DNA from: Candidatus Woesearchaeota archaeon
Lineage (GTDB): Archaea > Nanobdellota > Nanobdellia > Woesearchaeales > JACPBV01
DNA: 64,000 nt
Direction of reading: 5' to 3'
NCBI GenBank assembly: GCA_016188175.1
Contig: JACPII010000002.1
Span: forward strand, 4,865-68,864
The notes below the pieces were generated by a model. The model ran no database searches and was not told the origin of the DNA. It saw only the letters and a list, made by a program, of their open reading frames with translations. Both the position numbers and the translations under genes were made by a program. Of this stretch, positions 1-64,000 are shown piece after piece. Position 1 is the stretch's first letter. Each line of letters begins with the position of its first letter.

Positions 1-219
1 CCATTTTTCTAACTCTTTATTTTCTCCTCTAGGGGAGCAAGAATATGGTCCACTGCCAGCATGACAAGCAGCTTGCATCTTACACAAAGTTCTCATGAAT
101 GGACTATCCTCAGTAATTGCACCTTGGAATGGCCTGAATATAAAGAAAATGAGAAAATAAATCAAAACTATCCACCCGATTATTTTCAATGGTTTTAGAG
201 AATCTTTTTTCTTTTTCAT
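1..219 (-). CDS. Partial membrane protein: N-terminal 73 aa in window, C-terminus beyond window start. ATG at 219-217, MKKKKDSLKPLKIIGWIVLIYFLIFFIF TM helix, no stop before position 1.
   Basis: Manual translation of the minus strand at 1-219. Open to the window edge. N-terminal TM helix right after a Lys-rich n-region. Confidence 0.3.
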   Translation of the reverse strand, partial: MKKKKDSLKPLKIIGWIVLIYFLIFFIFRPFQGAITEDSPFMRTLCKMQAACHAGSGPYSCSPRGENKELEKW

Positions 220-346
220 AACCTTCCATCCATGCAGCCATAGATCAAAATAGCAAGAATAAACAATACCAGCAATAAACCCCCTTTTTTCAAACCGCTA
301 ACCCCCAATTTTTTGAATTGTACTGCTCAAACTTTAAAAAACTTCC

Positions 347-1033
347 TCAACCTTCCGACGAGTTCACTTCTACCCCATCTGAAACATTAACACTTGCATC
401 CCCACTCTCAGTTTTATTCGGCTGATTTACGTCAGAAATAATCTGGCCAAAAGAAATCCCAACAAAGTCAGCCGAACTCAGGTTATCACTATCAGTCACA
501 TTGAAATAAAACGTATGGTTGCCAATCGAGAAGTTATATCGGGTAAACAGCGTTCCATTCCCAACCACCCCATCAATAGAGGATTTCCATATAAGTGAAG
601 CATTTGTTAAAGTGCCATCTTCAAAGTCGCTATAGGAGGACCAAAAGGTAATGTTATCACCATGGGTAAAGCTTTGGGTATTTCTTGGAGAAATAATAGA
701 AGTAATGGGATATTGGGGTTCTTTAACCGTAACGACTACACTCGAAGAAACTGAGTTACCGTGGGAATCAATTACGGTTCCTGTTATGGTATGTGTTCCA
801 ATAGCCAAATTCTTATTTATTGAGTTACCAATTCCCAACGTCCCATTTATACTAGAAGTCCAAACAATAAGATTAGAGATATTCCCATCCTGCGGGTCAG
901 TTGCATTGCCAATAAAATTGGTTGTTACTTTATAGGATATCAGCTTTCCATCTTCCGGGGAAGTAATATTGATAATTGGAGTGCCCTCTTCAACCGTTAT
1001 ATTGACTTGAGCAAGACCAATTTGATCAGTCAC
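347..1033 (-). CDS. Secreted/cell-surface protein with two tandem ~95-aa Ig-like/PKD-like beta-sandwich repeats and many N-x-S/T sequons. The annotated start is GTG at 1033. An in-frame hydrophobic signal-peptide-like stretch (LGNFIYLLSLIFLFSLTGSS, 1129-1034) precedes it without an ATG/GTG/TTG.
   Basis: ORF track. Repeat pattern GTHTITGTVIDSHGNSVSSSVVVTV / GNHTFYFNVTDSDN. Manual upstream translation. Confidence 0.6.
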   Translation of the reverse strand: MTDQIGLAQVNITVEEGTPIINITSPEDGKLISYKVTTNFIGNATDPQDGNISNLIVWTSSINGTLGIGNSINKNLAIGTHTITGTVIDSHGNSVSSSVVVTVKEPQYPITSIISPRNTQSFTHGDNITFWSSYSDFEDGTLTNASLIWKSSIDGVVGNGTLFTRYNFSIGNHTFYFNVTDSDNLSSADFVGISFGQIISDVNQPNKTESGDASVNVSDGVEVNSSEG

Positions 1034-1132
1034 ATCAATCGCTTTCAGTGTAATGGTATGGTTACCGGTAGATGAACCTGTTAAAGAAAAAAGGAAGATT
1101 AAACTTAAAAGATAGATGAAATTACCCAGCTA

Positions 1133-2437
1133 CTACGAAAATTTGCCTTTTTGCTTCGCCCAACTCTTCAGCCGTAATGCATTCAGCTTAATAAATCCGA
1201 CGGCATCGGTCTGGTCATAGCCGCCCAAAACATCCATGCTTGCGACCTTTTCATGGTAAAGAGATACGGGAGATGACCTTCCCGTTATAATAACGTTTCC
1301 TTTATAGAGTTTCAGGTTTACCGTTCCCGTAACATTCTCCTGCGCCTTGTCCATGACAAGCTTCAATAGCTCAAATTCGGGCGAATACCAAAACCCATTG
1401 TAGATGAGCGAAGCAAACTTGGGGATTAAGGAATCACGGATCTGCTTCACTTCCCTGTCCATCGTCAATCCTTCAATATCAAGGTGCGCCTGCATAAGCA
1501 CTGTCCCCGCAGGGGTTTCGTAAACCCCCCTTGATTTCATCCCGACAAAGCGATTTTCGACCAGGTCAACCCGGCCAATTCCATTTTTCCCGGCAATAGT
1601 GTTAAGATAGGTAAAAAGCTTCTGAGGGTCGGTGTAAGAAAGTTTATTTGTTTTGTCAATGAGCGTCACGGGAATCCCTTTTTCAAATTTGATAGACAGT
1701 TCGGTAGCCTTATCCGGAGCTTGTTCCGGGCTTGCGGTCATCTCAAACATCTCTTCCTTCGGCTCGAACGATGGATCTTCCAAAACTCCAGCCTCATAGC
1801 TGATGTGCATCAGGTTTGCATCTGAGCTGTAAGGCTTAGCTTGGGTCGCCTTGACCGGAATCCCGTTCTGCCCGCAAAAAGCGATCATATCCTTTCTCCC
1901 TTTGAACGCTGCAAGGAATTCCTTGTCTTTCCAGGGAGCGATGATTGTTGCATCCGGCAGAAGGGTGAGATACGCAAGCTCAAAACGCACCTGGTCGTTT
2001 CCTTTTCCTGTAGCCCCATGAGAAACAAAAGTTGTTTTCTCCTTCTTGGCTATCTCAACCTGTTTTTTGGCGATCAGCGGCCTTGCAAGAGAAGTCCCCA
2101 GAAGGTATTTGCCCTCGTACACAGCATTTGCCTTAAGGGCAGTAAAAACATAATTAGTGATAAACTCTTTCTTGAGGTCCTCGACGTACACCTTCGAAGC
2201 CCCGATCTTCAATGCTTTCTCTTTTGCAGCCTTAAAGTCCTCTTGCTGCCCAAGGTCGGCGATGTAGGCAACTGCTTCAAAGCCCTTGTCGATAAGCCAT
2301 TTCAGGATGACTGAAGTATCAAGGCCACCGGAATAGGCTAGTACTACTTTTTTGTTTGAAATGCAAACCACCCTTGCTTCATTTAGAAGAAGGTTTATAT
2401 ATAAAGGTATTGACCGAGCCCGGATAGAAATAGACAT
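1133..2437 (-). CDS. argG: Argininosuccinate synthase
   Basis: [20 protein letters not shown]-loop motif, full-length ~434 aa, in an arg cluster. Ends with tandem TAG TAG. Confidence 0.95.
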
Positions 2438-2456
2438 AATTGTTTAGATTAGGACA

Positions 2457-3299
2457 TTACACCAGCCCTTCCTTCTCCTCAAACCCCAGCGCCAGATTCA
2501 TATTCTGGACCGCCTGCCCTGATGCCCCCTTGACGAGATTATCCAGGACGGAAACAACAACGAGCTGGTTATTTTTGTCGATCTCAAACCCGCCGATTCG
2601 GCAAAAGTTGGTGTTCTGGACGCTTTTGATATCGGGAACCCCGTCCGTAACTATTTTTACAAAAGGCTTTCCCTCGTAATAACTCTCAAAGATTTGGATA
2701 ATCTTCTCTTTTGTCATTTTTTTTCCAAGCAGGATATGCGCCGTGCACATGATCCCCCTGAATGCCTGAAACACATGAGGCGTGAATGAGATTTTCGCCT
2801 TCAGAAACTGCTCAATCTCAGGCTTATGGCGGTGTTCGGTAAGCTTGTAGGCAACAACATTCCCCTGGAGCAGGGATGGATCCTTTGCATAAGCGCTCTC
2901 TTTCCCGGCCCCGCTCCAGCCGGAAATGCAGTCAAAGACAATGTATTTTGCAATCTTTTGGATGGGAAGCGAGCCAAGCAGGCAGGCGGTTGCATAACAG
3001 CCGGGATTTGCGATTATTCTGGCTTTCTTTATTTTCTCCCCATGCAGTTCAGGAAGCCCATACACTGCCGGATTTTTCTTGCCAGGAAATTTCGCCTGAT
3101 ATGTTGATTCGTAAGATTTTGGATGGGCAAAACGGAAGTCTGCGCTAAGGTCGATGATATGCGTGCAGGCTAGTTTCCCGGCGTACTCGAATGCAGCGGT
3201 AGGGGGGACTGCCAAGAAGATGCAATCCAGCCCCATCTTGTTTATTTCGGGAACTGAATAATTGGTGTACACCTCACTCCCCGCATATTCTGGATACAT
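2457..3299 (-). CDS. argC: N-acetyl-gamma-glutamyl-phosphate reductase (ArgC/LysY). The ORF as called is N-terminally truncated. The in-frame upstream codons (to ~3437) encode KRNVGIIGASGYTGFELIKIL (Rossmann motif) but contain no canonical start.
   Basis: ORF track plus manual translation of 3300-3476. Conserved catalytic region (NPGCYATA) in the called part. Confidence 0.85.
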   Translation of the reverse strand: MYPEYAGSEVYTNYSVPEINKMGLDCIFLAVPPTAAFEYAGKLACTHIIDLSADFRFAHPKSYESTYQAKFPGKKNPAVYGLPELHGEKIKKARIIANPGCYATACLLGSLPIQKIAKYIVFDCISGWSGAGKESAYAKDPSLLQGNVVAYKLTEHRHKPEIEQFLKAKISFTPHVFQAFRGIMCTAHILLGKKMTKEKIIQIFESYYEGKPFVKIVTDGVPDIKSVQNTNFCRIGGFEIDKNNQLVVVSVLDNLVKGASGQAVQNMNLALGFEEKEGLV

Positions 3300-3448
3300 C
3301 TCTTTTATTTTCTTCCCGGCATTGCCCGTGCTGTTAACAACTTTAAGGCTTACCCCTTTGTGTTTGGCCAGGATTTTAATAAGCTCAAAGCCCGTATATC
3401 CGGATGCCCCGATGATGCCGACGTTACGTTTTTCATTCTGCTTTCTCC

Positions 3449-3580
3449 GTATTTGTTTAGCACCTTCGAAATCCTAGACGATGAACCACAGGCGCTGCGT
3501 CCCCGTAAGGGACTTCCCCCCGCAACGCGCTCGCCGTCGATAGACAAAAGGATTTCGACCTTAGGGTGCTAAACAAATAC
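3449..3580 (+). mobile_element. Palindromic MITE-like element, family A-D copy A (TIR GTATTTGTTTAGCACC...GGTGCTAAACAAATAC, core CTGCGTCCCCGTAAGGGA). Fills the argD-argC intergenic spacer.
   Basis: Near-perfect ~40 bp terminal inverted repeats. About 90% identical in inverse orientation to 5943-6075. Confidence 0.6.
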
Positions 3581-3588
3581 CTCTCTCC

Positions 3589-4815
3589 TTATTCTGCGAC
3601 TGCCTCAAATGCCTGGTCAAGTATCTTTACGGCGATGTCCACTTCTTTCGTGCTGATGACTAGAGGCGGGAGAAAGCGCAGGTATACATCATTTACGCAG
3701 TTTACTAACAACCCGAGCTCAAGGCATTTCTCCGTAATTTTTCTATTTACGCAGTTTACTAACAACCCGAGCTCAAGGCATTTCTCCGTAATTTTTCTTC
3801 CAGGAATTTTCAATTTCATGCCAAGCATAAGCCCCATCCCGGAAACACTCTCGATGAACGGATATTTTTTCTTAAGCTGAGTGAGCTTTTCCTTGAAATA
3901 ATCCCCCGTTTTGGCTGCATTGCCCATAAGATTATGCTTCCTGATATATCCGATCGTCGCAAGCGCTGCCGCACAGCTGACGTTATTCCCGCCAAAGGTC
4001 GCTCCGTGGTCCCCGGCAGAAAAATCAATCCCTTTTTTTGCTATGCAGGCGCCAATAGGGATCCCATTTCCCAAGCCTTTCGCGGCGGTAACGATATCAG
4101 GAACAATGGCCTCGTGCTGGAAGCAAAAAAACTTTCCCGTCCTCCCATTTCCGGTCTGGACCTCATCAACGATCAGCAAAATATTGTGTTTTTTGCAGAT
4201 GCCCGAAACTTTTTTTAGGTAACCTTTTTCCGGAACTATAACCCCTGCTTCTCCCTGGATAGGCTCGATGATGGCAGCAGCGGTCTTTTCCGTAATCGCC
4301 ATTTCAATCGCACCGGCATCACCGTAAGGAACAAAAGAAAACCCGGGAACCAACGGCTCAAACTTTTTCTTAAATTTCTCTTTCCATGTCGCCGATAAGC
4401 TTCCAAAAGTCCTCCCATGGAATGCATGCTCGCAGCTTATGATGTCTGTTTTCCCGGTAAAAGCCCTTGCAAGCTTGAGCGCAGCTTCGTTCGCCTCCGT
4501 CCCCGAATTGCAGAAGAACGTTTTTTGAAGGCCCGAAAGTGCAGCAAGTTTTTTTGCCAGCTCAACCTGCGGCTTAGTGTAATAGAGATTAGTCACGTTG
4601 GTGACTTTTTTCACCTGCTGGGAAACAGCCCGAGAAACCTCAGCATTCCCGTGCCCGGCCGAAACAGTCGCAACCCCGCCGACGCAGTCAAGATATTTCT
4701 TTCCCTGGGAGTCCCAGACCCAAACCCCCTTTCCTTTTTCCAAAACAGCCGGATAACGGAGGTAACTCTGCATCAGATATTCTTTTTCCCCTTTAAATAT
4801 TGCATCCACGTCCAT
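3589..4815 (-). CDS. argD: Acetylornithine (or LysW-lysine) aminotransferase, class III PLP aminotransferase. Carries an internal in-frame 18-aa tandem duplication (RKITEKCLELGLLVNCVN x2).
   Basis: Class III aminotransferase motifs (GGVATVSAGHGN, PLP-Lys region DEVQTGNGRTG). Clustered with argC and argG. Confidence 0.9.
   Translation of the reverse strand: MDVDAIFKGEKEYLMQSYLRYPAVLEKGKGVWVWDSQGKKYLDCVGGVATVSAGHGNAEVSRAVSQQVKKVTNVTNLYYTKPQVELAKKLAALSGLQKTFFCNSGTEANEAALKLARAFTGKTDIISCEHAFHGRTFGSLSATWKEKFKKKFEPLVPGFSFVPYGDAGAIEMAITEKTAAAIIEPIQGEAGVIVPEKGYLKKVSGICKKHNILLIVDEVQTGNGRTGKFFCFQHEAIVPDIVTAAKGLGNGIPIGACIAKKGIDFSAGDHGATFGGNNVSCAAALATIGYIRKHNLMGNAAKTGDYFKEKLTQLKKKYPFIESVSGMGLMLGMKLKIPGRKITEKCLELGLLVNCVNRKITEKCLELGLLVNCVNDVYLRFLPPLVISTKEVDIAVKILDQAFEAVAE
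3691..3798. repeat. Perfect 54-bp tandem direct duplication (2 copies) inside the argD coding sequence
   Basis: 3691-3744 is identical to 3745-3798 (ATTTACGCAGTTTACTAACAACCCGAGCTCAAGGCATTTCTCCGTAATTTTTCT). Confidence 0.95.
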
Positions 4816-4897
4816 AAGGCAATTTACCCCAAAGGATTATATAAACCTATTGCCTGAAAGAAAACAACCTGGACAAGAATGTTTTTTTTGGGACAGA

Positions 4898-5902
4898 TTA
4901 AGAAAACCGCTTAAGTTCAGCAGTAACCCTTTCCTCAAAACCTTTTCCAAGGATACCATCGCCGATTGCATGAGAGAGATACTCCGAAATCGTTTTTTCC
5001 TGGACGGGAGTTAAGCCATACTCAAGCGGACGGGGGAGCTTTTTATCAGCGCCAAAAAGAACATGCATGGCATAGATTATTCCCTCGCGATACCTGCTTC
5101 CAGGATACAAAGATTGGATGGCATTCCATATGGGCAAGTTGAGGGATTGCATTTCTTGGTTATCATCCGCTGGAAGAAGTTGCAGCCTCTTAAACAAAAG
5201 AGGAACAACATTTGCCCCCGAAGGGACAAAGCCATCGCAGCCTTGTTGGGAAAAGTATAATGCATCCGTTTCACTGCCGACCCAAAGGAACTTTTGCCGC
5301 ATGTGTGCAATATGTAAAGCTTTTGAAGTATATTCTCTCGGATTTGAACTTTTCATCCCAATTATCCTGTCCAATCCCAACGCCTCAGAAAGTATACCTA
5401 GAACATACGATGTCCCGAAGAGCCTTTCAAACTCATACAATGCAATGGGCATCGTGGTTTTATCATGAACTTCTTTAACGTGATAAAGAACCTGCTCAGG
5501 TGTAAGGAAGAAATGTGGCGGAGGAGGTAAAACAGCAACATCAACCTCCCTTGTTTGTCCAAGAAATCCATCGATGTATTGGATAGTCTCCTCAGTCCCC
5601 CTTTGAGGAACACCTGCAAACACCAGCCCGTCCCGGCCCCTTCCAAGGTCTGATGCAAGCGCAATCAGCGACCTGCTCGTTCCTTCTGGCGCAACAGGCG
5701 CTGCTCCTGTCGTCGACCTTGCAAACACATGGAACCCATGAGAAAATGCCCTTTCAACAATCTCCCTTGCAACCCGGGAATCGAGCCCCTCACCGACTCT
5801 TTCCAGCGGCGTCGGAAGAGGCTGGATGATTGATGTTCCCTTTCCAAGAATTTCACGGATCTGCTCGAGAGATTTCCCCATAGGCATGGGATTAACGTTC
5901 AA
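4898..5902 (-). CDS. Dihydrodipicolinate synthase/N-acetylneuraminate lyase family class I aldolase (DapA-like)
   Basis: Schiff-base Lys region IIGMKSS and C-terminal GCDGFVPSGANVVP, matching the DapA-family pattern G-I/M-K-E/S ... GG.G..S..AN..P. Confidence 0.65.
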   Translation of the reverse strand: MNVNPMPMGKSLEQIREILGKGTSIIQPLPTPLERVGEGLDSRVAREIVERAFSHGFHVFARSTTGAAPVAPEGTSRSLIALASDLGRGRDGLVFAGVPQRGTEETIQYIDGFLGQTREVDVAVLPPPPHFFLTPEQVLYHVKEVHDKTTMPIALYEFERLFGTSYVLGILSEALGLDRIIGMKSSNPREYTSKALHIAHMRQKFLWVGSETDALYFSQQGCDGFVPSGANVVPLLFKRLQLLPADDNQEMQSLNLPIWNAIQSLYPGSRYREGIIYAMHVLFGADKKLPRPLEYGLTPVQEKTISEYLSHAIGDGILGKGFEERVTAELKRFS

Positions 5903-5942
5903 TTTTTAAGGATTATGTTTTGTAAAAAAATATCCTTTTTGT

Positions 5943-6075
5943 GTATTTGTTTAGCACCCTAAAGTCGAAATCCTTTCATCTACCGACGACGAGCGCGTCG
6001 CGGGGGGTTGTCCCTTACGGGGACGCAGCGCCTGCGGTGTATCGTCAAGGATTTCGAAGGTGCTAAACAAATACC
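5943..6075 (-). mobile_element. Palindromic MITE-like element, family A-D copy B (inverted relative to copy A)
   Basis: About 90% identity to the reverse complement of 3449-3580. Same TIRs. Confidence 0.6.
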
Positions 6076-6308
6076 TTTTTGTCAAAAACACCCCGCCCTA
6101 AAGCCCCAAAGGGATACCAGAAACGCAAAAGCGTTTCTCCGTAGGCAGGGCGTGTTTTTGAGCACTCAGAAATTGCCATCTTACTCCGGGCTAAAGCCCA
6201 GAGATTGCGATTGGCAATTTCTGTTGTTTCAATCATCTTTATTCTTACTAAAAAGTAGTTAATATATAGGAAGGTTTAAATATCCGACAAAGCTTCTGGC
6301 CGATTGCC

Positions 6309-8876
6309 ATGGGCTCCCCCCTTTCCCTTACACTGGACGACAAGCTTTCGATGCTCATTCATCGTGGATTTGATCGCCAGGAAGCGCTCGCTATTGTGGG
6401 ACAGCACCTCAAAGACAATACTTTCGACACAGGGCTGGACACCCTCTCAAGGGCGCTTGTCGTCGGAAAGGCTTTTGATAACGATGGGCATTGGAAAGGT
6501 TATATTCCTCTTGAAGATTTCAAACTTGTTCAAATTTTAGATAAAGTTGAAGGGAGGGATGGAAAGGGTTTGTATGACCAAACAGGCCGCCCAACCTCAC
6601 TTCTTCAAGAAGCCCGTGCAGGATACACAGGATTTAGGGAAAACCATCCGCAGGCAATAAAAAATGCAAAAATTGCCGCAGGGATTGCATTAGTTTTATG
6701 TGCTCAAGTAATTTCAGGTTGTGGAAATCCCCAGCAAAACAATGGCGATTCTTCCATTGATGCAGAAGCCCCTCCAGAAGCCCACTTTCCGGCTCAACTC
6801 TTACCGCCGGGCGGGGATTGGAAAACCTACCAGCTTCCGGGAATAGGTTTAGATGGGATCACTTCAGAAGAAAACCAAGCCCTTGGGCTGTTCTCATTGG
6901 TGGATACTCCCTCGCGACGAAAGATGGAAGGTGAATATCAGTATTTCATCGAGCAGTATGTTGTTAATGGCAAAGGCACAGATCATTTTCGGTTCAAGCT
7001 TTCCCATTGGGACAAAACAAAGGGCATTGAAGTTTTTGAGTTTGAGCCGCTGAATAGGGAAACCGTTGAGCGCCTGGAGCAAAAGCTCAGGGAAGAGGAA
7101 AAGAATCCCATCCCCGAGCAGCCGGGCGCCATCGGAGAAAAGAAAGAGGATGGCCAAAGTACCCGGCAGCAGGGAAATCTCCGTGACGAGGTCTTCAATC
7201 ACGGGGATGTTAAACCGGGAGAAGCAGACAAAACCAACCGGGAAGTCTTAGCTCCACATATCTATCGTGAAAGCCTCTTTAATGACCCGGGGATTATTTT
7301 AAAGGTCAGTGGCGCAATAAACGAGTTTCCTTATGATTTTTCTCCACTGGAAAGGCAAATTTCCTATGAGAAGGCGCTTAATCCGGGCCTGCCCGAGCAG
7401 CGGATAAGAAACTATTTTGGCAATCTTAGCAATAAGGTTGCCCATGCCCTGATAGGCATTTCCGGAAAGGCAACTCTGGATGATGCCGTTATAGAGCTTA
7501 AAAAAACAAGGGACGGAAAAATAGCTATAATCCGGACTATCGCCGAATCTCTCATCAGGCAAAATTGGGTTTATCGTCCGGTCGAAAAGCTTGGAGACTC
7601 ATTTAATCCAGGCCATGTCAGGGACAATTATGTTTATTCAGACTGCAATACCTGCCTCCAGGATGCATATCTTGAAGTTGCAAGGAACTTAGGGCTGCCC
7701 TTATTTTTTGTGTGTGCGCCGAATCACGCGTACGGCCTCTGGAAAGACAAGTTTCACTCAATTGAGGTTGAGGCAACAGCCTCAAGAGCAAAGAAGTACC
7801 GGGAAGAGACAGATCAAGAAGGCAATACCAAAGTAGTTGAATTGCACCAGGATGTTCCGGATTATGACCGCCTCACTTCCGCCCTTGGAACCCATCACTC
7901 CGACAGTAGGCTCACCTCCCGCGGGGAGAAGCGTGTCCAGACAGGCGCATGGTTTTCTCCCGTAACAGAAAGCCCCCATCTTGATGAGATAATCCGGCTT
8001 TCCCTAAACTCCGACAGGCTGGAAAAATTTTACCGCCAGCTTGAGGAAAACCCGATGGTAATTGCTGAGATAATGAAGATTACTGATGGAGATTCTAAGG
8101 TTGGATATAGAAGCACAAACCCATGGGTGATCGATAATGTGCATGAAAGGTTAAAGGCTGCAATTGAGGCATCTCTTGAGGTTGGAGCTCCCATCCTCGC
8201 CAGAAAGGCAACAGATTTTCTTGAAAAATATTTAAAAAAGCATAATGTCAGTTTTATGGAGGATGAAAATAATATCCCGCTCCTAAGGCGAAGGATCTAC
8301 TCATTGGAAAACCCCCGGGACCTTGCCGCGAAGCTCAACACCGTCGATGAGCGCATTTATGATGGCAGGGGCCTGCGGGAAACCCTTGAAGAAAAAAAGA
8401 AAGATTATCAGGCAAGGTATAATGCTGCCGCAAGGGCAAACAACTTTACCCCTTTTTTAGAATTTTTGGTCCAGGAAACGGGGGAGAGCGCAGCATGGGT
8501 GCCGTTGGCTGGAGTGATGGGCCAATATCTCCAGAATAACAACCCCCGGGAAGCAGACGAACTGGCTGAGAAAGGACGGAAAAAAATAACTGAAATAGTC
8601 CAGGGAATTGCGGATGAAGCTGATAAACATGATGAAGGGACACCCGAAAATGATGTTGCCAGTTATGTTGCAAATAACATTGTGAATATGCTCCTGGGAA
8701 AAAGGTTCCGTTCTGCCTTAAGAACGGGCCCATGGGAGGATTTGGGAATTCCGCAGGAAGAATGGGCTGCCTACAATAAGATTTACCGGCAATATGAAGA
8801 CTTCCAACAGACGGCTTACAACCTGTCAAGGCTCCTCGTCAGTGAGTTAAAAGTAAAATTCCAAGGCCAAGAATAA
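6309..8876 (+). CDS. Large hypothetical membrane-anchored protein (855 aa). It has a hydrophobic segment plus lipobox-like ISGC at residues ~125-140 and a possible transglutaminase-like Cys/His/Asp core (DCNTC...NHAYGLW...EVEAT).
   Basis: ORF track, long ORF with coding-like composition. The motif resemblance is only from memory. Confidence 0.55.
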   Translation: MGSPLSLTLDDKLSMLIHRGFDRQEALAIVGQHLKDNTFDTGLDTLSRALVVGKAFDNDGHWKGYIPLEDFKLVQILDKVEGRDGKGLYDQTGRPTSLLQEARAGYTGFRENHPQAIKNAKIAAGIALVLCAQVISGCGNPQQNNGDSSIDAEAPPEAHFPAQLLPPGGDWKTYQLPGIGLDGITSEENQALGLFSLVDTPSRRKMEGEYQYFIEQYVVNGKGTDHFRFKLSHWDKTKGIEVFEFEPLNRETVERLEQKLREEEKNPIPEQPGAIGEKKEDGQSTRQQGNLRDEVFNHGDVKPGEADKTNREVLAPHIYRESLFNDPGIILKVSGAINEFPYDFSPLERQISYEKALNPGLPEQRIRNYFGNLSNKVAHALIGISGKATLDDAVIELKKTRDGKIAIIRTIAESLIRQNWVYRPVEKLGDSFNPGHVRDNYVYSDCNTCLQDAYLEVARNLGLPLFFVCAPNHAYGLWKDKFHSIEVEATASRAKKYREETDQEGNTKVVELHQDVPDYDRLTSALGTHHSDSRLTSRGEKRVQTGAWFSPVTESPHLDEIIRLSLNSDRLEKFYRQLEENPMVIAEIMKITDGDSKVGYRSTNPWVIDNVHERLKAAIEASLEVGAPILARKATDFLEKYLKKHNVSFMEDENNIPLLRRRIYSLENPRDLAAKLNTVDERIYDGRGLRETLEEKKKDYQARYNAAARANNFTPFLEFLVQETGESAAWVPLAGVMGQYLQNNNPREADELAEKGRKKITEIVQGIADEADKHDEGTPENDVASYVANNIVNMLLGKRFRSALRTGPWEDLGIPQEEWAAYNKIYRQYEDFQQTAYNLSRLLVSELKVKFQGQE

Positions 8877-8912
8877 AAACAAGAATATAAACTACAAAAG
8901 ATATCGATGGGC

Positions 8913-9407
8913 TTACAGCCCGGTCTCCCCTTCATCCTGCCTATCCCTTCTGATAACTTTCACCGCATCCATCTTAACCGTAATCGGAATCGGCACGGCA
9001 GCCTCAAGGAGCTCGACGACAACTTCTTCCTTCTGCTTGTCAATCCTCGTTATCTTCGCATTTTCTCTCTTGAAAGGCCCAAGGATGATTTCTACGATAT
9101 CGTTCTTCTGGATATTCATCTCGCGCTTGACCTGCTCAAGCATATGCTCAATCTCCTTATATTTGATCGGCTGGGGCAGGATGCCTCTCGCGTAGGGGAC
9201 ATTGAACGCAGCCTGCTCAGCATCAGTCTTTGTCGCGGCCTCGATAAAGATATAGCCCCGCATCCCATGCGGCCTGATGATGCCATAAACCTCAAGCTTC
9301 TTTTTTTTAACATTGGACGTGATAAAATCCATGACCTGGTCTTCCCGGTTTGCGGTTGTCCGCAACGCAAACACCGTCTCATTTTCCTTGTTTTGCTGTT
9401 CTTCCAT
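8913..9407 (-). CDS. spt5: Transcription elongation factor Spt5 (archaeal NusG)
   Basis: NGN domain (FALRTTANREDQV) plus KOW motif (DIVEIILGPFKRENAKITRID). Conserved secE-spt5 adjacency. Confidence 0.9.
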   Translation of the reverse strand: MEEQQNKENETVFALRTTANREDQVMDFITSNVKKKKLEVYGIIRPHGMRGYIFIEAATKTDAEQAAFNVPYARGILPQPIKYKEIEHMLEQVKREMNIQKNDIVEIILGPFKRENAKITRIDKQKEEVVVELLEAAVPIPITVKMDAVKVIRRDRQDEGETGL

Positions 9408-9419
9408 GGTAGTTGTGCC

Positions 9420-9611
9420 TTAGGAAAAAAAAATTATTTTGATGAACTGGATGAGGAACCCGATCAGCCCGATGATGAGCATCCCCAGCGCGGAAACCTT
9501 GACGGTAGTGGCAAATTCCTGCTTGTCCGGCCTCTTGGTCACCCGCAGCACACGGAGGGACTCAAGCAAAAAGCCCTTAAAACGGCCCCACAGCGAGATT
9601 GTTTCTTCCAT
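9420..9611 (-). CDS. secE: Protein translocase subunit SecE/Sec61-gamma
   Basis: 63 aa, single C-terminal TM, immediately upstream of spt5. Confidence 0.8.
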   Translation of the reverse strand: MEETISLWGRFKGFLLESLRVLRVTKRPDKQEFATTVKVSALGMLIIGLIGFLIQFIKIIFFS

Positions 9612-9612
9612 C

Positions 9613-10740
9613 TTAATGCAAAAAGTCTATGCCAAGCTCCTGCTCGATCTCACGCTTCTTCTTGTCGGAAAGCCGCTTGTCCGAGCCGAATATTTGCGAA
9701 GATCGGACTCCAGTAACGATGAGCATCGTGCGTATGGTTTTGTTGAGGTCTTTATAAATTGTTGCCCCCCATATGATTTTTGCGCTCTCGGACAGGGCTC
9801 CCGAGACGGTTTCGACAACCTGTTTGGCTTCCTCTAAGGTCATATCTTCTCCCCCGCAGACATTGATGAGAGCCCCGGTCGCGCCGGTGATATCGACGTC
9901 AAGAAGAGGATTGTGTATCGCTTTTTCAACGGCCTCACGGGCCCTTTCTTCAGAATCTGATTCTCCCACACCGATAAGGGCAACCCCTCCCCCTTTCATG
10001 ACCGTCCTGATATCGGCAAAATCAAGATTGACGAGGCCTGCGGTGGTAACGAGCTCAGCGATCCCCTTCACCGCATTGGTAAGTATCTCATCAGCAACCT
10101 TAAAGGCGGTGTGCAGCGGCAGATCGGGCGCCAGCTCAAGAAGTTTGTCATTAGGGATCACGATAAGGGTATCGACGATCTGCTCGAGCTTTTCTAATCC
10201 CATGAGCGCATTTTCATTCCTGAATTTCCCTTCCATGGCAAAAGGCATCGTCACAACACCGACGGTAAGGGCACCGAGCTTCTTGGCGATTTCCGCAACG
10301 ACCGGCGCAGAGCCTGTCCCGGTGCCGCCGCCAAGCCCGCAGGTGATAAATGCCATATCGCATCCCTCGAGGGATTTTTTGATATCCTGTTCCTGCTCCC
10401 GCGCAGCTTCTTCCCCCAGCTTAGGGTTAGAGCCGGCGCCAAGCCCCTTGGTGACATCCCTTCCGATGAGAATTTTTTTGTCAGAGGTAGTGTACAAGAG
10501 ATCCTGTGCATCAGTATTGATGGCGATAGTCTCCGCGCCTTTGATGCCAACCTCAGATATCCTGTTCACGGTATTGTTTCCGCCGCCGCCGCATCCGATG
10601 ACCCGGATAGTGGCACGCTGGCGTTTGAGGAATTCCTCTAATTCCGCATCGACAGCATTCCTGCTCCTGTTGGCAGCATCTCCTTCCTGAGAAAACTTCC
10701 TGTCGGCAACTTCCCGGGCTTCCCTGATGATAGTTTCCAT
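9613..10740 (-). CDS. ftsZ: Cell division GTPase FtsZ. Start taken at METIIREA (10740). The longest ORF would extend to 10860, into the FKBP gene.
   Basis: GGGTGTG tubulin signature and [12 protein letters not shown]. The ATG at 10738-10740 lies directly after the stop of the upstream gene. TATA-like TTTAAATA sits about 40 nt upstream. Confidence 0.9.
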
Positions 10741-10745
10741 TTCTT

Positions 10746-11477
10746 TTATCTGCCCCCCGTTGGTTTTTGTTGCTTCCCTATATTTAAATTTTCTCCTTTT
10801 TTTCCCTCTTTGGGAATAGTGATTTTTTCGAAGGACACGCTCTTTATCTCGGGGATGCATTCCTGGATATTTTTCGTATAGGCCTCCCGGGCATTAGGGG
10901 GAAGTTCCTTTTTGAGCTTGATGATAGCTGATGCCCCATCGCACTCGACCGAATGTTGTTCATGTGCAAAGAGAAGCCTGGCCTGTGCCTCAATTTTTTC
11001 CTTGGTATCGTTAAGGATTCTCTTGACGGTAAACTGGTACGTGAGGTCCTTTCCTGCAAGCGGATGGTTAAAATCGACGAGGGTCCGGCCGCCGCTCACC
11101 GACCGGATCCTGCCAAGGATGCCGTCAATGTTCACCGCAAGGCCCGGCTGGGGCTGGATACCCTGGGCAACGAATTTTGAAGTTGCGATAAGCTGGATCA
11201 ATTTTGGATCTTTCATCCCATAGGCATCTCCCGCGGAAATGTCCAGAGAAAGCTCTTTCCCAACCTCCTTTCCCGGCAACGCAGCTTCAATTCCCTTCAG
11301 AAGCTGCCCCTGTCCAAGGCAGACGATGACGGGCCCCATCTTGTCCTTCTCGCCCATCATGCTATTTTCTTTCGCAAGCTTTTCTTCCGTCGTATCCACA
11401 AGCTCATGGGTATCTTTAGTCCAGGCAGAAAACGAGCATTCGATAAAATCATTTTTTTTAACGGTTTCCATATACAT
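10746..11477 (-). CDS. Long-type FKBP peptidyl-prolyl cis-trans isomerase (FKBP domain with IF insert plus C-terminal domain)
   Basis: FKBP motifs ([24 protein letters not shown]). Confidence 0.85.
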
Positions 11478-12110
11478 CGTTAGTCAGCGGTTAGTCGCAA
11501 TGCAGCCTTCTCAAGAAAGGAGCATCATGAAGGGGAGCTATTTCATTTATAAAAGTATCGAAGAAAAAAATCACCCCGAGCTAACAAGGTAATGATTGCG
11601 GTTGGCTTTCCGGATATTGCCGGGCAGTAAGTCGCGCAAATGAGATATTGTCAAGGCACCCCGGCAGAAAAAAGACTCCGGCGGGTGCTGGACAGTAAAA
11701 GCAGAATCTGCAGGCAAGGAGATTAATTTCCGTAAGTGGATATCCTTGCCCATATTGGCGGACTTCAACAGAAATCCGACACCTCCCGTCAAAGACGGGG
11801 GGGATTGCTCGCCCTCCGTTGCGAAGCAACCGGAACGCTGGATTATCCCTCCGGTCGCTCGGTCGGATTCAAAGAAATGTACGTATTTCTTGAACACGAA
11901 ATTCTTAAGGAATTTCGTTGTTTCTGAGAATAAAGATATTCCCGCTGCATTTCCAGCAGGTTTACACCATCAGTTAAAAACTGATGGAATATCCTTATTC
12001 AACAATGATCATCCGAATATTAAAGTCCGCGGCTATAACGCTTGAGAATGATAAAAAACGCTTTTTTGCCGATATACTTCTTCTGAGCATCCAGCTTCGC
12101 GGGCTTCGGC

Positions 12111-12126
12111 GAAACCTTTATAAATA
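12111..12126 (+). promoter_or_regulatory. Archaeal BRE+TATA promoter (GCGAAACC TTTATAAATA) driving a structured noncoding transcript and the tRNA downstream
   Basis: Consensus-like CGAAA BRE directly 5' of TTTATAAATA. No CDS downstream for ~480 bp. Confidence 0.5.
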
Positions 12127-12428
12127 AGTCGCCTTTCCAACCCACGATGGCTTTCAATCTTTCTATGTTAGAGGGTACGCTCTAGTCTTGCGTTGAAAAC
12201 CTCTTTGTGGGGGAGTGAAAGCCATGCACGGATGGATGCCCTGGTAGTGTAGTCTGGCACAGCCAAAACTGCTGCAGCAGCTATCATGAAGCCTTGTCAC
12301 GGCTTCGACTCGGGTTCAAAACATTTCTCCGCAGGAGAAATGAGCAAAGAGTGCGTTCATGTTGGATTCCGCATTCGCTCAATCCAACTTGCCTGCCGGG
12401 GAGCGTGAATGTCCCGACCAGGGCGTTC

Positions 12429-12523
12429 GGGCTCGTAGCTCAGCCTGGTAGAGCACCTGGAGGGACGGAACCCTGGTGAAGCTTTTAACCAGGTCGTCGC
12501 GCGTTCGAATCGCGTCGGGCCCA
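12429..12523 (+). tRNA. tRNA-Lys(UUU) with a ~21-nt intron at a non-canonical position (immediately 5' of the anticodon loop). Mature length 74 nt.
   Basis: Manual fold. Acceptor GGGCUCG/CGGGCCC, D arm GCUC/GAGC with G18G19, T arm GCGCG-UUCGAAU-CGCGU. Removing AGGGACGGAACCCUGGUGAAG leaves anticodon loop CUUUUAA. Confidence 0.7.
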
Positions 12524-12625
12524 TTCATCCCATCGAACGGAGTGAGATGGGATTATGAGTATGCCAGTGCCCCTTGGAATAGTCCATGAGGTTGAAACTG
12601 GGATTTGCCCATTGGTTCAATTACC

Positions 12626-12868
12626 ATGAAAAAAAAATTTGAAATCAGTGAGCATAGATTAGTGCCAAAGCATACCAAGCTTAGTGACAAAGAAAAAGAG
12701 GAGCTCTTGGCAGCCTATCAGATAACCAATAAAGAATTGCCAAAGATAAAGAAGAACGATCCTGCAATTTCCTCCCTTGAGGTGAAAGAAGGGGATGTCA
12801 TAAAGATCGTGCGCCCTTCCCTGACGTCCGGAGAATCCACATTCTACAGGGGTGTTGTCAATGTTTAA
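12626..12868 (+). CDS. rpoH: DNA-directed RNA polymerase subunit H (Rpb5)
   Basis: HRLVPKH...GDVIKIVRPS...YR signature. ATG at 12626, downstream of the TTG-called start. Heads the rpo cluster. Confidence 0.9.
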   Translation: MKKKFEISEHRLVPKHTKLSDKEKEELLAAYQITNKELPKIKKNDPAISSLEVKEGDVIKIVRPSLTSGESTFYRGVVNV

Positions 12869-14342
12869 GTTCGGAACCATCCTTATCGAGAAGCATTTCA
12901 AAGAGCACAGCTTTGTCAATTCTAACATCGAGTCTTTCAACCATTTCATTGACGTGGAATTGCACAACATCATCGAGGAAAACAGGGAGATAGTCCCTAC
13001 CATTATTCCCCACAACATCGACGACTACAAGATCACCCTCGACAAGATCTGGGTTACCAAGCCTGAGATCACCGAAGCTGACGGCAGCAAGCGGAACATC
13101 TATCCCGTCGAAGCAAGGCTGAGGAAGCTTACCTATTCTTCTCCCGTGTTTATCGAGGTCAGCGCCCATATCAACGACGTCCAGCGGGAATCCTTTACGA
13201 CGCAGATCGGGAACCTGCCCATCATGCTCAAGAGCAAGAACTGCCACCTGCACAAGCTCAGCCCCGAAGAGCTGATAGCCCAGGGAGAAGACCCTGACGA
13301 CCCAGGCGGCTATTTCATCATCAACGGAACAGAGAAGGTCCTCATCAACATCGAAGACCTCGCGGCAAACCGTATGCTCGTAGAAAAGGAATCGGGCAGC
13401 CGCCTGTTTATCGGCAAGCTGTTTTCTGAACGGGGCTCATTCAAGATTCCCCATACCCTGGAACGCCCTAAGGACGGGATATTTTATTTAACATTCACCC
13501 GGGTCAAGAAAATCCCCTTGGTTGTCCTCATCAAGGCGCTGGGAGTTCTCAAGGACGAGGAGATCACCAACCTTATCTCAAAAGAAAGGAAATTCGACGA
13601 GGTCCTCATCAACCTGATAGAGTTCGTCGACATCAAGACCCAGGATGACGCCATCGACTATATCGCGAAGAGGATCGGCATCACTCAGTCGAAAGAGATC
13701 CGGGTCGAGCGCATGCAGGAAATTCTTGATAAGTATCTTCTTCCCCACCTCGGCATCAACAAGGAGGACCGGCCGACAAAAGCATTCAACCTGTGCAAGA
13801 TGATCAAGCGTTACTTGGCTGCATCCAATGATGAGATTCCGCTGGACGATAAGGACCATTATATCAATAAGCGCTTAAAACTGAGCGGAGACCTTCTTGC
13901 TGACCTGTTCAGGGTAAACCTCAAGGTCCTCATCGGGGATCTCTTGTACAACTTCCAGAGGATTGTGAAAAGAGGAAAATTCCCCAGCATTAAAGTCATT
14001 ATCCGGGACAAGCTGCTGACCCAGCGGATTTACAGCTCAATGGCCACAGGAACATGGGTTGGCGGAAGGAAAGGAATTTCCCAGCGGATCCAGCGCCTTA
14101 ATTTCCTTGAGACGTTGAGCCATTTGCAGCGGGTTGTTTCCCCATTATCCGCATCACAGGAAAATTTTGAAGCCCGGGAGCTCCATCCGACCCATTTGGG
14201 TAGGCTCTGCCCCATCGAGACCCCAGAAGGGACCAATATTGGCCTGCGAAAGAACCTTTCCATGCTTTGCTCAATTTCCGCTCAAAGTGACGAGAGCCAG
14301 GTCCTTCGGGTCATGAAGGAATATGGATTAAGATCAATATAA
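12861..14342 (+). CDS. rpoB2: DNA-directed RNA polymerase subunit B'' (N-terminal half of split B)
   Basis: Conserved RpoB N-terminal domains. Overlaps the rpoH stop. Confidence 0.95.
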   Translation: MFKFGTILIEKHFKEHSFVNSNIESFNHFIDVELHNIIEENREIVPTIIPHNIDDYKITLDKIWVTKPEITEADGSKRNIYPVEARLRKLTYSSPVFIEVSAHINDVQRESFTTQIGNLPIMLKSKNCHLHKLSPEELIAQGEDPDDPGGYFIINGTEKVLINIEDLAANRMLVEKESGSRLFIGKLFSERGSFKIPHTLERPKDGIFYLTFTRVKKIPLVVLIKALGVLKDEEITNLISKERKFDEVLINLIEFVDIKTQDDAIDYIAKRIGITQSKEIRVERMQEILDKYLLPHLGINKEDRPTKAFNLCKMIKRYLAASNDEIPLDDKDHYINKRLKLSGDLLADLFRVNLKVLIGDLLYNFQRIVKRGKFPSIKVIIRDKLLTQRIYSSMATGTWVGGRKGISQRIQRLNFLETLSHLQRVVSPLSASQENFEARELHPTHLGRLCPIETPEGTNIGLRKNLSMLCSISAQSDESQVLRVMKEYGLRSI

Positions 14343-14361
14343 AAAAACAAGAGACAAAAAA

Positions 14362-16164
14362 ATGCCGGAAGTTTACCTGAACAGCAAGTTTGTAGGGCAT
14401 ATCGATGAGCCGCGCCTTTTCGTCGAAAAGATGAGGGAAGGGAGGAGAAGGGGCAGCGTCGGGACCCAGGTCAATGTCCATTTTGACGAGCAGCAGGACA
14501 TTGTGGAGATAGAATGCGGAAAGGGAAGGGCAAGAAGGCCCCTGATTGTCGTAAAAAACGGGCAGCCATTGTTAACCGAACGCCATATCCGGCAGCTGGA
14601 GAGGAATGAGATTACCTGGAAAGACCTCATCGAACAGGGAGTGATCGAGTATATTGATTCAGCTGAAGAAGAGAATTGTTATGTTGCTTTTTTCGAATCT
14701 GACCTTACACCAGAGCATTCCCATCTGGAAATTGCTCCCCAGGCGATGCTGGGCCTTGCCTCTGCGCTTGTCCCTTATGCAAACTTTAACCAATCCACCA
14801 GGCTGAATGCAGGATCGAAAAATCAGAAGCAAGCCCTGGGATTATATGTCTCAAATTATTATTTGCGGATGGATATGGATGTCAACGTCCTTCAGGAGCC
14901 TCAGGTTCCCGTCGTCCAAACAGCTATCCATAAGATTTCCGATTACCAGAAGCATCCCGCAGGGCAGAATATTGTCGTTGCGATCATGAGCTATAAAGGA
15001 TACAATATGGAAGATGCTATCATCCTGAATAGGGGATCGGTCGAGCGCGGCCTTGCGAGAAGCACTTATTTCAGGCCATCGATTGCAGAAGAGCTGCGTT
15101 ATGCAGGGGGCCTTGTTGATGAGATATGCATTCCTGATAAAGATGTTAAAGGATACAAGAGTGAGCGTGATTACCGGCTATTGGAGGATGACGGAGTTAT
15201 CAGCGCGGAATCCCAGATCGCTGAAGGTGATGTTATTATTGGAAAAACTTCCCCGCCGAGATTCCTTAGCAGCCTAGATGAATACAGCCTCTCTTCAAGC
15301 ACAAGGAGAGAAAGCTCAGTTTCCGTAAAGCACGGTGAGCGCGGAGTGATTGATTTTGTCCTGATAACCGAGAACGAAGAGGGGAATAAGCTAGTCCAGG
15401 TCCGTGTTCGTGATGACAGGATTCCCGAGATCGGAGACAAGTTTACCAGCAGGCATGGGCAGAAAGGTGTTGTTGGCCTGGTAGTTCCCGAAGGAGACAT
15501 GCCATTTTCCGCAACAGGGATCAGGCCGGATTTGATATTTTCCCCCCATGGGATCCCTTCACGTATGACGATCAGCCACCTCATCGAGATGGTCGCGGGA
15601 AAAGTTGGGGCTTTGAGCGGAAGGTATGTTGATGGAACCGCATTTGACGCAGAGCCCGAAGAAAAGCTCCGCAAAGAGCTCCTTAACCTTGGTTTCAGGG
15701 AGAATGGTGTTGAAACTTTTTACAGCGGCGAAACCGGTGAAGAGTTTCAGGCGAAGATATTCGTCGGGAACATGTATTATCTCAAGCTCAAGCACATGGT
15801 TGCAAATAAGCTCCACAGCAGGGCGCGCGGGCCAATCCAGCTCCTGACCAGGCAGCCGACAGAAGGAAGGGCCAAAGAAGGCGGATTAAGGCTTGGAGAG
15901 ATGGAAAAAGACACATTCATCGCCCACGGCGCTTCCCTGCTTCTCAAGGAGCGCTTTGATTCAGACAAGACATTAGTCCCCGTCTGCGAAGGCTGCGGCA
16001 CCATCGCCATCCATGATGAGTTCAAGAAAAAATCCTACTGCCCCATATGCGGCGATAATGTTGAGATCTATTTTGTCGAGATGTCCTACGCCTTTAAGCT
16101 TATCCTCGATGAGTTCAAGTCGTTATGCATTTACCCTAAGCTCGTGCTAAAAAGCAAATATTGA
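14362..16164 (+). CDS. rpoB1: DNA-directed RNA polymerase subunit B' (C-terminal half of split B)
   Basis: RpoB C-terminal catalytic motifs and the Zn ribbon CEGCGTIA...CPICG. Confidence 0.95.
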   Translation: MPEVYLNSKFVGHIDEPRLFVEKMREGRRRGSVGTQVNVHFDEQQDIVEIECGKGRARRPLIVVKNGQPLLTERHIRQLERNEITWKDLIEQGVIEYIDSAEEENCYVAFFESDLTPEHSHLEIAPQAMLGLASALVPYANFNQSTRLNAGSKNQKQALGLYVSNYYLRMDMDVNVLQEPQVPVVQTAIHKISDYQKHPAGQNIVVAIMSYKGYNMEDAIILNRGSVERGLARSTYFRPSIAEELRYAGGLVDEICIPDKDVKGYKSERDYRLLEDDGVISAESQIAEGDVIIGKTSPPRFLSSLDEYSLSSSTRRESSVSVKHGERGVIDFVLITENEEGNKLVQVRVRDDRIPEIGDKFTSRHGQKGVVGLVVPEGDMPFSATGIRPDLIFSPHGIPSRMTISHLIEMVAGKVGALSGRYVDGTAFDAEPEEKLRKELLNLGFRENGVETFYSGETGEEFQAKIFVGNMYYLKLKHMVANKLHSRARGPIQLLTRQPTEGRAKEGGLRLGEMEKDTFIAHGASLLLKERFDSDKTLVPVCEGCGTIAIHDEFKKKSYCPICGDNVEIYFVEMSYAFKLILDEFKSLCIYPKLVLKSKY

Positions 16165-16179
16165 GGCGAAAAACCGACG

Positions 16180-18942
16180 ATGGCAGAACAAGAGCAACCA
16201 ACCCCGATCGAAGAGGCAGCCGAACCAGCATCCTCAGAGGTAATTATCCCCGAAGGAAGTGAAGTCCCCGAGGACGTCCTTGAAGAAAGTGAAGTTCCCC
16301 CCTCCACGGATAAAAGCCCTAAGGTGAGGATTGATCCTGAAGAGCAGATTGCAGGCAAATCCGTCCGCAGCATCATCTTTTCTGTGTTTTCTCCAAAAAC
16401 AATTAAGCAGATGTCGTCGGCAAAGATCGTTACTCCGGAGCTGTATGATAAGGAAGGTTACCCGGTAGATGGCGGCCTGATGGATATCCGCCTCGGAGTG
16501 ATTGATCCGGGCCTAAAATGCAAAACCTGCGGCTCAAAACTGAAGGAATGCTCAGGCCACTTTGGGTATATTGAGCTTGCAAGGCCGATAATCCACATCA
16601 AGTTTGTCCCCCTTATTATGACGCTGCTGAAGTGCAGCTGCCAGGGCTGCGGCAGGGTCCTCATCCCAAAAAATAAAGTTGATACGGCGAAGAAAGAGCT
16701 TGGCCGGATAGAAGAGGAGTTGGGCATTGAAGAGCGGAGAAGGTCGGTAAAAGATATCATCACTAATTTGAAAACTATCAATAAATGCCCATGGTGCAAA
16801 TCAAAGCAGTCCAAGATAGCACTGGAAAAACCAACAACATTCCTGGAAAATGAGAAGAGGATAAGTCCGATCGAGATTAGGGCCCGCCTGGAAAAGATTC
16901 CCGACGAGGATCTCGAATTGTTCGGCCTCCGCCCCCAGAATTTTAGGCCGGAATGGAGCATATTGACGATTCTTCCCATTCCGCCGGTGACCATGAGGCC
17001 TTCCATTACATTGGAATCCGGAGAGCGCTCTGAAGATGACCTTACCCACAAGCTTGGGGACATCGTGAGGATCAACCAGCGCTTGTTCGAGAATATCAAC
17101 GCGGGTGCGCCAGAAATAATCATCGAGGACCTCTGGGACTTGCTCCAATATCACGTGACTACCTATTTTGACAATGAAGTTGCCCAATTGCCTCCTGCAA
17201 GGCACCGAAGCGGCCAGCCCCTCAAGACGCTTTCCGAGCGTATCAAGAGCAAAGAAGGCCGGATCCGCCATAACCTCGCAGGAAAAAGGACAAATTTCTC
17301 CGCAAGGACAGTGATCAGCCCCGACCCTATGCTGGGCATAAATGAAGTTGGCGTTCCTTTTGAGATTGCCATGAAGCTCACCGTTCCTGAAAGGGTCAAC
17401 GAATGGAATATTGCCTATCTGAAAAATTTTGTGAAGAACGGGCCGAAGAAATATCCGGGAGCTAATTATATCGTTAGGCCGGACGGAAAGAAAAAGAAGC
17501 TGACCGAAGAGACCATCGAGGCAAGCGTAGAGGAATTGCAGCCCGGGTATGTGGTCGAGCGCCAATTGATGGACGGAGACATCGCCGTCTTCAACCGTCA
17601 GCCCTCCCTCCACCGCATGTCCATGATGTGCCATCGGATAAGAGTGCTGCCGTTCAAGACCCTCCGGCTCAATCCAGCAGTGTGCAATCCTTATAATGCA
17701 GATTTTGACGGTGATGAGATGAACCTGCACATTCCACAGACCGAGGAGGCGCGTGCAGAAGCAGAAATACTTATGGAAGTTCAGACCCAGCTCATCAGCC
17801 CAAGGTACGGCCTTAGCGTCATTGGATGTGTCCAGGACTCAATTTCCGGGCTGTACACCCTAACCAAAAGGAGTGACATTGACCGAAAGCTTGCCCTTGA
17901 CCTTCTTGCCGCGACAGGCATTGAGGATTTTTCAAGGCTTCCCAAAAGGGAAAAAGTTTCCGGAAAAGAGATTGTTTCCGTCCTGCTTCCCGAAGATTTT
18001 ATGTTTTTTGGTGAAAAAAGAAGCGACTTGGGAGTCGAGGGGAAGGAAAAAGAGGATATCACCGTCATCATCAAAGACGGAAAACTTCTCTCGGGTGTCC
18101 TCGACCGGAATAATCTAGGCGAGGGTTCAGGTTTGCTCTTGAGAACTATCCACAAGAAGTATGGAAAAGAGTTCAGCCTTGATCTGCTCGGCAAGCTCTT
18201 TAGGCTCGGGATTGAAGTGCTTCTCCGTTTAGGGTTTTCGGTCATCATTTCCGACACCGACCTCCCCGAGAAGGCCCGGCAGGAGATTAAAGAGACCCTC
18301 ACCCAGGCTGATCGTGAGGTTGAAGAGCTTATCTCCCTTTACCATAATAACAAGCTTGACACCTTCCCGGGAAGGACGCTGCGTGAGACGCTGGAATTGA
18401 AGATCTTAGAAGTGCTCAACCGCGCAAGAAACAAGACCGGAGAAATTGCTGCTACCCATGCCGACAGGGACTCTCCGACAATGGTCATGGCGGACTCTGG
18501 CGCCCGGGGAAATCTGCTCAACCTCGCCCAGATGGCAGCCTGCGTCGGCCAGCAGGCAATGCGGGGAAAACGGATTGATAAAGGATACCGGGGCAGGACT
18601 ATTTCCGCGTTTAAGAGGGAAGACTTCAGCCCCCACGCCCGCGGATTCATCTCCAACGGGTTTAAATCTGGCCTTACCCCTTTTGAATTTTTCTTTGGAG
18701 CGATGACCGGAAGGGACTCGCTGATGGACACCGCACTCAGGACACCGAAGAGCGGGTACCTCTACCGAAGGCTTGCTAACGCGATGCAGGACCTTAAGGT
18801 GGAATACGACCATACGGTAAGGGATGCCGGAAAACGGATTATCCAGTTTTCTTACGGAGAAGATGGAGTGGATGTCGCAAAATCAGAAAATGGGGTCATC
18901 AATGTTCAACGCCTGTTTGGGGTTCACGGGGGCCAGGACTGA
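16180..18942 (+). CDS. rpoA1: DNA-directed RNA polymerase subunit A'
   Basis: Zn-binding [23 protein letters not shown] and the catalytic [12 protein letters not shown]. Confidence 0.95.
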
Positions 18943-18946
18943 CAAG

Positions 18947-20074
18947 ATGAGCATCGCCAACGAATACAAGGGAAGGCTTCCCAAGAAGATCCTCGATGAG
19001 GTGGCCAGCTTGACCCAGGGCTCATCAGAAGCCAAAGTTCGGAAATTGCTTGAAGAAGCCTCCAGGGAGTATGAGCAGGCAAAAGTTGAGCCGGGAGAGT
19101 GTGTAGGGATAATTTCTGCCGAAAGCATTGGGGAGCCGGGAACCCAGATGACGCTCAACACATTCCATTTCGCAGGAGTTGCCGAGATGAATATCACGAT
19201 GGGGCTTCCCCGCATTATTGAGATATTAGACGGGAGGTCTGAGATTAGCACCCCGATGATGGAGATTTATCTGAAGCAGCCCTACTCCAAAGGCAAGGAT
19301 TTGAAAGAGGTTACCCTCGCGATCAGGCAGACTCTGTTGAAAGACATCGTTTCCGAATTCCTCATCAATGTTGCCGACTTCTCGATTGAGGTAAAGCTCA
19401 GCCAGGAGCGGATAGCGGAGATTGGCGCAAACATCTCTTCCATCGCCGCTGCCGTAAAACAGGCCGCAAAAGGATATAATGTGAGCGCGGGGAAGGATTC
19501 CCTCGTCTTAAAGAAAAAAGAAAGGGACAACGGAATCAATGCCCTTTACACCGATAAGGAAAAGATCAAGCAGATTTCGATCCAGGGAGTAAAAGGGATT
19601 ACCCAGGTCCTCCCGGTAAAGCGCGGGGATGAATATGTCATCATCACTGCAGGGACCAACCTCAAGGAAGTTTTATCTCTGGAATTCGTCGATGATTCAA
19701 GGACAGTCAGCAATGATGTCGCTGAAATAGCCAAGATTTTAGGGATTGAGGCAGCCAGGCAGGCAATCATCAATGAAGTCTTTAAGGTCATCGAAAGCCA
19801 GGGCCTTAATGTGGATATACGCCACATCATGCTCGTCGCAGACACCATGTGCAATCTCGGAGTCGTTAAGGGCATTACCCGATATGGAGTCGTTTCGGAA
19901 AAAGCATCCGTCCTCGCAAGGGCAAGCTTTGAAACTCCTATTAAGCACATCTTGAATGCCGCATTGATCGGGGAAGAGGATAAGCTCGATTCTGTTGTTG
20001 AGAACGTCATGATAAACCAGCCCACACCCGTGGGTACCGGCCTTCCGGGGCTTGTCACCAAGGTGAAGCGCTGA
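18947..20074 (+). CDS. rpoA2: DNA-directed RNA polymerase subunit A''. Start at MSIANEYKG after the rpoA1 stop. The longest ORF overlaps rpoA1.
   Basis: Conserved A'' region. ATG at 18947, 5 nt after the rpoA1 TGA. Confidence 0.92.
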
Positions 20075-20352
20075 TGGCGGCTGAAATTCACACAGAAAGC
20101 GAGGAAGTGAAGAAGATTCTCAAGGACCAGGATATCATTATCGGTGCAGAGCGGACGATGAAAGCCCTCCGCACGGGTAAAGTTGCCCAAGTCCTCATCG
20201 CTTCCAACACCCCCGACAAGACGAAGAAAACGGTCGAGCATTATGCCAATCTCTCCGGCGCATCTGTCCGCCCCCTGGGGCTTACCAACGATGAGCTTGG
20301 TGCAGTCTGTAAGCGCCCCCACTTGATTTCTTTGTTGAGCATCAGGAAATAG
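20074..20352 (+). CDS. rpl30e: Ribosomal protein L30e
   Basis: 92 aa. ATG overlaps the rpoA2 stop (TGATG). Conserved position in the rpo cluster. Confidence 0.88.
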   Translation: MAAEIHTESEEVKKILKDQDIIIGAERTMKALRTGKVAQVLIASNTPDKTKKTVEHYANLSGASVRPLGLTNDELGAVCKRPHLISLLSIRK

Positions 20353-20356
20353 AGCT

Positions 20357-20797
20357 ATGAAGCCAGTCACGTTTGACATAGAAGCGATGCAGTATCTCCA
20401 GCTTTTTGAGCGGTTCGCGGGAGCGCCCGCAAAAGATTGCATCTCCCAGGAGAATCTGCACTTTGACACCGTGCAAGAGCAGCTCCTTTTTGTTGTAGAT
20501 GAGAGATATATCGGGAAGGCAATTGGCCGGCAGGGCGCCAATGTAAAAAAGTTGGAGCAGGCCTTCCGGAAGAAGGTCAGGATTGTTGCTTTCTCCGATG
20601 ACCCCTGCACTTTTATTCAAAACCTGATAGCCCCCCACAGGGTAAAGGGGATTGCCTGCGAAAATGGAGTCGTTACCATCGAAGGCGGGGATACCCAATC
20701 CAAGGCATTGCTTATTGGAAGGGACAGGAGAAGGGTCAACCAGCTCAAAGACATTGTCAGAAGATATTTCCCCATCGAAGAGATAAAGATAATCTGA
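20357..20797 (+). CDS. nusA: Transcription termination/antitermination protein NusA (archaeal, KH domains)
   Basis: KH motifs (IGKAIGRQGANVKKLEQ, LIGRDRRRVNQLKDIV). Conserved position. Confidence 0.85.
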   Translation: MKPVTFDIEAMQYLQLFERFAGAPAKDCISQENLHFDTVQEQLLFVVDERYIGKAIGRQGANVKKLEQAFRKKVRIVAFSDDPCTFIQNLIAPHRVKGIACENGVVTIEGGDTQSKALLIGRDRRRVNQLKDIVRRYFPIEEIKII

Positions 20798-20829
20798 TGA
20801 GAAAAGGTCAGATGATAAAACATACGAGG

Positions 20830-20913
20830 GTTGTTCGTAGCTTGTTTTTCCACGGGAAAAACAAAGCATACTCACGTTGTTCGTAGCTTGTTTTTCCACG
20901 GGAAAAACAAAGC
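20830..20913 (+). repeat. Tandem duplicated 38-bp hairpin unit (GTTGTTCGTAGCTTGTTTTTCCACGGGAAAAACAAAGC x2, 8-bp spacer) between nusA and rps12
   Basis: Copies at 20830-20867 and 20876-20913. Each folds into a ~12-bp stem with a T-rich 5' arm. It is followed by a TATA-like TTTAAAAA at 20915-20922. Confidence 0.85.
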
Positions 20914-20936
20914 TTTAAAAATCAATTGGGAATACT

Positions 20937-21383
20937 TTGGGTTTTATGGGAGGAAAAACACGCGGTTTATTCGGCGGGAAATCTCTCCGGAGAAGGAGGG
21001 CCAAGTCTAGATGGTACAATAAATGGTACACTAGGCGGATGAAGCAGCTTAAGGAGAAGTCAGATCCGCTTGAAGGATCCTCCCAGGCAAGAGGCATTGT
21101 CCTTGAAAAGGTCCAGTTCGAGGCAAAGCAGCCAAACTCCGCTATGCGTAAATGTGTCCGTGTCCAGCTTGTCAAGAATGGCAGGCAGGTTACTGCTTTC
21201 TGCCCGCGCGACGGTGCAACAAAGCTCATCGATGAGCACGATGAAGTCATCGTGGAATGCATCGGCGGCGCGATGGGAAAATCCAAGGGAGACATCCCGG
21301 GTGTCCGTTGGCAGGTCATAAAGGTCAACGACCAAAGCCTGAGGGCATTGCAGAAAGGAATCATCGAAAAAGCAAGAAAGTAA
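20937..21383 (+). CDS. rps12: Ribosomal protein S12 (TTG-called start; first ATG at 20946)
   Basis: KSDPLEG...[14 protein letters not shown]...TAFCP signature. Confidence 0.93.
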
Positions 21384-21435
21384 AAAATTAGAGAAGCCAA
21401 CTTTTCATACAGCAAAAAAGGAAAAGGAACAAAAA

Positions 21436-22035
21436 ATGAGCGACGTCCTTGCATTCAACCGATGGGATACCAACGGGATCACGGTTGCCGATCCAGGGTT
21501 GGAAAAATATATCACCCTTGATGCAAGGATAATTCCCAAGACAGGTGCCCGATACCATGGGAACAAATTCCACAAGAGCAGGGTCTTCATCATCGAGCGG
21601 CTCATCAACAAGGTCATGATACCGGGCCATAAGACGAAAAAACACTTCAAGACCAGCGGCCATATCACAGGAAAGGCCCACACCGCTTTTAGGCTCGTCG
21701 AATTGACGCTGCGCCAGATCGAGAAGCAGACGAAAGAAAACCCCATCAAGATTTTTGTCAAGGCGTTGGAAAACGCAGCCCCCCGGGAAGAGATCATCAC
21801 CATCGAATATGGCGGAGCCCGTTATCCAAAAGCAGTTGAATGCGCCCCGCAGCGAAGGATTGATGTCGCGCTCCGATTGATGGTCCAGGGAGCCTACCAT
21901 CGCTCCTTCAACAATAAAAAGACGATGGTGGAGTGCCTGACGGAAGAGATCCTGAATGCGTATAACCTCAACCAGGCCTCAAACGCGATTTCAAGGAAGC
22001 TCGAGATAGAACGCCAGGCAGATTCGAGCAGATAG
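21436..22035 (+). CDS. rps7: Ribosomal protein S7
   Basis: Conserved S7 fold sequence, follows S12. Confidence 0.93.
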   Translation: MSDVLAFNRWDTNGITVADPGLEKYITLDARIIPKTGARYHGNKFHKSRVFIIERLINKVMIPGHKTKKHFKTSGHITGKAHTAFRLVELTLRQIEKQTKENPIKIFVKALENAAPREEIITIEYGGARYPKAVECAPQRRIDVALRLMVQGAYHRSFNNKKTMVECLTEEILNAYNLNQASNAISRKLEIERQADSSR

Positions 22036-22144
22036 CTGGTTTCAGGGATAACTTCTTTTGGTTTATCTCTTCTGTTTTGCGAAACAATAATGAGTGCCTA
22101 TGCTTCTCGGAAAATTCAATCTAAGATATAACGCTCAGGTGCAT

Positions 22145-22498
22145 TTATCTTTTTTTCAGAAAATCATTCACCTGCCACAGTTTTCCAGGTCTCTCTCCTG
22201 GTCCGCGGCATCCGCAGGAATCAAAACCAAAACCACTCTTGTATAAAATTTCCACCTTTTTCCATTGTTTTATTTCAGAGAGTTTGGGTGCTTTGAAGTC
22301 ATGACCCATATAATTCATCCTGTCCCCGCATTCAGGGCATATAGCAATAATCTCTCCTGATTTTTCAGAACTTCCAGAATTTGGTCTCCCAAAAGGATGC
22401 AAGGTGTTATAGTCAGTCTCTGTGTCAAGCTTAAACGATTTTCTACATTTAAAACATGCAAAGGGTAATTTGTACTTATGCTCTGCATACCTGCACAT
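22145..22498 (-). CDS. Hypothetical zinc-ribbon protein (CxxC...CPxC pairs)
   Basis: ORF track. Cys pairs at C14/C17 and C54/C57. Convergent with rps7, occupying the place where fusA/tuf would be expected. Confidence 0.45.
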   Translation of the reverse strand: MCRYAEHKYKLPFACFKCRKSFKLDTETDYNTLHPFGRPNSGSSEKSGEIIAICPECGDRMNYMGHDFKAPKLSEIKQWKKVEILYKSGFGFDSCGCRGPGERPGKLWQVNDFLKKR

Positions 22499-22794
22499 GG
22501 TCAGGGGGGATGGAGCATTGTTCTTAAATTATTCTTTTAGGGAGAACACTTGAGACGATAAAGGCTGAGCCTAATGCCTGAAGAGGGCAATAAACAAGGG
22601 ATTATTAGGGTGTGGAACAGTAAACCTATGCACCGAGCCAAAATAAGTTATGCCGCATCACGGTTAGCCCGTAAGCAGTGTTTATTCGGGGATTATTAGC
22701 AAAATTTATATATAAGCAATTTTATTAATATAATAATAAGCTACTTAATAAGTATAATCTAAAAATTGATCGACAGACAGTAAGTTCCGATAAA

Positions 22795-23001
22795 ATGGAA
22801 AAGATAGAGCTAAAACGGAAACTCTACAAAAGAGGGAGCAGCTTCGAGACAACGATACCCATGCCCCTCCTTTTTGCCATCGAAAAGAAGGCAAAGCATT
22901 ATGTCATCTTTTCTTACGACGACCAGACAAACCGCTGGTACATCAAATTTGAAAAAGTTGAAAAAGAGAGCGTCGAAGACACGATAAGCCAACATGTATG
23001 A
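22795..23001 (+). CDS. Small AbrB/SpoVT/MazE-type swapped-hairpin DNA-binding protein
   Basis: RKLYKRGSSFETTIPMPL resembles the k.GnS..vtIP motif. Overlaps the start of the P-type ATPase gene. Confidence 0.5.
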   Translation: MEKIELKRKLYKRGSSFETTIPMPLLFAIEKKAKHYVIFSYDDQTNRWYIKFEKVEKESVEDTISQHV

Positions 23002-25798
23002 TAAACCATTGAGGGAGGTTTTTTCCCTCCTGAAAACTAGCGAAAGGGGCATTTCCCAGAAGGAGGCAGAGCTTCGTATAGAAACCTATGGAAAAAATCT
23101 GTTGAAGGAAAAGAAAAAAGAATCTCCGTTCTGGCTTTTCCTCAGGCAGTTCAACAGCGGCGTTGTGTACATCCTTATGGGGGCGCTGGTGATTTCCCTC
23201 ATCCTTCCTTTCTATGAAAAACAAGCTTCCCAAGTGGCCGCTGCGGATTTCATCGACGCGATTGTCATTGCAGCGATCCTCATCCTCAACGCAGCCCTCG
23301 GATTCATCCAGGAATATCGGGCAGAGAAAGCCATTGAAGCGCTGAAAAAATTGTCATCGCCGCGGGCAAAAGTCATCCGAGATGGCAAAGAAAAGATTAT
23401 TGATGCATCAGATATCGTTCCAGGTGATGTTCTCCTGCTCGAAGAGGGAGAAAAAATTCCTGCTGATGCAAGGATTTTCGAGTCGATCGAGCTTGAGACT
23501 CAGGAAGCTGCATTGACGGGGGAGTCAACACCTGTCGAAAAGACACCCGGATCAGTCCACATAACTGCAGGAGTTGCCGACCGGTCAAATATGGTCCACG
23601 CCGGAACTATCATCACCAGGGGGAAGGGAAAGGCTGTTGTTTCTGCGACCGGGATGAGCACTGAAATCGGGAAGATTGCAGAGCTTATGCAGATGACTGA
23701 AGAGATAAAAACTCCCCTGCAGGAAAAGCTCCAGCACCTCGGAAAGCAGCTCGGCATCATTGTTGTCTTTATTGCGCTCATGGTCTTTATCACCGGCTAC
23801 CTCAAGGGCCAATTCAAGCCGGTTGACCTTCTTTTGGCAAGCGTAGCGATTGCGGTTGCAGCAGTCCCTGAGGGCCTTCCCGCCGTTGTTACAATCTCTC
23901 TCGCGCTCGGCGTCAAGAGGATGGTAAAGCGCAATGCACTCGTAAGAAAACTTCCCTCCGTCGAGACCCTCGGCTCAACATCGGTTATTTGCACCGATAA
24001 GACAGGAACATTGACCTGCAACCAGATGACGGTAAAAAAGTTGTTTGCCAACGGCCGGATCATAGACGTTAGCGGAGAAGGATATTCCATAAAAGGCATG
24101 TTTTCCCACAACAACAAGCCCATCGACAAAAAAAGTATCAAGACCCTCCTCGAAATTGGATCGCTTACTAACAATGCAAAGATAGACGGGAACGAATTCC
24201 TTGGAGACCCTACGGAAATTGCCCTGTTGATATCGGCAGAAAAAGCCGGCATGGCAAAAGCCGGCCTGGAAAAACACTACCCCCGATTAGGCGAGCTCCC
24301 GTTCAACTCCCAAAGGAAGGCGATGGCAACCGTCCACAAACGAGGGGGAAAATATGTCACTTATGTGAAAGGGGCACCCGACGTTATCCTCAAGGGCTGT
24401 ACCAGATTGCTGATGGACAACAAAGTGAAGGTGCTGACTCAGGAAGAGAAAATGAATCTGCTCAGTATAAATGAAGCATTTGCAGGAAATGCCCTGCGCG
24501 TTTTAGGGTTTGCCTACAAAGAAGGGAAAGAGGCAGCATTGCAGGGCATGACTTTTGTTGGGCTTCAGGCGATGATCGATCCCCCGCGCCCCGAGGTTAA
24601 AGAGGCGATTGCAACATGTAAAAAAGCAGGCATCCGTGTCATCATGATAACCGGAGACCACTGCGGGACAGCAAAAGCCATTGCAGAAGAGCTCGGCATC
24701 GAAGGGAGCGCAATAACCGGGGAAGAGCTTGAACGGATGGATGACCTTGACGAGCAAATCTCCAGGATTGGCATCTTCGCGAGGGTCAATCCCGAGCATA
24801 AAACAAGGATTGTGGATGCATTAAGGAAACGCGGCCACGTCATCGCCATGACAGGCGACGGTGTCAATGATGCTCCTGCAATAAAAAATGCAGATATCGG
24901 TATTTCGATGGGCATCATGGGGACCGATGTGGCGAAGGAAGCATCAGACATGATATTGACCGATGATAACTTCGCTTCCATAGTCCATGCAGTCGAGGAA
25001 GGCCGCGGGATTTACGCCAATATCAAAAAATTTGTCACCTACCTGTTAAGTTCAAATCTTGGCGAAGTCCTCACCTTGTTTGTCGCGATAATATTTTCTG
25101 CATTTTTCCACAATGGCCTTCCCCTTCTTGCCGTCCAGATACTTTGGATAAACCTGGTTACTGACGGGCTTCCCGCCCTTGCATTAAGCGTGGACCCGAC
25201 GGACCCTGATATCATGAACCATAAGCCCAGGCAAAAACACGAGCGCATCATTGGGAAGGGCACGTTGGCGACGATTGTCTTGGTCGGCGTCATCATGATG
25301 CTGGGAACGTTGGGCACCTTTAAGTTCGCGATGGGCAATCCGCAATCCATTGCATTTTCAGGCCATCCTGTTTTGGAAGATTGGCAGTTTGAAGGATCCT
25401 TCCGCTCATTTTTAGCTGATGGCCAACCGGAAGAGAACAAAAATTCACAGGACGTTAGCTTAACCGCGCCAGGCCGATTAGAACTGAAAAAAGAGCACCT
25501 CCTCAAATACCCCCAGACGATGGCTTTCACCGTCCTTATGATGTTCCAGATGTTCAACGTCCTCAACTGCCAGACAGAAAAAAAGCCCATCTTAAAAAGA
25601 GGCTTGTTCACCAATCCCTGGCTTTGGCTGGCAATCGGGACCTCCATTGTTCTCCAGCTTGTTGTGATATACACCCCGCTCAGCGCATTTTTCCGGACAG
25701 TTCCCCTTTCCCTGAAAGACTGGGGGATTGTCATCGCAGTCTCCTCAACCGTCTTGGCCATTACCGAGCTCGTAAAGCTGGTGAGAAATAGGAAATGA
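22994..25798 (+). CDS. Cation-transporting P-type ATPase (P2-type, Ca2+/Mg2+-like)
   Basis: DKTGTLT phosphorylation motif, TGDGVNDAPAIKNADIGISMG hinge, 10 TM layout. Confidence 0.9.
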   Translation: MYDKPLREVFSLLKTSERGISQKEAELRIETYGKNLLKEKKKESPFWLFLRQFNSGVVYILMGALVISLILPFYEKQASQVAAADFIDAIVIAAILILNAALGFIQEYRAEKAIEALKKLSSPRAKVIRDGKEKIIDASDIVPGDVLLLEEGEKIPADARIFESIELETQEAALTGESTPVEKTPGSVHITAGVADRSNMVHAGTIITRGKGKAVVSATGMSTEIGKIAELMQMTEEIKTPLQEKLQHLGKQLGIIVVFIALMVFITGYLKGQFKPVDLLLASVAIAVAAVPEGLPAVVTISLALGVKRMVKRNALVRKLPSVETLGSTSVICTDKTGTLTCNQMTVKKLFANGRIIDVSGEGYSIKGMFSHNNKPIDKKSIKTLLEIGSLTNNAKIDGNEFLGDPTEIALLISAEKAGMAKAGLEKHYPRLGELPFNSQRKAMATVHKRGGKYVTYVKGAPDVILKGCTRLLMDNKVKVLTQEEKMNLLSINEAFAGNALRVLGFAYKEGKEAALQGMTFVGLQAMIDPPRPEVKEAIATCKKAGIRVIMITGDHCGTAKAIAEELGIEGSAITGEELERMDDLDEQISRIGIFARVNPEHKTRIVDALRKRGHVIAMTGDGVNDAPAIKNADIGISMGIMGTDVAKEASDMILTDDNFASIVHAVEEGRGIYANIKKFVTYLLSSNLGEVLTLFVAIIFSAFFHNGLPLLAVQILWINLVTDGLPALALSVDPTDPDIMNHKPRQKHERIIGKGTLATIVLVGVIMMLGTLGTFKFAMGNPQSIAFSGHPVLEDWQFEGSFRSFLADGQPEENKNSQDVSLTAPGRLELKKEHLLKYPQTMAFTVLMMFQMFNVLNCQTEKKPILKRGLFTNPWLWLAIGTSIVLQLVVIYTPLSAFFRTVPLSLKDWGIVIAVSSTVLAITELVKLVRNRK

Positions 25799-25944
25799 TC
25801 TATAGCTTGAACACAAATAATTGGCCAAAATATTTTGTGTTCTCTGGAAGAGTCGCGCGATAGGTATTGCTCAATTATTAATTCCGCCACTATATAAAGG
25901 AAAAGACAGGTAACACACCCTAATTCCTAAAAGGAGCCAAGAAA

Positions 25945-26901
25945 ATGCTCAAAACCATCCTCTCGCTGAATCCGATAGTATTCCATTCCCTCATTGTCAT
26001 TGCAAGCCTCATCGTCCTTGCAAAATCAGCCCATTACATTGTCCTGGGCATCAGCAACTATGCAAGAAAAATCGGGGTTTCCGATTATTTGATTGGCCTC
26101 CTGGTCATTTCAGTCGGAACAGCAGTCCCCGAGCTTGTTGCATCGATCACCGGGGCATCCATCGGCCAGGGTGGCATTGTTTTTGGAACTATCCTTGGTT
26201 CGAGCCTGTTTAAGATACCCCTCCTCGGCCTCGTCCTGATTATCGCAAGAAAAGTGACCATTGACAGGGAAGTGAAAACTAACCCCCCGATTCTTTCTTT
26301 TGTCGGGACGATGCTCCCGTTTGCCCTCATTCTCGATGGGGTTCTTTCAAGGGCTGACGGGATTCTTCTGCTGATGGTGTTTCTCTGGTATTGTTACAGG
26401 CTCTGGACAGCAGAAAAAAAGTTCGGAAAGCTCAAGAGCAATGTCCCCTTCCGCATCATCTGGAAAGACGCATTGATCTTCCTCATCGCCCTTGCCGCGC
26501 TCCTGCTCTCCGCCCGGTGGCTTGTTTTTTCATCAATGGTCATGTCTGATTATTTCGGGATCTCCCCTTTCCTTGTCGGCCTGATTGTCATCGGCATCGG
26601 GGCATCTGCTCCCGAGCTCCTTGTCCAGATAACATCGATCAGGAAAAAGCACAACGACATCGCGTTTGGAAATGCAGTTGGTTCCTTGGTTGCAAATTCG
26701 GCATTTGCCCTGGGCATTGCCCCGCTCGTGAAGCCTATCGCCATCGAGCCTTTGTCCCTCCTCTCGACCGGCATTTTTTTCCTTCTTGGAACGGTCGCCG
26801 TCATCTACCTCATGGAAAGGAAGGAAGTGAATTGGAGGCATGGGATAGCGCTTATTCTGTTGTACATCACATTTTTAGGGATAGAACTTGCTGTCGGATA
26901 A
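25945..26901 (+). CDS. Ca2+/cation antiporter (CaCA family, YrbG/NCX-like)
   Basis: Two alpha-repeat motifs (GTAVPELVASITGA and GASAPELLVQITS). SD-like AAAGGAG 8 nt upstream of the ATG. Confidence 0.85.
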   Translation: MLKTILSLNPIVFHSLIVIASLIVLAKSAHYIVLGISNYARKIGVSDYLIGLLVISVGTAVPELVASITGASIGQGGIVFGTILGSSLFKIPLLGLVLIIARKVTIDREVKTNPPILSFVGTMLPFALILDGVLSRADGILLLMVFLWYCYRLWTAEKKFGKLKSNVPFRIIWKDALIFLIALAALLLSARWLVFSSMVMSDYFGISPFLVGLIVIGIGASAPELLVQITSIRKKHNDIAFGNAVGSLVANSAFALGIAPLVKPIAIEPLSLLSTGIFFLLGTVAVIYLMERKEVNWRHGIALILLYITFLGIELAVG

Positions 26902-26916
26902 CTGTTTGTAAACTGG

Positions 26917-28722
26917 TTACGGAACTGGTATCCCGAAGGGAACCATAGCAACATCCCTCAGGTCAATTGAAATTTCCAATGGACTCACAGAAATCCCATG
27001 TTTAATTGCAAATGGGGTTGGGTTGCCGAAAGGGGTTACTTCAAGTTTTCTTTCTAGTGAGCCTTTTATAAGGTCCAAAGGAAGTGCCAAGGTATCTCCT
27101 TGCTGATATATCTTTCCTGTCGAGGGAACCAGAATCCTTACTGGTGGCTTGATATATTTCTGAACTTCCTCATAAAACCCGGGAACAAAAGAAACATAAA
27201 CCCAGTCTCCTGAGATAGATGAATTTTCAATGATCCTATCGGTTAAGTCCACCTTTAACCAATAAAAGAAGTCCCCCCCTGAAGGTTCTCCCCTTGGAAA
27301 TGCTCGAAAAGCAACCCGGTGTCCATTGATATTTCCGATTGTTCCCGCAAGAGGAACGTCCCGGGTTATACCCCCCTCGCCCTTAAATGAAAAAATTCTC
27401 CTTTCCCAGTCAAAATATTGGAACACAACTTTACCAATGTCTTTTATATTATAGGTTGACCCTGCGGCAACCTCCCCCTGGGATTCAAACCCAGCCCTAA
27501 AATTATAGGGGTCACCTAATTTGAATAATCCTTCAGCAAATAATTTTAAAATGGCCCTCTTGTTCTCGACGGGCAAGCCGCCACTCGAAGCCCCTTCACT
27601 GCTCTCTGCCGGAATACCGGGTTGAGCGGGAATGGTATCCCTCCCCGGAATAAATGGGACTGATGGATAGCGGGGACTAGCGTCCCTTGGGGAAGATGAA
27701 CGGGAAGGGAAAGGGCCTGCTCTATTTCCAAGGTTACCAACAAAGTAGATAATCCCGCTCAACACGACAGCAGCCGTAACCCCATAACCTATGATCCGCG
27801 GAATCTTTGAACCTCGCCCTCCTTTAGCAAGAGGATACAAACCAGTCTTTGCTCGACTGCCATTTCCCCCCGGGGAAATTTCTGCAGGGAGATATAACCC
27901 TCGCCCATAATCGAGAACTGTCCCCCTAAAAATGGAAATATCTTCCAGGGCTAAAGGTTTTGCTGCCGTTCCAGTAAGAATAGAACCAACCTTTTCTTCG
28001 ATGGTCGCAGGCAAAAGATAGTTTGCGATCGAGGCAAGCTCTTTTTGTGATTTACCCAAATCAACTACAAGGTTACCCATCTCCTTTAGTTTTTCATGCT
28101 TGGCTCTTTCGTAACTCCCCCTTAAATGATTAACAACATCACCGCTTGCGGGTTTTCCAAAAAGCGATTTTGGAAGCACAAACGGTGCATCAATTACCCC
28201 CTCCAAATCAGAAATCCTTTCCTCAACTTTGCTTACATGCCTTCCAAGCTCCTGTCCACGCTCAAAATTTGTTCGCAGGCTTTCCTGATATTCGTAAAGT
28301 TGATGATAACCAGAAACAACCCCATCCAGATAATTATCCCCCGTTACAACCCGCCCGTCGGTCAGAAGGGTGATAAACGGGCTCGGAATTCTTTCCACGG
28401 AACAAATCTCCTGTGCGGAAAGTGTAATTCTCCCATCTGCATTTACAGGAACAAACACATAACTTTTTTCCAACTCATCCTCAAGAGAAATTATCCTGCA
28501 CCCTAATTCAACCGAGGTCAACTTGCTTCTCAAAAAATCCAGACCGATGGTTTTTGGCACCCCTAACCCCGGGGCGGCATATTCTTGTGAAAATGCCTGA
28601 TGAAATCTGTTCAACGCTTCCCGGGAGAGTGTTCCCTGGCGCGCATCCCCGGTTGTTCCGCCATCATCATGGAAAATCCCCCGAAAGGATTCCTTAAGAA
28701 TTTTGCTCGTTGTATTAACCAT
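26917..28722 (-). CDS. Hypothetical single-pass membrane protein (start taken at MVNTTSK, since a TATA box lies ~25 nt upstream; the longest ORF runs to 28830)
   Basis: ORF track. Central TM IIGYGVTAAVVLSGIIYFVGNL. Divergent from the methyltransferase gene. Confidence 0.55.
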   Translation of the reverse strand: MVNTTSKILKESFRGIFHDDGGTTGDARQGTLSREALNRFHQAFSQEYAAPGLGVPKTIGLDFLRSKLTSVELGCRIISLEDELEKSYVFVPVNADGRITLSAQEICSVERIPSPFITLLTDGRVVTGDNYLDGVVSGYHQLYEYQESLRTNFERGQELGRHVSKVEERISDLEGVIDAPFVLPKSLFGKPASGDVVNHLRGSYERAKHEKLKEMGNLVVDLGKSQKELASIANYLLPATIEEKVGSILTGTAAKPLALEDISIFRGTVLDYGRGLYLPAEISPGGNGSRAKTGLYPLAKGGRGSKIPRIIGYGVTAAVVLSGIIYFVGNLGNRAGPFPSRSSSPRDASPRYPSVPFIPGRDTIPAQPGIPAESSEGASSGGLPVENKRAILKLFAEGLFKLGDPYNFRAGFESQGEVAAGSTYNIKDIGKVVFQYFDWERRIFSFKGEGGITRDVPLAGTIGNINGHRVAFRAFPRGEPSGGDFFYWLKVDLTDRIIENSSISGDWVYVSFVPGFYEEVQKYIKPPVRILVPSTGKIYQQGDTLALPLDLIKGSLERKLEVTPFGNPTPFAIKHGISVSPLEISIDLRDVAMVPFGIPVP

Positions 28723-28814
28723 TAATAAGTAGTCAATTGCACCCCATTTAAAAACCTTTGGTAAGTTTAAACCCGCACACAACCTATAAAAGAAGCACCC
28801 AACCCACCAGCAGT

Positions 28815-29753
28815 ATGGACGACCCACCAACTTTCAAGCCAGGGTTTATCGGGCGCTATCAAAAACTTACCGATTGGGAAAAATTCAGGGAAATATCCCT
28901 CACCTACTTAAGGCGCTCCATCAGGGTAAACACCTTAAAAATCAATATCCCCGATCTAAAACGCCGCCTTGAAAAAAAAAGCTGGTTCCTGACACCGATC
29001 CCCTGGTGCAAAGAAGGGTTTTGGGTAGAGCATCAGGAAGGCCGGAGAGATATCGGGAACACCGTCGAACACCAGCTCGGCTATTATTTTGTCCAGGAAG
29101 CTGCTTCCATGATTCCGCCCCTGGTCCTTGATCCTCAGCCCGGAGAAATCAATCTTGATATGTGCGCTGCACCCGGAGCGAAGACATCACAAATCGCCCA
29201 ATTGATGAAAAACAAAGGCATTCTCATCGCCAATGATTACAAGGGAGAACGCCTCCAGCCGTTGGGAATTAACCTCCAGAAGATGGGCCTCACCAATGCA
29301 GTTATAACCCTTATGGAAGGAAGGTATTTCATAAAGTCAGGTATCCACTTTGACAGGGTTTTGGTCGACGCACCCTGTTCAGGCACAGGGAACATCCGCC
29401 GCTCCTACAAGACTATCCAGATCTGGAATCCTGACGCCATCAGGAGGCTGGCAGGCCAGCAGAAAACTTTGATCGAGACAGGATTCTCGATTCTGAAAGA
29501 GCAAGGCACCCTTGTCTATTCAACCTGCAGCCTCGAGCCCGAAGAAGACGAGGGCGTAATTGATTTCTTGTTGTCAAGGCACAAAAATGCAAGACTGGAA
29601 GAAGTAAATCTTCCTGGCTTGAAGAAAAGCCCGGCCATCCTTGAATTTGAAGGGAAAACCTACAATCCGGAAATAAGGAAATGCCTGCGCATCTGGCCCC
29701 AAGATAACGATACCGAAGGGTTTTTTGTTGCGAAGATTATAAAACATCAATAG
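28815..29753 (+). CDS. RNA (tRNA/rRNA) cytosine-C5 methyltransferase, NOL1/NOP2/Sun family
   Basis: SAM motif DMCAAPGAKT, catalytic DAPCSGTG and TCS. TATAAAAG 25 nt upstream of ATG 28815 (leaderless). Confidence 0.85.
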   Translation: MDDPPTFKPGFIGRYQKLTDWEKFREISLTYLRRSIRVNTLKINIPDLKRRLEKKSWFLTPIPWCKEGFWVEHQEGRRDIGNTVEHQLGYYFVQEAASMIPPLVLDPQPGEINLDMCAAPGAKTSQIAQLMKNKGILIANDYKGERLQPLGINLQKMGLTNAVITLMEGRYFIKSGIHFDRVLVDAPCSGTGNIRRSYKTIQIWNPDAIRRLAGQQKTLIETGFSILKEQGTLVYSTCSLEPEEDEGVIDFLLSRHKNARLEEVNLPGLKKSPAILEFEGKTYNPEIRKCLRIWPQDNDTEGFFVAKIIKHQ

Positions 29754-29763
29754 CAAAAAGAAC

Positions 29764-29995
29764 GTAATTAGTCAGGAGCCTGAAGTTTTGGTTTTGACAT
29801 TCCTATTTATCCGGTCGGGAAACCCAACAACAATGGCGAGGCGAGGTCGGGGCCGCCCTCCTCCTGCAAGGCAGGAACGCTAGATTCTCCTCCGTCCGAA
29901 GGACCGGGCTCACCCCTCCGGGGTGACCGAGCAGGGCAAATCCGAGCGAAGCGAGGATTTGACCGTCGAGCCCATTGTTGTTGTTGTTGGGTTTC
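29764..29995 (+). repeat. Repeat family E copy 1. Structured ~200 bp element with an internal TIR pair (CGGGAAACCCAACAACAATGGC / GCCATTGTTGTTGTTGTTGGGTTTC) and four internal hairpins. Left border of the island.
   Basis: 29764-29961 is ~95% identical to 41338-41543 in direct orientation. Confidence 0.8.
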
Positions 29996-30073
29996 TTGGT
30001 TAAGCCAATTCAGCCGGCTAACCTATTACAAAAGAACAATAACTATAAATATACTCAGCGATTACTTTTGACG

Positions 30074-30634
30074 ATGGAAAGGGGAGTAAGTGACCTTAAC
30101 ATTCTGGAAAAATTTGCCTTGGAATTTACACATATTGTTGAGCAATACGGCAGGTATATCATCGTATCCGGTTTTGTCGCTATCGTGCATGGGCGTTCCC
30201 GTGCTACGGAGGACATTGACATGATTCTGGAAAGGATAAGCAAGGAAAAGTTTGTCCAGCTCCACGCCCATCTTGAAAAAGAGGGATTTGAATGCATTCA
30301 GGGCGAAAATCCTGTGATGCTGTATGATGAATATCTTGCGCAAAATACCCCCCTTAGGTATATCAGGAAAGGAATGCCTTTGCCAGATATGGAGATCAAG
30401 CTTGCAAAAGATAAGCTGGATGAGCTGCAGTTGCAGGAACGCACAAAATTGCCGATGACAAACCTGCCTTTTTGGTTTTCCAGCATCGAAACCAATATTG
30501 CGTTCAAAGAAGAGTATCTGAAATCGCCGAAGGATTTGGAGGATGCAAGGCATCTCAGGGTGTTATACGAGGGCATTCTCAATGAAGAACAGATTAATAG
30601 ATGGAAAGTGCTGATCAAAAAGGTGAGGCTGTAA
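30074..30634 (+). CDS. Nucleotidyltransferase-fold protein (Pol-beta superfamily-like). Start taken at MERGVSDL. The longest ORF starts inside repeat E at 29975.
   Basis: YIIVSGFVAIVHGRSRATEDIDMIL resembles the NTase hG[GS]x9-13Dh[DE]h motif. Confidence 0.5.
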   Translation: MERGVSDLNILEKFALEFTHIVEQYGRYIIVSGFVAIVHGRSRATEDIDMILERISKEKFVQLHAHLEKEGFECIQGENPVMLYDEYLAQNTPLRYIRKGMPLPDMEIKLAKDKLDELQLQERTKLPMTNLPFWFSSIETNIAFKEEYLKSPKDLEDARHLRVLYEGILNEEQINRWKVLIKKVRL

Positions 30635-30849
30635 TGGCAGACAAAGAACGATTGCAGCAGATAGACCGTTGGGCAGCATATTGCAAAGCGGAGCCGGAAA
30701 AAGCAAAAAAAGCAGTCAATGGACTAGTCGATGCCCAGATCGACATCGCCAACAGATTCTATCAGAGGTTGAGGAAAACCCCAGAAGGTAGAAAGACTTA
30801 CGAAAAGCTACTGAAGCTGAGGATGGAAAGGTCGGGAAAGGGCAAGTAA
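30634..30849 (+). CDS. Small hypothetical protein (71 aa), start overlapping the stop of the NTase gene (TAATG). Possible partner subunit.
   Basis: ORF track plus overlap geometry. Confidence 0.4.
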   Translation: MADKERLQQIDRWAAYCKAEPEKAKKAVNGLVDAQIDIANRFYQRLRKTPEGRKTYEKLLKLRMERSGKGK

Positions 30850-30925
30850 AGCTGGCTCCTGGCTTTCTGAAACTTATTTAAAAAAAATCGGCATATTTTT
30901 ATAAGGAAGAACTGCAAAATACTTT

Positions 30926-33900
30926 ATGCGAGTTTCATCCACTTCCCTCCTGTTGATTTCTGTCGGCTTCATCCTTGCCATTCCTTTTGCTTATAGCCCC
31001 GTAATCGAGAGGGGTGGCTGCAGCCTTACCCTCAACGCAATGGCTGACGACGTCATCTGGGTTACTTTAACGAGCGGAACGGATGGAAGCATTAAAGCTG
31101 AGGGAAATCCTGGAAGTACCGGCTCTGACAGGTTTGAAAACCCCTTCAAAGCAAACCCAGGAGATATTCTCAGGGTAAGGGCGATTGACACAAAGCCCTG
31201 TGGGGCAGGGTTTGGAAAGCCTATTGGCTTTGAGTCATGGGACATTTTTAAAACGAGATGGATGGGGTATGAGCCAGCAACCGTTGAAGCAGCTTCCCCC
31301 AAGACATTCCTTGAATCACCGATAATTCTACCTAATTCGCCTGTCGGCATGAAGGTTACCAAGAATGGCAAGGATATTATCGACTACAAGATACAAACAT
31401 ACTTTGATCCGAACGATAATAAATGGAAGTTTCCGGAAGGCTGCGGAACTCCTGGGTGGTATCCAGACCCCAAGGATTTTTCTGACCGCTATCAGCCAGT
31501 ATATAAAATAGTTGACTGGTATAGGCCAGACGTGGTTGTGAAGGGGGGATATTGGGGCGACGATGGGGCGTATCATGACCCCGTCATCGAGAGAAATCCT
31601 GCAAAGGGCTATGTCTTCTACGACAGCGGAAATATTGTCTTAAGCCATACGTGCAAATGCGAAAACATTGGCTCCAGCTTTCCCACAATCCAGGGAACAT
31701 CCTCAGGAATTCTCAATGGCAAGTTTGTTGAGCTTTATGACTACTGTACTGATGGGACAGTTGACCAGCTAACAGGATTTCCCTCTGAATTTGTGTTTGA
31801 TCTCAGCTCAGATAAATATATCCCTTCCTATTTTGATTCAGAGGCGCTTAAATGGCACCCCTCTCCAAACGGAATCGCCCGAGCAGAACTCACCCATGTT
31901 GCAAAGGGTTCTTGTTCGGAGGGAGAAACGGGGCCATTGGAGATTTCCGTAAAAGAATGCCCCCAAGGCTCAAAATGTGTGGCTGGCGCTTGTTCCTGCG
32001 GCGACAGCGACAGGAAGGGGAAATATTCTAGGATTGATGTAAAGGGCACCACAACGGGATTTGATTATGGAAAGGCCCTAACCCACACCGATTTTTGTGT
32101 AACTTTTTTCGGGGATGAACAAAACAAGGGGGCATTCTATCCCTATACGACAAATTTCAAGAGTGTCGAAATCCCCTGCCCGCCAGATGAGCCGGGAAAG
32201 GGGCCATGTTACAGGGTTGTTCCCCAGGAAAACAAGAATATGGATTTACCGTCATTTGAATCTCTGCAAAAGAAGTGGAGTTCAGGCGGGGATGCTGCCT
32301 ACCAGGGCATTATGAAACTGGCAACATACGATAATAGTGGAAACAATGTTGGAAATGCCGTCATTGAAGGCGATTGCGTATATGACAAATCAGTCAAACT
32401 GAGTATAGCTCCCTGCGCACAAAGCTGCAGGGATGGAGCCTGCGTTCCGTATGAGGGGGCTAAAGTGGATATCTATCCGGCAAGAGATGAAGGAAAAAAG
32501 CAGGAATCTGGCAAGGAAATATCAGAACCATCAATCAACGAAAGGGAAGCGATAGTCTGCAAGGCAACACTTTCAAACCCTCCAAAAAACATTTATGTGA
32601 ATGTTGTCAAAGAAATTGACGGAATAAAATCAGCCTATGTGGCAAGGGGAGTTCCCCCGCCCGGCTGCAAGATTAATCCAAATTCCGCTGAATGCAGGGG
32701 ATATGTCCAATGCAAGGAAACAAACGCAGGAGTCACTTGCGTATCTCTCATTGACCCAGTGGAAGGTTCTGGCTTCCCCTACCCCCAGGTCGAAAAGATG
32801 CCATTTGATTTTAACGGAAAAAAGTGGAACCAGAGAGCGCTTCTTTCATGCGAGGTGGAGGTTGATGGAAAAAAATACACTTCCCAAAACAAAGTTAGGG
32901 TGAGGGGGAATGAAAAGAATAAGGATTTTTACCCGCAAAAAAGTGTTTTCCTTGTCCCTTTTAACGGGCTGTACCACGACGTCCTCAGCATTCTCCCTGC
33001 AGCAATTTGGGAAGACAAACAAGACAGGTATTGGTGCTCTCACCCAAAAACATCGGACAATAAAGAAGTTGGTGATAAATGTTATTACCCATTTTTGGTA
33101 TATCAAAAGGAAGATTCATTATACGACATCGAAAGCATTCGCTATTTTATCAATCAGCAATACAACTCCCTTCCCCAGGGCTCCGATGTCACCATCTTTA
33201 GCATTGGAAAATTCCTTAGTGAGTCTGGGATTAACGCAAAGGAAGTAAAAGAACTCTCTCCTTCTGACGTGTTGAACGAAAACTACTTTTGGAAGGAATT
33301 CTCAACCGTTGTTGTAGCCAATCTTGACCCCATTTCCTACAATGAAGCAATTTTGGGAGCTCAGCTTGCCTCCTACCTAAACGCCCCACTGATGTTCGCA
33401 TCGGACAGGGCAACCGCCACGTGGATAAATCTCTTCAAAAACCCTTCCAAAAAATATAGTGTGGTCCTCATGCCAGGCGTCGAACAGGGAGTGATTGACG
33501 ATATTGCAAAAAATGGCCATTTCTTGGTGAAATATGAAAATGGAGATTTTTCATATAACGATGGAAAACCTGAGCAAACCTTCAAACAGGAGGAAGATGT
33601 CCAGAAAGCATTACAGATCCACAAGCGGATTGACAAAATAATAATCGCCAACCCCTCCGACAAGCTATCCGCTTTCTGCGAGAACAATCTTCCCTTCCAA
33701 GGCCTTCCTGCCCTGAAAGAGTGGTATTGCCGAACATCGTTATCTGCCCCTATCCTCGCAGCAGGAAGGGATTGGCTGCCCACATTTGTTTATACGACAA
33801 GGTCAGCCCCAGGAATTTTCTTTTCCTCAGAAAGCAAGCAACAGGGATCAGGAACAAGGGAGGGAGGAGAAAAAGGAGCAGGCCAGGCCGAAACAGGTTC

Positions 33901-36900
33901 AACGAAGGCCGATGCAGCCTCCCAAGCACCAGCCCTTTCTCCGCCATCTAACCCGGAAGAGGAGATTGTCTCAATTGCAAAAAAACAAATTCAACCCCAG
34001 GTAGCTTCTATCTTAAGCTCATTTAAGCCAAAGTACGCCTTATTCCTTGCAGCGCCTAAAGCCATCCCGCTTAGCAAAATGAAAGGAAGTGATGGCCTCC
34101 AACGCTTATCACTGGACCGCTCCTATGTTGACCTAAATTTTGACGGGAAGGAAGACATCCCATTCGGAAGGCTCTATACAAAAACGATAACGGGAACTTC
34201 AGTGTACATGAATAGGATACTCTCAAACACCCAGCAGGAAAAGAATACATTTCTCTCTGTTGCGCACTCTTTCGAAGACCTCCAGACTCATTTTGACACA
34301 TTGGACATGCAGCTTCCATCCATGGGATACGACGAGGCTGACTGTTATCTCGCTTTTGATCCTTTAGGGAGATGCCAAAAAGGGGTTCCCCCCTCACCCT
34401 ACGACCCATACCAAGAAAAAAAAATAATATATTACGATGACCACGGAAGTTCCGACCAATGGAGCTCGACAATCCCCGCAAAGGATATTCCGCAATTGAG
34501 TTCCTCCCTCGTTATCTCAGATGCCTGCCTCACCAACGATTATTATAACTCCCCCGACGGGTATGTTTTTGGACCGGAAGCAATCGAAAAGGGAGCCCTT
34601 TCCTATCTGGGGGGTGTGGGAACTACTGCTGCCCGGGAAGGCCACATCCTGCAATCCGGAATTGGAGAAGATTTATTCAGGCTCGTTGTCAGCGAGAGAA
34701 ACCTTGACCTAGGCACTGCCCTCCAAGAGCTTTACCGGGGACTGACACCTGTAAGCAGCGACTACCTCCTCCTCGGTGACCCAACATTTACCCCATCCAT
34801 CCCAAGATTTTCATATCCTTATATTGTTAGACATGACCTCCAGGATAACCCAACATTGGGCTCCTCATTCTCTTTCCAGGTGTCAGACCAAGATGGGCCA
34901 GATAACGTTGGAGACATTAAGGTTCTCATCACAAGAAAAGAGGATAATGTCGTAAAAGAGGTCGCCCCAAAGTGCGAAAAGAGAAGCGACCATTGGTCCT
35001 GCACGATGGCATTCGATGATCTGTCTCTCATGCAAAAGGACCTTCTCGTGGAGATGAGGGCATATGACAAGAAAAACGAAAAATACGGTGCCGTCTACAA
35101 AGATGTTAAAAAAATCAAAGTTATTGAAATATCGGTCGTTGAATGCCGAATGGAGACTTCAGGCGTTGAGGGAACATGCACCGCGCATATCAAGGTTCAA
35201 AAGGACAATATCGGGGAGGTCAAATTCACCAAGCTTGAGGGGGGAATAATAAATCCCCCTTATCCAGAAAATAAAGGATGCGCATGGTCGAATAATAACC
35301 ACGAGTACCTCTGTAAGTTCACGTTTACCCCAGAAGACCCCGGGGATTACAAGATAAAGGTTGATGCAGAAACAAAATCTGTTGACGATGCTGGCAAGCC
35401 ATTTTCGGACGATGAAACGACGACATTCCGGGCATCCCCCATTGATGTCGCCAGGTATAGTTGCACAGAGTCCTTAGACCATCAAAAATGGGATTGTAAA
35501 TTAGATGTTAAGGCCAAAAAAGGGGACTTGGGCAAAGCAACGCTATCCAGCATTTCTGGGCCAGCAATTGCCCCACCAGAGCCTCAAGGAGGCTGCGTAT
35601 GGAACGAGGAAAGGGGATTAAATGTCTGCACATTCCTGTTTACCTTTCCAAAAGTTGGAAAGTATTCCCTCGTGTTTTCTGCATTCACCAATTCAATCGA
35701 TCCCAAGGACGGGAAGCCGTTCTTTGATTTTGAATATTTTGAAAAAGACCTCAACCCGATAAAGATTTCGTGGATAGAATGTTCCACTCCCAATATCGAC
35801 CAAGAGATTGTTTGCACAACCACCATGTACGTTGACCCAGCACAATGGGGGGATGCAGGGTTCTCTATTTTAGAAGGGGGGCCATATGAGCCGACACCAC
35901 TTACAACAAACTGTAAACAGGAGGGTCAAGAAAAGATAGAAGTTGTATTAAAGCCGAAGGTTAAATGCGAGACGAAATTTACTCCAAAAAGTGCTGGAAC
36001 CTACCGAATTGAGATGAAAGTGTCCACCAAACCGGCCGATGGAACCCAACCCCTAACGGGTACAGTGGAGACCACCCTAAACGTTAAAGCTATAAAAATG
36101 ACAGATATTGATTGTGGAGAATCAGTTATCGGAGCTGTTACCAAATGCATGGTCAACATTCTCGCCCCTAAAAACACATTGGGAACAGTTACCCTGGGGG
36201 CAGAGAAGGGATTTATTGACCCGGGCTCTGTTCTCGTCGAATGCCAATGGGACGGTAATAAATTTTATGACTGCGAATTCGAATTTACCCCCGGACAGGA
36301 AGGCGCACTTCTCATAAAAGTAGCCGCCGCTTCACTTTTAACAGACTCAAATAACAACCCCTATTCAGCTGAGGCCGAAAAACAGATTAATGTCGGGAAC
36401 ATCAAGATTAAGATTACCTCATGGAGCATAGTTGTTTTGGGAGTAAAAGGAAGGTTGTATTTCAAGGTTAAGGCCAAAAAAGATTCCTTTGACAGAGCAA
36501 TTTTGGAGAGGAAAGGCGGGGCAGAAGTTGATATCCCCGCTCCACAGGCGCAATGCGAATGGAATGAAGAACGGGCATTATTCACATGCAAAGCTGAATT
36601 TGTTCCCAAAGCTATAGGCTCCACCACCCTCCAGGCCACCGCATACCTAAAAGAGCCGGCAAGTAACCCTGCCGCCGCTACAGTCTCCCTTTTTGATAAA
36701 ATATCCGCATTGCAATGGGGTTTCCCTGGATGCAATCCAGCAATTATAGGAAGGAATGTTATATGTTCAATCGAGATATATTCATCCAAGGAGCTATTTA
36801 ACGGATTGACAATAAAAAAAGAAAGCGGGCCGGAGGTCGAAATTCCAGATGCGCCATCCTGCTTATGGAGGGAGCAACCCCAGCGGTTTGAATGCAAGTA

Positions 36901-37048
36901 CAGTTTTACCCCAAAAGGAACGGGAAAATTAAAGTTAGTGTTGACTGCAGAAATTCATCCCCCGGGAGGCAGCCCCATAAAGGTGAGCAAATCTCTTGAT
37001 TTCGAGCCGTTATCCATTATTAAAGATGATACCGAGGTAAAGCCATGA
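30926..37048 (+). CDS. Giant secreted/cell-surface protein (2040 aa). N-terminal signal peptide, Cys-rich N-terminal region, a clan CD (gingipain C25-like) cysteine peptidase core around residues 1150-1300 (HGSSDQW ... SDAC ... LLGDPT), a low-complexity linker, and six C-terminal ~105-aa Ig-like repeats with motif C-x-W-x5-7-C-x-F-x-F-x-P.
   Basis: ORF track. Signal peptide MRVSSTSLLLISVGFILAIPFAYS. TATA TTTTTATAAGG ~25 nt upstream (leaderless). Motif comparison from memory. Confidence 0.85.
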   Translation: MRVSSTSLLLISVGFILAIPFAYSPVIERGGCSLTLNAMADDVIWVTLTSGTDGSIKAEGNPGSTGSDRFENPFKANPGDILRVRAIDTKPCGAGFGKPIGFESWDIFKTRWMGYEPATVEAASPKTFLESPIILPNSPVGMKVTKNGKDIIDYKIQTYFDPNDNKWKFPEGCGTPGWYPDPKDFSDRYQPVYKIVDWYRPDVVVKGGYWGDDGAYHDPVIERNPAKGYVFYDSGNIVLSHTCKCENIGSSFPTIQGTSSGILNGKFVELYDYCTDGTVDQLTGFPSEFVFDLSSDKYIPSYFDSEALKWHPSPNGIARAELTHVAKGSCSEGETGPLEISVKECPQGSKCVAGACSCGDSDRKGKYSRIDVKGTTTGFDYGKALTHTDFCVTFFGDEQNKGAFYPYTTNFKSVEIPCPPDEPGKGPCYRVVPQENKNMDLPSFESLQKKWSSGGDAAYQGIMKLATYDNSGNNVGNAVIEGDCVYDKSVKLSIAPCAQSCRDGACVPYEGAKVDIYPARDEGKKQESGKEISEPSINEREAIVCKATLSNPPKNIYVNVVKEIDGIKSAYVARGVPPPGCKINPNSAECRGYVQCKETNAGVTCVSLIDPVEGSGFPYPQVEKMPFDFNGKKWNQRALLSCEVEVDGKKYTSQNKVRVRGNEKNKDFYPQKSVFLVPFNGLYHDVLSILPAAIWEDKQDRYWCSHPKTSDNKEVGDKCYYPFLVYQKEDSLYDIESIRYFINQQYNSLPQGSDVTIFSIGKFLSESGINAKEVKELSPSDVLNENYFWKEFSTVVVANLDPISYNEAILGAQLASYLNAPLMFASDRATATWINLFKNPSKKYSVVLMPGVEQGVIDDIAKNGHFLVKYENGDFSYNDGKPEQTFKQEEDVQKALQIHKRIDKIIIANPSDKLSAFCENNLPFQGLPALKEWYCRTSLSAPILAAGRDWLPTFVYTTRSAPGIFFSSESKQQGSGTREGGEKGAGQAETGSTKADAASQAPALSPPSNPEEEIVSIAKKQIQPQVASILSSFKPKYALFLAAPKAIPLSKMKGSDGLQRLSLDRSYVDLNFDGKEDIPFGRLYTKTITGTSVYMNRILSNTQQEKNTFLSVAHSFEDLQTHFDTLDMQLPSMGYDEADCYLAFDPLGRCQKGVPPSPYDPYQEKKIIYYDDHGSSDQWSSTIPAKDIPQLSSSLVISDACLTNDYYNSPDGYVFGPEAIEKGALSYLGGVGTTAAREGHILQSGIGEDLFRLVVSERNLDLGTALQELYRGLTPVSSDYLLLGDPTFTPSIPRFSYPYIVRHDLQDNPTLGSSFSFQVSDQDGPDNVGDIKVLITRKEDNVVKEVAPKCEKRSDHWSCTMAFDDLSLMQKDLLVEMRAYDKKNEKYGAVYKDVKKIKVIEISVVECRMETSGVEGTCTAHIKVQKDNIGEVKFTKLEGGIINPPYPENKGCAWSNNNHEYLCKFTFTPEDPGDYKIKVDAETKSVDDAGKPFSDDETTTFRASPIDVARYSCTESLDHQKWDCKLDVKAKKGDLGKATLSSISGPAIAPPEPQGGCVWNEERGLNVCTFLFTFPKVGKYSLVFSAFTNSIDPKDGKPFFDFEYFEKDLNPIKISWIECSTPNIDQEIVCTTTMYVDPAQWGDAGFSILEGGPYEPTPLTTNCKQEGQEKIEVVLKPKVKCETKFTPKSAGTYRIEMKVSTKPADGTQPLTGTVETTLNVKAIKMTDIDCGESVIGAVTKCMVNILAPKNTLGTVTLGAEKGFIDPGSVLVECQWDGNKFYDCEFEFTPGQEGALLIKVAAASLLTDSNNNPYSAEAEKQINVGNIKIKITSWSIVVLGVKGRLYFKVKAKKDSFDRAILERKGGAEVDIPAPQAQCEWNEERALFTCKAEFVPKAIGSTTLQATAYLKEPASNPAAATVSLFDKISALQWGFPGCNPAIIGRNVICSIEIYSSKELFNGLTIKKESGPEVEIPDAPSCLWREQPQRFECKYSFTPKGTGKLKLVLTAEIHPPGGSPIKVSKSLDFEPLSIIKDDTEVKP

Positions 37049-37944
37049 AAAGGGGAACATTCCTGTTTTTCGTCGTTGTAGAAATACTGCTCACTGCCGG
37101 AATCGCCTCTTCAAATCTGGAAACTTACATTTCAAGCCCTGATTTGGATTATGAGCCTGGAGAGACAATCGAAATAAAGGCGTTTATCGAAAACCCCACA
37201 AGCCAGACAAGAGACCTCACCATCGAGACAGATATTGAGTTTCCAAACAGGGAGCACTCCGGTAAGCCTATCCCGGAACCTGTAACTCTGGAACCTGGCA
37301 GATACCGCATAATAACCCATTCCCTCCGCGTAGAGCCAACCTATCCATCAGGGGAATATATTTTCCGATTGAAGATAGTTGAAGGAGAAAATATTATCAA
37401 AACGGAATCCTATTCCGTTGAGGTAAAAAATACCCTCTCAACGTTTAAACAGACATCATTCCAGTTCTGCCTGACAGCTGATTGCTCAGCTCCCCTCCCC
37501 GCCAGTGTTGGCAGGCTCCCCCTCACAGCCGAACCCATCACCCTTCAGGCAATTGGATGGGAAAGCCCCGTACTATCAGGGACAGTGACAGCCCCAGACC
37601 AGCAAACAACCCCTCTGGTTTTTTCCGGACAAAATGCGGAAATTATTTTTTCCGAAGATGGGCCCTACCGGATTGAGATTACTGCATCGAAAGAAAAATA
37701 CCAGGAATATATTAAAGTGATTGACCTCGAGATATATCGCGGTGATGTAAAGATCGAATATCTCAGAGCCTGCTCCGCAGATGGAATCTGCAAAGATGGC
37801 GAAAACCCAGGAAACTGCCCACAGGACTGTGTGCCGGCAGAAGGGCTTGAAAGCGAGTTCATAGAGACTGCAAAACAATGGCTCTTTGGTCAAACAATTC
37901 TTCAAAGGATGATTAGCCTTCTGGCGAGCATTTGGAAACCTTGA
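37045..37944 (+). CDS. Secreted hypothetical protein (signal peptide, Cys-rich C-terminus), translationally coupled to the giant gene (ATGA overlap)
   Basis: ORF track. MKRGTFLFFVVVEILLTAGIASS signal. Confidence 0.7.
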   Translation: MKRGTFLFFVVVEILLTAGIASSNLETYISSPDLDYEPGETIEIKAFIENPTSQTRDLTIETDIEFPNREHSGKPIPEPVTLEPGRYRIITHSLRVEPTYPSGEYIFRLKIVEGENIIKTESYSVEVKNTLSTFKQTSFQFCLTADCSAPLPASVGRLPLTAEPITLQAIGWESPVLSGTVTAPDQQTTPLVFSGQNAEIIFSEDGPYRIEITASKEKYQEYIKVIDLEIYRGDVKIEYLRACSADGICKDGENPGNCPQDCVPAEGLESEFIETAKQWLFGQTILQRMISLLASIWKP

Positions 37945-38030
37945 TCTTATTGGAGATTCATCCAGATTATGCCCCCATCTTCTCTCCCGCGCCCCCTATT
38001 TCTTTTTTCTCGCCACCCAGCCATTCGATA

Positions 38031-39299
38031 TCACAAAGCCTTTTTCCATAAACTGCTGGGCCGGTGCAAAATATCCTCGCAATCCCTGAATACCCTGCGA
38101 GTATGCTCCATTGAAAAAGGAACATCCGGATCAATAGCGTCCCGGACATCCAGAGCCGGCCATAAGCCGACGGAAGTGAGTTGGTTGGCCCTTCCAAAAA
38201 AGATTTGGCTTGGGCTTGGCCTTTCAACCCAGGAATCACCAAGCGTCCGATGGAGGGACGCATACCAATCAGCAAACCGGCGTACCCGCGCAAAGTCAAA
38301 ATACTGGAGCATCCCGAGCTTTTCCAAAAGGCACCTGATTTCCACCCTTTCCAGATAAGCCCCCCGATTGACAACATACAAAGTTTCAGAGTTCATCAGC
38401 CACCCTATCGCCATAAGGGTGTTTTTCGCAAGGGGATCGCGGGGAACAAGAGTTTTCCCTGTTTGGACAACCTCAAGCCCGTATCTTCCCGGTTTTTGCC
38501 TGACGATGGCATCTGCACTCCGCACAGGCTCGAATTGCAATGGAAACGGTTTGCTTTTCCCAAACGCGCACCTAAATGCTTCCTCATAACCATTCTTGAC
38601 AAGAAAATGTTCACCCCTCCGGGCGAGAGCGTCAATTTGCTCATAACGGTCCCGTTTACCGGTGATTAAGAAAACTCCAACAATATCCAGGAACCCCTGC
38701 GGAGTTGAAAGATTGGCTGAACCTGCTATTCGCAACGGAGAATTCCCGCAAACACTATAATTAAATGCCCCCCACTGAGTGACCTCAGTTTCAGTGCTCA
38801 TATCATCGGAAGCCGCCGCCATAACCTCATCCAGCCCAGCAAGCGCAGCATCCGCTTTCTGAGACTTTGCTGCAAGAACTCTCTCGTCAGATGGCGCCCC
38901 CCTGATAAAGGCAGGGATGCCATCAACCTCAACCGAAAGCTCAGAAAAACCGCCCCTGTATTTTCCTGAATGGTTGGGATCAGGATAAATGCCGAGAGCC
39001 CCACGTGCTTCATCAGGAACTCCAGAAAGGCTGCTTCTTGCCCTGTCAAAATAGGGGCTCATAAATTCCCTTGAGCCAACGACCGCCTCAGAGATGAGGG
39101 GAAGCCTTGGATCATTGGTGACCGCATACAATCTATCAAAAAAAGAAGTAAATGCCCTTCCCCACGGAGGGATAAGCAGTGTGATGGGTTCCCGATTCAT
39201 ATCCAAGGAGAACCCGAAATGGTTTATAAACCTGATGAGGGGAATCCGCAAATAAGAAATGACCTTAATCCGCCCGAACAACCATAAGGGCATTGCCAA
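38031..39299 (-). CDS. Hypothetical protein (422 aa), island gene
   Basis: ORF track only, no recognizable motif. Confidence 0.55.
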   Translation of the reverse strand: MAMPLWLFGRIKVISYLRIPLIRFINHFGFSLDMNREPITLLIPPWGRAFTSFFDRLYAVTNDPRLPLISEAVVGSREFMSPYFDRARSSLSGVPDEARGALGIYPDPNHSGKYRGGFSELSVEVDGIPAFIRGAPSDERVLAAKSQKADAALAGLDEVMAAASDDMSTETEVTQWGAFNYSVCGNSPLRIAGSANLSTPQGFLDIVGVFLITGKRDRYEQIDALARRGEHFLVKNGYEEAFRCAFGKSKPFPLQFEPVRSADAIVRQKPGRYGLEVVQTGKTLVPRDPLAKNTLMAIGWLMNSETLYVVNRGAYLERVEIRCLLEKLGMLQYFDFARVRRFADWYASLHRTLGDSWVERPSPSQIFFGRANQLTSVGLWPALDVRDAIDPDVPFSMEHTRRVFRDCEDILHRPSSLWKKAL

Positions 39300-39377
39300 A
39301 ATACGAAATAAGCTGACACTTTTGTAGGTGTGGTAGGTTATGTCAAAATGGGTATTCCGAAAAAAATGTATCCCTTT

Positions 39378-39923
39378 TTATCTGCAGCACTCGCAGCTTT
39401 CCTTCCAGCATGCAGTGATCAAGGAATTATCTTTCTCCCCGGAAGAGATAAAGCGGCCCTTCCACTCCCTCGCTTTCCCTATGCAGGCAGAAAACGCGCA
39501 GGAACGAAGCTGCTGGGTTCCCTCCCCCGGAACCAAACACGTATCAGGAACCGGCCAGAATGCGCTGTCGGGCGGAGAGCCAAAACCCGCTGAGCATTTG
39601 TCTGCATCCCAATCTGGAGGAAAAAAACGCTCCCCCACCGTTTCCTCAGTAATCAGCGCTCCCGATGAGCCTTTAGCTTCATCCCAAGCCCATTCGGACG
39701 TGAACGAATATAATTCAAGAGCCGTCGCCCTTCCAACGGTTTGAACACTCCCAAACACAAGATAGGCAAGCAGCCAAACCCCAATTACTGCCGAGAATAT
39801 TGCAATGACCACATCAAGCTCCTTGGGAAGCTTATGATGGACAAGATGCTTTTTTACCATAGCCTGATATTTGAATGCTGATTTATTAAGGTTTCTAGGT
39901 TTTGTAGAAGGTTTAGTATGCAC
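39378..39923 (-). CDS. Hypothetical membrane-anchored Cys-rich protein
   Basis: ORF track. TM helix DVVIAIFSAVIGVWLLAYLVF. C-terminal CxC and CC clusters. Confidence 0.5.
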   Translation of the reverse strand: MHTKPSTKPRNLNKSAFKYQAMVKKHLVHHKLPKELDVVIAIFSAVIGVWLLAYLVFGSVQTVGRATALELYSFTSEWAWDEAKGSSGALITEETVGERFFPPDWDADKCSAGFGSPPDSAFWPVPDTCLVPGEGTQQLRSCAFSACIGKAREWKGRFISSGEKDNSLITACWKESCECCR

Positions 39924-40055
39924 ATACTAGGTTTACCCAAGTTCAAGCTGAGCCATAATAAATGTAGGATAGGTATAAACCAAAACTGATGGGATTATAA
40001 ACAACTGCTGGCTAAAGAGCCTACAAAGTTCTATCCTATCCCGAGCCTAAAAAGA

Positions 40056-41294
40056 TCACTTGGGGGGCTGTTGCCGGCTTAATTCAATCTTTAATTGTTC
40101 GTCACTCATCGGACGAATGGTGACATAGTGCGCCGTAGCTATCACTTTGCATGTAGGTTCAGGAGAAAGGATAAAAGGAACCGAGAGGTCAAGGACAAAT
40201 CTTCCCGGACCCAATGGCCTTAAATCTGTATCATGCTGCTCAACACCGACAGTTTTTGCCATATTTGGCGCATATATGGTATAGATGGAGAGTACATCTT
40301 CCTTAGTTGCCCCAGTCACAGGAATCTGAAGGAGCCATGAAATGACCTCGCCGATGGTCAATGTTGTGGTATAGTCTTCATTAGTACCGCAGGGCATAAG
40401 GAGAGCATGGCCCCCTCCACTCATAAGACGGAAAAAATCAGCCTTGCAGTATTGCTCAAGAAGACTCCTGCCAAGAATAAATGATGAAGGCTTGTTCTGT
40501 CCAAGAGCTTGAGAGTTTCCAAGGGAATAAATGATTAACCTGTCCAAACGTGGGCCGCGATAGCTCTTCAAAAACTCAAAAATTCCCAGTGGGTTGGGAA
40601 ATGTTTCAAAACGAACATTATCAAAATCCAAGTTTACCCTTCTTCCCAGAAGGAGCCGGTCTATTCCTGAACTGTCGGTAAAGTCTGGATTGACGACTGC
40701 ATTTCTCTTTGCAAGAGTGTACGCCAATGGTTCCTGAAATTCGAGATTGTCAGGAATTCCCATTTCGGGAGTAAATTTGACTCTCCAATGTGTTGTTGAA
40801 AGATCTGAGAATTCCCCAACCAGGAGGCACATGACGTTAAATCTATACCTTGCAGGGTCAATTTCTTTTACAGGAACGGTAAGTATCTCCTGTCTTCGTG
40901 GTTTTTCCCACTGCTCATAGGGAATAGTAGTGCAGCCAGAGCCGGCCAAACACCAGTACAAAGCAGCAATGCCAATGCCAGTTGATGATCGATTTATAGG
41001 TGATGGCTCTGATGATGAATTTGATGATGATGGGTTTGATGATGACAGCCCCGTTGGTAGCGGTCCCCTCGAAGCGTAAGGCGCTGGAGTTCCATAAAGG
41101 GAGATAGTAGAAGGGGTAGGTAGGTAAGTTTTTGAACCACTTTTTGTTAGAGCATCCTTAGCCTTTTTACCCCCGGGGGGGCTTGAGAGCCGCCTCTTTG
41201 ATTTGTTTCCCAAACTCCCGGAAAAGGATTCTCGCCTTACACCTCCGGCATTCCGGAAGTGCTGGTGAACAAATGTTTGGCTGCGGTGATTCAT
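40056..41294 (-). CDS. Hypothetical protein with a Ser/Pro-rich ~100-aa N-terminus followed by a hydrophobic segment plus lipobox-like LAGSGC
   Basis: ORF track. TATA ~30 nt upstream of ATG 41294, adjacent to repeat E2. Confidence 0.55.
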   Translation of the reverse strand: MNHRSQTFVHQHFRNAGGVRRESFSGSLGNKSKRRLSSPPGGKKAKDALTKSGSKTYLPTPSTISLYGTPAPYASRGPLPTGLSSSNPSSSNSSSEPSPINRSSTGIGIAALYWCLAGSGCTTIPYEQWEKPRRQEILTVPVKEIDPARYRFNVMCLLVGEFSDLSTTHWRVKFTPEMGIPDNLEFQEPLAYTLAKRNAVVNPDFTDSSGIDRLLLGRRVNLDFDNVRFETFPNPLGIFEFLKSYRGPRLDRLIIYSLGNSQALGQNKPSSFILGRSLLEQYCKADFFRLMSGGGHALLMPCGTNEDYTTTLTIGEVISWLLQIPVTGATKEDVLSIYTIYAPNMAKTVGVEQHDTDLRPLGPGRFVLDLSVPFILSPEPTCKVIATAHYVTIRPMSDEQLKIELSRQQPPK

Positions 41295-41337
41295 CGGGGG
41301 AAAAGAATGGAGCTCCCCTTAAAAATATAGATGGCTT

Positions 41338-41543
41338 GTAATTAGTCAGGAGCCTGAAGTTTTGGTTTTGACATTTCTACTTATCCGGTCAGGAAACCCA
41401 ATAACAATGGCGAGGCGAGGTCGGGGCCGCCCTCCTCCTGCAAGGCAGGAACGCTAGATTCTCCTCCGTCCGAAGGACCGGAACACTACGCTCACCCCTC
41501 CGGGGTGACCGAGCAGGGCAAATCCGAGCGTAGCGAGGATTTG
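41338..41543 (+). repeat. Repeat family E copy 2 (lacks the right TIR, has a 8-nt insertion). Right border of the island.
   Basis: Direct repeat of 29764-29961. Confidence 0.8.
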
Positions 41544-41645
41544 GGCTTTGAATGCGTCCATTCCATCCGGCCTTTGACTTGTGGTGTCGGATTTCTTTTG
41601 AAAACCCCCTAAATTTATATACACCTTTATTCCCCTTCCCCAACT

Positions 41646-44402
41646 ATGAAAAGTCCCAGCAAGCCCCAGATCATCGTAACAAGCGCATTGCCCTACGCGA
41701 ACGGCCCCATTCACGTAGGCCACCTTGTCGAATATATCCAGACAGACGCCTATGTAAGATTCCTCAAGCTCACCGGCGAAAACGCGCTTTACTGCTGCGC
41801 CGACGACACCCACGGAACCCCCATCCAGATCCTTGCAGAAAAAGAAGGCATCCTTCCGGAACAGCTGATCCAGAGGTACCATCAGGAGCACCTGAGGGAT
41901 TTCACTTCCTTCTCCATTGAATTCGACTCCTATTATTCGACGAACAGCAGCGAAAACAAGCAGCTCAGCGACCTGTTCTTTGAGCGCCTGAAAAAGAAAA
42001 AACTCATCTACACAAAAGAAGTCGAGCTCTCTTACTGCAGCCGATGCAATAGATTCCTTCCGGACAGGTATATCAAGGGCAAATGCCCAAAATGCAGCGC
42101 TCCTGACCAGTATGGGGATGTGTGCGAGCAATGCAACTCCACCCACGCAACGACCGACCTTGTTGACCCCTACTGCACCGTCTGTGGAACTCCCCCGGCA
42201 AAAAAGAGATCGAGCCATTATTTCTTCAGGCTCAGCTCATTTGCAGGATTCCTCAAAAGATGGTTTGCATCAAATAAAAGCCTCCAGCCGGAGATCAAGC
42301 ATTACCTCGAAAACTGGATCAAGGAAGGCCTCCAGGACTGGGACATCTCAAGAGACGGACCTTACTTTGGGTTCAAGATTCCCGGCGAAGAGGATAAATA
42401 TTATTATGTCTGGCTCGACGCCCCCATAGGATATATCTCAAGCTTCACTCACGCGATAGGCAATGACATCAAACAGGGGGAAAAGGGATGGAACAGCTCA
42501 ACGATTACCCATTTTATCGGTAAAGATATCATCTACTTCCACTTCTTGTTCTGGCCGGCTATGCTCGAAGCAGCAGGGTTCAAGCTTCCGGAAACCATCG
42601 TCGTCCATGGTTTTCTCACGGTAAACGGCGAAAAGATGTCCAAGAGCAGAGGCACATTCTTCACCGCAGAGGAATTCGCGAGCAAATACCCGCCGGAATT
42701 CCTCAGGTTCTATTACGCGAAGTCCTTGAGCAAGAAACTGGCAGACATCAACCTGGACTTTAAGGACTTCTACGAGGCTATCAACAATGAATTGGTCGGC
42801 AACATCGCCAATTACTGTTACCGGGCGCTGTCCTTCACCAACAGATTCCTCAATTCCGAGGTTGGGGAAAAAGCCAGGGATCCGAAGCTGGAAAAGACAA
42901 TATTGGAAAAAGCCGAAAAGATCAGGGGCGCCTATGCATCGTTCAACTTCAGCGAGGCAGTTAAGGAAATACTCGCCATCGCAGACCTGGGAAACCAATA
43001 TTTCCAGAAGGCCGAGCCCTGGAAGCTCGTGAAAGAAGATAAGGTGTCAGCCCAGCAAGCCGTGGCGTTGAACCTCAACATCGTAAAGATCCTTTCCATC
43101 CTGCTCGCTCCGATACTGCCGGCCTTCGCCAAAGAGCTCCAAAGCCAGCTCGGCATTGACAGATCATCCTGGAAAGACATCAATTTCACATTTGAAAACA
43201 AGACCATCGGCGATGCAAAGATTGTCTTGAACAAGATAGATGCAGAAGCCCCAGCCCTGGAGAAGAAAGAGCCCCGTAAGGAAATAAAAGTATCGACTGA
43301 GCCAGAAGCGAAAGCTCTGGGCATAAAGGTTGTCTGGGCAAGGATCGATGATGTTAATATCAAAAACAAGCACGAAGGTTTGGAGAGATATAAGAAAGTC
43401 ATCATTGAAGAAATAAAAAGTAAAGGTCTCTTGAACATCCCCTTCATCAAGGGGTATCATGACCTCTACGGCAGGTGCAATGTGTCCGATGGTGAAACTC
43501 CGCCGGAATACCTCCTGCGCCTCATCAAGGAAAAAGGAAGGCTTCCTTCTATCAATACAGCAGTAGACGCATACAACCTTGTCAGCCTGAAATACGCCCT
43601 TTCCTTGGGTGCCCACGATATCAGCAAGATACAAGGTAACGTTTCCATGAAAGTTTCTTCGGGCGGTGAAGAGTTCATCCCCTTGGGTTCAAAAGAGCCG
43701 GTACAAGTAAAGAAAGGAGAATATGTTTGCGCGGATGAAGAGCACGTCCTCTGCTGGCTTGATATCAAGCAGGGGATGTACACGCCGGTAGCCGCAAACA
43801 CAAAAAGCATCCTTCTGTATGCCCAGGGAAATAAGAACACCCCTGAAGATTCTCTAAGAAAATCGGTCGAGGAAGCCTGCAATCTTATTACAAAATACTG
43901 CGGAGGAGAATATGTGATCCTTTCCGAAAAGGAAGAATCTGCCCGTTTCCCGCTCAACCTCAAGGTCGGCAAAATAATTGGCGTCAAAGACCATCCTGAC
44001 GCGGAAAAGCTTTACATCCTGCAGGTCGACTTAGGAAACGAAAAAAGGCAGCTGGTTGCCGGATTGAAGGGCTATTACCCGAAAGAAGCCCTGCTCAACA
44101 AAAAAATAATCGTAGTTGCAAACCTGAAGCCGGCAAAATTAAGGGGCATCCTCAGCGACGGCATGCTCCTGGCAGCAGATGACGGAAAAACGGTTGAAGT
44201 GCTCCACCCGGAAGGAAACCCCGGAGATAAAGTCACCTGCGGGGATGCAGAAAACAGCACAGAAACGGTAACGTTTGAGGACTTTATGAAATCAACAATC
44301 GTAGTCAAGGATCGTCATGTCGTTTGCGATGGAAAGCCGTTGGACGTCAAGGGAAGATTGGTAAGTGTCAATAAAACGGGAGACGGGGCGAAAGTTCGAT
44401 AA
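41646..44402 (+). CDS. metG: Methionyl-tRNA synthetase. The core is followed by an inserted B3/4 (PheT editing-domain-like) domain and a C-terminal EMAP/Trbp111-type tRNA-binding domain, that is, a YtpR-like module fused to MetRS.
   Basis: HIGH (PYANGPIHVGH), KMSKS, Zn knuckles CSRC/CPKC. The B3/4 consensus (VDayN...HAhD...GE.f..L....AD....G......T) and the tRNA_bind motif (VGKIIGVKDHPDAEKLYILQVDLG) match from memory. Confidence 0.93.
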   Translation: MKSPSKPQIIVTSALPYANGPIHVGHLVEYIQTDAYVRFLKLTGENALYCCADDTHGTPIQILAEKEGILPEQLIQRYHQEHLRDFTSFSIEFDSYYSTNSSENKQLSDLFFERLKKKKLIYTKEVELSYCSRCNRFLPDRYIKGKCPKCSAPDQYGDVCEQCNSTHATTDLVDPYCTVCGTPPAKKRSSHYFFRLSSFAGFLKRWFASNKSLQPEIKHYLENWIKEGLQDWDISRDGPYFGFKIPGEEDKYYYVWLDAPIGYISSFTHAIGNDIKQGEKGWNSSTITHFIGKDIIYFHFLFWPAMLEAAGFKLPETIVVHGFLTVNGEKMSKSRGTFFTAEEFASKYPPEFLRFYYAKSLSKKLADINLDFKDFYEAINNELVGNIANYCYRALSFTNRFLNSEVGEKARDPKLEKTILEKAEKIRGAYASFNFSEAVKEILAIADLGNQYFQKAEPWKLVKEDKVSAQQAVALNLNIVKILSILLAPILPAFAKELQSQLGIDRSSWKDINFTFENKTIGDAKIVLNKIDAEAPALEKKEPRKEIKVSTEPEAKALGIKVVWARIDDVNIKNKHEGLERYKKVIIEEIKSKGLLNIPFIKGYHDLYGRCNVSDGETPPEYLLRLIKEKGRLPSINTAVDAYNLVSLKYALSLGAHDISKIQGNVSMKVSSGGEEFIPLGSKEPVQVKKGEYVCADEEHVLCWLDIKQGMYTPVAANTKSILLYAQGNKNTPEDSLRKSVEEACNLITKYCGGEYVILSEKEESARFPLNLKVGKIIGVKDHPDAEKLYILQVDLGNEKRQLVAGLKGYYPKEALLNKKIIVVANLKPAKLRGILSDGMLLAADDGKTVEVLHPEGNPGDKVTCGDAENSTETVTFEDFMKSTIVVKDRHVVCDGKPLDVKGRLVSVNKTGDGAKVR

Positions 44403-44412
44403 CAACCAGTAT

Positions 44413-44611
44413 GTATTAAGCTCCTATCGGAGCGGCTCTGCAATCTTCAAAACTCCCGATGGATTGTACGATGGCCCTGCGTCCCCGTAAGGGAAGGCGA
44501 AAAGTTCCGGTGCCTTTGGCACGGAGGGCGACCCCCGCGACGGTCTTGTTGTTTTCATCAATGGAGTTTTGACCTTAGGATGGCAGAGCCGCACTTAACG
44601 GAGCTTAATAC
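44413..44611 (+). mobile_element. MITE-like element, family A-D copy C (TIR GTATTAAGCTCCTATCGGAGCGGCTCTGC / GCAGAGCCGCACTTAACGGAGCTTAATAC)
   Basis: Terminal inverted repeats. Shares a core with copies A and B and 62337-62603. Confidence 0.6.
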
Positions 44612-44621
44612 ATGCACAACC

Positions 44622-45100
44622 ATGGTAAAAATCCAACTCCCGGTAGAGCACGAGATCAGCCTCTGGCTTGACACCTATGACGATATTTTCTCAGACTTTG
44701 ACCCGCGGCCTTATTCCGAACGCGCTCTCTCCGGCTTAAGCTCCTCCTTCCCGAAACCCAGAGAAACAGCGCCCATGAGTCGACCATCAAGCATCGCTTA
44801 AAGGAGCATTTCCAGAAGCACAACCGGGAGTTCAAGCGAAGAAGGAAAGAAATTGCGCTTCAGGGGGTTGCATTTGTCATCCTGGGAGTAGCCCTCATGT
44901 TCATCGCCTCCCTCATCCTGTTCAAAACAAGCGAAGACAGCCTAGGCAGGAGCTTCCTTATCGTTCTTCTGGAGCCCGCCGGATGGTTCCTCTTCTGGGA
45001 AGGCCTCAATCTCGTCATCTTTGAATCAAAGAAGATCCAGCCGGACTATCTTTTCTATGACAAGATGAGCAGGAGCCAGACGCAGTTTAATACCTATTAA
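44622..45100 (+). pseudogene. Frameshifted (or mis-sequenced) gene for a small membrane protein. The N-terminal part in frame 0 (44622-44801) and the C-terminal part in frame +2 (44702-45100, two TM helices) overlap. One extra A in the AAA run at 44764-44766 fuses them.
   Basis: Manual three-frame translation. Both parts have coding-like composition, and the second has no start of its own until 44897. Confidence 0.4.
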
Positions 45101-45334
45101 AAAGAATATTTCCTGTAATTCTCGATCAGTTATTATTGGTAACTCTCCCCGGGGTAAGGGGCGGTTGGAAAAGGATATTTTCTCAGCCCTTCCCCACCAT
45201 AAAATTTTGGAGATTCTTTATCTGGATTTTCTAAAGGCACATCACCCTAAGATCCCCCCACTATCCCGCGGCCTACAGATTTCGATTGCCAATAAATAGT
45301 TAAGTTTATATAGTAAATAACCTTTTTTAGGGTT

Positions 45335-45925
45335 ATGGATGAACAAAATGAACCACTAATCACACTTTTCGGAAAAGTAGAGCTTGCTACGATAGAAAAA
45401 AAACTGAAAGGGACAAAGCTCAAGCAGACAGAAAAAAACTACCTATCGCGCTCCATCCGGCCAAAATTAAGGGCTGCACAGCTTGCCATTGGGCTGAACC
45501 TGTTATCAAGGATAAGCAACAGGAAAAAAGAGAATACTATTTTGATTGAAAATAACCTTGATTTTTATGGATACCCCTTGATAGGAATAAGAAAACGGCC
45601 AATAAAAAGATTCATCGAAGCAATCCCCATACTGATAACAAAAAACCCAATTGACCCGTTCAAATTGCTTGAGATTGCAGCAAAACACGGCATAAAAAAC
45701 CAGATAGGGTACCTGTTGGAAACAGCATTCACCATAAAGCCGGTGCCAAAGCTCAAGCCGCTTCTCAAATACCTGGAAGATTCCAAAGAGCAGCGCATCC
45801 AGCAATTAGTCGAGGGTGATGCAGAGTTTCTGAAAAAGACTTCCCCCTCAAGGATAAAAAGATGGAATCTGTTAGGTAGGTTCTTTGACGAAGATTTCAA
45901 GGCATTGGCAGAGGCATACCCATGA
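45335..45925 (+). CDS. Hypothetical protein, upstream partner of an NTase-like gene (ATGA overlap)
   Basis: ORF track. Confidence 0.5.
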   Translation: MDEQNEPLITLFGKVELATIEKKLKGTKLKQTEKNYLSRSIRPKLRAAQLAIGLNLLSRISNRKKENTILIENNLDFYGYPLIGIRKRPIKRFIEAIPILITKNPIDPFKLLEIAAKHGIKNQIGYLLETAFTIKPVPKLKPLLKYLEDSKEQRIQQLVEGDAEFLKKTSPSRIKRWNLLGRFFDEDFKALAEAYP

Positions 45926-46425
45926 TCGATAAGAGCGCCTTGCTCCAATGGCTAAAGGAGATAGACCTCAGACTCAAAAGCAGGATGACCATTGTAGCAG
46001 TTGGCGGAACTGCAATGACCTTATTAGGTTTGAAGCCCTCAACAATAGACATTGACCTGTGTGTAACCGCAAAGGATAAACTCAAACTTGAAAGCACCGC
46101 AGGAAAGAAGTTTAGGGTGGATTTTTTTACCGACGGTTATATCTTCTCCGAGCAGTTGCCGGAGGATTACGTCGAAAAGGCAAAAGAGATCCTCGCATTG
46201 AAGAACCTTGTCGTGAAAGCGTTAAGCCCTGGGGATATTATCATCACGAAAGCTGCTAGGCTTAATGCGCGGGACGAGGAAGACATCAAATCTTTAGTGA
46301 AATTCGTTGCCAGGGAAGAATTGATTGAAAGATTTTCCCAAGTTGTTGGAACATATGCAGGCAATGAAGAGCAATACCGATATCACATGGAAGTCATATT
46401 GAGAAGGTTCTACAGCCAGCCATAG
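45922..46425 (+). CDS. Nucleotidyltransferase-fold protein (AbiEii/MNT-like)
   Basis: IVAVGGTAMTLLGLKPSTIDIDLCV NTase motif. Confidence 0.5.
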   Translation: MIDKSALLQWLKEIDLRLKSRMTIVAVGGTAMTLLGLKPSTIDIDLCVTAKDKLKLESTAGKKFRVDFFTDGYIFSEQLPEDYVEKAKEILALKNLVVKALSPGDIIITKAARLNARDEEDIKSLVKFVAREELIERFSQVVGTYAGNEEQYRYHMEVILRRFYSQP

Positions 46426-46484
46426 CTTCCACCCATCTTGCACCCTTCCAAAAGTATTTATATACTGCCATCTTACCGGTTGGT

Positions 46485-48689
46485 ATGACAAACCCATTAC
46501 CGTCAGTAGGTAGAAAACAGAGGAGTAGGCCAAGACAGCAAGCCCCCTTGCTCCCAATGATTGCGCTTTCAGTCATTCTTCTGTTTATAGCATCCTGCAA
46601 GATTATCCCTGAGCCAGGAACCTACAAAGACACCCAGTTTTTTGACCCGGAAAAAGACCTAAGGCCATTGACCTTCTCATCGGAAGACCAGTTCAATTCT
46701 TTTTTTAAGCAATATCAGCAGGGAAGGGATTTCGGAGGCTTTGGGGGCGTTTTCCGTAGCGATGTCGCGATGATGGAAAGCGCCGTAGTAAGCAAGGCAG
46801 TTTCTCCCGAAGCAGCCCCATCCGCTCAAAGAGACTTCTCGAAGACAAACGTTCAGGTTGAGTCGATCGACGAAGCAGACATCATCAAGACAGACGGCAA
46901 TTATATTTACACGATCACCGAAAAAACGTTGTTTATCATCAAGGCCTACCCTGGCGAGGACGCTGAGCTCATTTCAACGGTTCAGCTTGACAACTACCCC
47001 CAAGGAATCTTCATCGACGGAGATTACCTCGGAGTGTTCGGCAATACGGACCATCCAAAGCTCCTCAATAAGCTTGGCATCGGAAGAACCCGGGGGATGT
47101 CCTTCTTTACTAGGTATAATGTTGCAGATAAAAAAAACCCTAAGGTTGAAAAGGAATTCAAGCTTGAAGGCAGCTATTTTGAAGCAAGGATGTTCGGAGA
47201 TTATGTTTACCTTGTTACCGTAGCGTGGCCCGATTCACGGCTCCATTACCCCACCCCCATCATCATGGAAGGGACCGTGCTTAAATCGATGCCCGTCAGC
47301 GACATCATCTACTTCCCCATCCCGTATGACAGCCCCCAGATGGCGACCATCTATTCCTTTAAGCTCTCAGAGCCAGAAAAAGATATCACCTCAAAGACAT
47401 TGGTCGTAGAAGGCGCCAATAACCTGTACATGTCGGAAAACAATCTGTATCTGACCTACACAAAGTATATCAATGAATGGCAGATAAGCCAGAAGATAAC
47501 GAAGGAGGCTGTTGAGCCAATGCTCTCACCGGAAGAAAGATCGTTTGTCGAAAAGATAAAAGCAGCAGACCCCGATATCCTATCCCCCGGAGAGAAAGAG
47601 CAGAAGATCATGCAGGTCATCCAGGATTTTATCAATGCTCTCGATGGTGAAGGCCAGGAAGCGCTGAGGGATGAGATTGAGAAGAAAGTTCAGAACACCT
47701 TGCAAGAGTATGAATTCCTTGAGTACACCGTCATCCATAAGGTATCCCTGGACAAAGGCAATATTGAGGTCAAAGCTTCAGGGAGTGTTCCAGGCCATAT
47801 CACCAACCAGTTTTCTCTTGACGAAAAAGATGATGTTCTGAGGATTGCCACGACTGCGAATGAACGATGGCAGATATCAAAGGAACAAGACGCAAGGGGA
47901 GAAGGGGAGAAACCCGCAGGACAGGCTGAAAAGACGAGGATCACGATCATGCCCCCCATAAGAAGGTCCTCCTCATCCAACAACATTTTCACCCTTGACA
48001 AAAGCCTAAAAATTCTTGGCTCACTCAAAGGCCTTGCAGAAGGGGAGCAGATATACTCCGCGAGATTCATCGGCGGCCGATTGTATATGGTCACGTTCAG
48101 GCAGGTTGACCCGTTCTTTGTCATTGACTTAAGCAATCCAACCAATATCAAAGAGCTCGGAAAGCTGAAGATTCCCGGGTTCAGCAGATACCTCCACCCC
48201 TACGATGAAGACACCATCATCGGCATCGGAAGGGATGCGTCGGACGAAGGCAGGCAGAAAGGGATCAAGATTTCGCTGTTCGACGTGTCCGATGTAAAAA
48301 ACCCCCAGGAGATTGCAAAATGGGCAGCAAAAGAGCGTTATTCCCAAACAACAGCAGAATGGGAGCATAAAGCATTCCTCTTTTCAAAAGAAAAGGAGCT
48401 CCTGGTCATCCCCGGATATAATTACGACTACAATGACCGTGATGGAAGCTACAACGGGGCATTGGTATTCAAAATCACCAAAGATGACATCAAGCTAAGG
48501 GGCATCATCGACCACTCAGAAGCAAAGCGGCAATGGTATGCCCCCCAGGTTGAAAGAAGCCTGTACATTGAGGAACTGCTCTACACCAAATCTCCAACGC
48601 TGCTCAGGATCAATGAGATAGAGAGTCTCGAAAAAGTGAAGAACATTGAGCTGAAAAAGGATAAAGAAGGTCCGTATAAGATGTACTGA
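46485..48689 (+). CDS. Secreted lipoprotein with a C-terminal beta-propeller domain (COG4880-type archaeal family)
   Basis: Lipobox LFIASC after a signal peptide. Family resemblance from memory. Confidence 0.65.
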   Translation: MTNPLPSVGRKQRSRPRQQAPLLPMIALSVILLFIASCKIIPEPGTYKDTQFFDPEKDLRPLTFSSEDQFNSFFKQYQQGRDFGGFGGVFRSDVAMMESAVVSKAVSPEAAPSAQRDFSKTNVQVESIDEADIIKTDGNYIYTITEKTLFIIKAYPGEDAELISTVQLDNYPQGIFIDGDYLGVFGNTDHPKLLNKLGIGRTRGMSFFTRYNVADKKNPKVEKEFKLEGSYFEARMFGDYVYLVTVAWPDSRLHYPTPIIMEGTVLKSMPVSDIIYFPIPYDSPQMATIYSFKLSEPEKDITSKTLVVEGANNLYMSENNLYLTYTKYINEWQISQKITKEAVEPMLSPEERSFVEKIKAADPDILSPGEKEQKIMQVIQDFINALDGEGQEALRDEIEKKVQNTLQEYEFLEYTVIHKVSLDKGNIEVKASGSVPGHITNQFSLDEKDDVLRIATTANERWQISKEQDARGEGEKPAGQAEKTRITIMPPIRRSSSSNNIFTLDKSLKILGSLKGLAEGEQIYSARFIGGRLYMVTFRQVDPFFVIDLSNPTNIKELGKLKIPGFSRYLHPYDEDTIIGIGRDASDEGRQKGIKISLFDVSDVKNPQEIAKWAAKERYSQTTAEWEHKAFLFSKEKELLVIPGYNYDYNDRDGSYNGALVFKITKDDIKLRGIIDHSEAKRQWYAPQVERSLYIEELLYTKSPTLLRINEIESLEKVKNIELKKDKEGPYKMY

Positions 48690-48714
48690 TTTTGTTATAG
48701 TAAACCGCACAAAT

Positions 48715-48860
48715 ATGTCAAGAACCACCTTTCAATAGACCAGTGGCATGGTTAAGTGGCAAGAAACCCTCGAAGTGGTTCTTGACACTTGAAATTCCAC
48801 CATACTGTGGTGGTTCTTGAGCACAACTCATTCCACCATTCAATAGAATGGTGGAATTTC
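48715..48860. promoter_or_regulatory. Cluster of inverted/direct repeats in a convergent intergenic region. It contains TGTCAAGAACCAC / GTGGTTCTTGACA (13-bp inverted repeat), a third GTGGTTCTTGAGCAC, and GAAATTCCACCAT / ATGGTGGAATTTC (13-bp inverted repeat).
   Basis: Read directly from the sequence. No ORF. Confidence 0.4.
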
Positions 48861-49187
48861 ATTGTTTGAACATTTGGATATGCGATTTACTATAGAGGAC
48901 TTTGGATAACCCGCTGGATGCGGGATTATTCAAAGTAATCCATAGCAACTGATACAAATTATAATACGACGTGTCAGTTGGTATGCTCAGAAGACGCAAA
49001 AATTTTGTATCAATATTACGTCTTCTGCTGTATTAGAGTTTTGAAAAAACTTTGTATGTTATTCAAACTCCCTATAATAGCAAACCTCGCAAAAGTTCAA
49101 TAATTTACGAGATTTGCGATTATAACAAAAGCCGCACTAATCCCGACCTTGATCCCGGGCTGTCGATGAATAAATACCAAAAAAATA

Positions 49188-50042
49188 TTACCCCAGCAGC
49201 CCAATAATCTCAGAAGGCAGCCTCGCCACTTTAACCCCGATTCGCTCAAACGCATTTATTTTTGACTCTGCAGTCCCTGCATTCCCTGTGATGATGGCGC
49301 CCGCATGCCCCATCCGTTTTCCCTTAGGGGCATGCACCCCCGCAATATACGCGACAACTTTTTTCGAAACGTGATTCTGGATAAACTCCGCCGCCCTTTC
49401 TTCCTGGTCACCGCCAATCTCACCGATCAAGACAATTTCCCTTGTCTCATCGTCCTTCCCAAAATAGGCGAGCGCGTCAATAAAGTTTGTCCCGACGATT
49501 TGGTCTCCGCCGATGCCGATGACGGTGCTCTGGCCAATCCCCTTTCTAGTCATCTGCTCGATGATCTCGTAGGTCAGAGTGCCAGACCGGGAGATAACAC
49601 CCGTATTCCCTTTGCTGAAGATATGCCCGGGCATTATTCCCAGCTTGGTTTCCCCGGGAGTGATGATCCCCGGGCAGTTTGGCCCAATGACGAGCCTCTT
49701 TTTTCCCCGGGCAAATTCAATGATGGAAAGAACATCGTGCAGGGGAACATTCTCCGTGATAAGCACAGTATCAAGGCCATTCGACAATGACTCGAAGGCA
49801 GCATCTTTTAAGAATTTGGCCGGAACAAAAATGATGGAAAAGTCAGCCGGATGCATCGCAAGGGCGTCTTTCACCGTCCCAAAGACAGGAACACCCTCGA
49901 CGGACTGTCCGGCCTTTCCCGGAGTGACCCCTGCAACGATCTGAGTCCCGTACTCAAGCATGAGCTTTGTATGAAAGCTTCCCTGCTGGCCCGTAATCCC
50001 CTGGACAATTACCTTTGTGTTTTTACCGACTAAGACAGCCAT
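49188..50042 (-). CDS. sucD: Succinyl-CoA synthetase alpha subunit (start at MAVLVGKNT)
   Basis: CoA-binding GITGQQGSFH and phosphohistidine region. ATG overlaps the sucC stop. Confidence 0.93.
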   Translation of the reverse strand: MAVLVGKNTKVIVQGITGQQGSFHTKLMLEYGTQIVAGVTPGKAGQSVEGVPVFGTVKDALAMHPADFSIIFVPAKFLKDAAFESLSNGLDTVLITENVPLHDVLSIIEFARGKKRLVIGPNCPGIITPGETKLGIMPGHIFSKGNTGVISRSGTLTYEIIEQMTRKGIGQSTVIGIGGDQIVGTNFIDALAYFGKDDETREIVLIGEIGGDQEERAAEFIQNHVSKKVVAYIAGVHAPKGKRMGHAGAIITGNAGTAESKINAFERIGVKVARLPSEIIGLLG

Positions 50043-50043
50043 G

Positions 50044-51177
50044 TTACAGACTCCCGGCCAGCTCAACAATTTTTTTGGCGCATTCTTCCATAGACGATAA
50101 CGAAGATATCCCTTTACCTTCCAAAATCCTCCGGCCTTCCTGCTCATTCGTCCCTATCATCCTCACCGCAAGGGGAACATCGATAGCCTTTCTGCCGACA
50201 AAATCAACGATCCCTTGGGCAATAAAGTCGCAGCGGGTTATCCCCCCAAATATGTTGATGAATATTCCCCTGGGCTTTTTCATCATGCAGAGCTCAAGTG
50301 ATTTTTCCATAACCTCGACAGAAGCCCCTCCGCCGACGTCAAGGAAATTAGCCGGCTTTCCCCCATAGTGATGGAGGACGTCAAGAGTCGCCATCACCAG
50401 CCCAGCGCCATTCCCGATGATCGCGATATCCCCGTCCAGCTCAACATATTGGATTCCAAATTTGTTTGCTTCTTTCTCAATGTCGGTCAAGGACTCTTCT
50501 TTCCCGGAGGCAAATTCCGGATGCCGGAATAGTGCATTGTCATCGATGACCAATTTCGCATCAAGGGCGGCAAATCCATGGCCTGTAAGCGCAAGGGGGT
50601 TTATCTCAACCAGCTCAGCATCATATCGGACAGCGATGGAATGCATTTTTCTGATGATATCGGCCAGTTTTACAGCAGCGCCGGGCTCCAACCCCAAAAC
50701 CCCGATGGAATCTTTACAGAGGGCATCGATGTGTGATAAGCCATCTTTTCCCCGGATAGGGGCCTTGATGATTTTTTCCGGGCTTTTGGCCGATATCTCT
50801 TCGATATCAATCCCCCCCTCCATGCACAGGATAAGGCTCAGGCACTTTTCAACCCGGTTCACCGCCAGGGACACATATATCTCTTTCAGGACCGCCGCCT
50901 TTTCCTCGACCAATACCTCTTTGATCCGGAAGCCCTTGATGTCCTTCCCGATAAGCTCGGAGACGGCATCCTGAACCCGGCTCCTCTTGACAATTTTGAT
51001 TCCCCCGGCCTTCCCCCTCCCGCCCGTCAGCACCTGGGCTTTTACAACAAGCTCTTCCCCCGATAACGAATTGATTTTACTGCCGATAGAGTCAGCACGG
51101 CTAACCACAAACCCAGCCAAAACAGAAATTCCATTGTCCCGGAATATATCCTTTCCCTGATACTCTTTGAGATTCAT
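50044..51177 (-). CDS. sucC: Succinyl-CoA synthetase beta subunit
   Basis: ATP-grasp N-terminus MNLKEYQGKDIF, adjacent to sucD. Confidence 0.93.
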   Translation of the reverse strand: MNLKEYQGKDIFRDNGISVLAGFVVSRADSIGSKINSLSGEELVVKAQVLTGGRGKAGGIKIVKRSRVQDAVSELIGKDIKGFRIKEVLVEEKAAVLKEIYVSLAVNRVEKCLSLILCMEGGIDIEEISAKSPEKIIKAPIRGKDGLSHIDALCKDSIGVLGLEPGAAVKLADIIRKMHSIAVRYDAELVEINPLALTGHGFAALDAKLVIDDNALFRHPEFASGKEESLTDIEKEANKFGIQYVELDGDIAIIGNGAGLVMATLDVLHHYGGKPANFLDVGGGASVEVMEKSLELCMMKKPRGIFINIFGGITRCDFIAQGIVDFVGRKAIDVPLAVRMIGTNEQEGRRILEGKGISSLSSMEECAKKIVELAGSL

Positions 51178-51200
51178 AAGGCACCAAAAAAAGCAGACGC

Positions 51201-51731
51201 TCAGGCGCTTCCCAGGGCGTACCCAAACCCGATAGCCTCAACATTCTTCTCAATAAACTTTGGAGGGAGAAAACTTTCTATCTTCAATGAGGCGATGTCC
51301 ACCCCAAGGAATTTTAATATCCTCCCCAGGATGATCATGTTCAGGAATTTTTCGCTCCCAAATTTTGAGAGAGAGGCGCTTTCAAACCCAAAGTGCTCAT
51401 CCGCACGGTAAAGGCCGCTGGCGAATACGGAATCATCGACGATAGAATACTTCGCCTTGAAATCATGCTTGGTCTTGAAAAACCTCAAAAGTAAGTCCCC
51501 CGAATCGATGATAGGATTGGATATCTTTTTTTTGGAAAACACAAGGTCCGCGACAATGGTCCCCCCCCTGACCTGTGCGTCATAATGCATGATCAAGGAT
51601 ACCTCATTCCCGAGATGCGCAAGGATTGAGCTTAAGGTCGATGTTAAAAGCTTGATGCCCTGCCCGGCTTCCCCGATTACCTTAATCTTGAATTCTCCAT
51701 CACCCCGGGAAGCGGAATTGTTCGTATTCAT
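51201..51731 (-). CDS. korC: 2-oxoglutarate:ferredoxin oxidoreductase gamma subunit
   Basis: IKVIGEAGQGIKLL gamma-subunit motif. Operon order delta-alpha-beta-gamma next to sucCD. Confidence 0.85.
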   Translation of the reverse strand: MNTNNSASRGDGEFKIKVIGEAGQGIKLLTSTLSSILAHLGNEVSLIMHYDAQVRGGTIVADLVFSKKKISNPIIDSGDLLLRFFKTKHDFKAKYSIVDDSVFASGLYRADEHFGFESASLSKFGSEKFLNMIILGRILKFLGVDIASLKIESFLPPKFIEKNVEAIGFGYALGSA

Positions 51732-52462
51732 GTTTTCACGATGCCAAGCTCAAGGTCGCCCAGTTTTCCCGCAGGCGAAGGATTGACCTTGTAGTTTTTC
51801 CTGATAAGGTCAAGCATTTCGGGAGCATCCTTGAATCCAAGCCTCCTTCCGTTGTTCTCGATGCAGTAGGAGATGACCTCAATAAAGGAAAAGCCTCCAC
51901 GCGAAATGCCCTCCTGGATGCTCTTTTTAAGATGATTGAGATGGAAGACTGAGGATCGCGCATAAAAGTGATCTTTGTTCGAGGTTATCAGCCCCTGCGC
52001 ATTGACCGGGTTATAGGGGCTTCCTTCAGGGCTCGTCAATGTTACCGTCCCTTTTTTTGTCGTGGGAGACATCTGTCCGCCCGTCATGCCATATATTTCA
52101 TTGTTTATGCAGATGACGCACATCTCCACATTCCTCCTTGAGGTATGCAAAAGATGATTTCCGCCGATGCCGAGCAGATCCCCATCACCGCTGATGACAA
52201 CAACTTTCAATTTCCTGTTTCCCCTCTTCACGCCCTCTGCCATCGCAAGCGCCCTTCCATGCAGCCCGTGGAGGCTTTCTACGTCAAAATAGCCGGCTGA
52301 TCTTCCGCTGCAGCCGATTCCTGAAACGACAACAACATCCTCCTTGGGAATCTTAAGCTCATCGATCGCCATAGCAGCATATTTGAGGACGATGCCAATC
52401 CCGCAGCCTGGGCACCACGTAGAAGGCATCCTTTCCCATTTGATATAATCTTTATAGCTCAT
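51728..52462 (-). CDS. korB: 2-oxoglutarate:ferredoxin oxidoreductase beta subunit (TPP-binding). Start at MSYKDYIKW.
   Basis: TPP motif GIGCSGR...GDGD and WCPGCG. Confidence 0.9.
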   Translation of the reverse strand: MSYKDYIKWERMPSTWCPGCGIGIVLKYAAMAIDELKIPKEDVVVVSGIGCSGRSAGYFDVESLHGLHGRALAMAEGVKRGNRKLKVVVISGDGDLLGIGGNHLLHTSRRNVEMCVICINNEIYGMTGGQMSPTTKKGTVTLTSPEGSPYNPVNAQGLITSNKDHFYARSSVFHLNHLKKSIQEGISRGGFSFIEVISYCIENNGRRLGFKDAPEMLDLIRKNYKVNPSPAGKLGDLELGIVKT

Positions 52463-52469
52463 CAAAAAC

Positions 52470-52520
52470 CACCATCCTGGAAAGAAGAACAGTAAAAAAA
52501 CACCATCCTGGAAAGAAGAA
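52470..52520. repeat. 20-bp perfect direct repeat x2 (CACCATCCTGGAAAGAAGAA at 52470-52489 and 52501-52520) in the korA-korB spacer
   Basis: Read directly from the sequence. Confidence 0.9.
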
Positions 52521-52532
52521 AAGCCATGTTCC

Positions 52533-53582
52533 TCATCGGGCCTCAGTAGGGTAACTTTCCAGTTTGCCATTGGAAAGCCCCTCAATCTTCTCTCCGACAA
52601 CCGTTGGATCCAAATCACCGCCAATCAGCGAGATTCCTTCAACATCCCTTTTCAATACTCTTTCAATCTCACCTTTATACTGGCCGTCGTTCATTTCAAC
52701 GACGATTATGCGTTCATAGCCTGAGGCAATCTCTTTCAATTCTTTCTCAAGCACCGGGAACATCCGTATCGGCCTGAAGAGGGAATATTTTCCGATGAGG
52801 GGCAGCACAACACGCGAGACGATGCCAAACGCGATGATCAATGTTTTTGCGTCATCGCCCCTGAGATATTCAAAAAAGTTGTACCTGTCGGAAACCGATG
52901 TGGCCTTGCTCTTCATCTTCTGAAACCACTCCCGATAGTAGTCAGAATTCATCGTGCAAGGAATCCCATTCTTGCTCAGCAGGCCGGTAAAATGCCGGTT
53001 TCCCCCTCCCAGACCAGGGATAGTCCTGGGGACGATGGCGCAGGGGATCGCATCCAGGTCGACCGTTTCCATCAGATGCCCCACGAAGCCGTCCATCAAA
53101 AAGATGACCGGGCTCCGGGATTCTTCCGAAGCGTTGAACGCCTCTATCGCATAACGGTAGCATTCCTCGACAGAGTTTGGATAAAAAACAATTTGGGTAT
53201 AATCCCCGTGGCTTCCATGCTTTGCCTGCAGGATATCCCCCTGTGCAGGAAGGGTTGGCATCCCCGTGCTGGGGCCGACCCTCTGGACATTGACGATGAC
53301 CATCGGAACTTCCATCATATGCCCCAGCCCGATTGCCTCCTGCATCAAAGACATTCCTGGCCCTGACGTGCTCGTCATCGATTTTCTCCCGGAGAGGCTT
53401 GAACCGACAATCATGTTTGCCGCCGCTATCTCATCTTCAGTATGGACAAACTCAATCCCTTTGTTCGCAAGGAAATGCATGATTTCAGAAGCGGGAGTGA
53501 TCGGGTAGCCTGCAAAAAAAGTCATGCCTGCCTTAAGGGCGCCCAGCGCAACTGCATGGTTCCCCATCAGCAACTCTTTCAT
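52533..53582 (-). CDS. korA: 2-oxoglutarate:ferredoxin oxidoreductase alpha subunit
   Basis: Conserved alpha-subunit N-terminal domain. Confidence 0.9.
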   Translation of the reverse strand: MKELLMGNHAVALGALKAGMTFFAGYPITPASEIMHFLANKGIEFVHTEDEIAAANMIVGSSLSGRKSMTSTSGPGMSLMQEAIGLGHMMEVPMVIVNVQRVGPSTGMPTLPAQGDILQAKHGSHGDYTQIVFYPNSVEECYRYAIEAFNASEESRSPVIFLMDGFVGHLMETVDLDAIPCAIVPRTIPGLGGGNRHFTGLLSKNGIPCTMNSDYYREWFQKMKSKATSVSDRYNFFEYLRGDDAKTLIIAFGIVSRVVLPLIGKYSLFRPIRMFPVLEKELKEIASGYERIIVVEMNDGQYKGEIERVLKRDVEGISLIGGDLDPTVVGEKIEGLSNGKLESYPTEAR

Positions 53583-53779
53583 TTTTCAACCTCAATGGCG
53601 AAATCGGGGCAGAACTTTTCGCAGAGTTGGCACTTCGTGCACTTCCCCAACGACACGATCTCATTCCCTTTTATCATAAGGTCCTTCGCCGGGCAGATAT
53701 AGACGCAGATAGAGCAGAGCTTGCAATATCCCTTGATCCAGGTAAGGGGCCCCCCGATTTTTTTCTTTTCAGCTTCCAT
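53579..53779 (-). CDS. korD: 2-oxoacid:ferredoxin oxidoreductase delta subunit (2x[4Fe-4S] ferredoxin). ATG at 53779; a GTG alternative exists at 53791.
   Basis: Two CxxCxxCxxxCP motifs. Confidence 0.85.
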   Translation of the reverse strand: MEAEKKKIGGPLTWIKGYCKLCSICVYICPAKDLMIKGNEIVSLGKCTKCQLCEKFCPDFAIEVEK

Positions 53780-53847
53780 ATCAATAAACACTTGCGATAA
53801 ATATCAATAAACACTTGCGATAAATATCAATAAACACTTGCGATAAA
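53779..53847. promoter_or_regulatory. Three perfect tandem copies of a 23-bp unit (TATCAATAAACACTTGCGATAAA) abutting the korD start codon, in the divergent kor/thrS promoter region. Each unit carries a TATA-like TTTATTGATA on the kor strand.
   Basis: Read directly from the sequence. Confidence 0.6.
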
Positions 53848-53953
53848 GGCAAGCCCATCTGAAGGGCATAAACGGAGGTATTTAAACTTTTTCAATGAAA
53901 AAATCTTAATAAAACCACAACCTTAATATACATTTTACCTCCCCCAGCGGATT

Positions 53954-55816
53954 ATGAGAATCCTCTTGCTGCACTCAGACTTTATCAAATTCCAGGCTGA
54001 AAAGCAGGCGATCAAAGACGCAGAAAAGATAGAAAAAGCAGAGCACGAGGTGCAGGAATGCCTCGTCGTCCTCACCTCTGTCGAAAAGAGAGACGAAAAT
54101 AACCCCGATGCAGTGATCAAAAGATATGCGAAAGAGGTTGATGATGTCGCAAAGCAGGTTAAGGCTGACAAGATTGTCATCTACCCCTATGTCCATCTGA
54201 CGACAGACCCTTCTTCCCCCCAGGCTGCCCTGCAAATCCTGAAATCGTGCGAAGAGGAGCTGAATAAGTCCTACAAAGTCACCCGGTCCCCTTTTGGATG
54301 GTACAAATCTTTTACATTAGCCTGCAAAGGCCACCCATTAGCCGAACTTTCAAGGGAGTTTGGCCCTGAAGAAACAAAAGAAGATGAGTCCCAGGCATTG
54401 AAGTCAGAGAAAAAGCTCGTCTCAAGCTGGTTCATCCTCGACACCGAGGGAAAGCTCCACGACATCGGAAAGTTTAATTTCAAAGGCCACGACAACCTCA
54501 GGAAGTTTGCTTTCTACGAAAAGGACAAGGACAGGACGATGACCCAGGAGCCTGCCCATGTTCCCTTGATGAAAAAATTGGAAATTGCGGATTACGAGCC
54601 AGGCAGTGATTCGGGAAATATGCGCTATTATCCCAAAGGGAGGCTTATCAAATCCCTTCTGGAAACCTACATCACGGAAAAGGTCATCGATTACGGCGGG
54701 GTAGAAGTGGAAACGCCCATCATGTATGACATGGCTCATCCGACGCTGTCAAAATACCTCCAGAGATTCCCCGCAAGGCAGTATAAGATTGAGTCGGACA
54801 AAAGAAACTTTTTTCTGAGGTTTGCAGCCTGCTTCGGCCAGTTCCTCATCGCCCACGACGCAACCTTGAGCTACAAAGACCTCCCCTTGAAGCTTTACGA
54901 GCTGACACGGTACAGTTTCCGAAGGGAACAAAGGGGCGAGCTTACCGGCTTGCGAAGATTGAGGGCGTTCACCATGCCCGACTGCCACGCTTTGGTCACC
55001 GGCCTCAACCAGGCAATAAGCGAATTCAAGCTCAGAAACAAGCTATGCTTCGATGTCCTTGAGAATGTCGGCATAAAAAAGGAGGATGTCGAACTTGCAG
55101 TCAGGGTGACGAAAGAATTTTATGAGAGCAACAAAGATATCGTCCTCGGCCTTGTAAAGGCGATCGGAAAGCCGGCTTTGGTGGAGATGTGGGACGAAAG
55201 GACATTCTATTTCATCCTGAAATACGAGCTTAACTTTGTTGACAGCCTGGACAAAGCATCGGCATTAAGCACCGACCAGATAGACGTCGAGAACGGGGAA
55301 CGGTATGACATCAAATTCACCGACAAAGACGGCCAGAGAAAGCATCCATTGATACTTCACTGCTCCCCCTCGGGAGCTATTGAAAGGAATATCTATGCTC
55401 TGCTGGAAAAAGCTGCGATGCAGCAAAAGCAGGGAAAGACCCCCTCATTCCCCTTATGGCTGTCTCCGACCCAGGTAAGGATAATCCCTGTCACTTCAGA
55501 GTTCACCGCATTTGCAGGACAGTTCGTGGACGAGATCGCCAAAGAGAACATCAGGGTTGACATCGACGACCGGGAGCTTCACGTCGGCAAGAAAATCCGC
55601 GAAGCCGAGATGGAATGGTGTTCCTTCATCCTGGTCATCGGAGAAAAAGAGAAGAACCTCCAAAAGCTCCCCATCAGGGTCAGAGGAAACAAAGACCTTG
55701 TGGAGATGGCCCTCAAAGACCTCATCGCCGAAATAAAAGAAAAGACTGCGGGCATGCCTTTCAAAAGATTGTCGCTGCCGAAAGAATTGAGCCGAAGGCC
55801 GGTGTTTGTCGGGTAG
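53954..55816 (+). CDS. thrS: Threonyl-tRNA synthetase, archaeal type with the N-terminal archaea-specific editing domain
   Basis: Class II core motifs, archaeal N-terminal domain. TATA TTAATATAC ~25 nt upstream (leaderless). Confidence 0.92.
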   Translation: MRILLLHSDFIKFQAEKQAIKDAEKIEKAEHEVQECLVVLTSVEKRDENNPDAVIKRYAKEVDDVAKQVKADKIVIYPYVHLTTDPSSPQAALQILKSCEEELNKSYKVTRSPFGWYKSFTLACKGHPLAELSREFGPEETKEDESQALKSEKKLVSSWFILDTEGKLHDIGKFNFKGHDNLRKFAFYEKDKDRTMTQEPAHVPLMKKLEIADYEPGSDSGNMRYYPKGRLIKSLLETYITEKVIDYGGVEVETPIMYDMAHPTLSKYLQRFPARQYKIESDKRNFFLRFAACFGQFLIAHDATLSYKDLPLKLYELTRYSFRREQRGELTGLRRLRAFTMPDCHALVTGLNQAISEFKLRNKLCFDVLENVGIKKEDVELAVRVTKEFYESNKDIVLGLVKAIGKPALVEMWDERTFYFILKYELNFVDSLDKASALSTDQIDVENGERYDIKFTDKDGQRKHPLILHCSPSGAIERNIYALLEKAAMQQKQGKTPSFPLWLSPTQVRIIPVTSEFTAFAGQFVDEIAKENIRVDIDDRELHVGKKIREAEMEWCSFILVIGEKEKNLQKLPIRVRGNKDLVEMALKDLIAEIKEKTAGMPFKRLSLPKELSRRPVFVG

Positions 55817-55867
55817 CTTGTTCTAATGAGACTAAGTAACATAAAGAAATGAGACTTAGTCACATAT

Positions 55868-56320
55868 GTGACCAGATACCAAAAAGTTTATATACCCAGT
55901 CACATAAACAAGCCTATGAACATTGACGACCACCTTAAGGCATTCCAGGAACACAAAGAAGCCATCTTTGATTGGGCCATTGGTGTAAAGGGTATCCTGA
56001 ACTCTCAAAGGATAATAGGCCTGCATGCCTCGCGGGGAATTATTGAGCTCTTGTCTGCTTTCCTCCATGAAGAAGAAAAGATTACCAGCGGAGCCCAACT
56101 CAACCATCGGTGGTTTAAATCGAGAAAGTGCGGGGAAAGGTTGCCTGAATTTTCCAAGAAAGAAGTGATTACTCCCCAGCTCGTCGAGCTGGAACTGCTT
56201 TGTGAGGATCTGACCTATGGGAAAAAGAAACCCCCTAAAGACATTGAAAGGGCAATCCGCCTGTTTAATGAGATAGAGAAGGAGATTTCAGAGCTGCGGG
56301 AGCACCATGAAAAAAAATGA
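55868..56320 (+). CDS. Hypothetical protein, possible HEPN-like partner of the downstream NTase (overlapping genes)
   Basis: ORF track plus gene overlap. No clean Rx4-6H motif seen. Confidence 0.35.
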   Translation: MTRYQKVYIPSHINKPMNIDDHLKAFQEHKEAIFDWAIGVKGILNSQRIIGLHASRGIIELLSAFLHEEEKITSGAQLNHRWFKSRKCGERLPEFSKKEVITPQLVELELLCEDLTYGKKKPPKDIERAIRLFNEIEKEISELREHHEKK

Positions 56321-56921
56321 CCTTGTCGCGTATGCCTCAAGCTTCGCCTCCTTTCTCTTGAAAAGGCAGCAGCAAATAAGGCGAATCATTCTCTTCGGCT
56401 CCGTCGCAAGGGGTGATTTTGACAAAGAAAGCGATATTGACCTGTTTATTGAGACCGATGAGCCAAAAAACGAGATTCAGAACGTGCTGGAGTTGTATGA
56501 AAAATCCCAGGGCAGCAGGAACTTTAGGCTTGAAGGTATTGAAAACACCATCGTGCTTAAGGCAGGGAAGCTTGAAGAATGGCCTTCACTGAGGCGGAGC
56601 ATGCAATCGGGAGGCATTGTGCTGTATGGGCCTTTTAATGAGCTTCCTGAAAAATTACAGCATTGCCTCCAGATAAGGATTGTTGCCGGAGCGAGGATAA
56701 GGAGTGAAAAGATTAAGCTCTGGAGATTAGTTTACGGCTACAATCAAAAAGTTGGAAAAAAGAGCTACAGGAGCCAGGGGATGGTAGGGAAGTGTGGGGG
56801 AAAAAAGATAGCTCCGGGAATATTTTTTGTTCCCATCGAAAACAGCTATGAGATAGAATCTTTTTTAAAAGAGAAGAAGATTGAGTTTAAAGCCACAGAA
56901 GTGTACATCCCTGCAATATGA
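56307..56921 (+). CDS. Minimal nucleotidyltransferase (MNT/MntA-like) with a C-terminal extension
   Basis: LFGSVARGDFDKESDIDLFIE, the canonical GSxARGx9SDIDL motif. Confidence 0.75.
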   Translation: MKKNDLVAYASSFASFLLKRQQQIRRIILFGSVARGDFDKESDIDLFIETDEPKNEIQNVLELYEKSQGSRNFRLEGIENTIVLKAGKLEEWPSLRRSMQSGGIVLYGPFNELPEKLQHCLQIRIVAGARIRSEKIKLWRLVYGYNQKVGKKSYRSQGMVGKCGGKKIAPGIFFVPIENSYEIESFLKEKKIEFKATEVYIPAI

Positions 56922-56958
56922 CGGTTGAGCAGAAGGCCGGTGTTTGTCGGCTGAATAG

Positions 56959-57357
56959 TTATTTTCCCATAAACAATGCCCCTTCTTCGCCGCTAAAGTC
57001 AGAATCACAAGTGAGCACCTTCGCATGGTGGCTAAGACCAGTTGCAAATATGATTGCATCCCCCGTCCCCCACCCTTTCTCAAGCCTGAGAAGGGCGGCG
57101 TTCAAAGCGATATCCTCATTTACAGAGATGACAAAGCTCATTTTCCGGATAAAGTCAATAAACCTCTGGCAAGACGGCTCTTTCTTCTTGAGAAGATAAT
57201 AATAAACTTCAGTAAGAGTAAGTGAGCTGATAAAAAGGCTTTGTTCCTTATCGAGAATCTCCTGGAGCTTTTTGCCGGTTGCGCTCCCCCGCAAAAGCTC
57301 AATCCACATGCAGGAGTCAACAACGATGGACCCAATCATCAATTGTTCTTTTTCCAT
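56959..57357 (-). CDS. vapC: PIN-domain ribonuclease (VapC-like toxin)
   Basis: Acidic PIN residues (VVDS..., TCDSDF). Confidence 0.8.
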   Translation of the reverse strand: MEKEQLMIGSIVVDSCMWIELLRGSATGKKLQEILDKEQSLFISSLTLTEVYYYLLKKKEPSCQRFIDFIRKMSFVISVNEDIALNAALLRLEKGWGTGDAIIFATGLSHHAKVLTCDSDFSGEEGALFMGK

Positions 57358-57554
57358 TTGGTTTCAAGCCGGTCAAATTCTTCTCTTTTAAACGGCCCCA
57401 GCCCTTTTGCAGTTCCGAAGAAGTTTTCCTTCGGCCGCTTTAACTCACGGACAAGCTTCTGCATGAGCTGGTCGAAGGATTCTGATGCAGTCTCCTCTTT
57501 GGCATATTTGAGCATCCTATAAGTTTCTTCACTGACAGCAATCGTTGTTGACAT
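57339..57554 (-). CDS. Small RHH/VapB-like antitoxin candidate overlapping vapC
   Basis: 71 aa. Beta-strand-helix pattern TIAVSEETYRMLKYAKE. Overlap with the PIN gene. Confidence 0.5.
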   Translation of the reverse strand: MSTTIAVSEETYRMLKYAKEETASESFDQLMQKLVRELKRPKENFFGTAKGLGPFKREEFDRLETKWKKNN

Positions 57555-57659
57555 TTATATCACCATAAGTTATAAACATATATCTTATATTTAAATCTTT
57601 CGCTAAGGAAGAGCAATATCAAGAAAACTCTTAAAAACACCCCCTTAACCATCATCGTT

Positions 57660-59012
57660 ATGGTCCTCTCAAAGCTGTCCGATTCCCTTAAGAACACCTT
57701 AAGCAAGATAGCCCAAGCCATCTTTGTGGATGACAAGCTCCTCAACGAGCTCGTCAAAGACCTTCAAAGGGCCCTTCTTCAGGCAGATGTCAACGTGAAG
57801 CTCGTTTTTGACCTCACCAACAGCATCAGGGACCGGATAAAGAAAGAAGAGGCTCCTAAAGGGCTGACGAAGAAAGAGCAGCTCATCAATACCGTCTACG
57901 AAGAGCTGGTGAAATTCCTCGGTAAAGAGCAATACAAGCTCGATATAGCCAAAAAGCCATTCCTCATCATGCTTGTCGGCCTTTACGGCTCGGGAAAGAC
58001 AACCTCATCGGGAAAGTTAGCATCGTACTTCACCAAGAGGGGCCACAAAGTTGCCATCGTCGGGCTGGATGTCCACCGGCCGGCTGCGATGGACCAGGTT
58101 GAGCAGGTCGCAAAAAAAGTAAATGTTGTTTCCTTTACCGACAAAAAAGAAAAAAGCCCCATTGCCCTTTGGAACAGGTTTAAGGAAGATTTGAGAAAAT
58201 ATGATGTTGTCCTGATTGACACGGCAGGAAGAGATGCCTTAAGCGATGATCTCATCGCTGAGATAGAGTCCCTCAACAATATCATCCAGCCCGATGAAAA
58301 ATTCCTCGTCATCTCCGCAGATATCGGCCAGGCAGCCCAAAAACAGGCAGAAGAATTCCATCGATCGTGTGCCATCACCGGAGTCATCGTCACCAAGATG
58401 GATGGGACGGCAAAGGCCGGTGGAGCTTTGTCAGCCTGCGCGATCACCAAAGCCCCGATCGTCTTTATTGGAGTCGGTGAAAAGCCGGACGACCTTGAGC
58501 ATTTTAACCCACCCGGATTTGTCGGCAGGCTCCTCGGAATGGGAGACATTGAAGCGCTTCTCGAGAAAGCCAAAGAAGCGATAACCGAAGAAGATGCAGA
58601 AGACCTCAGCAAGCGGCTCCTGAAAGGCGAATTTACCCTCATCGACCTTTTTGAGCAGATGGAAGCGATGTCCAAGATGGGTCCCTTAGACAAGATCATG
58701 GAGATGATACCCGGGTTCAGCCAGATCAAGCTGCCCAAGGAAATGCTTCAGGTCCAGCAGGGAAAGCTCGAAAAATGGAAGCACGCCATGCAGTCGATGA
58801 CAAAATCGGAGTTGGAGTCGCCAGACGAGATGATCGACAGCGATAGGATTGAGCGCATCGCAAAAGGCTCGGGAGTTTCGTTAAGCGACATCCGCCTGCT
58901 CATCAAGCAATACCGTGAAGGCAGGAAGATGGTCAGGATGCTCAAAGGCACCGGCGGAGATACAAACAAGATAATGAAAAAGCTGCAGGGCAGGATGCCC
59001 AAGATGTTCTAA
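57660..59012 (+). CDS. srp54: Signal recognition particle protein SRP54
   Basis: N domain, G domain GLYGSGKTTS, Met-rich M domain. Confidence 0.95.
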   Translation: MVLSKLSDSLKNTLSKIAQAIFVDDKLLNELVKDLQRALLQADVNVKLVFDLTNSIRDRIKKEEAPKGLTKKEQLINTVYEELVKFLGKEQYKLDIAKKPFLIMLVGLYGSGKTTSSGKLASYFTKRGHKVAIVGLDVHRPAAMDQVEQVAKKVNVVSFTDKKEKSPIALWNRFKEDLRKYDVVLIDTAGRDALSDDLIAEIESLNNIIQPDEKFLVISADIGQAAQKQAEEFHRSCAITGVIVTKMDGTAKAGGALSACAITKAPIVFIGVGEKPDDLEHFNPPGFVGRLLGMGDIEALLEKAKEAITEEDAEDLSKRLLKGEFTLIDLFEQMEAMSKMGPLDKIMEMIPGFSQIKLPKEMLQVQQGKLEKWKHAMQSMTKSELESPDEMIDSDRIERIAKGSGVSLSDIRLLIKQYREGRKMVRMLKGTGGDTNKIMKKLQGRMPKMF

Positions 59013-59197
59013 ACTGCTGCAGACTGAAGTCCGCTAAGGGTTCTTTCCTATCCCGAGCCTAAAAGGATGGCAAAGGTGTTCATAAGAGTTTGATTGAAAT
59101 CTTACAAGCCCAAAGCCAGGATAAGAGAGTTTATAAAAAAATAATAATGCCTCCGGCCATACGGACGGTTACTGCAGAATTTCCCAGAAACCCCGCC

Positions 59198-59686
59198 CTA
59201 ATTCACAGCAATATCTTCCTGCTTCTCAAACAGCACATGCTGCAGATACACGATCTGCATCGTAAGGTGGTGTTCTCCTGCCTTAACGTCCCTGTCGATA
59301 GGAAATTCCGAAAGGCTGAGCGCATACACATAATCTCCCGTAAATCCAAGCCCGGTATAATTGATGGAGTTTAATGTTCCCCGGGTGTAATTGAACGGCT
59401 TCCCTGTCCGCAGGATAAATTCTTTGATGGGGAGTATCGCCTTTCGGGCATCGAGCATGACGACAACGACAGCAGTATCGGGAATCAGCTCTCCAGAAAA
59501 TGTCTGCAAAGAGACCAAAGCATCAAGCGTCCTCAATGCCGAACTGACATTCCCAACAGCAAAACCAGTGATCTGGGGCTGGGAAAAGCTTAGAAATCCA
59601 AGAACGATGAGGATACTAACGACGGGTAACGCAACTGACACCGTTCTTGCTATCGTTCCCATAATTCCCCAGAACCAAGAAAACAA
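59198..59686 (-). CDS. Hypothetical membrane/secreted protein
   Basis: ORF track. N-terminal TM. Overlaps the nadB 3' end by 37 nt. Confidence 0.45.
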   Translation of the reverse strand: MFSWFWGIMGTIARTVSVALPVVSILIVLGFLSFSQPQITGFAVGNVSSALRTLDALVSLQTFSGELIPDTAVVVVMLDARKAILPIKEFILRTGKPFNYTRGTLNSINYTGLGFTGDYVYALSLSEFPIDRDVKAGEHHLTMQIVYLQHVLFEKQEDIAVN

Positions 59687-61296
59687 ACCCCCTTTTTATT
59701 TTTATCCATTATGCTGTGCTTCATCCACAGGCCATCGTTCCTTTCCGGAAAATCTTTCCTAAAGTGGCAGCCCCTGCTTTCCTCACGCGCAACCGCCGCC
59801 CTCATGACAAGCTCAGAAACGAGAAGCATGTTCCTCACCTCAAAGGATATGCCCTCATCCGTTTCCGGTTTTTCCCTCAATTGCTCAAATTCAGTTTTTA
59901 TCCGGGAAAGCTCTGCTAAACTGTTCGTTAACCCGTCCCCCGTCCTTGAAATTCCAGCATAATCTTTCATGAGCAATCTTATCTGGTCAGCGATTGATTG
60001 CATGGGGCCGGGAGAAACTTTTTTACCAGAAGAAAAATCCGTTGGAGCTTTGCCTTCAATCCCCAAACGGAAAGAGTTCACCATCCCAACACCCTGTTCA
60101 TCGCTCGCTTCACTCCGAACAGGTATTTCCCGTCGTAAAAAACCCGCCAATTGGCCTGCGAAAACAACACACTCCGAAAGCGAGTTGCTTGCCAGCCTGT
60201 TTGCCCCATGGACACCATTACAGGCAGATTCCCCTGCTGCAAAAAGCCCGGGAATCGAGGTTCTCCCAAAAATATCAACCAATACCCCCCCGCAAAGATA
60301 ATGGGCTGTTGGAGACACGGGGATGCTCTCCCGGGTTATGTCAATACCATACTGCTTGCAAGTCCGATAGATATTGGGAAAAAGAGAGATAATTTTACCA
60401 GCCCCAAGGTTCCGCATATCAAGGAACACACTTTTGCTTTTTGTCCCCTCCATCGCCTTGGCAATTTCCCTCGTTAGGACATCCCGGGGTGCAAGCTCCA
60501 ATCCGGGATGAACCCTTTCCATAAACCGCTTCCCCTCGCTATCAAGCAGGATAGCGCCTTCTCCACGGACCCTCTCCGAGATTAAAAATGCTGGTTGGGA
60601 TTGTGTAAAGGCAGTCGGATGGAATTGCACAAATTCAAGGTCGGCAACCCTTGCCCCTGCGCGGTATGCCATCGCAAGCCCGTCGCCCGTCGCCCCTTCA
60701 GCATTGCAGGTCTCGGGATATAATGACCCAACCCCCCCGGTTGCGGCCACAACAGCTCTTGCCTTAAAAAAAACCATCGTCTTTTTCCTCAAATCAAAAA
60801 AAGAACACCCCGTGCAAACATTTCCTTCTAAAGAAAAGTCGATTCCGATATGGTTTTCAACTACAACAATATTTTTTTGTTCGCCGACTTTATTAAGCAG
60901 TGTTCCGATGACGGAATTCCCGGTTGCGTCCTTTACATGGACGATTCTCCTGAACTTATGGGCACCTTCCCTCCCCAGCGCAAATCGGCCATCCTCAATG
61001 TCAAAAGGTACTCCGCATGATTTCAGCCATGCGATCTCCTGGGGAGCGTTGTTCACCAAAAGCTCAACGGCACGTTCCGAGCACAGCCCATCGCCGGCTT
61101 TTATCGTATCCCTGATATGGTGGGCAAAAGAATCATGTTCGGCAAAAACACCCGCAAGGCCGCCCTGGGCTAACCCGGAGTTCGAGCAGCCAGCATTGCT
61201 CTTGCTTACGACGGCAATCCTGAAATTGGATGGCAGCTTGAGGGCAACGCTTAACCCGGCAATCCCCGCTCCCAGAATCAATACGTCGACTTCCAT
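59650..61296 (-). CDS. nadB: L-aspartate oxidase
   Basis: FAD motif DVLILGAGIAGLSVAL. Adjacent to nadC. Confidence 0.88.
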   Translation of the reverse strand: MEVDVLILGAGIAGLSVALKLPSNFRIAVVSKSNAGCSNSGLAQGGLAGVFAEHDSFAHHIRDTIKAGDGLCSERAVELLVNNAPQEIAWLKSCGVPFDIEDGRFALGREGAHKFRRIVHVKDATGNSVIGTLLNKVGEQKNIVVVENHIGIDFSLEGNVCTGCSFFDLRKKTMVFFKARAVVAATGGVGSLYPETCNAEGATGDGLAMAYRAGARVADLEFVQFHPTAFTQSQPAFLISERVRGEGAILLDSEGKRFMERVHPGLELAPRDVLTREIAKAMEGTKSKSVFLDMRNLGAGKIISLFPNIYRTCKQYGIDITRESIPVSPTAHYLCGGVLVDIFGRTSIPGLFAAGESACNGVHGANRLASNSLSECVVFAGQLAGFLRREIPVRSEASDEQGVGMVNSFRLGIEGKAPTDFSSGKKVSPGPMQSIADQIRLLMKDYAGISRTGDGLTNSLAELSRIKTEFEQLREKPETDEGISFEVRNMLLVSELVMRAAVAREESRGCHFRKDFPERNDGLWMKHSIMDKNKKGVCFLGSGELWER

Positions 61297-61321
61297 AGTA
61301 ACCCGCTATTCGGCAACCCCT

Positions 61322-62314
61322 CTATTCCGGCGTGGAACCAACCTCAAGGCAGATGTCAATAACTTTTGGTGAATGGGTAAGTTCCCCAAGAGAGGCCACA
61401 TCGATTCCACAACCTGTATAATCAGCAACATTCGTTTGGGTTATCCCTCCCGACGCTTCAAGAAGCAGCCATGGGTAGAGCCCTTTCTCCTGCAGCAAAC
61501 GCACAATACCTTTAAGGCTTTCCGGAGGGATATTATCCAGGAGAAGTAACACTGGGACTTGCAGCTTATCTTTCACCCGGGCCAGTTCTGACGCTGCAAA
61601 AAGGGCTTCCTCTCCCGAATTGACTTCAACCTCGAAAAAAAGTGATGGTGCCATTCCAGCCCTTAAGATAGACCTATCGACGAAATCATGAAGGCTTTGT
61701 TTCAGATGCTCTTTCCCAAGCAATGAAAGATGGTTATCCTTCAGCAACACCCCATCCCACAGTCCAAGGCGATGGGTAAGCCCGCCTCCGCAATACACAG
61801 CCTTCTTGTCGAGATATCCGAGGGGCGTCTTCCTCGTCGCAGCGACAAAAACCTCGTCTTTTACATTATTAATCACCGATGATGTTAACGTTGCAATGCC
61901 GCACATCCTTTGGAGGATATCTAAAACCATCCGCTCCAAAAAGAGGATTGTTGAGGCACTTCCTTCTATCTTTATCATGCTCGTCCCCGGAAATATCTTG
62001 ACCCCATCACCGATCCGTTCAAAAACCTTTATCCCGAAGCGTTCGAAGATATAGCTTGCCTCTTCAACCCCAGAGGAAACCCCCTCTGCCTTTGAGAGTA
62101 TGTTCCCGGAGCATTGCTTCTCCCCAAGGCAGGTAAGCTGGGTAGTGACGTCTCCTCTGCCACCCGCACCCTTCTCAAAATGTATCCGTTCGACAACAAA
62201 CCGGTCAATCCATTCTTTGTAGAAACTCTCCGAAAGAGACAGCAAATTGCCGTGCTGCAGCGCCCTAACCACATCCTCCCTCCTCCCCATACCATCATGG
62301 AAAAACCGGCCCAT
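61322..62314 (-). CDS. nadC: Nicotinate-nucleotide (quinolinate) phosphoribosyltransferase, decarboxylating
   Basis: QPRTase fold sequence, pairing with nadB. Confidence 0.85.
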   Translation of the reverse strand: MGRFFHDGMGRREDVVRALQHGNLLSLSESFYKEWIDRFVVERIHFEKGAGGRGDVTTQLTCLGEKQCSGNILSKAEGVSSGVEEASYIFERFGIKVFERIGDGVKIFPGTSMIKIEGSASTILFLERMVLDILQRMCGIATLTSSVINNVKDEVFVAATRKTPLGYLDKKAVYCGGGLTHRLGLWDGVLLKDNHLSLLGKEHLKQSLHDFVDRSILRAGMAPSLFFEVEVNSGEEALFAASELARVKDKLQVPVLLLLDNIPPESLKGIVRLLQEKGLYPWLLLEASGGITQTNVADYTGCGIDVASLGELTHSPKVIDICLEVGSTPE

Positions 62315-62336
62315 TAATAATCCTTGCTTTTTCCGT

Positions 62337-62603
62337 GTGTATTAAGCTCCTATCGGAGCGGCTCTGCAATCTTCAAAACTCTTAATGTGTTTCAAGATAG
62401 CCCTGCGTCCCCGTAAGGGAAGGCGAAATGTTCCGGTGCCTTCGGCACGGAGGGCGACCCCCGCGACGGTCTGGCTGTTTTTTTCCAAAGACACAAATAT
62501 GTATACCCAATTGTTGTGTCTTTCGATATAGCAGGTGAAATTTTGCATGATTAATTTTGTCACCTGCTATAGGATGGCAGAGCCGCACTTAACGGGGCTT
62601 AAT
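62337..62603 (+). mobile_element. MITE-like element, family A-D copy D. Like copy C but with an ~80-bp internal insert made of two perfect hairpins (AAAGACACAA/TTGTGTCTTT and ATAGCAGGTGA/TCACCTGCTAT).
   Basis: TIRs and core are ~90% identical to 44413-44611. Confidence 0.6.
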
Positions 62604-62651
62604 ACATACCTTTTTCCGAAAAAGGATATGACAGGAATCATTAAATAATCA

Positions 62652-63743
62652 ATGAAGTTCTTTAGTAGAATGGACTCCCCATTCTTTCAAATAACCGAAG
62701 CTCTCAAGGAGGCCCTCAAAGGGCAGGATGATGAGAGTTCTCATTCCCCCGCCGGCCAATTCCCTTTGCTCGATAAAGACTGTTTCCACCTGATTGATTC
62801 GGCCACTGGCTTGGGTCCAGTAAAGATTGCATTTGTTGACGGGGGCAATGCAGAGATAATTGCTTCAGCAAATTTCTCCCTGCATGCCGTCAACCTAGCC
62901 CGTTGTATATATTCGGGGCCAAAAAAGATAGGGACAGCTTCAAGATCAGGATATATCCTTATCACGGCAAAGAGCCTCTCCGGCAAACTTTTTTATGAAG
63001 CAAACTTTTTCGGATACCCCCTATCAAAGGTCAGCATCGATGCTTCCCATCCTTCTATTGCCATAGGTTTCCAGCGTCCCTCCCCCGGAGCTTTAGCTTC
63101 GCCACTAAGGAAAGCGTTGGAACTTAGCCTTGCAGCGGACATGGCCCAACAGTTAGAGGATGGATCATGGATTGCGCTGGATGGAGATTTTTCAACTCCA
63201 ACTCCTTTTGAACGGGAAGCACTCAACAATCTTATCGATGCCTCTTCAGAAAGGAATATTGGCTGCCTTGCCCTCGCAAAGACAAGTGACCTCCTTTCAG
63301 GCAGGGGAGATGCGCTCATTCCATTGATAAAAGAGATATCCCCCAAACAACAGCCTTGGTTTTACGCACCTATCCCGCCAGCCCACAAAACCATCCCCGG
63401 GATGATAACCGCCGTTGCATCACTCCATAAAAGGCCATCCCACTGCTTCAAGCTCGAGGTGATTGTTCCAAAAGCAAAACCAAGCGCTGGACCCGGCATC
63501 GATCCTGAACTCAAAAACCTCAATCCCCTTATGAAAAGCCTTGTTGAAAATTCGAAAGATTCCGTCTTTCTCGGCTACCCTTACGGCTTCATTGAGGCCG
63601 ACCAGCTTGCAAGGGTCTCCAATCAGGAGAAAGGCTACCAAAAGACAAAACTCCTCGCAGCCTTGGGAAAAAACTTTCCGGAAATAAACGACTACCTTGC
63701 AACAAAAGACGCACATGCGATCCTCGACAGGATGCGGTTCTGA
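62652..63743 (+). CDS. Hypothetical protein, possibly a NurA-like (RNase H-fold) nuclease
   Basis: KIAFVDGGNAEII resembles the NurA motif I. Weak call. Confidence 0.35.
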   Translation: MKFFSRMDSPFFQITEALKEALKGQDDESSHSPAGQFPLLDKDCFHLIDSATGLGPVKIAFVDGGNAEIIASANFSLHAVNLARCIYSGPKKIGTASRSGYILITAKSLSGKLFYEANFFGYPLSKVSIDASHPSIAIGFQRPSPGALASPLRKALELSLAADMAQQLEDGSWIALDGDFSTPTPFEREALNNLIDASSERNIGCLALAKTSDLLSGRGDALIPLIKEISPKQQPWFYAPIPPAHKTIPGMITAVASLHKRPSHCFKLEVIVPKAKPSAGPGIDPELKNLNPLMKSLVENSKDSVFLGYPYGFIEADQLARVSNQEKGYQKTKLLAALGKNFPEINDYLATKDAHAILDRMRF

Positions 63744-63931
63744 CATTCAACGGATATTCAAGTTTCCTGCTTTCCCCCTAGTGCATCCATTCCTCCCAAC
63801 CTCAACTCAAAAAATAATGCCGTTCCCGACCATAAGTTTTAAATAGGGCACTGCCGAAGGTAATCTCTAGGCAGCATTTCCTGCAAAGGTTTAGATTATT
63901 AATGAAAAAAAGAAAAAAGAGGTGAACCAAC

Positions 63932-64000
63932 ATGGATAAAAGAGTCGGTAATTACGCATTTACCATTGGCGTGATTATCGCAATTGTGATGGGATTGGTT
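63932..64000 (+). CDS. Partial CDS (N-terminus of a membrane protein, MDKRVGNYAFTIGVIIAIVMGLV...), continues past the window end
   Basis: ATG preceded by the SD-like GAGGTGA at a 7-nt spacing. TATA TTTTAAATA further upstream. Hydrophobic N-terminus. Confidence 0.35.
   Translation, partial: MDKRVGNYAFTIGVIIAIVMGLV

What the first reader, a model, noticed from the sequence alone, without database searches (positions are those of the whole stretch)
30926..37048. Giant secreted protein combining a gingipain-like peptidase core with six novel Cys-motif Ig-like repeats
The 2040-aa ORF has a signal peptide but no C-terminal TM or sorting tag. Around residues 1150-1300 it shows the clan CD His/Cys dyad context (YYDDHGSSDQW, then LVISDACLTN, then LLGDPTF) typical of C25 gingipain-type peptidases. 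After a Gly/Ser/Glu/Ala-rich linker, the C-terminal ~650 aa are six tandem ~105-aa units. Each unit carries C-x-W-x5-7-C-x-F-x-F-x-P (for example GCAWSNNNHEYLCKFTFTP, GGCVWNEERGLNVCTFLFTFP, ECQWDGNKFYDCEFEFTP, QCEWNEERALFTCKAEFVP, SCLWREQPQRFECKYSFTP) plus a second upstream Cys pair. I do not recognize this domain type. The downstream gene overlaps by ATGA, implying a two-protein secreted complex.
Basis: partly seen in the sequence, partly recalled or inferred. Interest (0 to 1): 0.7.

Follow-up and report, generated by a model that had tools for sequence, protein, structure and literature searches.

The report
Giant archaeal gingipain-like surface protease
A 2,040-residue secreted protein of a tiny DPANN (Woesearchaeota-like) archaeon carries an intact gingipain-type cysteine protease followed by seven immunoglobulin-like modules. 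It is encoded next to a conserved small surface partner protein, so it is a plausible but untested host-interaction tool built from known parts, not a new kind of molecule.

Summary
ORF 30926-37048 encodes 2,040 aa with an N-terminal signal-like segment and no other hydrophobic anchor. The stated His/Cys motifs and six ~105-aa Cys-motif repeats are present, and the next gene overlaps by ATGA.

The peptidase call is right. Pfam Peptidase_C25 scores above its cutoff. A family profile hits only gingipains R and K in the PDB, aligned on the catalytic His and Cys. His1173 and Cys1201 are conserved in about 95% of 148 aligned relatives. The AF2 model finds clan CD folds (separase, CHAT).

The host is a Woesearchaeota-like DPANN archaeon, and the family consists of unannotated DPANN 'hypothetical proteins'.

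New here: the downstream partner gene is conserved directly after the protease gene in eight independent loci. In six of them it has a C-terminal membrane anchor, but not in this window.

Most likely this is a surface-displayed cysteine endopeptidase, docked by its partner, acting on extracellular or host envelope proteins. Its function is inferred only. It is a new variant of a known kind, of moderate interest.

The parts
30926..37048 (+). Gene for the 2,040-aa secreted C25-type protein (whole ORF including stop)
   Evidence: Homologues P0001 (55% identity), P0002 (41%) and P0003 (33%).
30926..30997 (+). Signal-peptide-like N-terminus (aa 1-24), the only strongly hydrophobic segment
   Evidence: Hydropathy scan. 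Orthologues have equivalent N-termini. No signal-peptide predictor was available, so the cleavage site is inferred.
30998..32887 (+). Variable Cys-rich N-terminal region (aa 25-654; 24 Cys, 3.9%), no recognisable family
   Evidence: No Pfam hit. Only P0001 shares short stretches. Cys count.
32888..33823 (+). Family-conserved pre-catalytic region (aa 655-966), possibly CWB2/Rossmann-like modules
   Evidence: aa ~655-830 is conserved in about 35 of 150 relatives. CW_binding_2 hits below the Pfam cutoff recur at the equivalent place in 5 of 9 relatives, best 23.6 bits against a cutoff of 24.9.
33824..33964 (+). Low-complexity Gly/Ser/Glu/Ala/Pro linker (aa ~967-1013), an insertion found only here and in P0001
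33965..34795 (+). C25 (gingipain-type, clan CD) catalytic domain, aa ~1014-1290
   Evidence: Pfam PF01364 E 8e-9, 35.6 bits, cutoff 23, aa 1061-1288. Family profile against the PDB hits 1cvr at 2.6e-6 and 4tkx/4rbm at 5e-6. AF2 pLDDT 70.5, pTM 0.75. Foldseek top hits are separase and the CHAT protein DdvA.
34442..34444 (+). Codon of predicted catalytic His1173 (DDHGSS)
   Evidence: His in 140 of 148 aligned relatives and the following Gly in 144 of 148. Aligns to RgpB GHGSETAW, His211.
34526..34528 (+). Codon of predicted catalytic Cys1201 (SDACLTN)
   Evidence: Cys in 143 of 148 aligned relatives. Aligns to RgpB VACVN, Cys244.
34796..35113 (+). Module U0 (aa 1291-1396), a probable Ig-like domain directly after the catalytic domain, at the position of the gingipain IgSF domain (from prior knowledge)
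   Evidence: Conserved in P0001-P0003. Only weak similarity to the repeats, E 0.09. No structure was predicted, so this is an inference.
35114..37045 (+). Six tandem Ig-like repeats U1-U6. Nucleotide ranges: 35114-35431, 35432-35749, 35750-36082, 36083-36397, 36398-36700, 36701-37045.
37045..37944 (+). Partner gene (299 aa), overlapping the protease gene by ATGA. It encodes a signal peptide, beta-sandwich domains and a C-x2-DG-x-C...NCPxDC motif.
   Evidence: Homologues lie directly downstream of the C25 gene in L081/L084, L082/L085, L086, L087, L088, L089 and L090.

Best explanation
The gene encodes a Sec-exported, catalytically competent clan CD / family C25 (gingipain-type) cysteine endopeptidase of a Woesearchaeota-like DPANN archaeon.

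**Domain order**
- A variable Cys-rich N-terminal region, probably the target-recognition part.
- A family-conserved pre-catalytic region, possibly CWB2-like.
- The C25 catalytic domain with His1173 and Cys1201.
- A proximal Ig-like module followed by six disulfide-stapled Ig-like repeats, which act as a rigid spacer or adhesion stalk.

**How it is proposed to work**
- The protein has no anchor of its own.
- It is co-expressed with a small beta-sandwich partner, with tightly packed or overlapping reading frames.
- In six of the eight loci that partner is a type-I membrane protein. It most likely docks the protease at the cell surface.
- There the protease cleaves extracellular proteins. For an organism of this lifestyle, those are most plausibly host envelope or S-layer proteins, or environmental proteins used as an amino-acid supply.

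**Shown versus inferred**
- Shown: the gene, domain identities, dyad conservation, the Ig fold of the repeats, and conservation of the gene pair.
- Inferred: export, disulfide formation, the physical complex, catalytic activity and the substrate.
For: **Identity as a C25 peptidase**
- Pfam Peptidase_C25 is above its cutoff in the query and in relatives.
- A family profile hits only gingipain R and K in PDB sequences, in register with His211 and Cys244.
- His, Gly, Cys and the GDP motif are conserved in 140-144 of 148 aligned relatives.
- The AF2 model (pLDDT 70.5) gives separase and a CHAT protein, both clan CD, as top Foldseek hits.

**Repeats**
- Pairwise homology between units.
- A confident 7-strand sandwich.
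- Cys pairs sit opposite each other in the A-B and D-E hairpins.

**Extracellular location**
- An N-terminal signal-like segment, no other hydrophobic segment, and 2.7% Cys against 1.2% in the other window proteins.

**Partner**
- A homologue lies immediately downstream of the C25 gene in eight loci, whose protease genes are only 25-41% identical to this one.
- Six partners have a C-terminal transmembrane helix plus a basic tail.

**Organism**
- Split RpoB, an intron-containing tRNA, and RpoA' up to 76% identical to Woesearchaeota genomes.
- Relatives come from Aenigmarchaeota genomes and a 0.1-0.22 um ocean size fraction.

**Background**
- Extracellular archaeal C25 peptidases are known and expressed in sediments (PMC6461988).
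- DPANN giant Ig-rich surface proteins have been proposed as host-binding devices (PMC10266531).
Against: - There are no activity, expression or localisation data.
- The peptidase model is only moderately confident, and gingipain itself is not among the top 50 Foldseek hits.
- The Pfam match starts at profile position 104, so the N-terminal subdomain of C25 is not recognised.
- The residue at the putative S1 specificity position is not conserved, so substrate preference is unknown.
- The partner in this window lacks the transmembrane anchor seen elsewhere: its C-terminus reaches a maximum hydropathy of 1.01 and no frameshifted anchor exists. The docking model is therefore weakest for this very locus.
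- One orthologue (P0003) has Arg in place of the catalytic His, so some members may not be enzymes.
Confidence: 0.55

Rival explanations
1. PorU-like role. The C25 domain would act as a sortase-type transpeptidase or processing peptidase. It would mature or attach other surface proteins of the archaeon itself, possibly the partner, rather than degrade foreign proteins.
For: - PorU is a C25-family member that works as a sortase (prior knowledge).
- The strictly adjacent, conserved partner gene could be its dedicated substrate.
Against: - The family profile retrieves gingipains R and K but not PorU from PDB sequences at E up to 1.
- No T9SS-type C-terminal domain or other recognisable sorting signal appears in the Pfam or NCBIfam results for the protease or partner.
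- The huge variable N-terminal region and the stalk are hard to explain for a housekeeping maturase.
Confidence: 0.12
2. Mainly an adhesin or structural envelope protein. The C25 domain would serve as a binding module or be inactive, and the Ig-like array and Cys-rich head would mediate attachment to the host.
For: - About two thirds of the protein is non-catalytic beta-rich or Cys-rich sequence.
- The number of Ig repeats varies between relatives: six here, two in P0002 and P0003, and none in the first C25 gene of locus L087.
- P0003 has lost the catalytic His.
- DPANN giant Ig-rich proteins have been proposed to bind hosts.
Against: - His1173, Gly1174, Cys1201 and the GDP motif are intact here and in about 95% of relatives, which argues for selection on catalysis.
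- Adhesion and catalysis are not mutually exclusive.
Confidence: 0.2
3. A general scavenging protease released into the environment for amino-acid acquisition, as proposed for sediment archaeal C25 enzymes, with no specific host-interaction role.
For: - Archaeal extracellular C25 genes are common and transcribed in sediments (PMC6461988).
- The protease has no anchor, and in this window the partner also lacks a transmembrane helix.
Against: - The conserved pairing with a membrane-anchored partner in six other loci points to a cell-associated enzyme.
- So do the possible CWB2-like modules, although those hits are below the Pfam cutoff.
- A 2,040-aa, seven-Ig architecture is costly for a freely diffusing digestive enzyme in a genome of about 1 Mb.
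Confidence: 0.13

Closest known systems
Gingipains RgpB and Kgp of Porphyromonas gingivalis (MEROPS C25, clan CD; PDB 1cvr, 4rbm, 4tkx)
   Same: - Same family by sequence.
- Same His-Gly...Cys dyad motifs (GHGSETAW / VACVN against DDHGSSDQW / SDACLTN) and the same C-terminal GDP motif.
- A beta-sandwich module directly follows the catalytic domain.
- Both are secreted.
   Different: - The host is an archaeon, and there is no T9SS C-terminal sorting domain.
- The N-terminal subdomain of the catalytic domain is not recognisable.
- A 47-residue low-complexity insertion sits inside the module.
- About 650 aa of unrelated Cys-rich N-terminal sequence.
- Six extra Cys-stapled Ig repeats instead of haemagglutinin/adhesin domains.
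- A dedicated downstream partner gene.
- Specificity is unknown.
Extracellular C25 peptidases of sediment archaea (Thermoprofundales/MBG-D; PMC6461988)
   Same: Archaeal, predicted extracellular, family C25, often fused to Ig/PKD-type domains.
   Different: - Those are assigned to free-living protein degraders.
- This one belongs to a DPANN-specific clade with a conserved pre-catalytic region and a partner gene.
- No direct sequence comparison with those proteins was possible here.
PorU (T9SS sortase, C25 family; PDB 6za2)
   Same: A large multidomain C25 protein with Ig-like domains that acts at the cell surface together with partner proteins.
   Different: - It was not retrieved by the family profile.
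- There is no T9SS context.
- No evidence of transpeptidation.
Giant Ig-rich surface proteins of DPANN archaea (SPEARE-type, Nanohaloarchaeota; PMC10266531)
   Same: DPANN origin, tandem Ig-like domains, large size relative to the genome, and a proposed role at the host interface.
   Different: - SPEARE-type proteins are 5,900-9,400 aa, membrane-anchored, and carry a VirB4/TraG-like ATPase.
- This protein is 2,040 aa, has no anchor of its own, and carries a cysteine peptidase.
- No homology between the two was detected.
Filamin/ABP280 repeat (Pfam PF00630) and generic Ig-like domains
   Same: - Seven-strand Ig-like sandwich of about 100 aa in tandem arrays.
- Weak sequence signal to filamin.
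   Different: - Single units score below the Pfam cutoff.
- Two intra-hairpin Cys pairs (A-B and D-E) replace the canonical B-F pair.
- The C-x-W...C-x-F-x-F-x-P signature is specific to this small clade.

Membership tests
Peptidase family C25 (gingipain), MEROPS clan CD | Significant match to the family profile (Pfam PF01364) above the curated cutoff | tested here: met
   35.6 bits against a cutoff of 23, E 8e-9, aa 1061-1288 matching profile positions 104-372 of 374. Also above the cutoff in 5 of 8 and 6 of 9 relatives scanned; two lines are shown but list no or a sub-cutoff stretch.
Peptidase family C25 (gingipain), MEROPS clan CD | Catalytic dyad in clan CD order (His-Gly ... Ala/Ser-Cys), alignable to gingipain His211 and Cys244 | tested here: met
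   His1173-Gly1174 and Cys1201 are present. They are conserved in 140, 144 and 143 of 148 aligned relatives. The profile alignment to 1cvr and 4tkx puts them on GHGSETAW and VACVN/NCCIT.
Peptidase family C25 (gingipain), MEROPS clan CD | Caspase/haemoglobinase-type alpha/beta fold | tested here: met
   The AF2 model with a 21-sequence alignment has pLDDT 70.5 and pTM 0.75. Foldseek against the PDB gives separase (E 6.4e-4, TM 0.48) and the CHAT protein DdvA as top hits. Caveats: model confidence is moderate, and gingipain is not in the top 50.
Peptidase family C25 (gingipain), MEROPS clan CD | N-terminal subdomain of the catalytic domain (profile positions 1-103) | tested here: inconclusive
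   The Pfam match starts at profile position 104. The region upstream of the linker (aa 845-966) is conserved in the family, and relatives give only CW_binding_2 hits below the cutoff. No structure was predicted for it.
Peptidase family C25 (gingipain), MEROPS clan CD | Type IX secretion C-terminal sorting domain (a feature of the Bacteroidota members, not of the whole family) | tested here: not met
   No such domain appears in the Pfam or NCBIfam scans. The C-terminus is the last Ig repeat. The organism is an archaeon.
Peptidase family C25 (gingipain), MEROPS clan CD | Endopeptidase activity with Arg-X or Lys-X specificity | not testable with these tools
   The column aligned to RgpB Asp163 is variable in the family, so no inference is possible.
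Filamin/ABP280 repeat (PF00630) | Profile match above the cutoff for the individual repeat units | tested here: inconclusive
   The whole protein scores 30.9 bits against a cutoff of 26.9. Unit 1 alone scores 19.6 bits, and only 2 of 6 units match at all. The repeat profile hits filamin-A (2j3s) at E 5.9e-4.
Ig-like beta-sandwich fold | Seven-strand two-sheet sandwich superimposable on Ig domains | tested here: met
PorU-type C25 sortase | Sequence relationship closer to PorU, in a T9SS context | tested here: not met
   PorU (6za2) was not retrieved by the family profile at E up to 1, and the genome is archaeal.
SPEARE-type DPANN giant proteins | More than 5,000 aa, membrane-anchored, with a VirB4/TraG-like ATPase domain (PMC10266531) | tested here: not met
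   The protein is 2,040 aa, has no transmembrane segment beyond the signal peptide, and has no ATPase domain in Pfam.
CWB2 cell-wall-binding domain (PF04122) | Profile match above the cutoff in the pre-catalytic region | tested here: inconclusive
   There is no hit in the window protein. Five of nine relatives, plus P0008, give hits of 14.6-23.6 bits, all below the cutoff of 24.9.

The most novel reading that the evidence does not exclude
The C25 protease and its anchor partner form a DPANN-specific, modular host-envelope-breaching device.

- The membrane-anchored partner would hold a stalked cysteine protease.
- The variable Cys-rich head would recognise a particular host.
- The catalytic domain would cut the host S-layer or envelope proteins to open the cell-cell contact through which the symbiont feeds.
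- The number of Ig repeats would set the reach of the device.
- The near-total absence of N-glycosylation sequons would reflect a need to keep the device unglycosylated.
Probability: 0.15. Interest if true: 0.75.

Novelty: new variant of a known kind. Interest (0 to 1): 0.42.

Why it matters
How DPANN archaea attach to their hosts and extract nutrients from them is largely unknown, and almost none are cultured.

This locus defines a recurrent two-gene cassette that is currently annotated only as 'hypothetical protein':
- an anchor-less gingipain-type protease with an Ig stalk;
- a small, usually membrane-anchored partner.

The representative search gave 228 hits at E <= 0.001, most of them to the C25 domain. 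The relatives whose source was checked are DPANN.

The cassette gives a concrete, testable candidate for a surface effector. The active-site residues are defined, the domains are expressible, and a binding partner is predicted.

The repeat also adds a small Ig-like subfamily with an unusual double hairpin-disulfide pattern.

If the protein turns out to be an ordinary scavenging protease, the value is mainly better annotation.

Tried and rejected
**Searches that found nothing**
- The word-indexed homologue search found nothing with the full protein or with a 14-unit repeat profile. The exhaustive representative search, by contrast, found 228 relatives. The negatives therefore reflect the tool, not absence of relatives.
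- Exact look-ups of the window proteins and of P0001 failed.
- The scan of species-representative genomes with the giant protein found no relative.

**Domain hypotheses not supported**
- A single-sequence search against the PDB gave nothing.

**Inferences dropped**
- I tried to infer S1 specificity from the column aligned to RgpB Asp163. That column is not conserved, so I dropped it.
- I looked for a frameshifted or downstream transmembrane anchor for the window's partner. None exists.
- I tested whether the partner's domains are homologous to the repeats. They are not: hhalign probability is 4%.
- GC content is uniform at 0.43-0.51 across the region, so an anomalous-composition island is rejected.
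- The window holds no second copy of the repeat or of the C25 domain.
- The ORF upstream (29975-30634) is not detectably related to the DUF6036 gene at 45922-46425.


Full report
**1. The observation**

The ORF at 30926-37048 (+) is real and encodes 2,040 aa. A hydropathy scan finds a single strongly hydrophobic segment, at aa 1-28. It has the n-h-c layout of a Sec signal peptide, and nothing comparable exists at the C-terminus.

The three quoted peptidase motifs are present, at aa 1169 (His1173), 1197 (Cys1201) and 1282.

The C-terminal 644 aa split into six units of 101-115 aa. These are demonstrably homologous: pairwise BLASTP E-values reach 2e-14 at 21-38% identity. An HMM built from these same units scores them 115-139 bits each and matches nowhere else in the six-frame translation of the window.

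Unit 3 lacks the Trp and has a longer loop. Unit 5 lacks the upstream pair.

The next gene (37045-37944) starts with the ATG of an ATGA overlap.

One descriptive error needs correcting. The Gly/Ser/Glu/Ala-rich linker lies at aa ~967-1013, upstream of the catalytic His and Cys, not between the peptidase and the repeats. Between the peptidase and the six repeats there is instead a seventh, divergent beta-rich module, U0 (aa 1291-1396).

**2. The organism**

The window encodes split RpoB, RpoA' and other archaeal informational genes. It also holds a 95-nt tRNA found by Rfam but not by ARAGORN, consistent with an intron.

RpoA' is at most 76% identical to any species-representative genome, and the best matches are Woesearchaeota/Nanoarchaeota genomes. 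So this is a DPANN archaeon with no close sequenced relative in that collection. GC content is uniform across the locus.

**3. The peptidase**

- Pfam Peptidase_C25 matches aa 1061-1288 with 35.6 bits against a cutoff of 23.
- An exhaustive HMMER search of 1.84 billion representative proteins with aa 841-2040 returned 228 relatives at E <= 1e-3, and 70 at E <= 1e-10. Most align only to aa ~1030-1295.
- In an alignment of the best 150, His1173 is conserved in 140 of 148 sequences, Gly1174 in 144, Cys1201 in 143, and the GDP motif in nearly all.
- Relatives also pass the Pfam C25 cutoff.
- A profile of 21 family members retrieves gingipain R (1cvr, 4ief) and Lys-gingipain (4tkx, 4rbm) as the only significant PDB sequences, at E 2.6e-6 to 6.4e-6. 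The family's DHG...W and AC-T motifs align on the gingipain catalytic His and Cys.
- An AF2 model of aa 1020-1300 built with that alignment has pLDDT 70.5 and pTM 0.75. Its best Foldseek matches are separases and the CHAT-domain protein DdvA, both clan CD. Gingipain itself is not in the top 50, which I attribute to the moderate quality of the model.

Membership of family C25 is therefore supported by sequence. The clan CD fold is supported by structure prediction. Substrate specificity cannot be inferred, because the column aligned to RgpB Asp163 is variable.

**4. The rest of the conserved core**

Region aa ~655-830 recurs upstream of the C25 domain in about 35 of the 150 relatives. Several relatives give CW_binding_2 hits there, all below the Pfam cutoff. 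That assignment is only a lead.

The N-terminal aa 25-654 is Cys-rich (24 Cys). It is shared only in patches, and only with the closest relative. I read that as a variable recognition head, by inference.

**5. The repeats**

- An AF2 model of unit 1, using the six units as its alignment, is confident (pLDDT 90.9) and shows seven strands.
- Foldseek finds no close solved relative, with TM of 0.55 or less.
- At the sequence level there is a faint filamin-repeat signal. Pfam Filamin scores 30.9 bits on the whole protein but only 19.6 on one unit. The repeat profile hits filamin-A at E 5.9e-4.
- In 14 units from five proteins the second Cys pair is invariant and the first is present in 12.
- In the model, Cys56 and Cys67 lie exactly opposite each other in the D-E hairpin, and Cys11 and Cys22 lie nearly opposite in the A-B hairpin (strand limits). 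Two intra-hairpin disulfides per unit are therefore plausible. This differs from the canonical B-F Ig disulfide. I could not inspect coordinates, so it is an inference.
- Among the 150 best relatives, the repeat HMM matches only P0001-P0004, P0007 and P0017.
- The orthologues P0002 and P0003 have two units where this protein has six. One relative ends right after the GDP motif with no Ig tail at all.

So the repeats are a rare sequence subfamily of an ordinary fold, and the array is expanded in this lineage.

**6. The partner gene (the main new result)**

The contig of P0002 shows a downstream gene that also overlaps by 4 nt, and its product is 31% identical to the window's 299-aa protein, at E 2e-33.

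The same holds, with gaps of 0-2 nt, in the loci of P0003 and in L087, L088 and L089. A partner profile also hits the gene immediately downstream in the more distant loci L086 (E 2.6e-41) and L090 (E 2.8e-16).

That makes eight independent loci, counting the window. The seven others are L081/L084, L082/L085, L086, L087, L088, L089 and L090. The protease genes in those seven are only 25-41% identical to this one.

The partners share these features:
- a signal peptide;
- one or two beta-sandwich domains, with a weak RbmA-like signal;
- a C-x2-DG-x-C...NCPxDC motif;
- in six loci, a C-terminal transmembrane helix followed by a basic tail.

The window's own partner ends instead in a weakly amphipathic segment, with maximum hydropathy of 1.01, and no frameshifted anchor exists. 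The partner has no Pfam family and is not homologous to the repeats.

**7. Interpretation**

The best-supported reading is a secreted, active C25 cysteine endopeptidase held at the cell surface. The partner would do most of the holding, with the pre-catalytic region possibly contributing, and an Ig-like stalk provides the spacer.

Given the DPANN lifestyle, the likely substrates are host envelope proteins or environmental proteins. This step is inferred. It rests on background about extracellular archaeal C25 enzymes (PMC6461988) and about Ig-rich giant DPANN surface proteins (PMC10266531).

There are three rivals:
- a PorU-like maturase or sortase;
- a mainly adhesive or structural protein;
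- a freely released scavenging protease.

None is excluded. The near-universal conservation of the dyad argues against a purely structural role. The anchored partner argues against a freely diffusing enzyme. The lack of any PorU signal makes the sortase idea the weakest.

**8. Novelty and score**

Every part is of a known kind: a C25 peptidase, an Ig-like fold, and large DPANN surface proteins.

What is new is the combination and the conserved two-gene cassette in a family annotated only as hypothetical proteins, plus a small Cys-stapled Ig subfamily. No paper describing DPANN C25 proteins was found in three literature searches.

I rate it a new variant of a known kind, with interest 0.42.

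**9. Side observation**

The giant protein contains no N-x-S/T sequon at all. Shuffling gives an expectation of 11.4 +/- 3.1, and none of 2,000 shuffles reached zero. The reversed motif occurs 14 times.

The other window proteins as a whole show no depletion (64 observed, 65 expected). However, the membrane and secreted ones also have zero. These are the P-type ATPase, the Na/Ca exchanger, the beta-propeller protein and the partner. A small surface-type ORF at 347-1033 has 15 sequons.

Several close homologues are likewise nearly sequon-free. Across all 150 relatives the effect is heterogeneous, with a median observed/expected ratio of 0.53. This remains unexplained.

Noticed in passing
window 30926-37048; compared with all other window ORFs and with P0001-P0150: The 2,040-aa protein has zero N-x-S/T glycosylation sequons. 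Shuffling predicts 11.4 +/- 3.1, and none of 2,000 shuffles reached zero; the reversed motif occurs 14 times. Other window proteins together show 64 observed against 65 expected. The membrane and secreted ones (22994-25798, 25945-26901, 37045-37944, 46485-48689) also have none. Homologues P0001, P0007 and P0009 have 0, and P0003 has 1 against 13.6 expected. Across the 150 relatives the median observed/expected ratio is 0.53, and partners in other loci are not depleted. This suggests lineage-specific selection against N-glycosylation of these exposed proteins.
   Followed up: partly
window 347-1033 (-): A 228-aa ORF with Ig/PKD-like repeats carries 15 N-x-S/T sequons against 5.8 expected. It is probably a heavily N-glycosylated surface protein of the same organism, in sharp contrast to the sequon-free giant.
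   Followed up: no
window 12429-12523 (+): Rfam finds a 95-nt tRNA (47.2 bits) that ARAGORN misses. This is consistent with an intron-containing archaeal tRNA.
   Followed up: no
window 41646-44402 (+): This is a methionyl-tRNA synthetase of 918 aa. Its C-terminal extension carries a B3_4 domain, which is normally found in the PheRS beta subunit, plus a tRNA_bind domain. That is an unusual fusion.
   Followed up: no
window 26917-28830 (-), 38031-39299 (-), 39378-39923 (-), 40056-41294 (-): Four long ORFs flank the cassette. None has a Pfam match, and some are rich in low-complexity Ser/Pro sequence. The 3.7 kb from 37945 to 41645 thus holds no recognisable gene. Whether these ORFs are real genes is unknown.
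   Followed up: no
P0003 / locus L082 952-4521: In this 33%-identical orthologue the catalytic His is replaced by Arg (FFGVGRGIGY), while the Cys is kept. It is a possible pseudo-enzyme, and it still keeps the partner gene.
   Followed up: partly
L087 2-1285, 1290-2222, 2242-4986; P0008 and P0016 on one Aenigmarchaeota contig: The family can be multi-copy. L087 has a C25 gene, then the partner, then a second C25 gene in tandem. Two relatives carry neighbouring locus tags (JW754_05300 and JW754_05315) on one 41.7-kb contig.
   Followed up: partly
L088 14343-18146 (contig of 1.19 Mb): Here the partner is expanded to 1,267 aa. It has partner-type domains plus Dockerin_1, Laminin_G_3 and NosD/beta-helix domains and a C-terminal transmembrane anchor. 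A dockerin-like motif is also visible by eye in the L082 partner, and a Dockerin_1 hit occurs in relative P0078. This hints at dockerin-type assembly in some members.
   Followed up: no
window 45335-46425 (+): This is an overlapping gene pair. The second gene is a DUF6036/DUF2204 nucleotidyltransferase, so the pair is probably a toxin-antitoxin-like module. The ORF just upstream of the giant gene (29975-30634) resembles it only around a short G-x-x-x-x-G...DID motif and is not significantly similar.
   Followed up: partly
tools: The word-indexed homologue search returned nothing for this family, even when sequences from the same collection were in the query alignment. The exhaustive representative search found 228 relatives. 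A 'no homologues' result from the former should not be taken at face value.
   Followed up: yes

What the first reader, a model, noticed from the sequence alone, without database searches (positions are those of the whole stretch)
43240..43900. MetRS carries an internal B3/4 (PheRS-beta editing-type) domain in front of its C-terminal EMAP-like tRNA-binding domain
MetRS is 918 aa instead of the usual ~700. Between the anticodon-binding domain and the Trbp111/EMAP tRNA-binding domain lies a ~200-aa segment whose central part matches the B3/4 signature (GRLPSINTAVDAYNLVSLKYALSLGAHDISKI...GGEEFIPL...YVCADEEHVL...GMYTPVAANTKSILL). B3/4 is the Tyr-tRNA(Phe) editing module of PheRS-beta, and standalone YtpR proteins are B3/4 plus tRNA_bind. 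A MetRS-YtpR fusion suggests an appended editing or deacylase activity, which is unusual for MetRS.
Basis: partly seen in the sequence, partly recalled or inferred. Interest (0 to 1): 0.6.

Follow-up and report, generated by a model that had tools for sequence, protein, structure and literature searches.

The report
MetRS with inserted CtdA-like deacylase domain
This archaeal methionyl-tRNA synthetase carries, inside a linker, a complete copy of a normally free-standing aminoacyl-tRNA deacylase (the CtdA / B3/4 family), which probably gives it a proofreading step that no studied MetRS has; the design is common in uncultivated archaea and I found no paper describing it.

Summary
ORF 41646-44402 (+) is a 918-aa MetRS with a ~228-aa insert (aa 533-760) between the anticodon-binding domain and an EMAPII-like tRNA-binding domain. 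The insert scores 80 bits on Pfam B3_4 (cut-off 29.3).

The interpretation needs correcting. The insert is not a PheRS-beta fragment or a YtpR. It is a whole free-standing B3/4 protein of the CtdA (canavanyl-tRNA deacylase) type, with Foldseek TM 0.85/0.81 to 9mkl.

The CtdA residues Tyr-Asn, Cys and Gln are conserved (84-100%) in 55 fused homologues. The two CtdA glutamates are replaced by neutral His657 and Gln727.

The architecture is not rare. At least 71 GTDB species genomes carry it: DPANN, Bathyarchaeia, uncultured Methanosarcinales and some CPR bacteria.

It is patchy. A syntenic relative (about 85% nt identity in the shared metG) lacks exactly this module, and a tree of 120 sequences needs at least 10 gain/loss events.

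Best reading (0.6): a cis post-transfer editing module that clears tRNA-Met charged with a neutral methionine analogue. The substrate is unknown. No paper describing the fusion was found.

The parts
41646..44402 (+). metG ORF, 918 aa, with stop codon
   Evidence: ORF list. NCBIfam NF001100 methionine--tRNA ligase, 786.9 bits against cut-off 587.
41673..42827 (+). Class I catalytic (Rossmann) domain, aa 10-394
   Evidence: Pfam tRNA-synt_1g, E 2.7e-143. Many catalytic-domain residues are invariant in fused and unfused homologues alike, for example K330-M-S-K-S334, W256 and H299.
42876..43178 (+). MetRS anticodon-binding domain, Pfam match aa 411-511 (the helical domain continues to about aa 532)
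   Evidence: Pfam Anticodon_3, E 2.5e-16. AF2 model helices run to aa 502.
43242..43925 (+). Inserted module, aa 533-760: a short linker plus a complete free-standing-type B3/4 (CtdA-like) protein
   Evidence: Exactly this segment is missing from the syntenic orthologue L001/P0001. phmmer matches CtdA 9f7e (2.5e-8) and 9mkl (1.2e-7) in register. The AF2 model (pLDDT 95.2) gives Foldseek TM 0.85/0.81 to 9mkl over the whole chain.
43482..43904 (+). Pfam B3_4 match, aa 613-753
   Evidence: PF03483, E 2e-22, 80.1 bits against cut-off 29.3.
43545..43619 (+). Pocket motif P634-x-I-N-T-x-V-D-x-Y643-N644 ... G655-x-H657-D658
   Evidence: Y643/N644 correspond to CtdA Y104/N105, which the CtdA papers report as needed for activity. 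P634, N637, D641, Y643, N644 and D658 are 100% conserved, H657 96% and G655 85%, in 55 fused homologues. The DNA motif occurs once in the window and 0 times in shuffles.
43752..43772 (+). Pocket strand C703-W-L-D-I-K708-Q709
   Evidence: C703 = CtdA C166 and Q709 = CtdA Q173. C 84%, K 96%, Q 100% in fused homologues.
43824..43832 (+). Q727-G728-N729 motif
   Evidence: Q727 aligns with CtdA E191. Q 78%, G 100%, N 98% in fused homologues.
43959..44216 (+). OB-fold tRNA-binding domain, aa 772-857
   Evidence: Pfam tRNA_bind, E 3.3e-29. Pyrococcus MetRS C-terminal domain 1mkh, E 8.6e-32.
44217..44399 (+). EMAPII-type C-terminal subdomain, aa 858-918
   Evidence: The alignment to EMAPII 1euj/1fl0 runs over query residues 6-142 of the 154-aa C-terminal piece. 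The region is modelled as beta strands with pLDDT above 90.

Best explanation
The gene encodes a working MetRS. A complete CtdA-family (free-standing B3/4) aminoacyl-tRNA deacylase has been built into its flexible linker, between the anticodon-binding domain and the EMAPII-like tRNA-binding domain.

Proposed mechanism:
1. tRNA-Met is held through its CAU anticodon by the MetRS body, helped by the C-terminal OB domain.
2. After aminoacyl transfer, the flexible CCA end can swing from the synthetic site into the B3/4 pocket.
3. There a water molecule, positioned by the conserved Tyr643-Asn644 pair, hydrolyses the ester bond if the aminoacyl group is a non-cognate, uncharged methionine look-alike. 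Candidates are homocysteine, norleucine, ethionine or an environmental or host-derived non-proteinogenic analogue.
4. Met-tRNA-Met is rejected.

The module is accessory. It is present or absent between close relatives, as expected for protection against a niche-specific antimetabolite.

Shown here: domain identity, fold, conservation of pocket residues, taxonomic distribution, and the exact boundaries of the presence/absence difference.
Inferred: hydrolytic activity, action in cis on tRNA-Met, and the nature of the substrate.
For: Identity and fold:
- The B3_4 HMM hit is far above threshold.
- The whole insert matches experimentally characterised aa-tRNA deacylases (CtdA 9f7e, 9mkl) by sequence, in register.
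- It matches them by predicted fold too, TM 0.84-0.85, better than PheRS-beta at 0.54-0.67.

Pocket conservation:
- Residues reported as needed for CtdA activity (Y104, N105, C166, Q173; PMC12449066 and PMC12268091) correspond to Y643, N644, C703 and Q709.
- These are 84-100% conserved in 55 fused homologues whose inserts are only 34-46% identical to this one.
- The two CtdA glutamates, E118 and E191 (canavanine is cationic), are replaced by conserved neutral His657 (96%) and Gln727 (78%). This fits an uncharged side chain.

Link to MetRS (Rosetta-stone argument):
- Among 119 GTDB genomes matching the His-type motif, 71 are MetRS fusions, 1 is a cut B3/4-tRBD, 45 are free-standing and 2 have other contexts.
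- The module is attached to MetRS in three different ways: internal, C-terminal without the tRNA-binding domain, and N-terminal in P0055.

Wider family behaviour:
- Sister B3/4 subtypes with different pocket signatures are fused to class IIb aaRS, to a GluRS-type anticodon domain and to YbaK. The family therefore behaves as a plug-in editing module.
- The nearest free-standing relative, P0122, sits in what looks like a non-canonical amino-acid biosynthetic cluster. That is the setting in which tRNA deacylases act as self-resistance genes (PMC13149037).
- The same paper shows that tRNA-Met mischarged with a Met analogue is a real editing substrate, in that case for an AlaX-family enzyme.
Against: - No biochemical data exist for any member of this subfamily.
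- The same pocket signature (H657/C703/KQ/QGN) occurs in free-standing proteins and in fusions to YbaK and to an oxidoreductase. It is therefore not exclusive to MetRS, and the substrate need not be a Met analogue.
- The module is dispensable. Relatives 84-88% identical in the protein lack it, and the residues that are invariant across the catalytic domain are invariant in both forms.
- MetRS already removes homocysteine before transfer (established knowledge), so homocysteine is not an obvious need.
Confidence: 0.6

Rival explanations
1. A general trans-acting deacylase that is merely tethered to MetRS. The B3/4 module hydrolyses some mischarged or non-canonical aminoacyl-tRNA unrelated to tRNA-Met, or strips Met from non-cognate tRNAs such as unmodified tRNA-Ile2(CAU). 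On this view the fusion only provides co-expression and a nearby general tRNA-binding domain.
For: - The same pocket signature is found in free-standing proteins and in YbaK and oxidoreductase fusions.
- In this protein the module sits directly next to a non-specific EMAPII/Trbp111-type tRNA-binding domain.
- The module is readily lost.
Against: - MetRS is overwhelmingly the fusion partner: 71 of 119 motif-positive genomes.
- 31 of those 71 fusions show no tRNA-binding domain, although some of these are cut at a contig or locus end. Proximity to that domain is therefore not what is selected.
- Other partner synthetases carry B3/4 subtypes with different pocket residues.
Confidence: 0.2
2. A non-catalytic RNA-binding or scaffolding domain. 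The B3/4 fold is used only to grip the tRNA acceptor end or another partner, as B3/4-like domains do in non-editing proteins such as LRRC47.
For: - JGI annotates these proteins as 'DNA/RNA-binding domain of Phe-tRNA-synthetase-like protein'.
- B3/4-like folds occur in ribosome-associated LRRC47 (8xp3 hit).
- Two glutamates needed for CtdA catalysis (E118, E191) are not kept.
Against: - The strongest conservation in the insert falls on the pocket residues that match the CtdA Tyr-Asn, Cys and Gln, not on surface basic patches.
- The His and Gln replacements are themselves conserved, which points to a retuned pocket rather than a decayed one.
Confidence: 0.15
3. An artefact: an assembly chimera, a pseudogene or a chance HMM hit.
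For: - The exact protein is not on record in the assembly index.
- No close relative of the insert (more than 46% identity) was found anywhere.
Against: - The ORF is uninterrupted and in frame, and AF2 folds the whole protein with high confidence (pLDDT 90.8).
- The same architecture, with the same boundaries, recurs in dozens of independent assemblies, including the complete genome CP010424.
- GC3 of the insert (0.52) lies within the range of the window's genes (0.40-0.68) and is close to that of the adjacent C-terminal domain (0.55).
Confidence: 0.02

Closest known systems
CtdA, canavanyl-tRNA(Arg) deacylase (free-standing B3/4 protein; PDB 9f7e, 9mkl)
   Same: - Same fold over the full ~225 aa (TM 0.85/0.81).
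- Sequence match in register.
- Shares the Tyr-Asn pair, the pocket Gly, Cys166 and Gln173 equivalents.
   Different: - Fused inside a synthetase instead of free-standing.
- The partner is MetRS, not ArgRS.
- CtdA E118 and E191 are His657 and Gln727, so the pocket is uncharged.
- Only 16-20% identity in the structural alignment.
- Activity untested.
B3/4 editing domain of bacterial PheRS beta (Tyr-tRNA-Phe hydrolysis)
   Same: - Same Pfam family and fold.
- Shares the Asn equivalent to E. coli N254.
- Works in cis within a synthetase.
   Different: - Weaker match (phmmer 1e-4 to 0.07; TM 0.54-0.67).
- The key PheRS residues His265 and Gly318 are Gly655 and Gln709.
- Domain order is reversed (B3/4 before tRNA_bind), and the B2 and B5 neighbours are absent.
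AlfB, an AlaX-family deacylase of (2S,3R)-hydroxymethionyl-tRNA-Met (Nat Chem 2026, PMC13149037)
   Same: It is precedent that tRNA-Met mischarged with a Met analogue is edited after transfer by an accessory deacylase.
   Different: - Unrelated fold (AlaX).
- Acts in trans.
- Bacterial, and encoded inside a biosynthetic cluster.
CP1 editing domains of class Ia LeuRS/IleRS/ValRS, and the ThrRS-ED fused to SepRS (PMC8762117)
   Same: The same logic: a hydrolytic module attached to a synthetase so that the CCA end can shuttle between two sites. The SepRS case shows editing modules being shuffled onto new synthetases in uncultivated lineages.
   Different: - Different folds and different insertion points.
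- In characterised MetRSs the CP1 domain has no post-transfer editing activity (established knowledge).

Membership tests
Methionyl-tRNA synthetase (NCBIfam NF001100 / TIGR00398) | Equivalog HMM score above the curated cut-off; KMSKS motif present | tested here: met
   786.9 bits against 587, and 555 bits against 336. K330-M-S-K-S334 is invariant in the alignment.
Pfam B3_4 (PF03483) | HMM score above the gathering threshold | tested here: met
   80.1 bits against 29.3, E 2e-22, profile positions 13-174 of 174.
CtdA / free-standing B3/4 aa-tRNA deacylase family | Whole ~220-230 aa fold, including the N-terminal beta-alpha part that precedes the Pfam core | tested here: met
   Foldseek 9mkl_A: E 2.8e-16, TMq 0.85, TMt 0.81. 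Free-standing homologues cover 85-95% of the insert.
CtdA / free-standing B3/4 aa-tRNA deacylase family | Tyr104-Asn105 pair needed for activity | tested here: met
   Y643 and N644, 55 of 55 conserved.
CtdA / free-standing B3/4 aa-tRNA deacylase family | Pocket residues G116, C166 and Q173 | tested here: met
   G655 (85%), C703 (84%) and Q709 (100%).
CtdA / free-standing B3/4 aa-tRNA deacylase family | Glu118 and Glu191 (reported as relevant for CtdA catalysis in PMC12268091; a role in recognising canavanine is my inference) | tested here: not met
   H657 and Q727 instead. This is therefore not a canavanine-specific CtdA.
CtdA / free-standing B3/4 aa-tRNA deacylase family | Encoded as a stand-alone protein | tested here: not met
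   In frame inside metG.
CtdA / free-standing B3/4 aa-tRNA deacylase family | Hydrolysis of a mischarged aa-tRNA | not testable with these tools
   Needs a biochemical assay.
PheRS beta editing domain (bacterial type) | Editing-site residues equivalent to E. coli His265 and Gly318 | tested here: not met
   In the HMM alignment with P. aeruginosa PheT, position 655 is H in PheT and G here; position 709 is G in PheT and Q here. Glu334 falls outside the aligned PheT fragment and was not compared.
YtpR (NCBIfam NF045760) | Equivalog HMM above cut-off, including the N-terminal YtpR domain | tested here: not met
   28.1 bits against a cut-off of 100. Only profile positions 77-155 (the tRNA_bind part) match, to aa 766-841.
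EMAPII-like tRNA-binding domain | OB fold plus the extra C-terminal subdomain | tested here: met
   1euj/1fl0 aligned over query residues 6-142 of the 154-aa piece, E 4e-21.

The most novel reading that the evidence does not exclude
A large, undescribed class of MetRS enzymes in DPANN archaea, Bathyarchaeia, some Methanosarcinales and CPR bacteria carries true post-transfer editing, supplied by a CtdA-type B3/4 cassette. This would be the first post-transfer editing domain known for MetRS. The cassette is one of a set of plug-in editing modules, with other subtypes attached to class IIb aaRS, GluRS-type domains and YbaK. These modules are swapped in and out between close relatives in response to local amino-acid antimetabolites.
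Probability: 0.45. Interest if true: 0.75.

Novelty: new variant of a known kind. Interest (0 to 1): 0.6.

Why it matters
Characterised MetRSs are known to proofread only before transfer (homocysteine cyclisation) and to have no post-transfer editing domain. A widespread MetRS with a built-in deacylase would change that picture.

It would also:
- give the uncharacterised, non-canavanine branch of the CtdA family a probable tRNA partner (tRNA-Met);
- point to an unidentified methionine antimetabolite that matters to host-dependent, amino-acid-scavenging archaea and CPR bacteria;
- offer natural paired alleles with and without the module (this window against L001, about 85% nt identity in metG) as a ready-made experiment.

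Engineered MetRS is a main tool for incorporating Met analogues, so a natural editing module for such analogues also has practical interest.

Tried and rejected
Literature
- Searches for MetRS together with B3/B4, CtdA, DPANN or editing-domain fusions returned nothing that describes this architecture.
- The two CtdA structure/evolution papers and the tRNA-deacylase discovery paper do not mention aaRS fusions.
- The library is incomplete, so absence of a paper is not proof.

Searches for close relatives of the insert
- The search for related loci with a 26-sequence insert alignment failed because no stretch was conserved enough. I replaced it with a hand-made degenerate DNA motif.
- The exact-protein look-up for the window's MetRS found nothing on record.
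- The metagenome scan for close relatives of the insert found a single locus, at 46% identity. No donor or sister insert has been sampled.

Gain versus loss: not resolved
- The NJ backbone tree places this MetRS, with P0001, inside 19-taxon and 29-taxon clades (bootstrap 91 and 76) in which it alone has the insert. That favours re-gain.
- Insert divergence, however, tracks core divergence as in other fused pairs.
- GC3 shows no foreign signal specific to the insert.
- The relation among this MetRS, P0001 and P0063 is a trichotomy: 7, 5 and 4 informative sites.
- Event counts on the tree: at least 10 mixed changes, 13 if gains only, 21 if losses only. Deep nodes of the tree are weakly supported.

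Other
- The YtpR reading is rejected.
- No second B3/4 copy exists in the window, and no tRNA genes.
- Rfam gave nothing for the repeat element next to the gene.
Full report
**1. What is there**

ORF 41646-44402 (+) encodes a 918-aa protein. NCBIfam scores it as methionine--tRNA ligase well above the equivalog cut-off (786.9 against 587 bits).

Pfam finds four domains:
- the class I catalytic domain, aa 10-394;
- the MetRS anticodon-binding domain, aa 411-511;
- a B3_4 domain, aa 613-753 (E 2e-22, 80.1 bits against a cut-off of 29.3);
- a tRNA_bind OB domain, aa 772-857.

The last 60 residues complete an EMAPII-type domain, because the C-terminal 154 aa align with EMAPII 1euj over query residues 6-142.

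The window is archaeal. It encodes an RpoA'-type RNA polymerase subunit and a ThrRS with the archaea-specific editing domain. It is syntenic with a Woesearchaeota MAG, GCA_016180135.1.

**2. What the insert is**

The 231-aa segment starting at aa 541 matches free-standing proteins best in the PDB:
- CtdA canavanyl-tRNA deacylase 9f7e, E 2.5e-8;
- 9mkl, E 1.2e-7.

Both matches are in register: query residue 80 aligns with chain residue 81. PheRS-beta chains score much lower, from 1e-4 to 0.07.

Free-standing B3/4 proteins of 212-229 aa cover 85-95% of the insert.

An AF2 model of aa 545-760 (pLDDT 95.2, pTM 0.91) superposes on the whole CtdA chain with TM 0.85/0.81. It superposes on PheRS-beta only at TM 0.54-0.67. 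The full-length model is also confident (pLDDT 90.8).

The segment is therefore an entire CtdA-family protein placed into the MetRS linker. It is not a fragment of PheT.

The YtpR idea fails. The YtpR model matches only through its tRNA_bind portion and scores 28 bits against a cut-off of 100.

**3. The pocket**

The two CtdA papers give the functionally important residues (PMC12449066; PMC12268091). They map onto this MetRS as follows:

| CtdA residue | This MetRS | Conservation in 55 fused homologues |
|---|---|---|
| Y104 | Y643 | 100% |
| N105 | N644 | 100% |
| G116 | G655 | 85% |
| E118 | H657 | 96% |
| C166 | C703 | 84% |
| Q173 | Q709 | 100% |
| E191 | Q727 | 78% |

The inserts of those 55 homologues are only 34-46% identical to this one. 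Also conserved are P634, N637, D641, D658, D697 and G728 (100%), N729 (98%) and K708 (96%).

So the hydrolytic core of CtdA is kept under strong constraint. The two acidic residues are replaced by conserved neutral ones.

The bacterial PheRS editing residues His265 and Gly318 are not reproduced: these positions are G655 and Q709.

**4. Distribution**

About half of the 120 best full-length homologues have the same ~915-aa architecture. They come from Woesearchaeota, Nanoarchaeota and 'Bathyarchaeota' MAGs.

An exhaustive phmmer search with the insert found 1661 cluster representatives at E <= 1e-3. Pfam scans of the long ones show:
- MetRS-B3/4-tRNA_bind;
- MetRS with a C-terminal B3/4 and no tRNA_bind;
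- B3/4 fused to a YbaK-type editing domain;
- B3/4 fused to class IIb synthetases, at either end;
- B3/4 fused to a GluRS-type anticodon domain;
- B3/4 fused to a GFO/IDH/MocA oxidoreductase.

One homologue, P0055, carries the module at the N-terminus of MetRS.

Classified with HMMs, they break down as:
- 40 MetRS-B3/4-tRBD;
- 31 MetRS-B3/4 without tRBD or cut at a contig or locus end;
- 1 B3/4-tRBD cut at the locus end;
- 45 free-standing;
- 2 other.

Record titles place the fusions as follows:

| Taxon (as titled in the record) | MetRS fusions |
|---|---|
| Woesearchaeota | 17 |
| Bathyarchaeia | 16 |
| Unclassified 'archaeon' | 11 |
| Iainarchaeota (includes complete genome CP010424) | 7 |
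| Aenigmatarchaeota | 4 |
| Uncultured Methanosarcinales | 4, plus 1 cut locus |
| CPR bacteria | 4 |
| Micrarchaeota | 3 |
| Nanoarchaeota | 3 |
| Pacearchaeota | 1 |
| Krumholzibacteriaceae (L092) | 1 |

The architecture is thus neither unique nor the archaeal norm.

**5. Presence/absence dynamics**

Contig L001 (encoding P0001) is syntenic with the window, with about 85% nucleotide identity in the shared parts of metG. Its MetRS is 88% identical in the core, the tRNA-binding domain and the tail, but lacks exactly aa 533-760. The junctions read 'KIVLNKIE-EKSKKNKFPLNLKV' in P0001 and 'KIVLNKID[...228 aa...]EKEESARFPLNLKV' here.

A second syntenic relative, P0063/L123, also lacks the insert.

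All ~40 nearest homologues by core identity (63-88%) lack it. Fused homologues are 53-63% identical in the core.

On an NJ tree this protein groups with P0001 (bootstrap 100). The pair sits inside clades of 19 and 29 sequences (bootstrap 91 and 76) in which this protein alone has the insert.

Other close pairs also differ only by the module: P0002/P0090 at 91% and P0005/P0098 at 90% core identity. The boundaries are the same in all pairs at alignment resolution.

The tree needs at least 10 state changes: 13 if gains only, 21 if losses only.

Gain versus loss for this lineage stays open:
- Insert divergence follows core divergence as in other fused pairs.
- GC3 is unremarkable: insert 0.52, adjacent C-terminal domain 0.55, genes in the window 0.40-0.68.
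- No insert closer than 46% identity exists in any collection searched.

**6. Mechanism**

The most likely function is a post-transfer editing site acting on tRNA-Met, as set out under the best explanation. The arguments in its favour are:
- homology to proven deacylases;
- constraint on the hydrolytic residues;
- neutralisation of the cation-binding positions;
- the overwhelming and architecturally varied association with MetRS;
- partner-specific pocket variants on other synthetases;
- the biosynthetic-cluster context of the nearest free-standing relative;
- the recent demonstration that analogue-charged tRNA-Met is edited by an accessory deacylase in bacteria (PMC13149037).

Its dispensability between close relatives fits an accessory, niche-dependent protective role.

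The main reservations are these:
- The same pocket signature occurs outside MetRS fusions.
- The substrate is unknown.
- No member of the subfamily has been assayed.

Rival readings are listed separately with their weights: a tethered general trans-deacylase (0.2), a non-catalytic RNA-binding domain (0.15) and an artefact (0.02).

**7. Novelty**

I found no paper describing a MetRS-B3/4 fusion. The 2025 evolutionary study of CtdA reports only free-standing genes and mentions no fusions.

Public annotation simply calls these proteins 'methionine--tRNA ligase'.

I rate it a new variant of a known kind: a cis-editing synthetase built from a CtdA-family deacylase. Interest is moderate to high. It is lowered because the architecture is visible in routine domain annotation, and because function is inferred only.

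Noticed in passing
window 44408-44617 and 62335-62609: Two copies of a MITE-like element of ~210 and ~275 nt. They have terminal inverted repeats (GTATGTATTAAGCTCC ... GGAGCTTAATACATGC), a highly conserved GC-rich core and short flanking duplications (CAACC at copy 1). Copy 1 is absent from the syntenic relative L001. There is no Rfam match.
   Followed up: partly
window 44365-45100: The gene downstream of metG is intact in L001 (192 aa, overlapping the metG 3' end). Here it is broken by the MITE insertion after about codon 14 and by a 58-nt deletion at 44733/44734 that shifts the frame. It is probably a pseudogene.
   Followed up: partly
window 45335-46425 compared with L123 1733-2739: The cassette between metG and the beta-propeller gene differs between close relatives. 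The window has a 196-aa ORF plus a DUF6036 nucleotidyltransferase. The Woesearchaeota MAG GCA_016180135.1 has DUF433-MazE-PIN. This looks like a variable slot for toxin-antitoxin-like genes.
   Followed up: no
proteins P0127, P0269, P0278, P0150, P0136 (not in the window): Free-standing-type B3/4 modules are also fused to class IIb (Asp/Asn/Lys-type) synthetases at either end, to a GluRS-type anticodon domain, to a YbaK/ProX editing domain and to a GFO/IDH/MocA oxidoreductase. The synthetase fusions have pocket signatures different from the MetRS-fused type.
   Followed up: partly
protein P0055 (not in the window): A 972-aa MetRS with the B3/4 module at the N-terminus (aa 1-219) instead of in the linker. 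This is an independent way of joining the same two parts.
   Followed up: no
L002 1-8652 (contig Ga0210611_13037670): The nearest free-standing relative, P0122, lies among two aminotransferases, an ATP-grasp enzyme, a TENA/haem-oxygenase-like protein, an MR/MLE-family enzyme, a thioesterase and PhzF genes. This looks like a gene cluster for non-canonical amino-acid biosynthesis with a deacylase as a self-resistance gene.
   Followed up: no
L092 (DATKWN010000042.1, labelled Krumholzibacteriaceae bacterium): A contig binned as a bacterium carries the full archaeal-type MetRS-B3/4-tRBD gene (925 aa). This is either mis-binning or a horizontal transfer.
   Followed up: no
window 30926-37048: A 2040-aa ORF with only weak Peptidase_C25 and filamin-repeat matches, probably a large surface protein. 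Also, an 855-aa ORF (6309-8876) and the 412-aa gene upstream of metG (40056-41294, minus strand) have no Pfam match.
   Followed up: no
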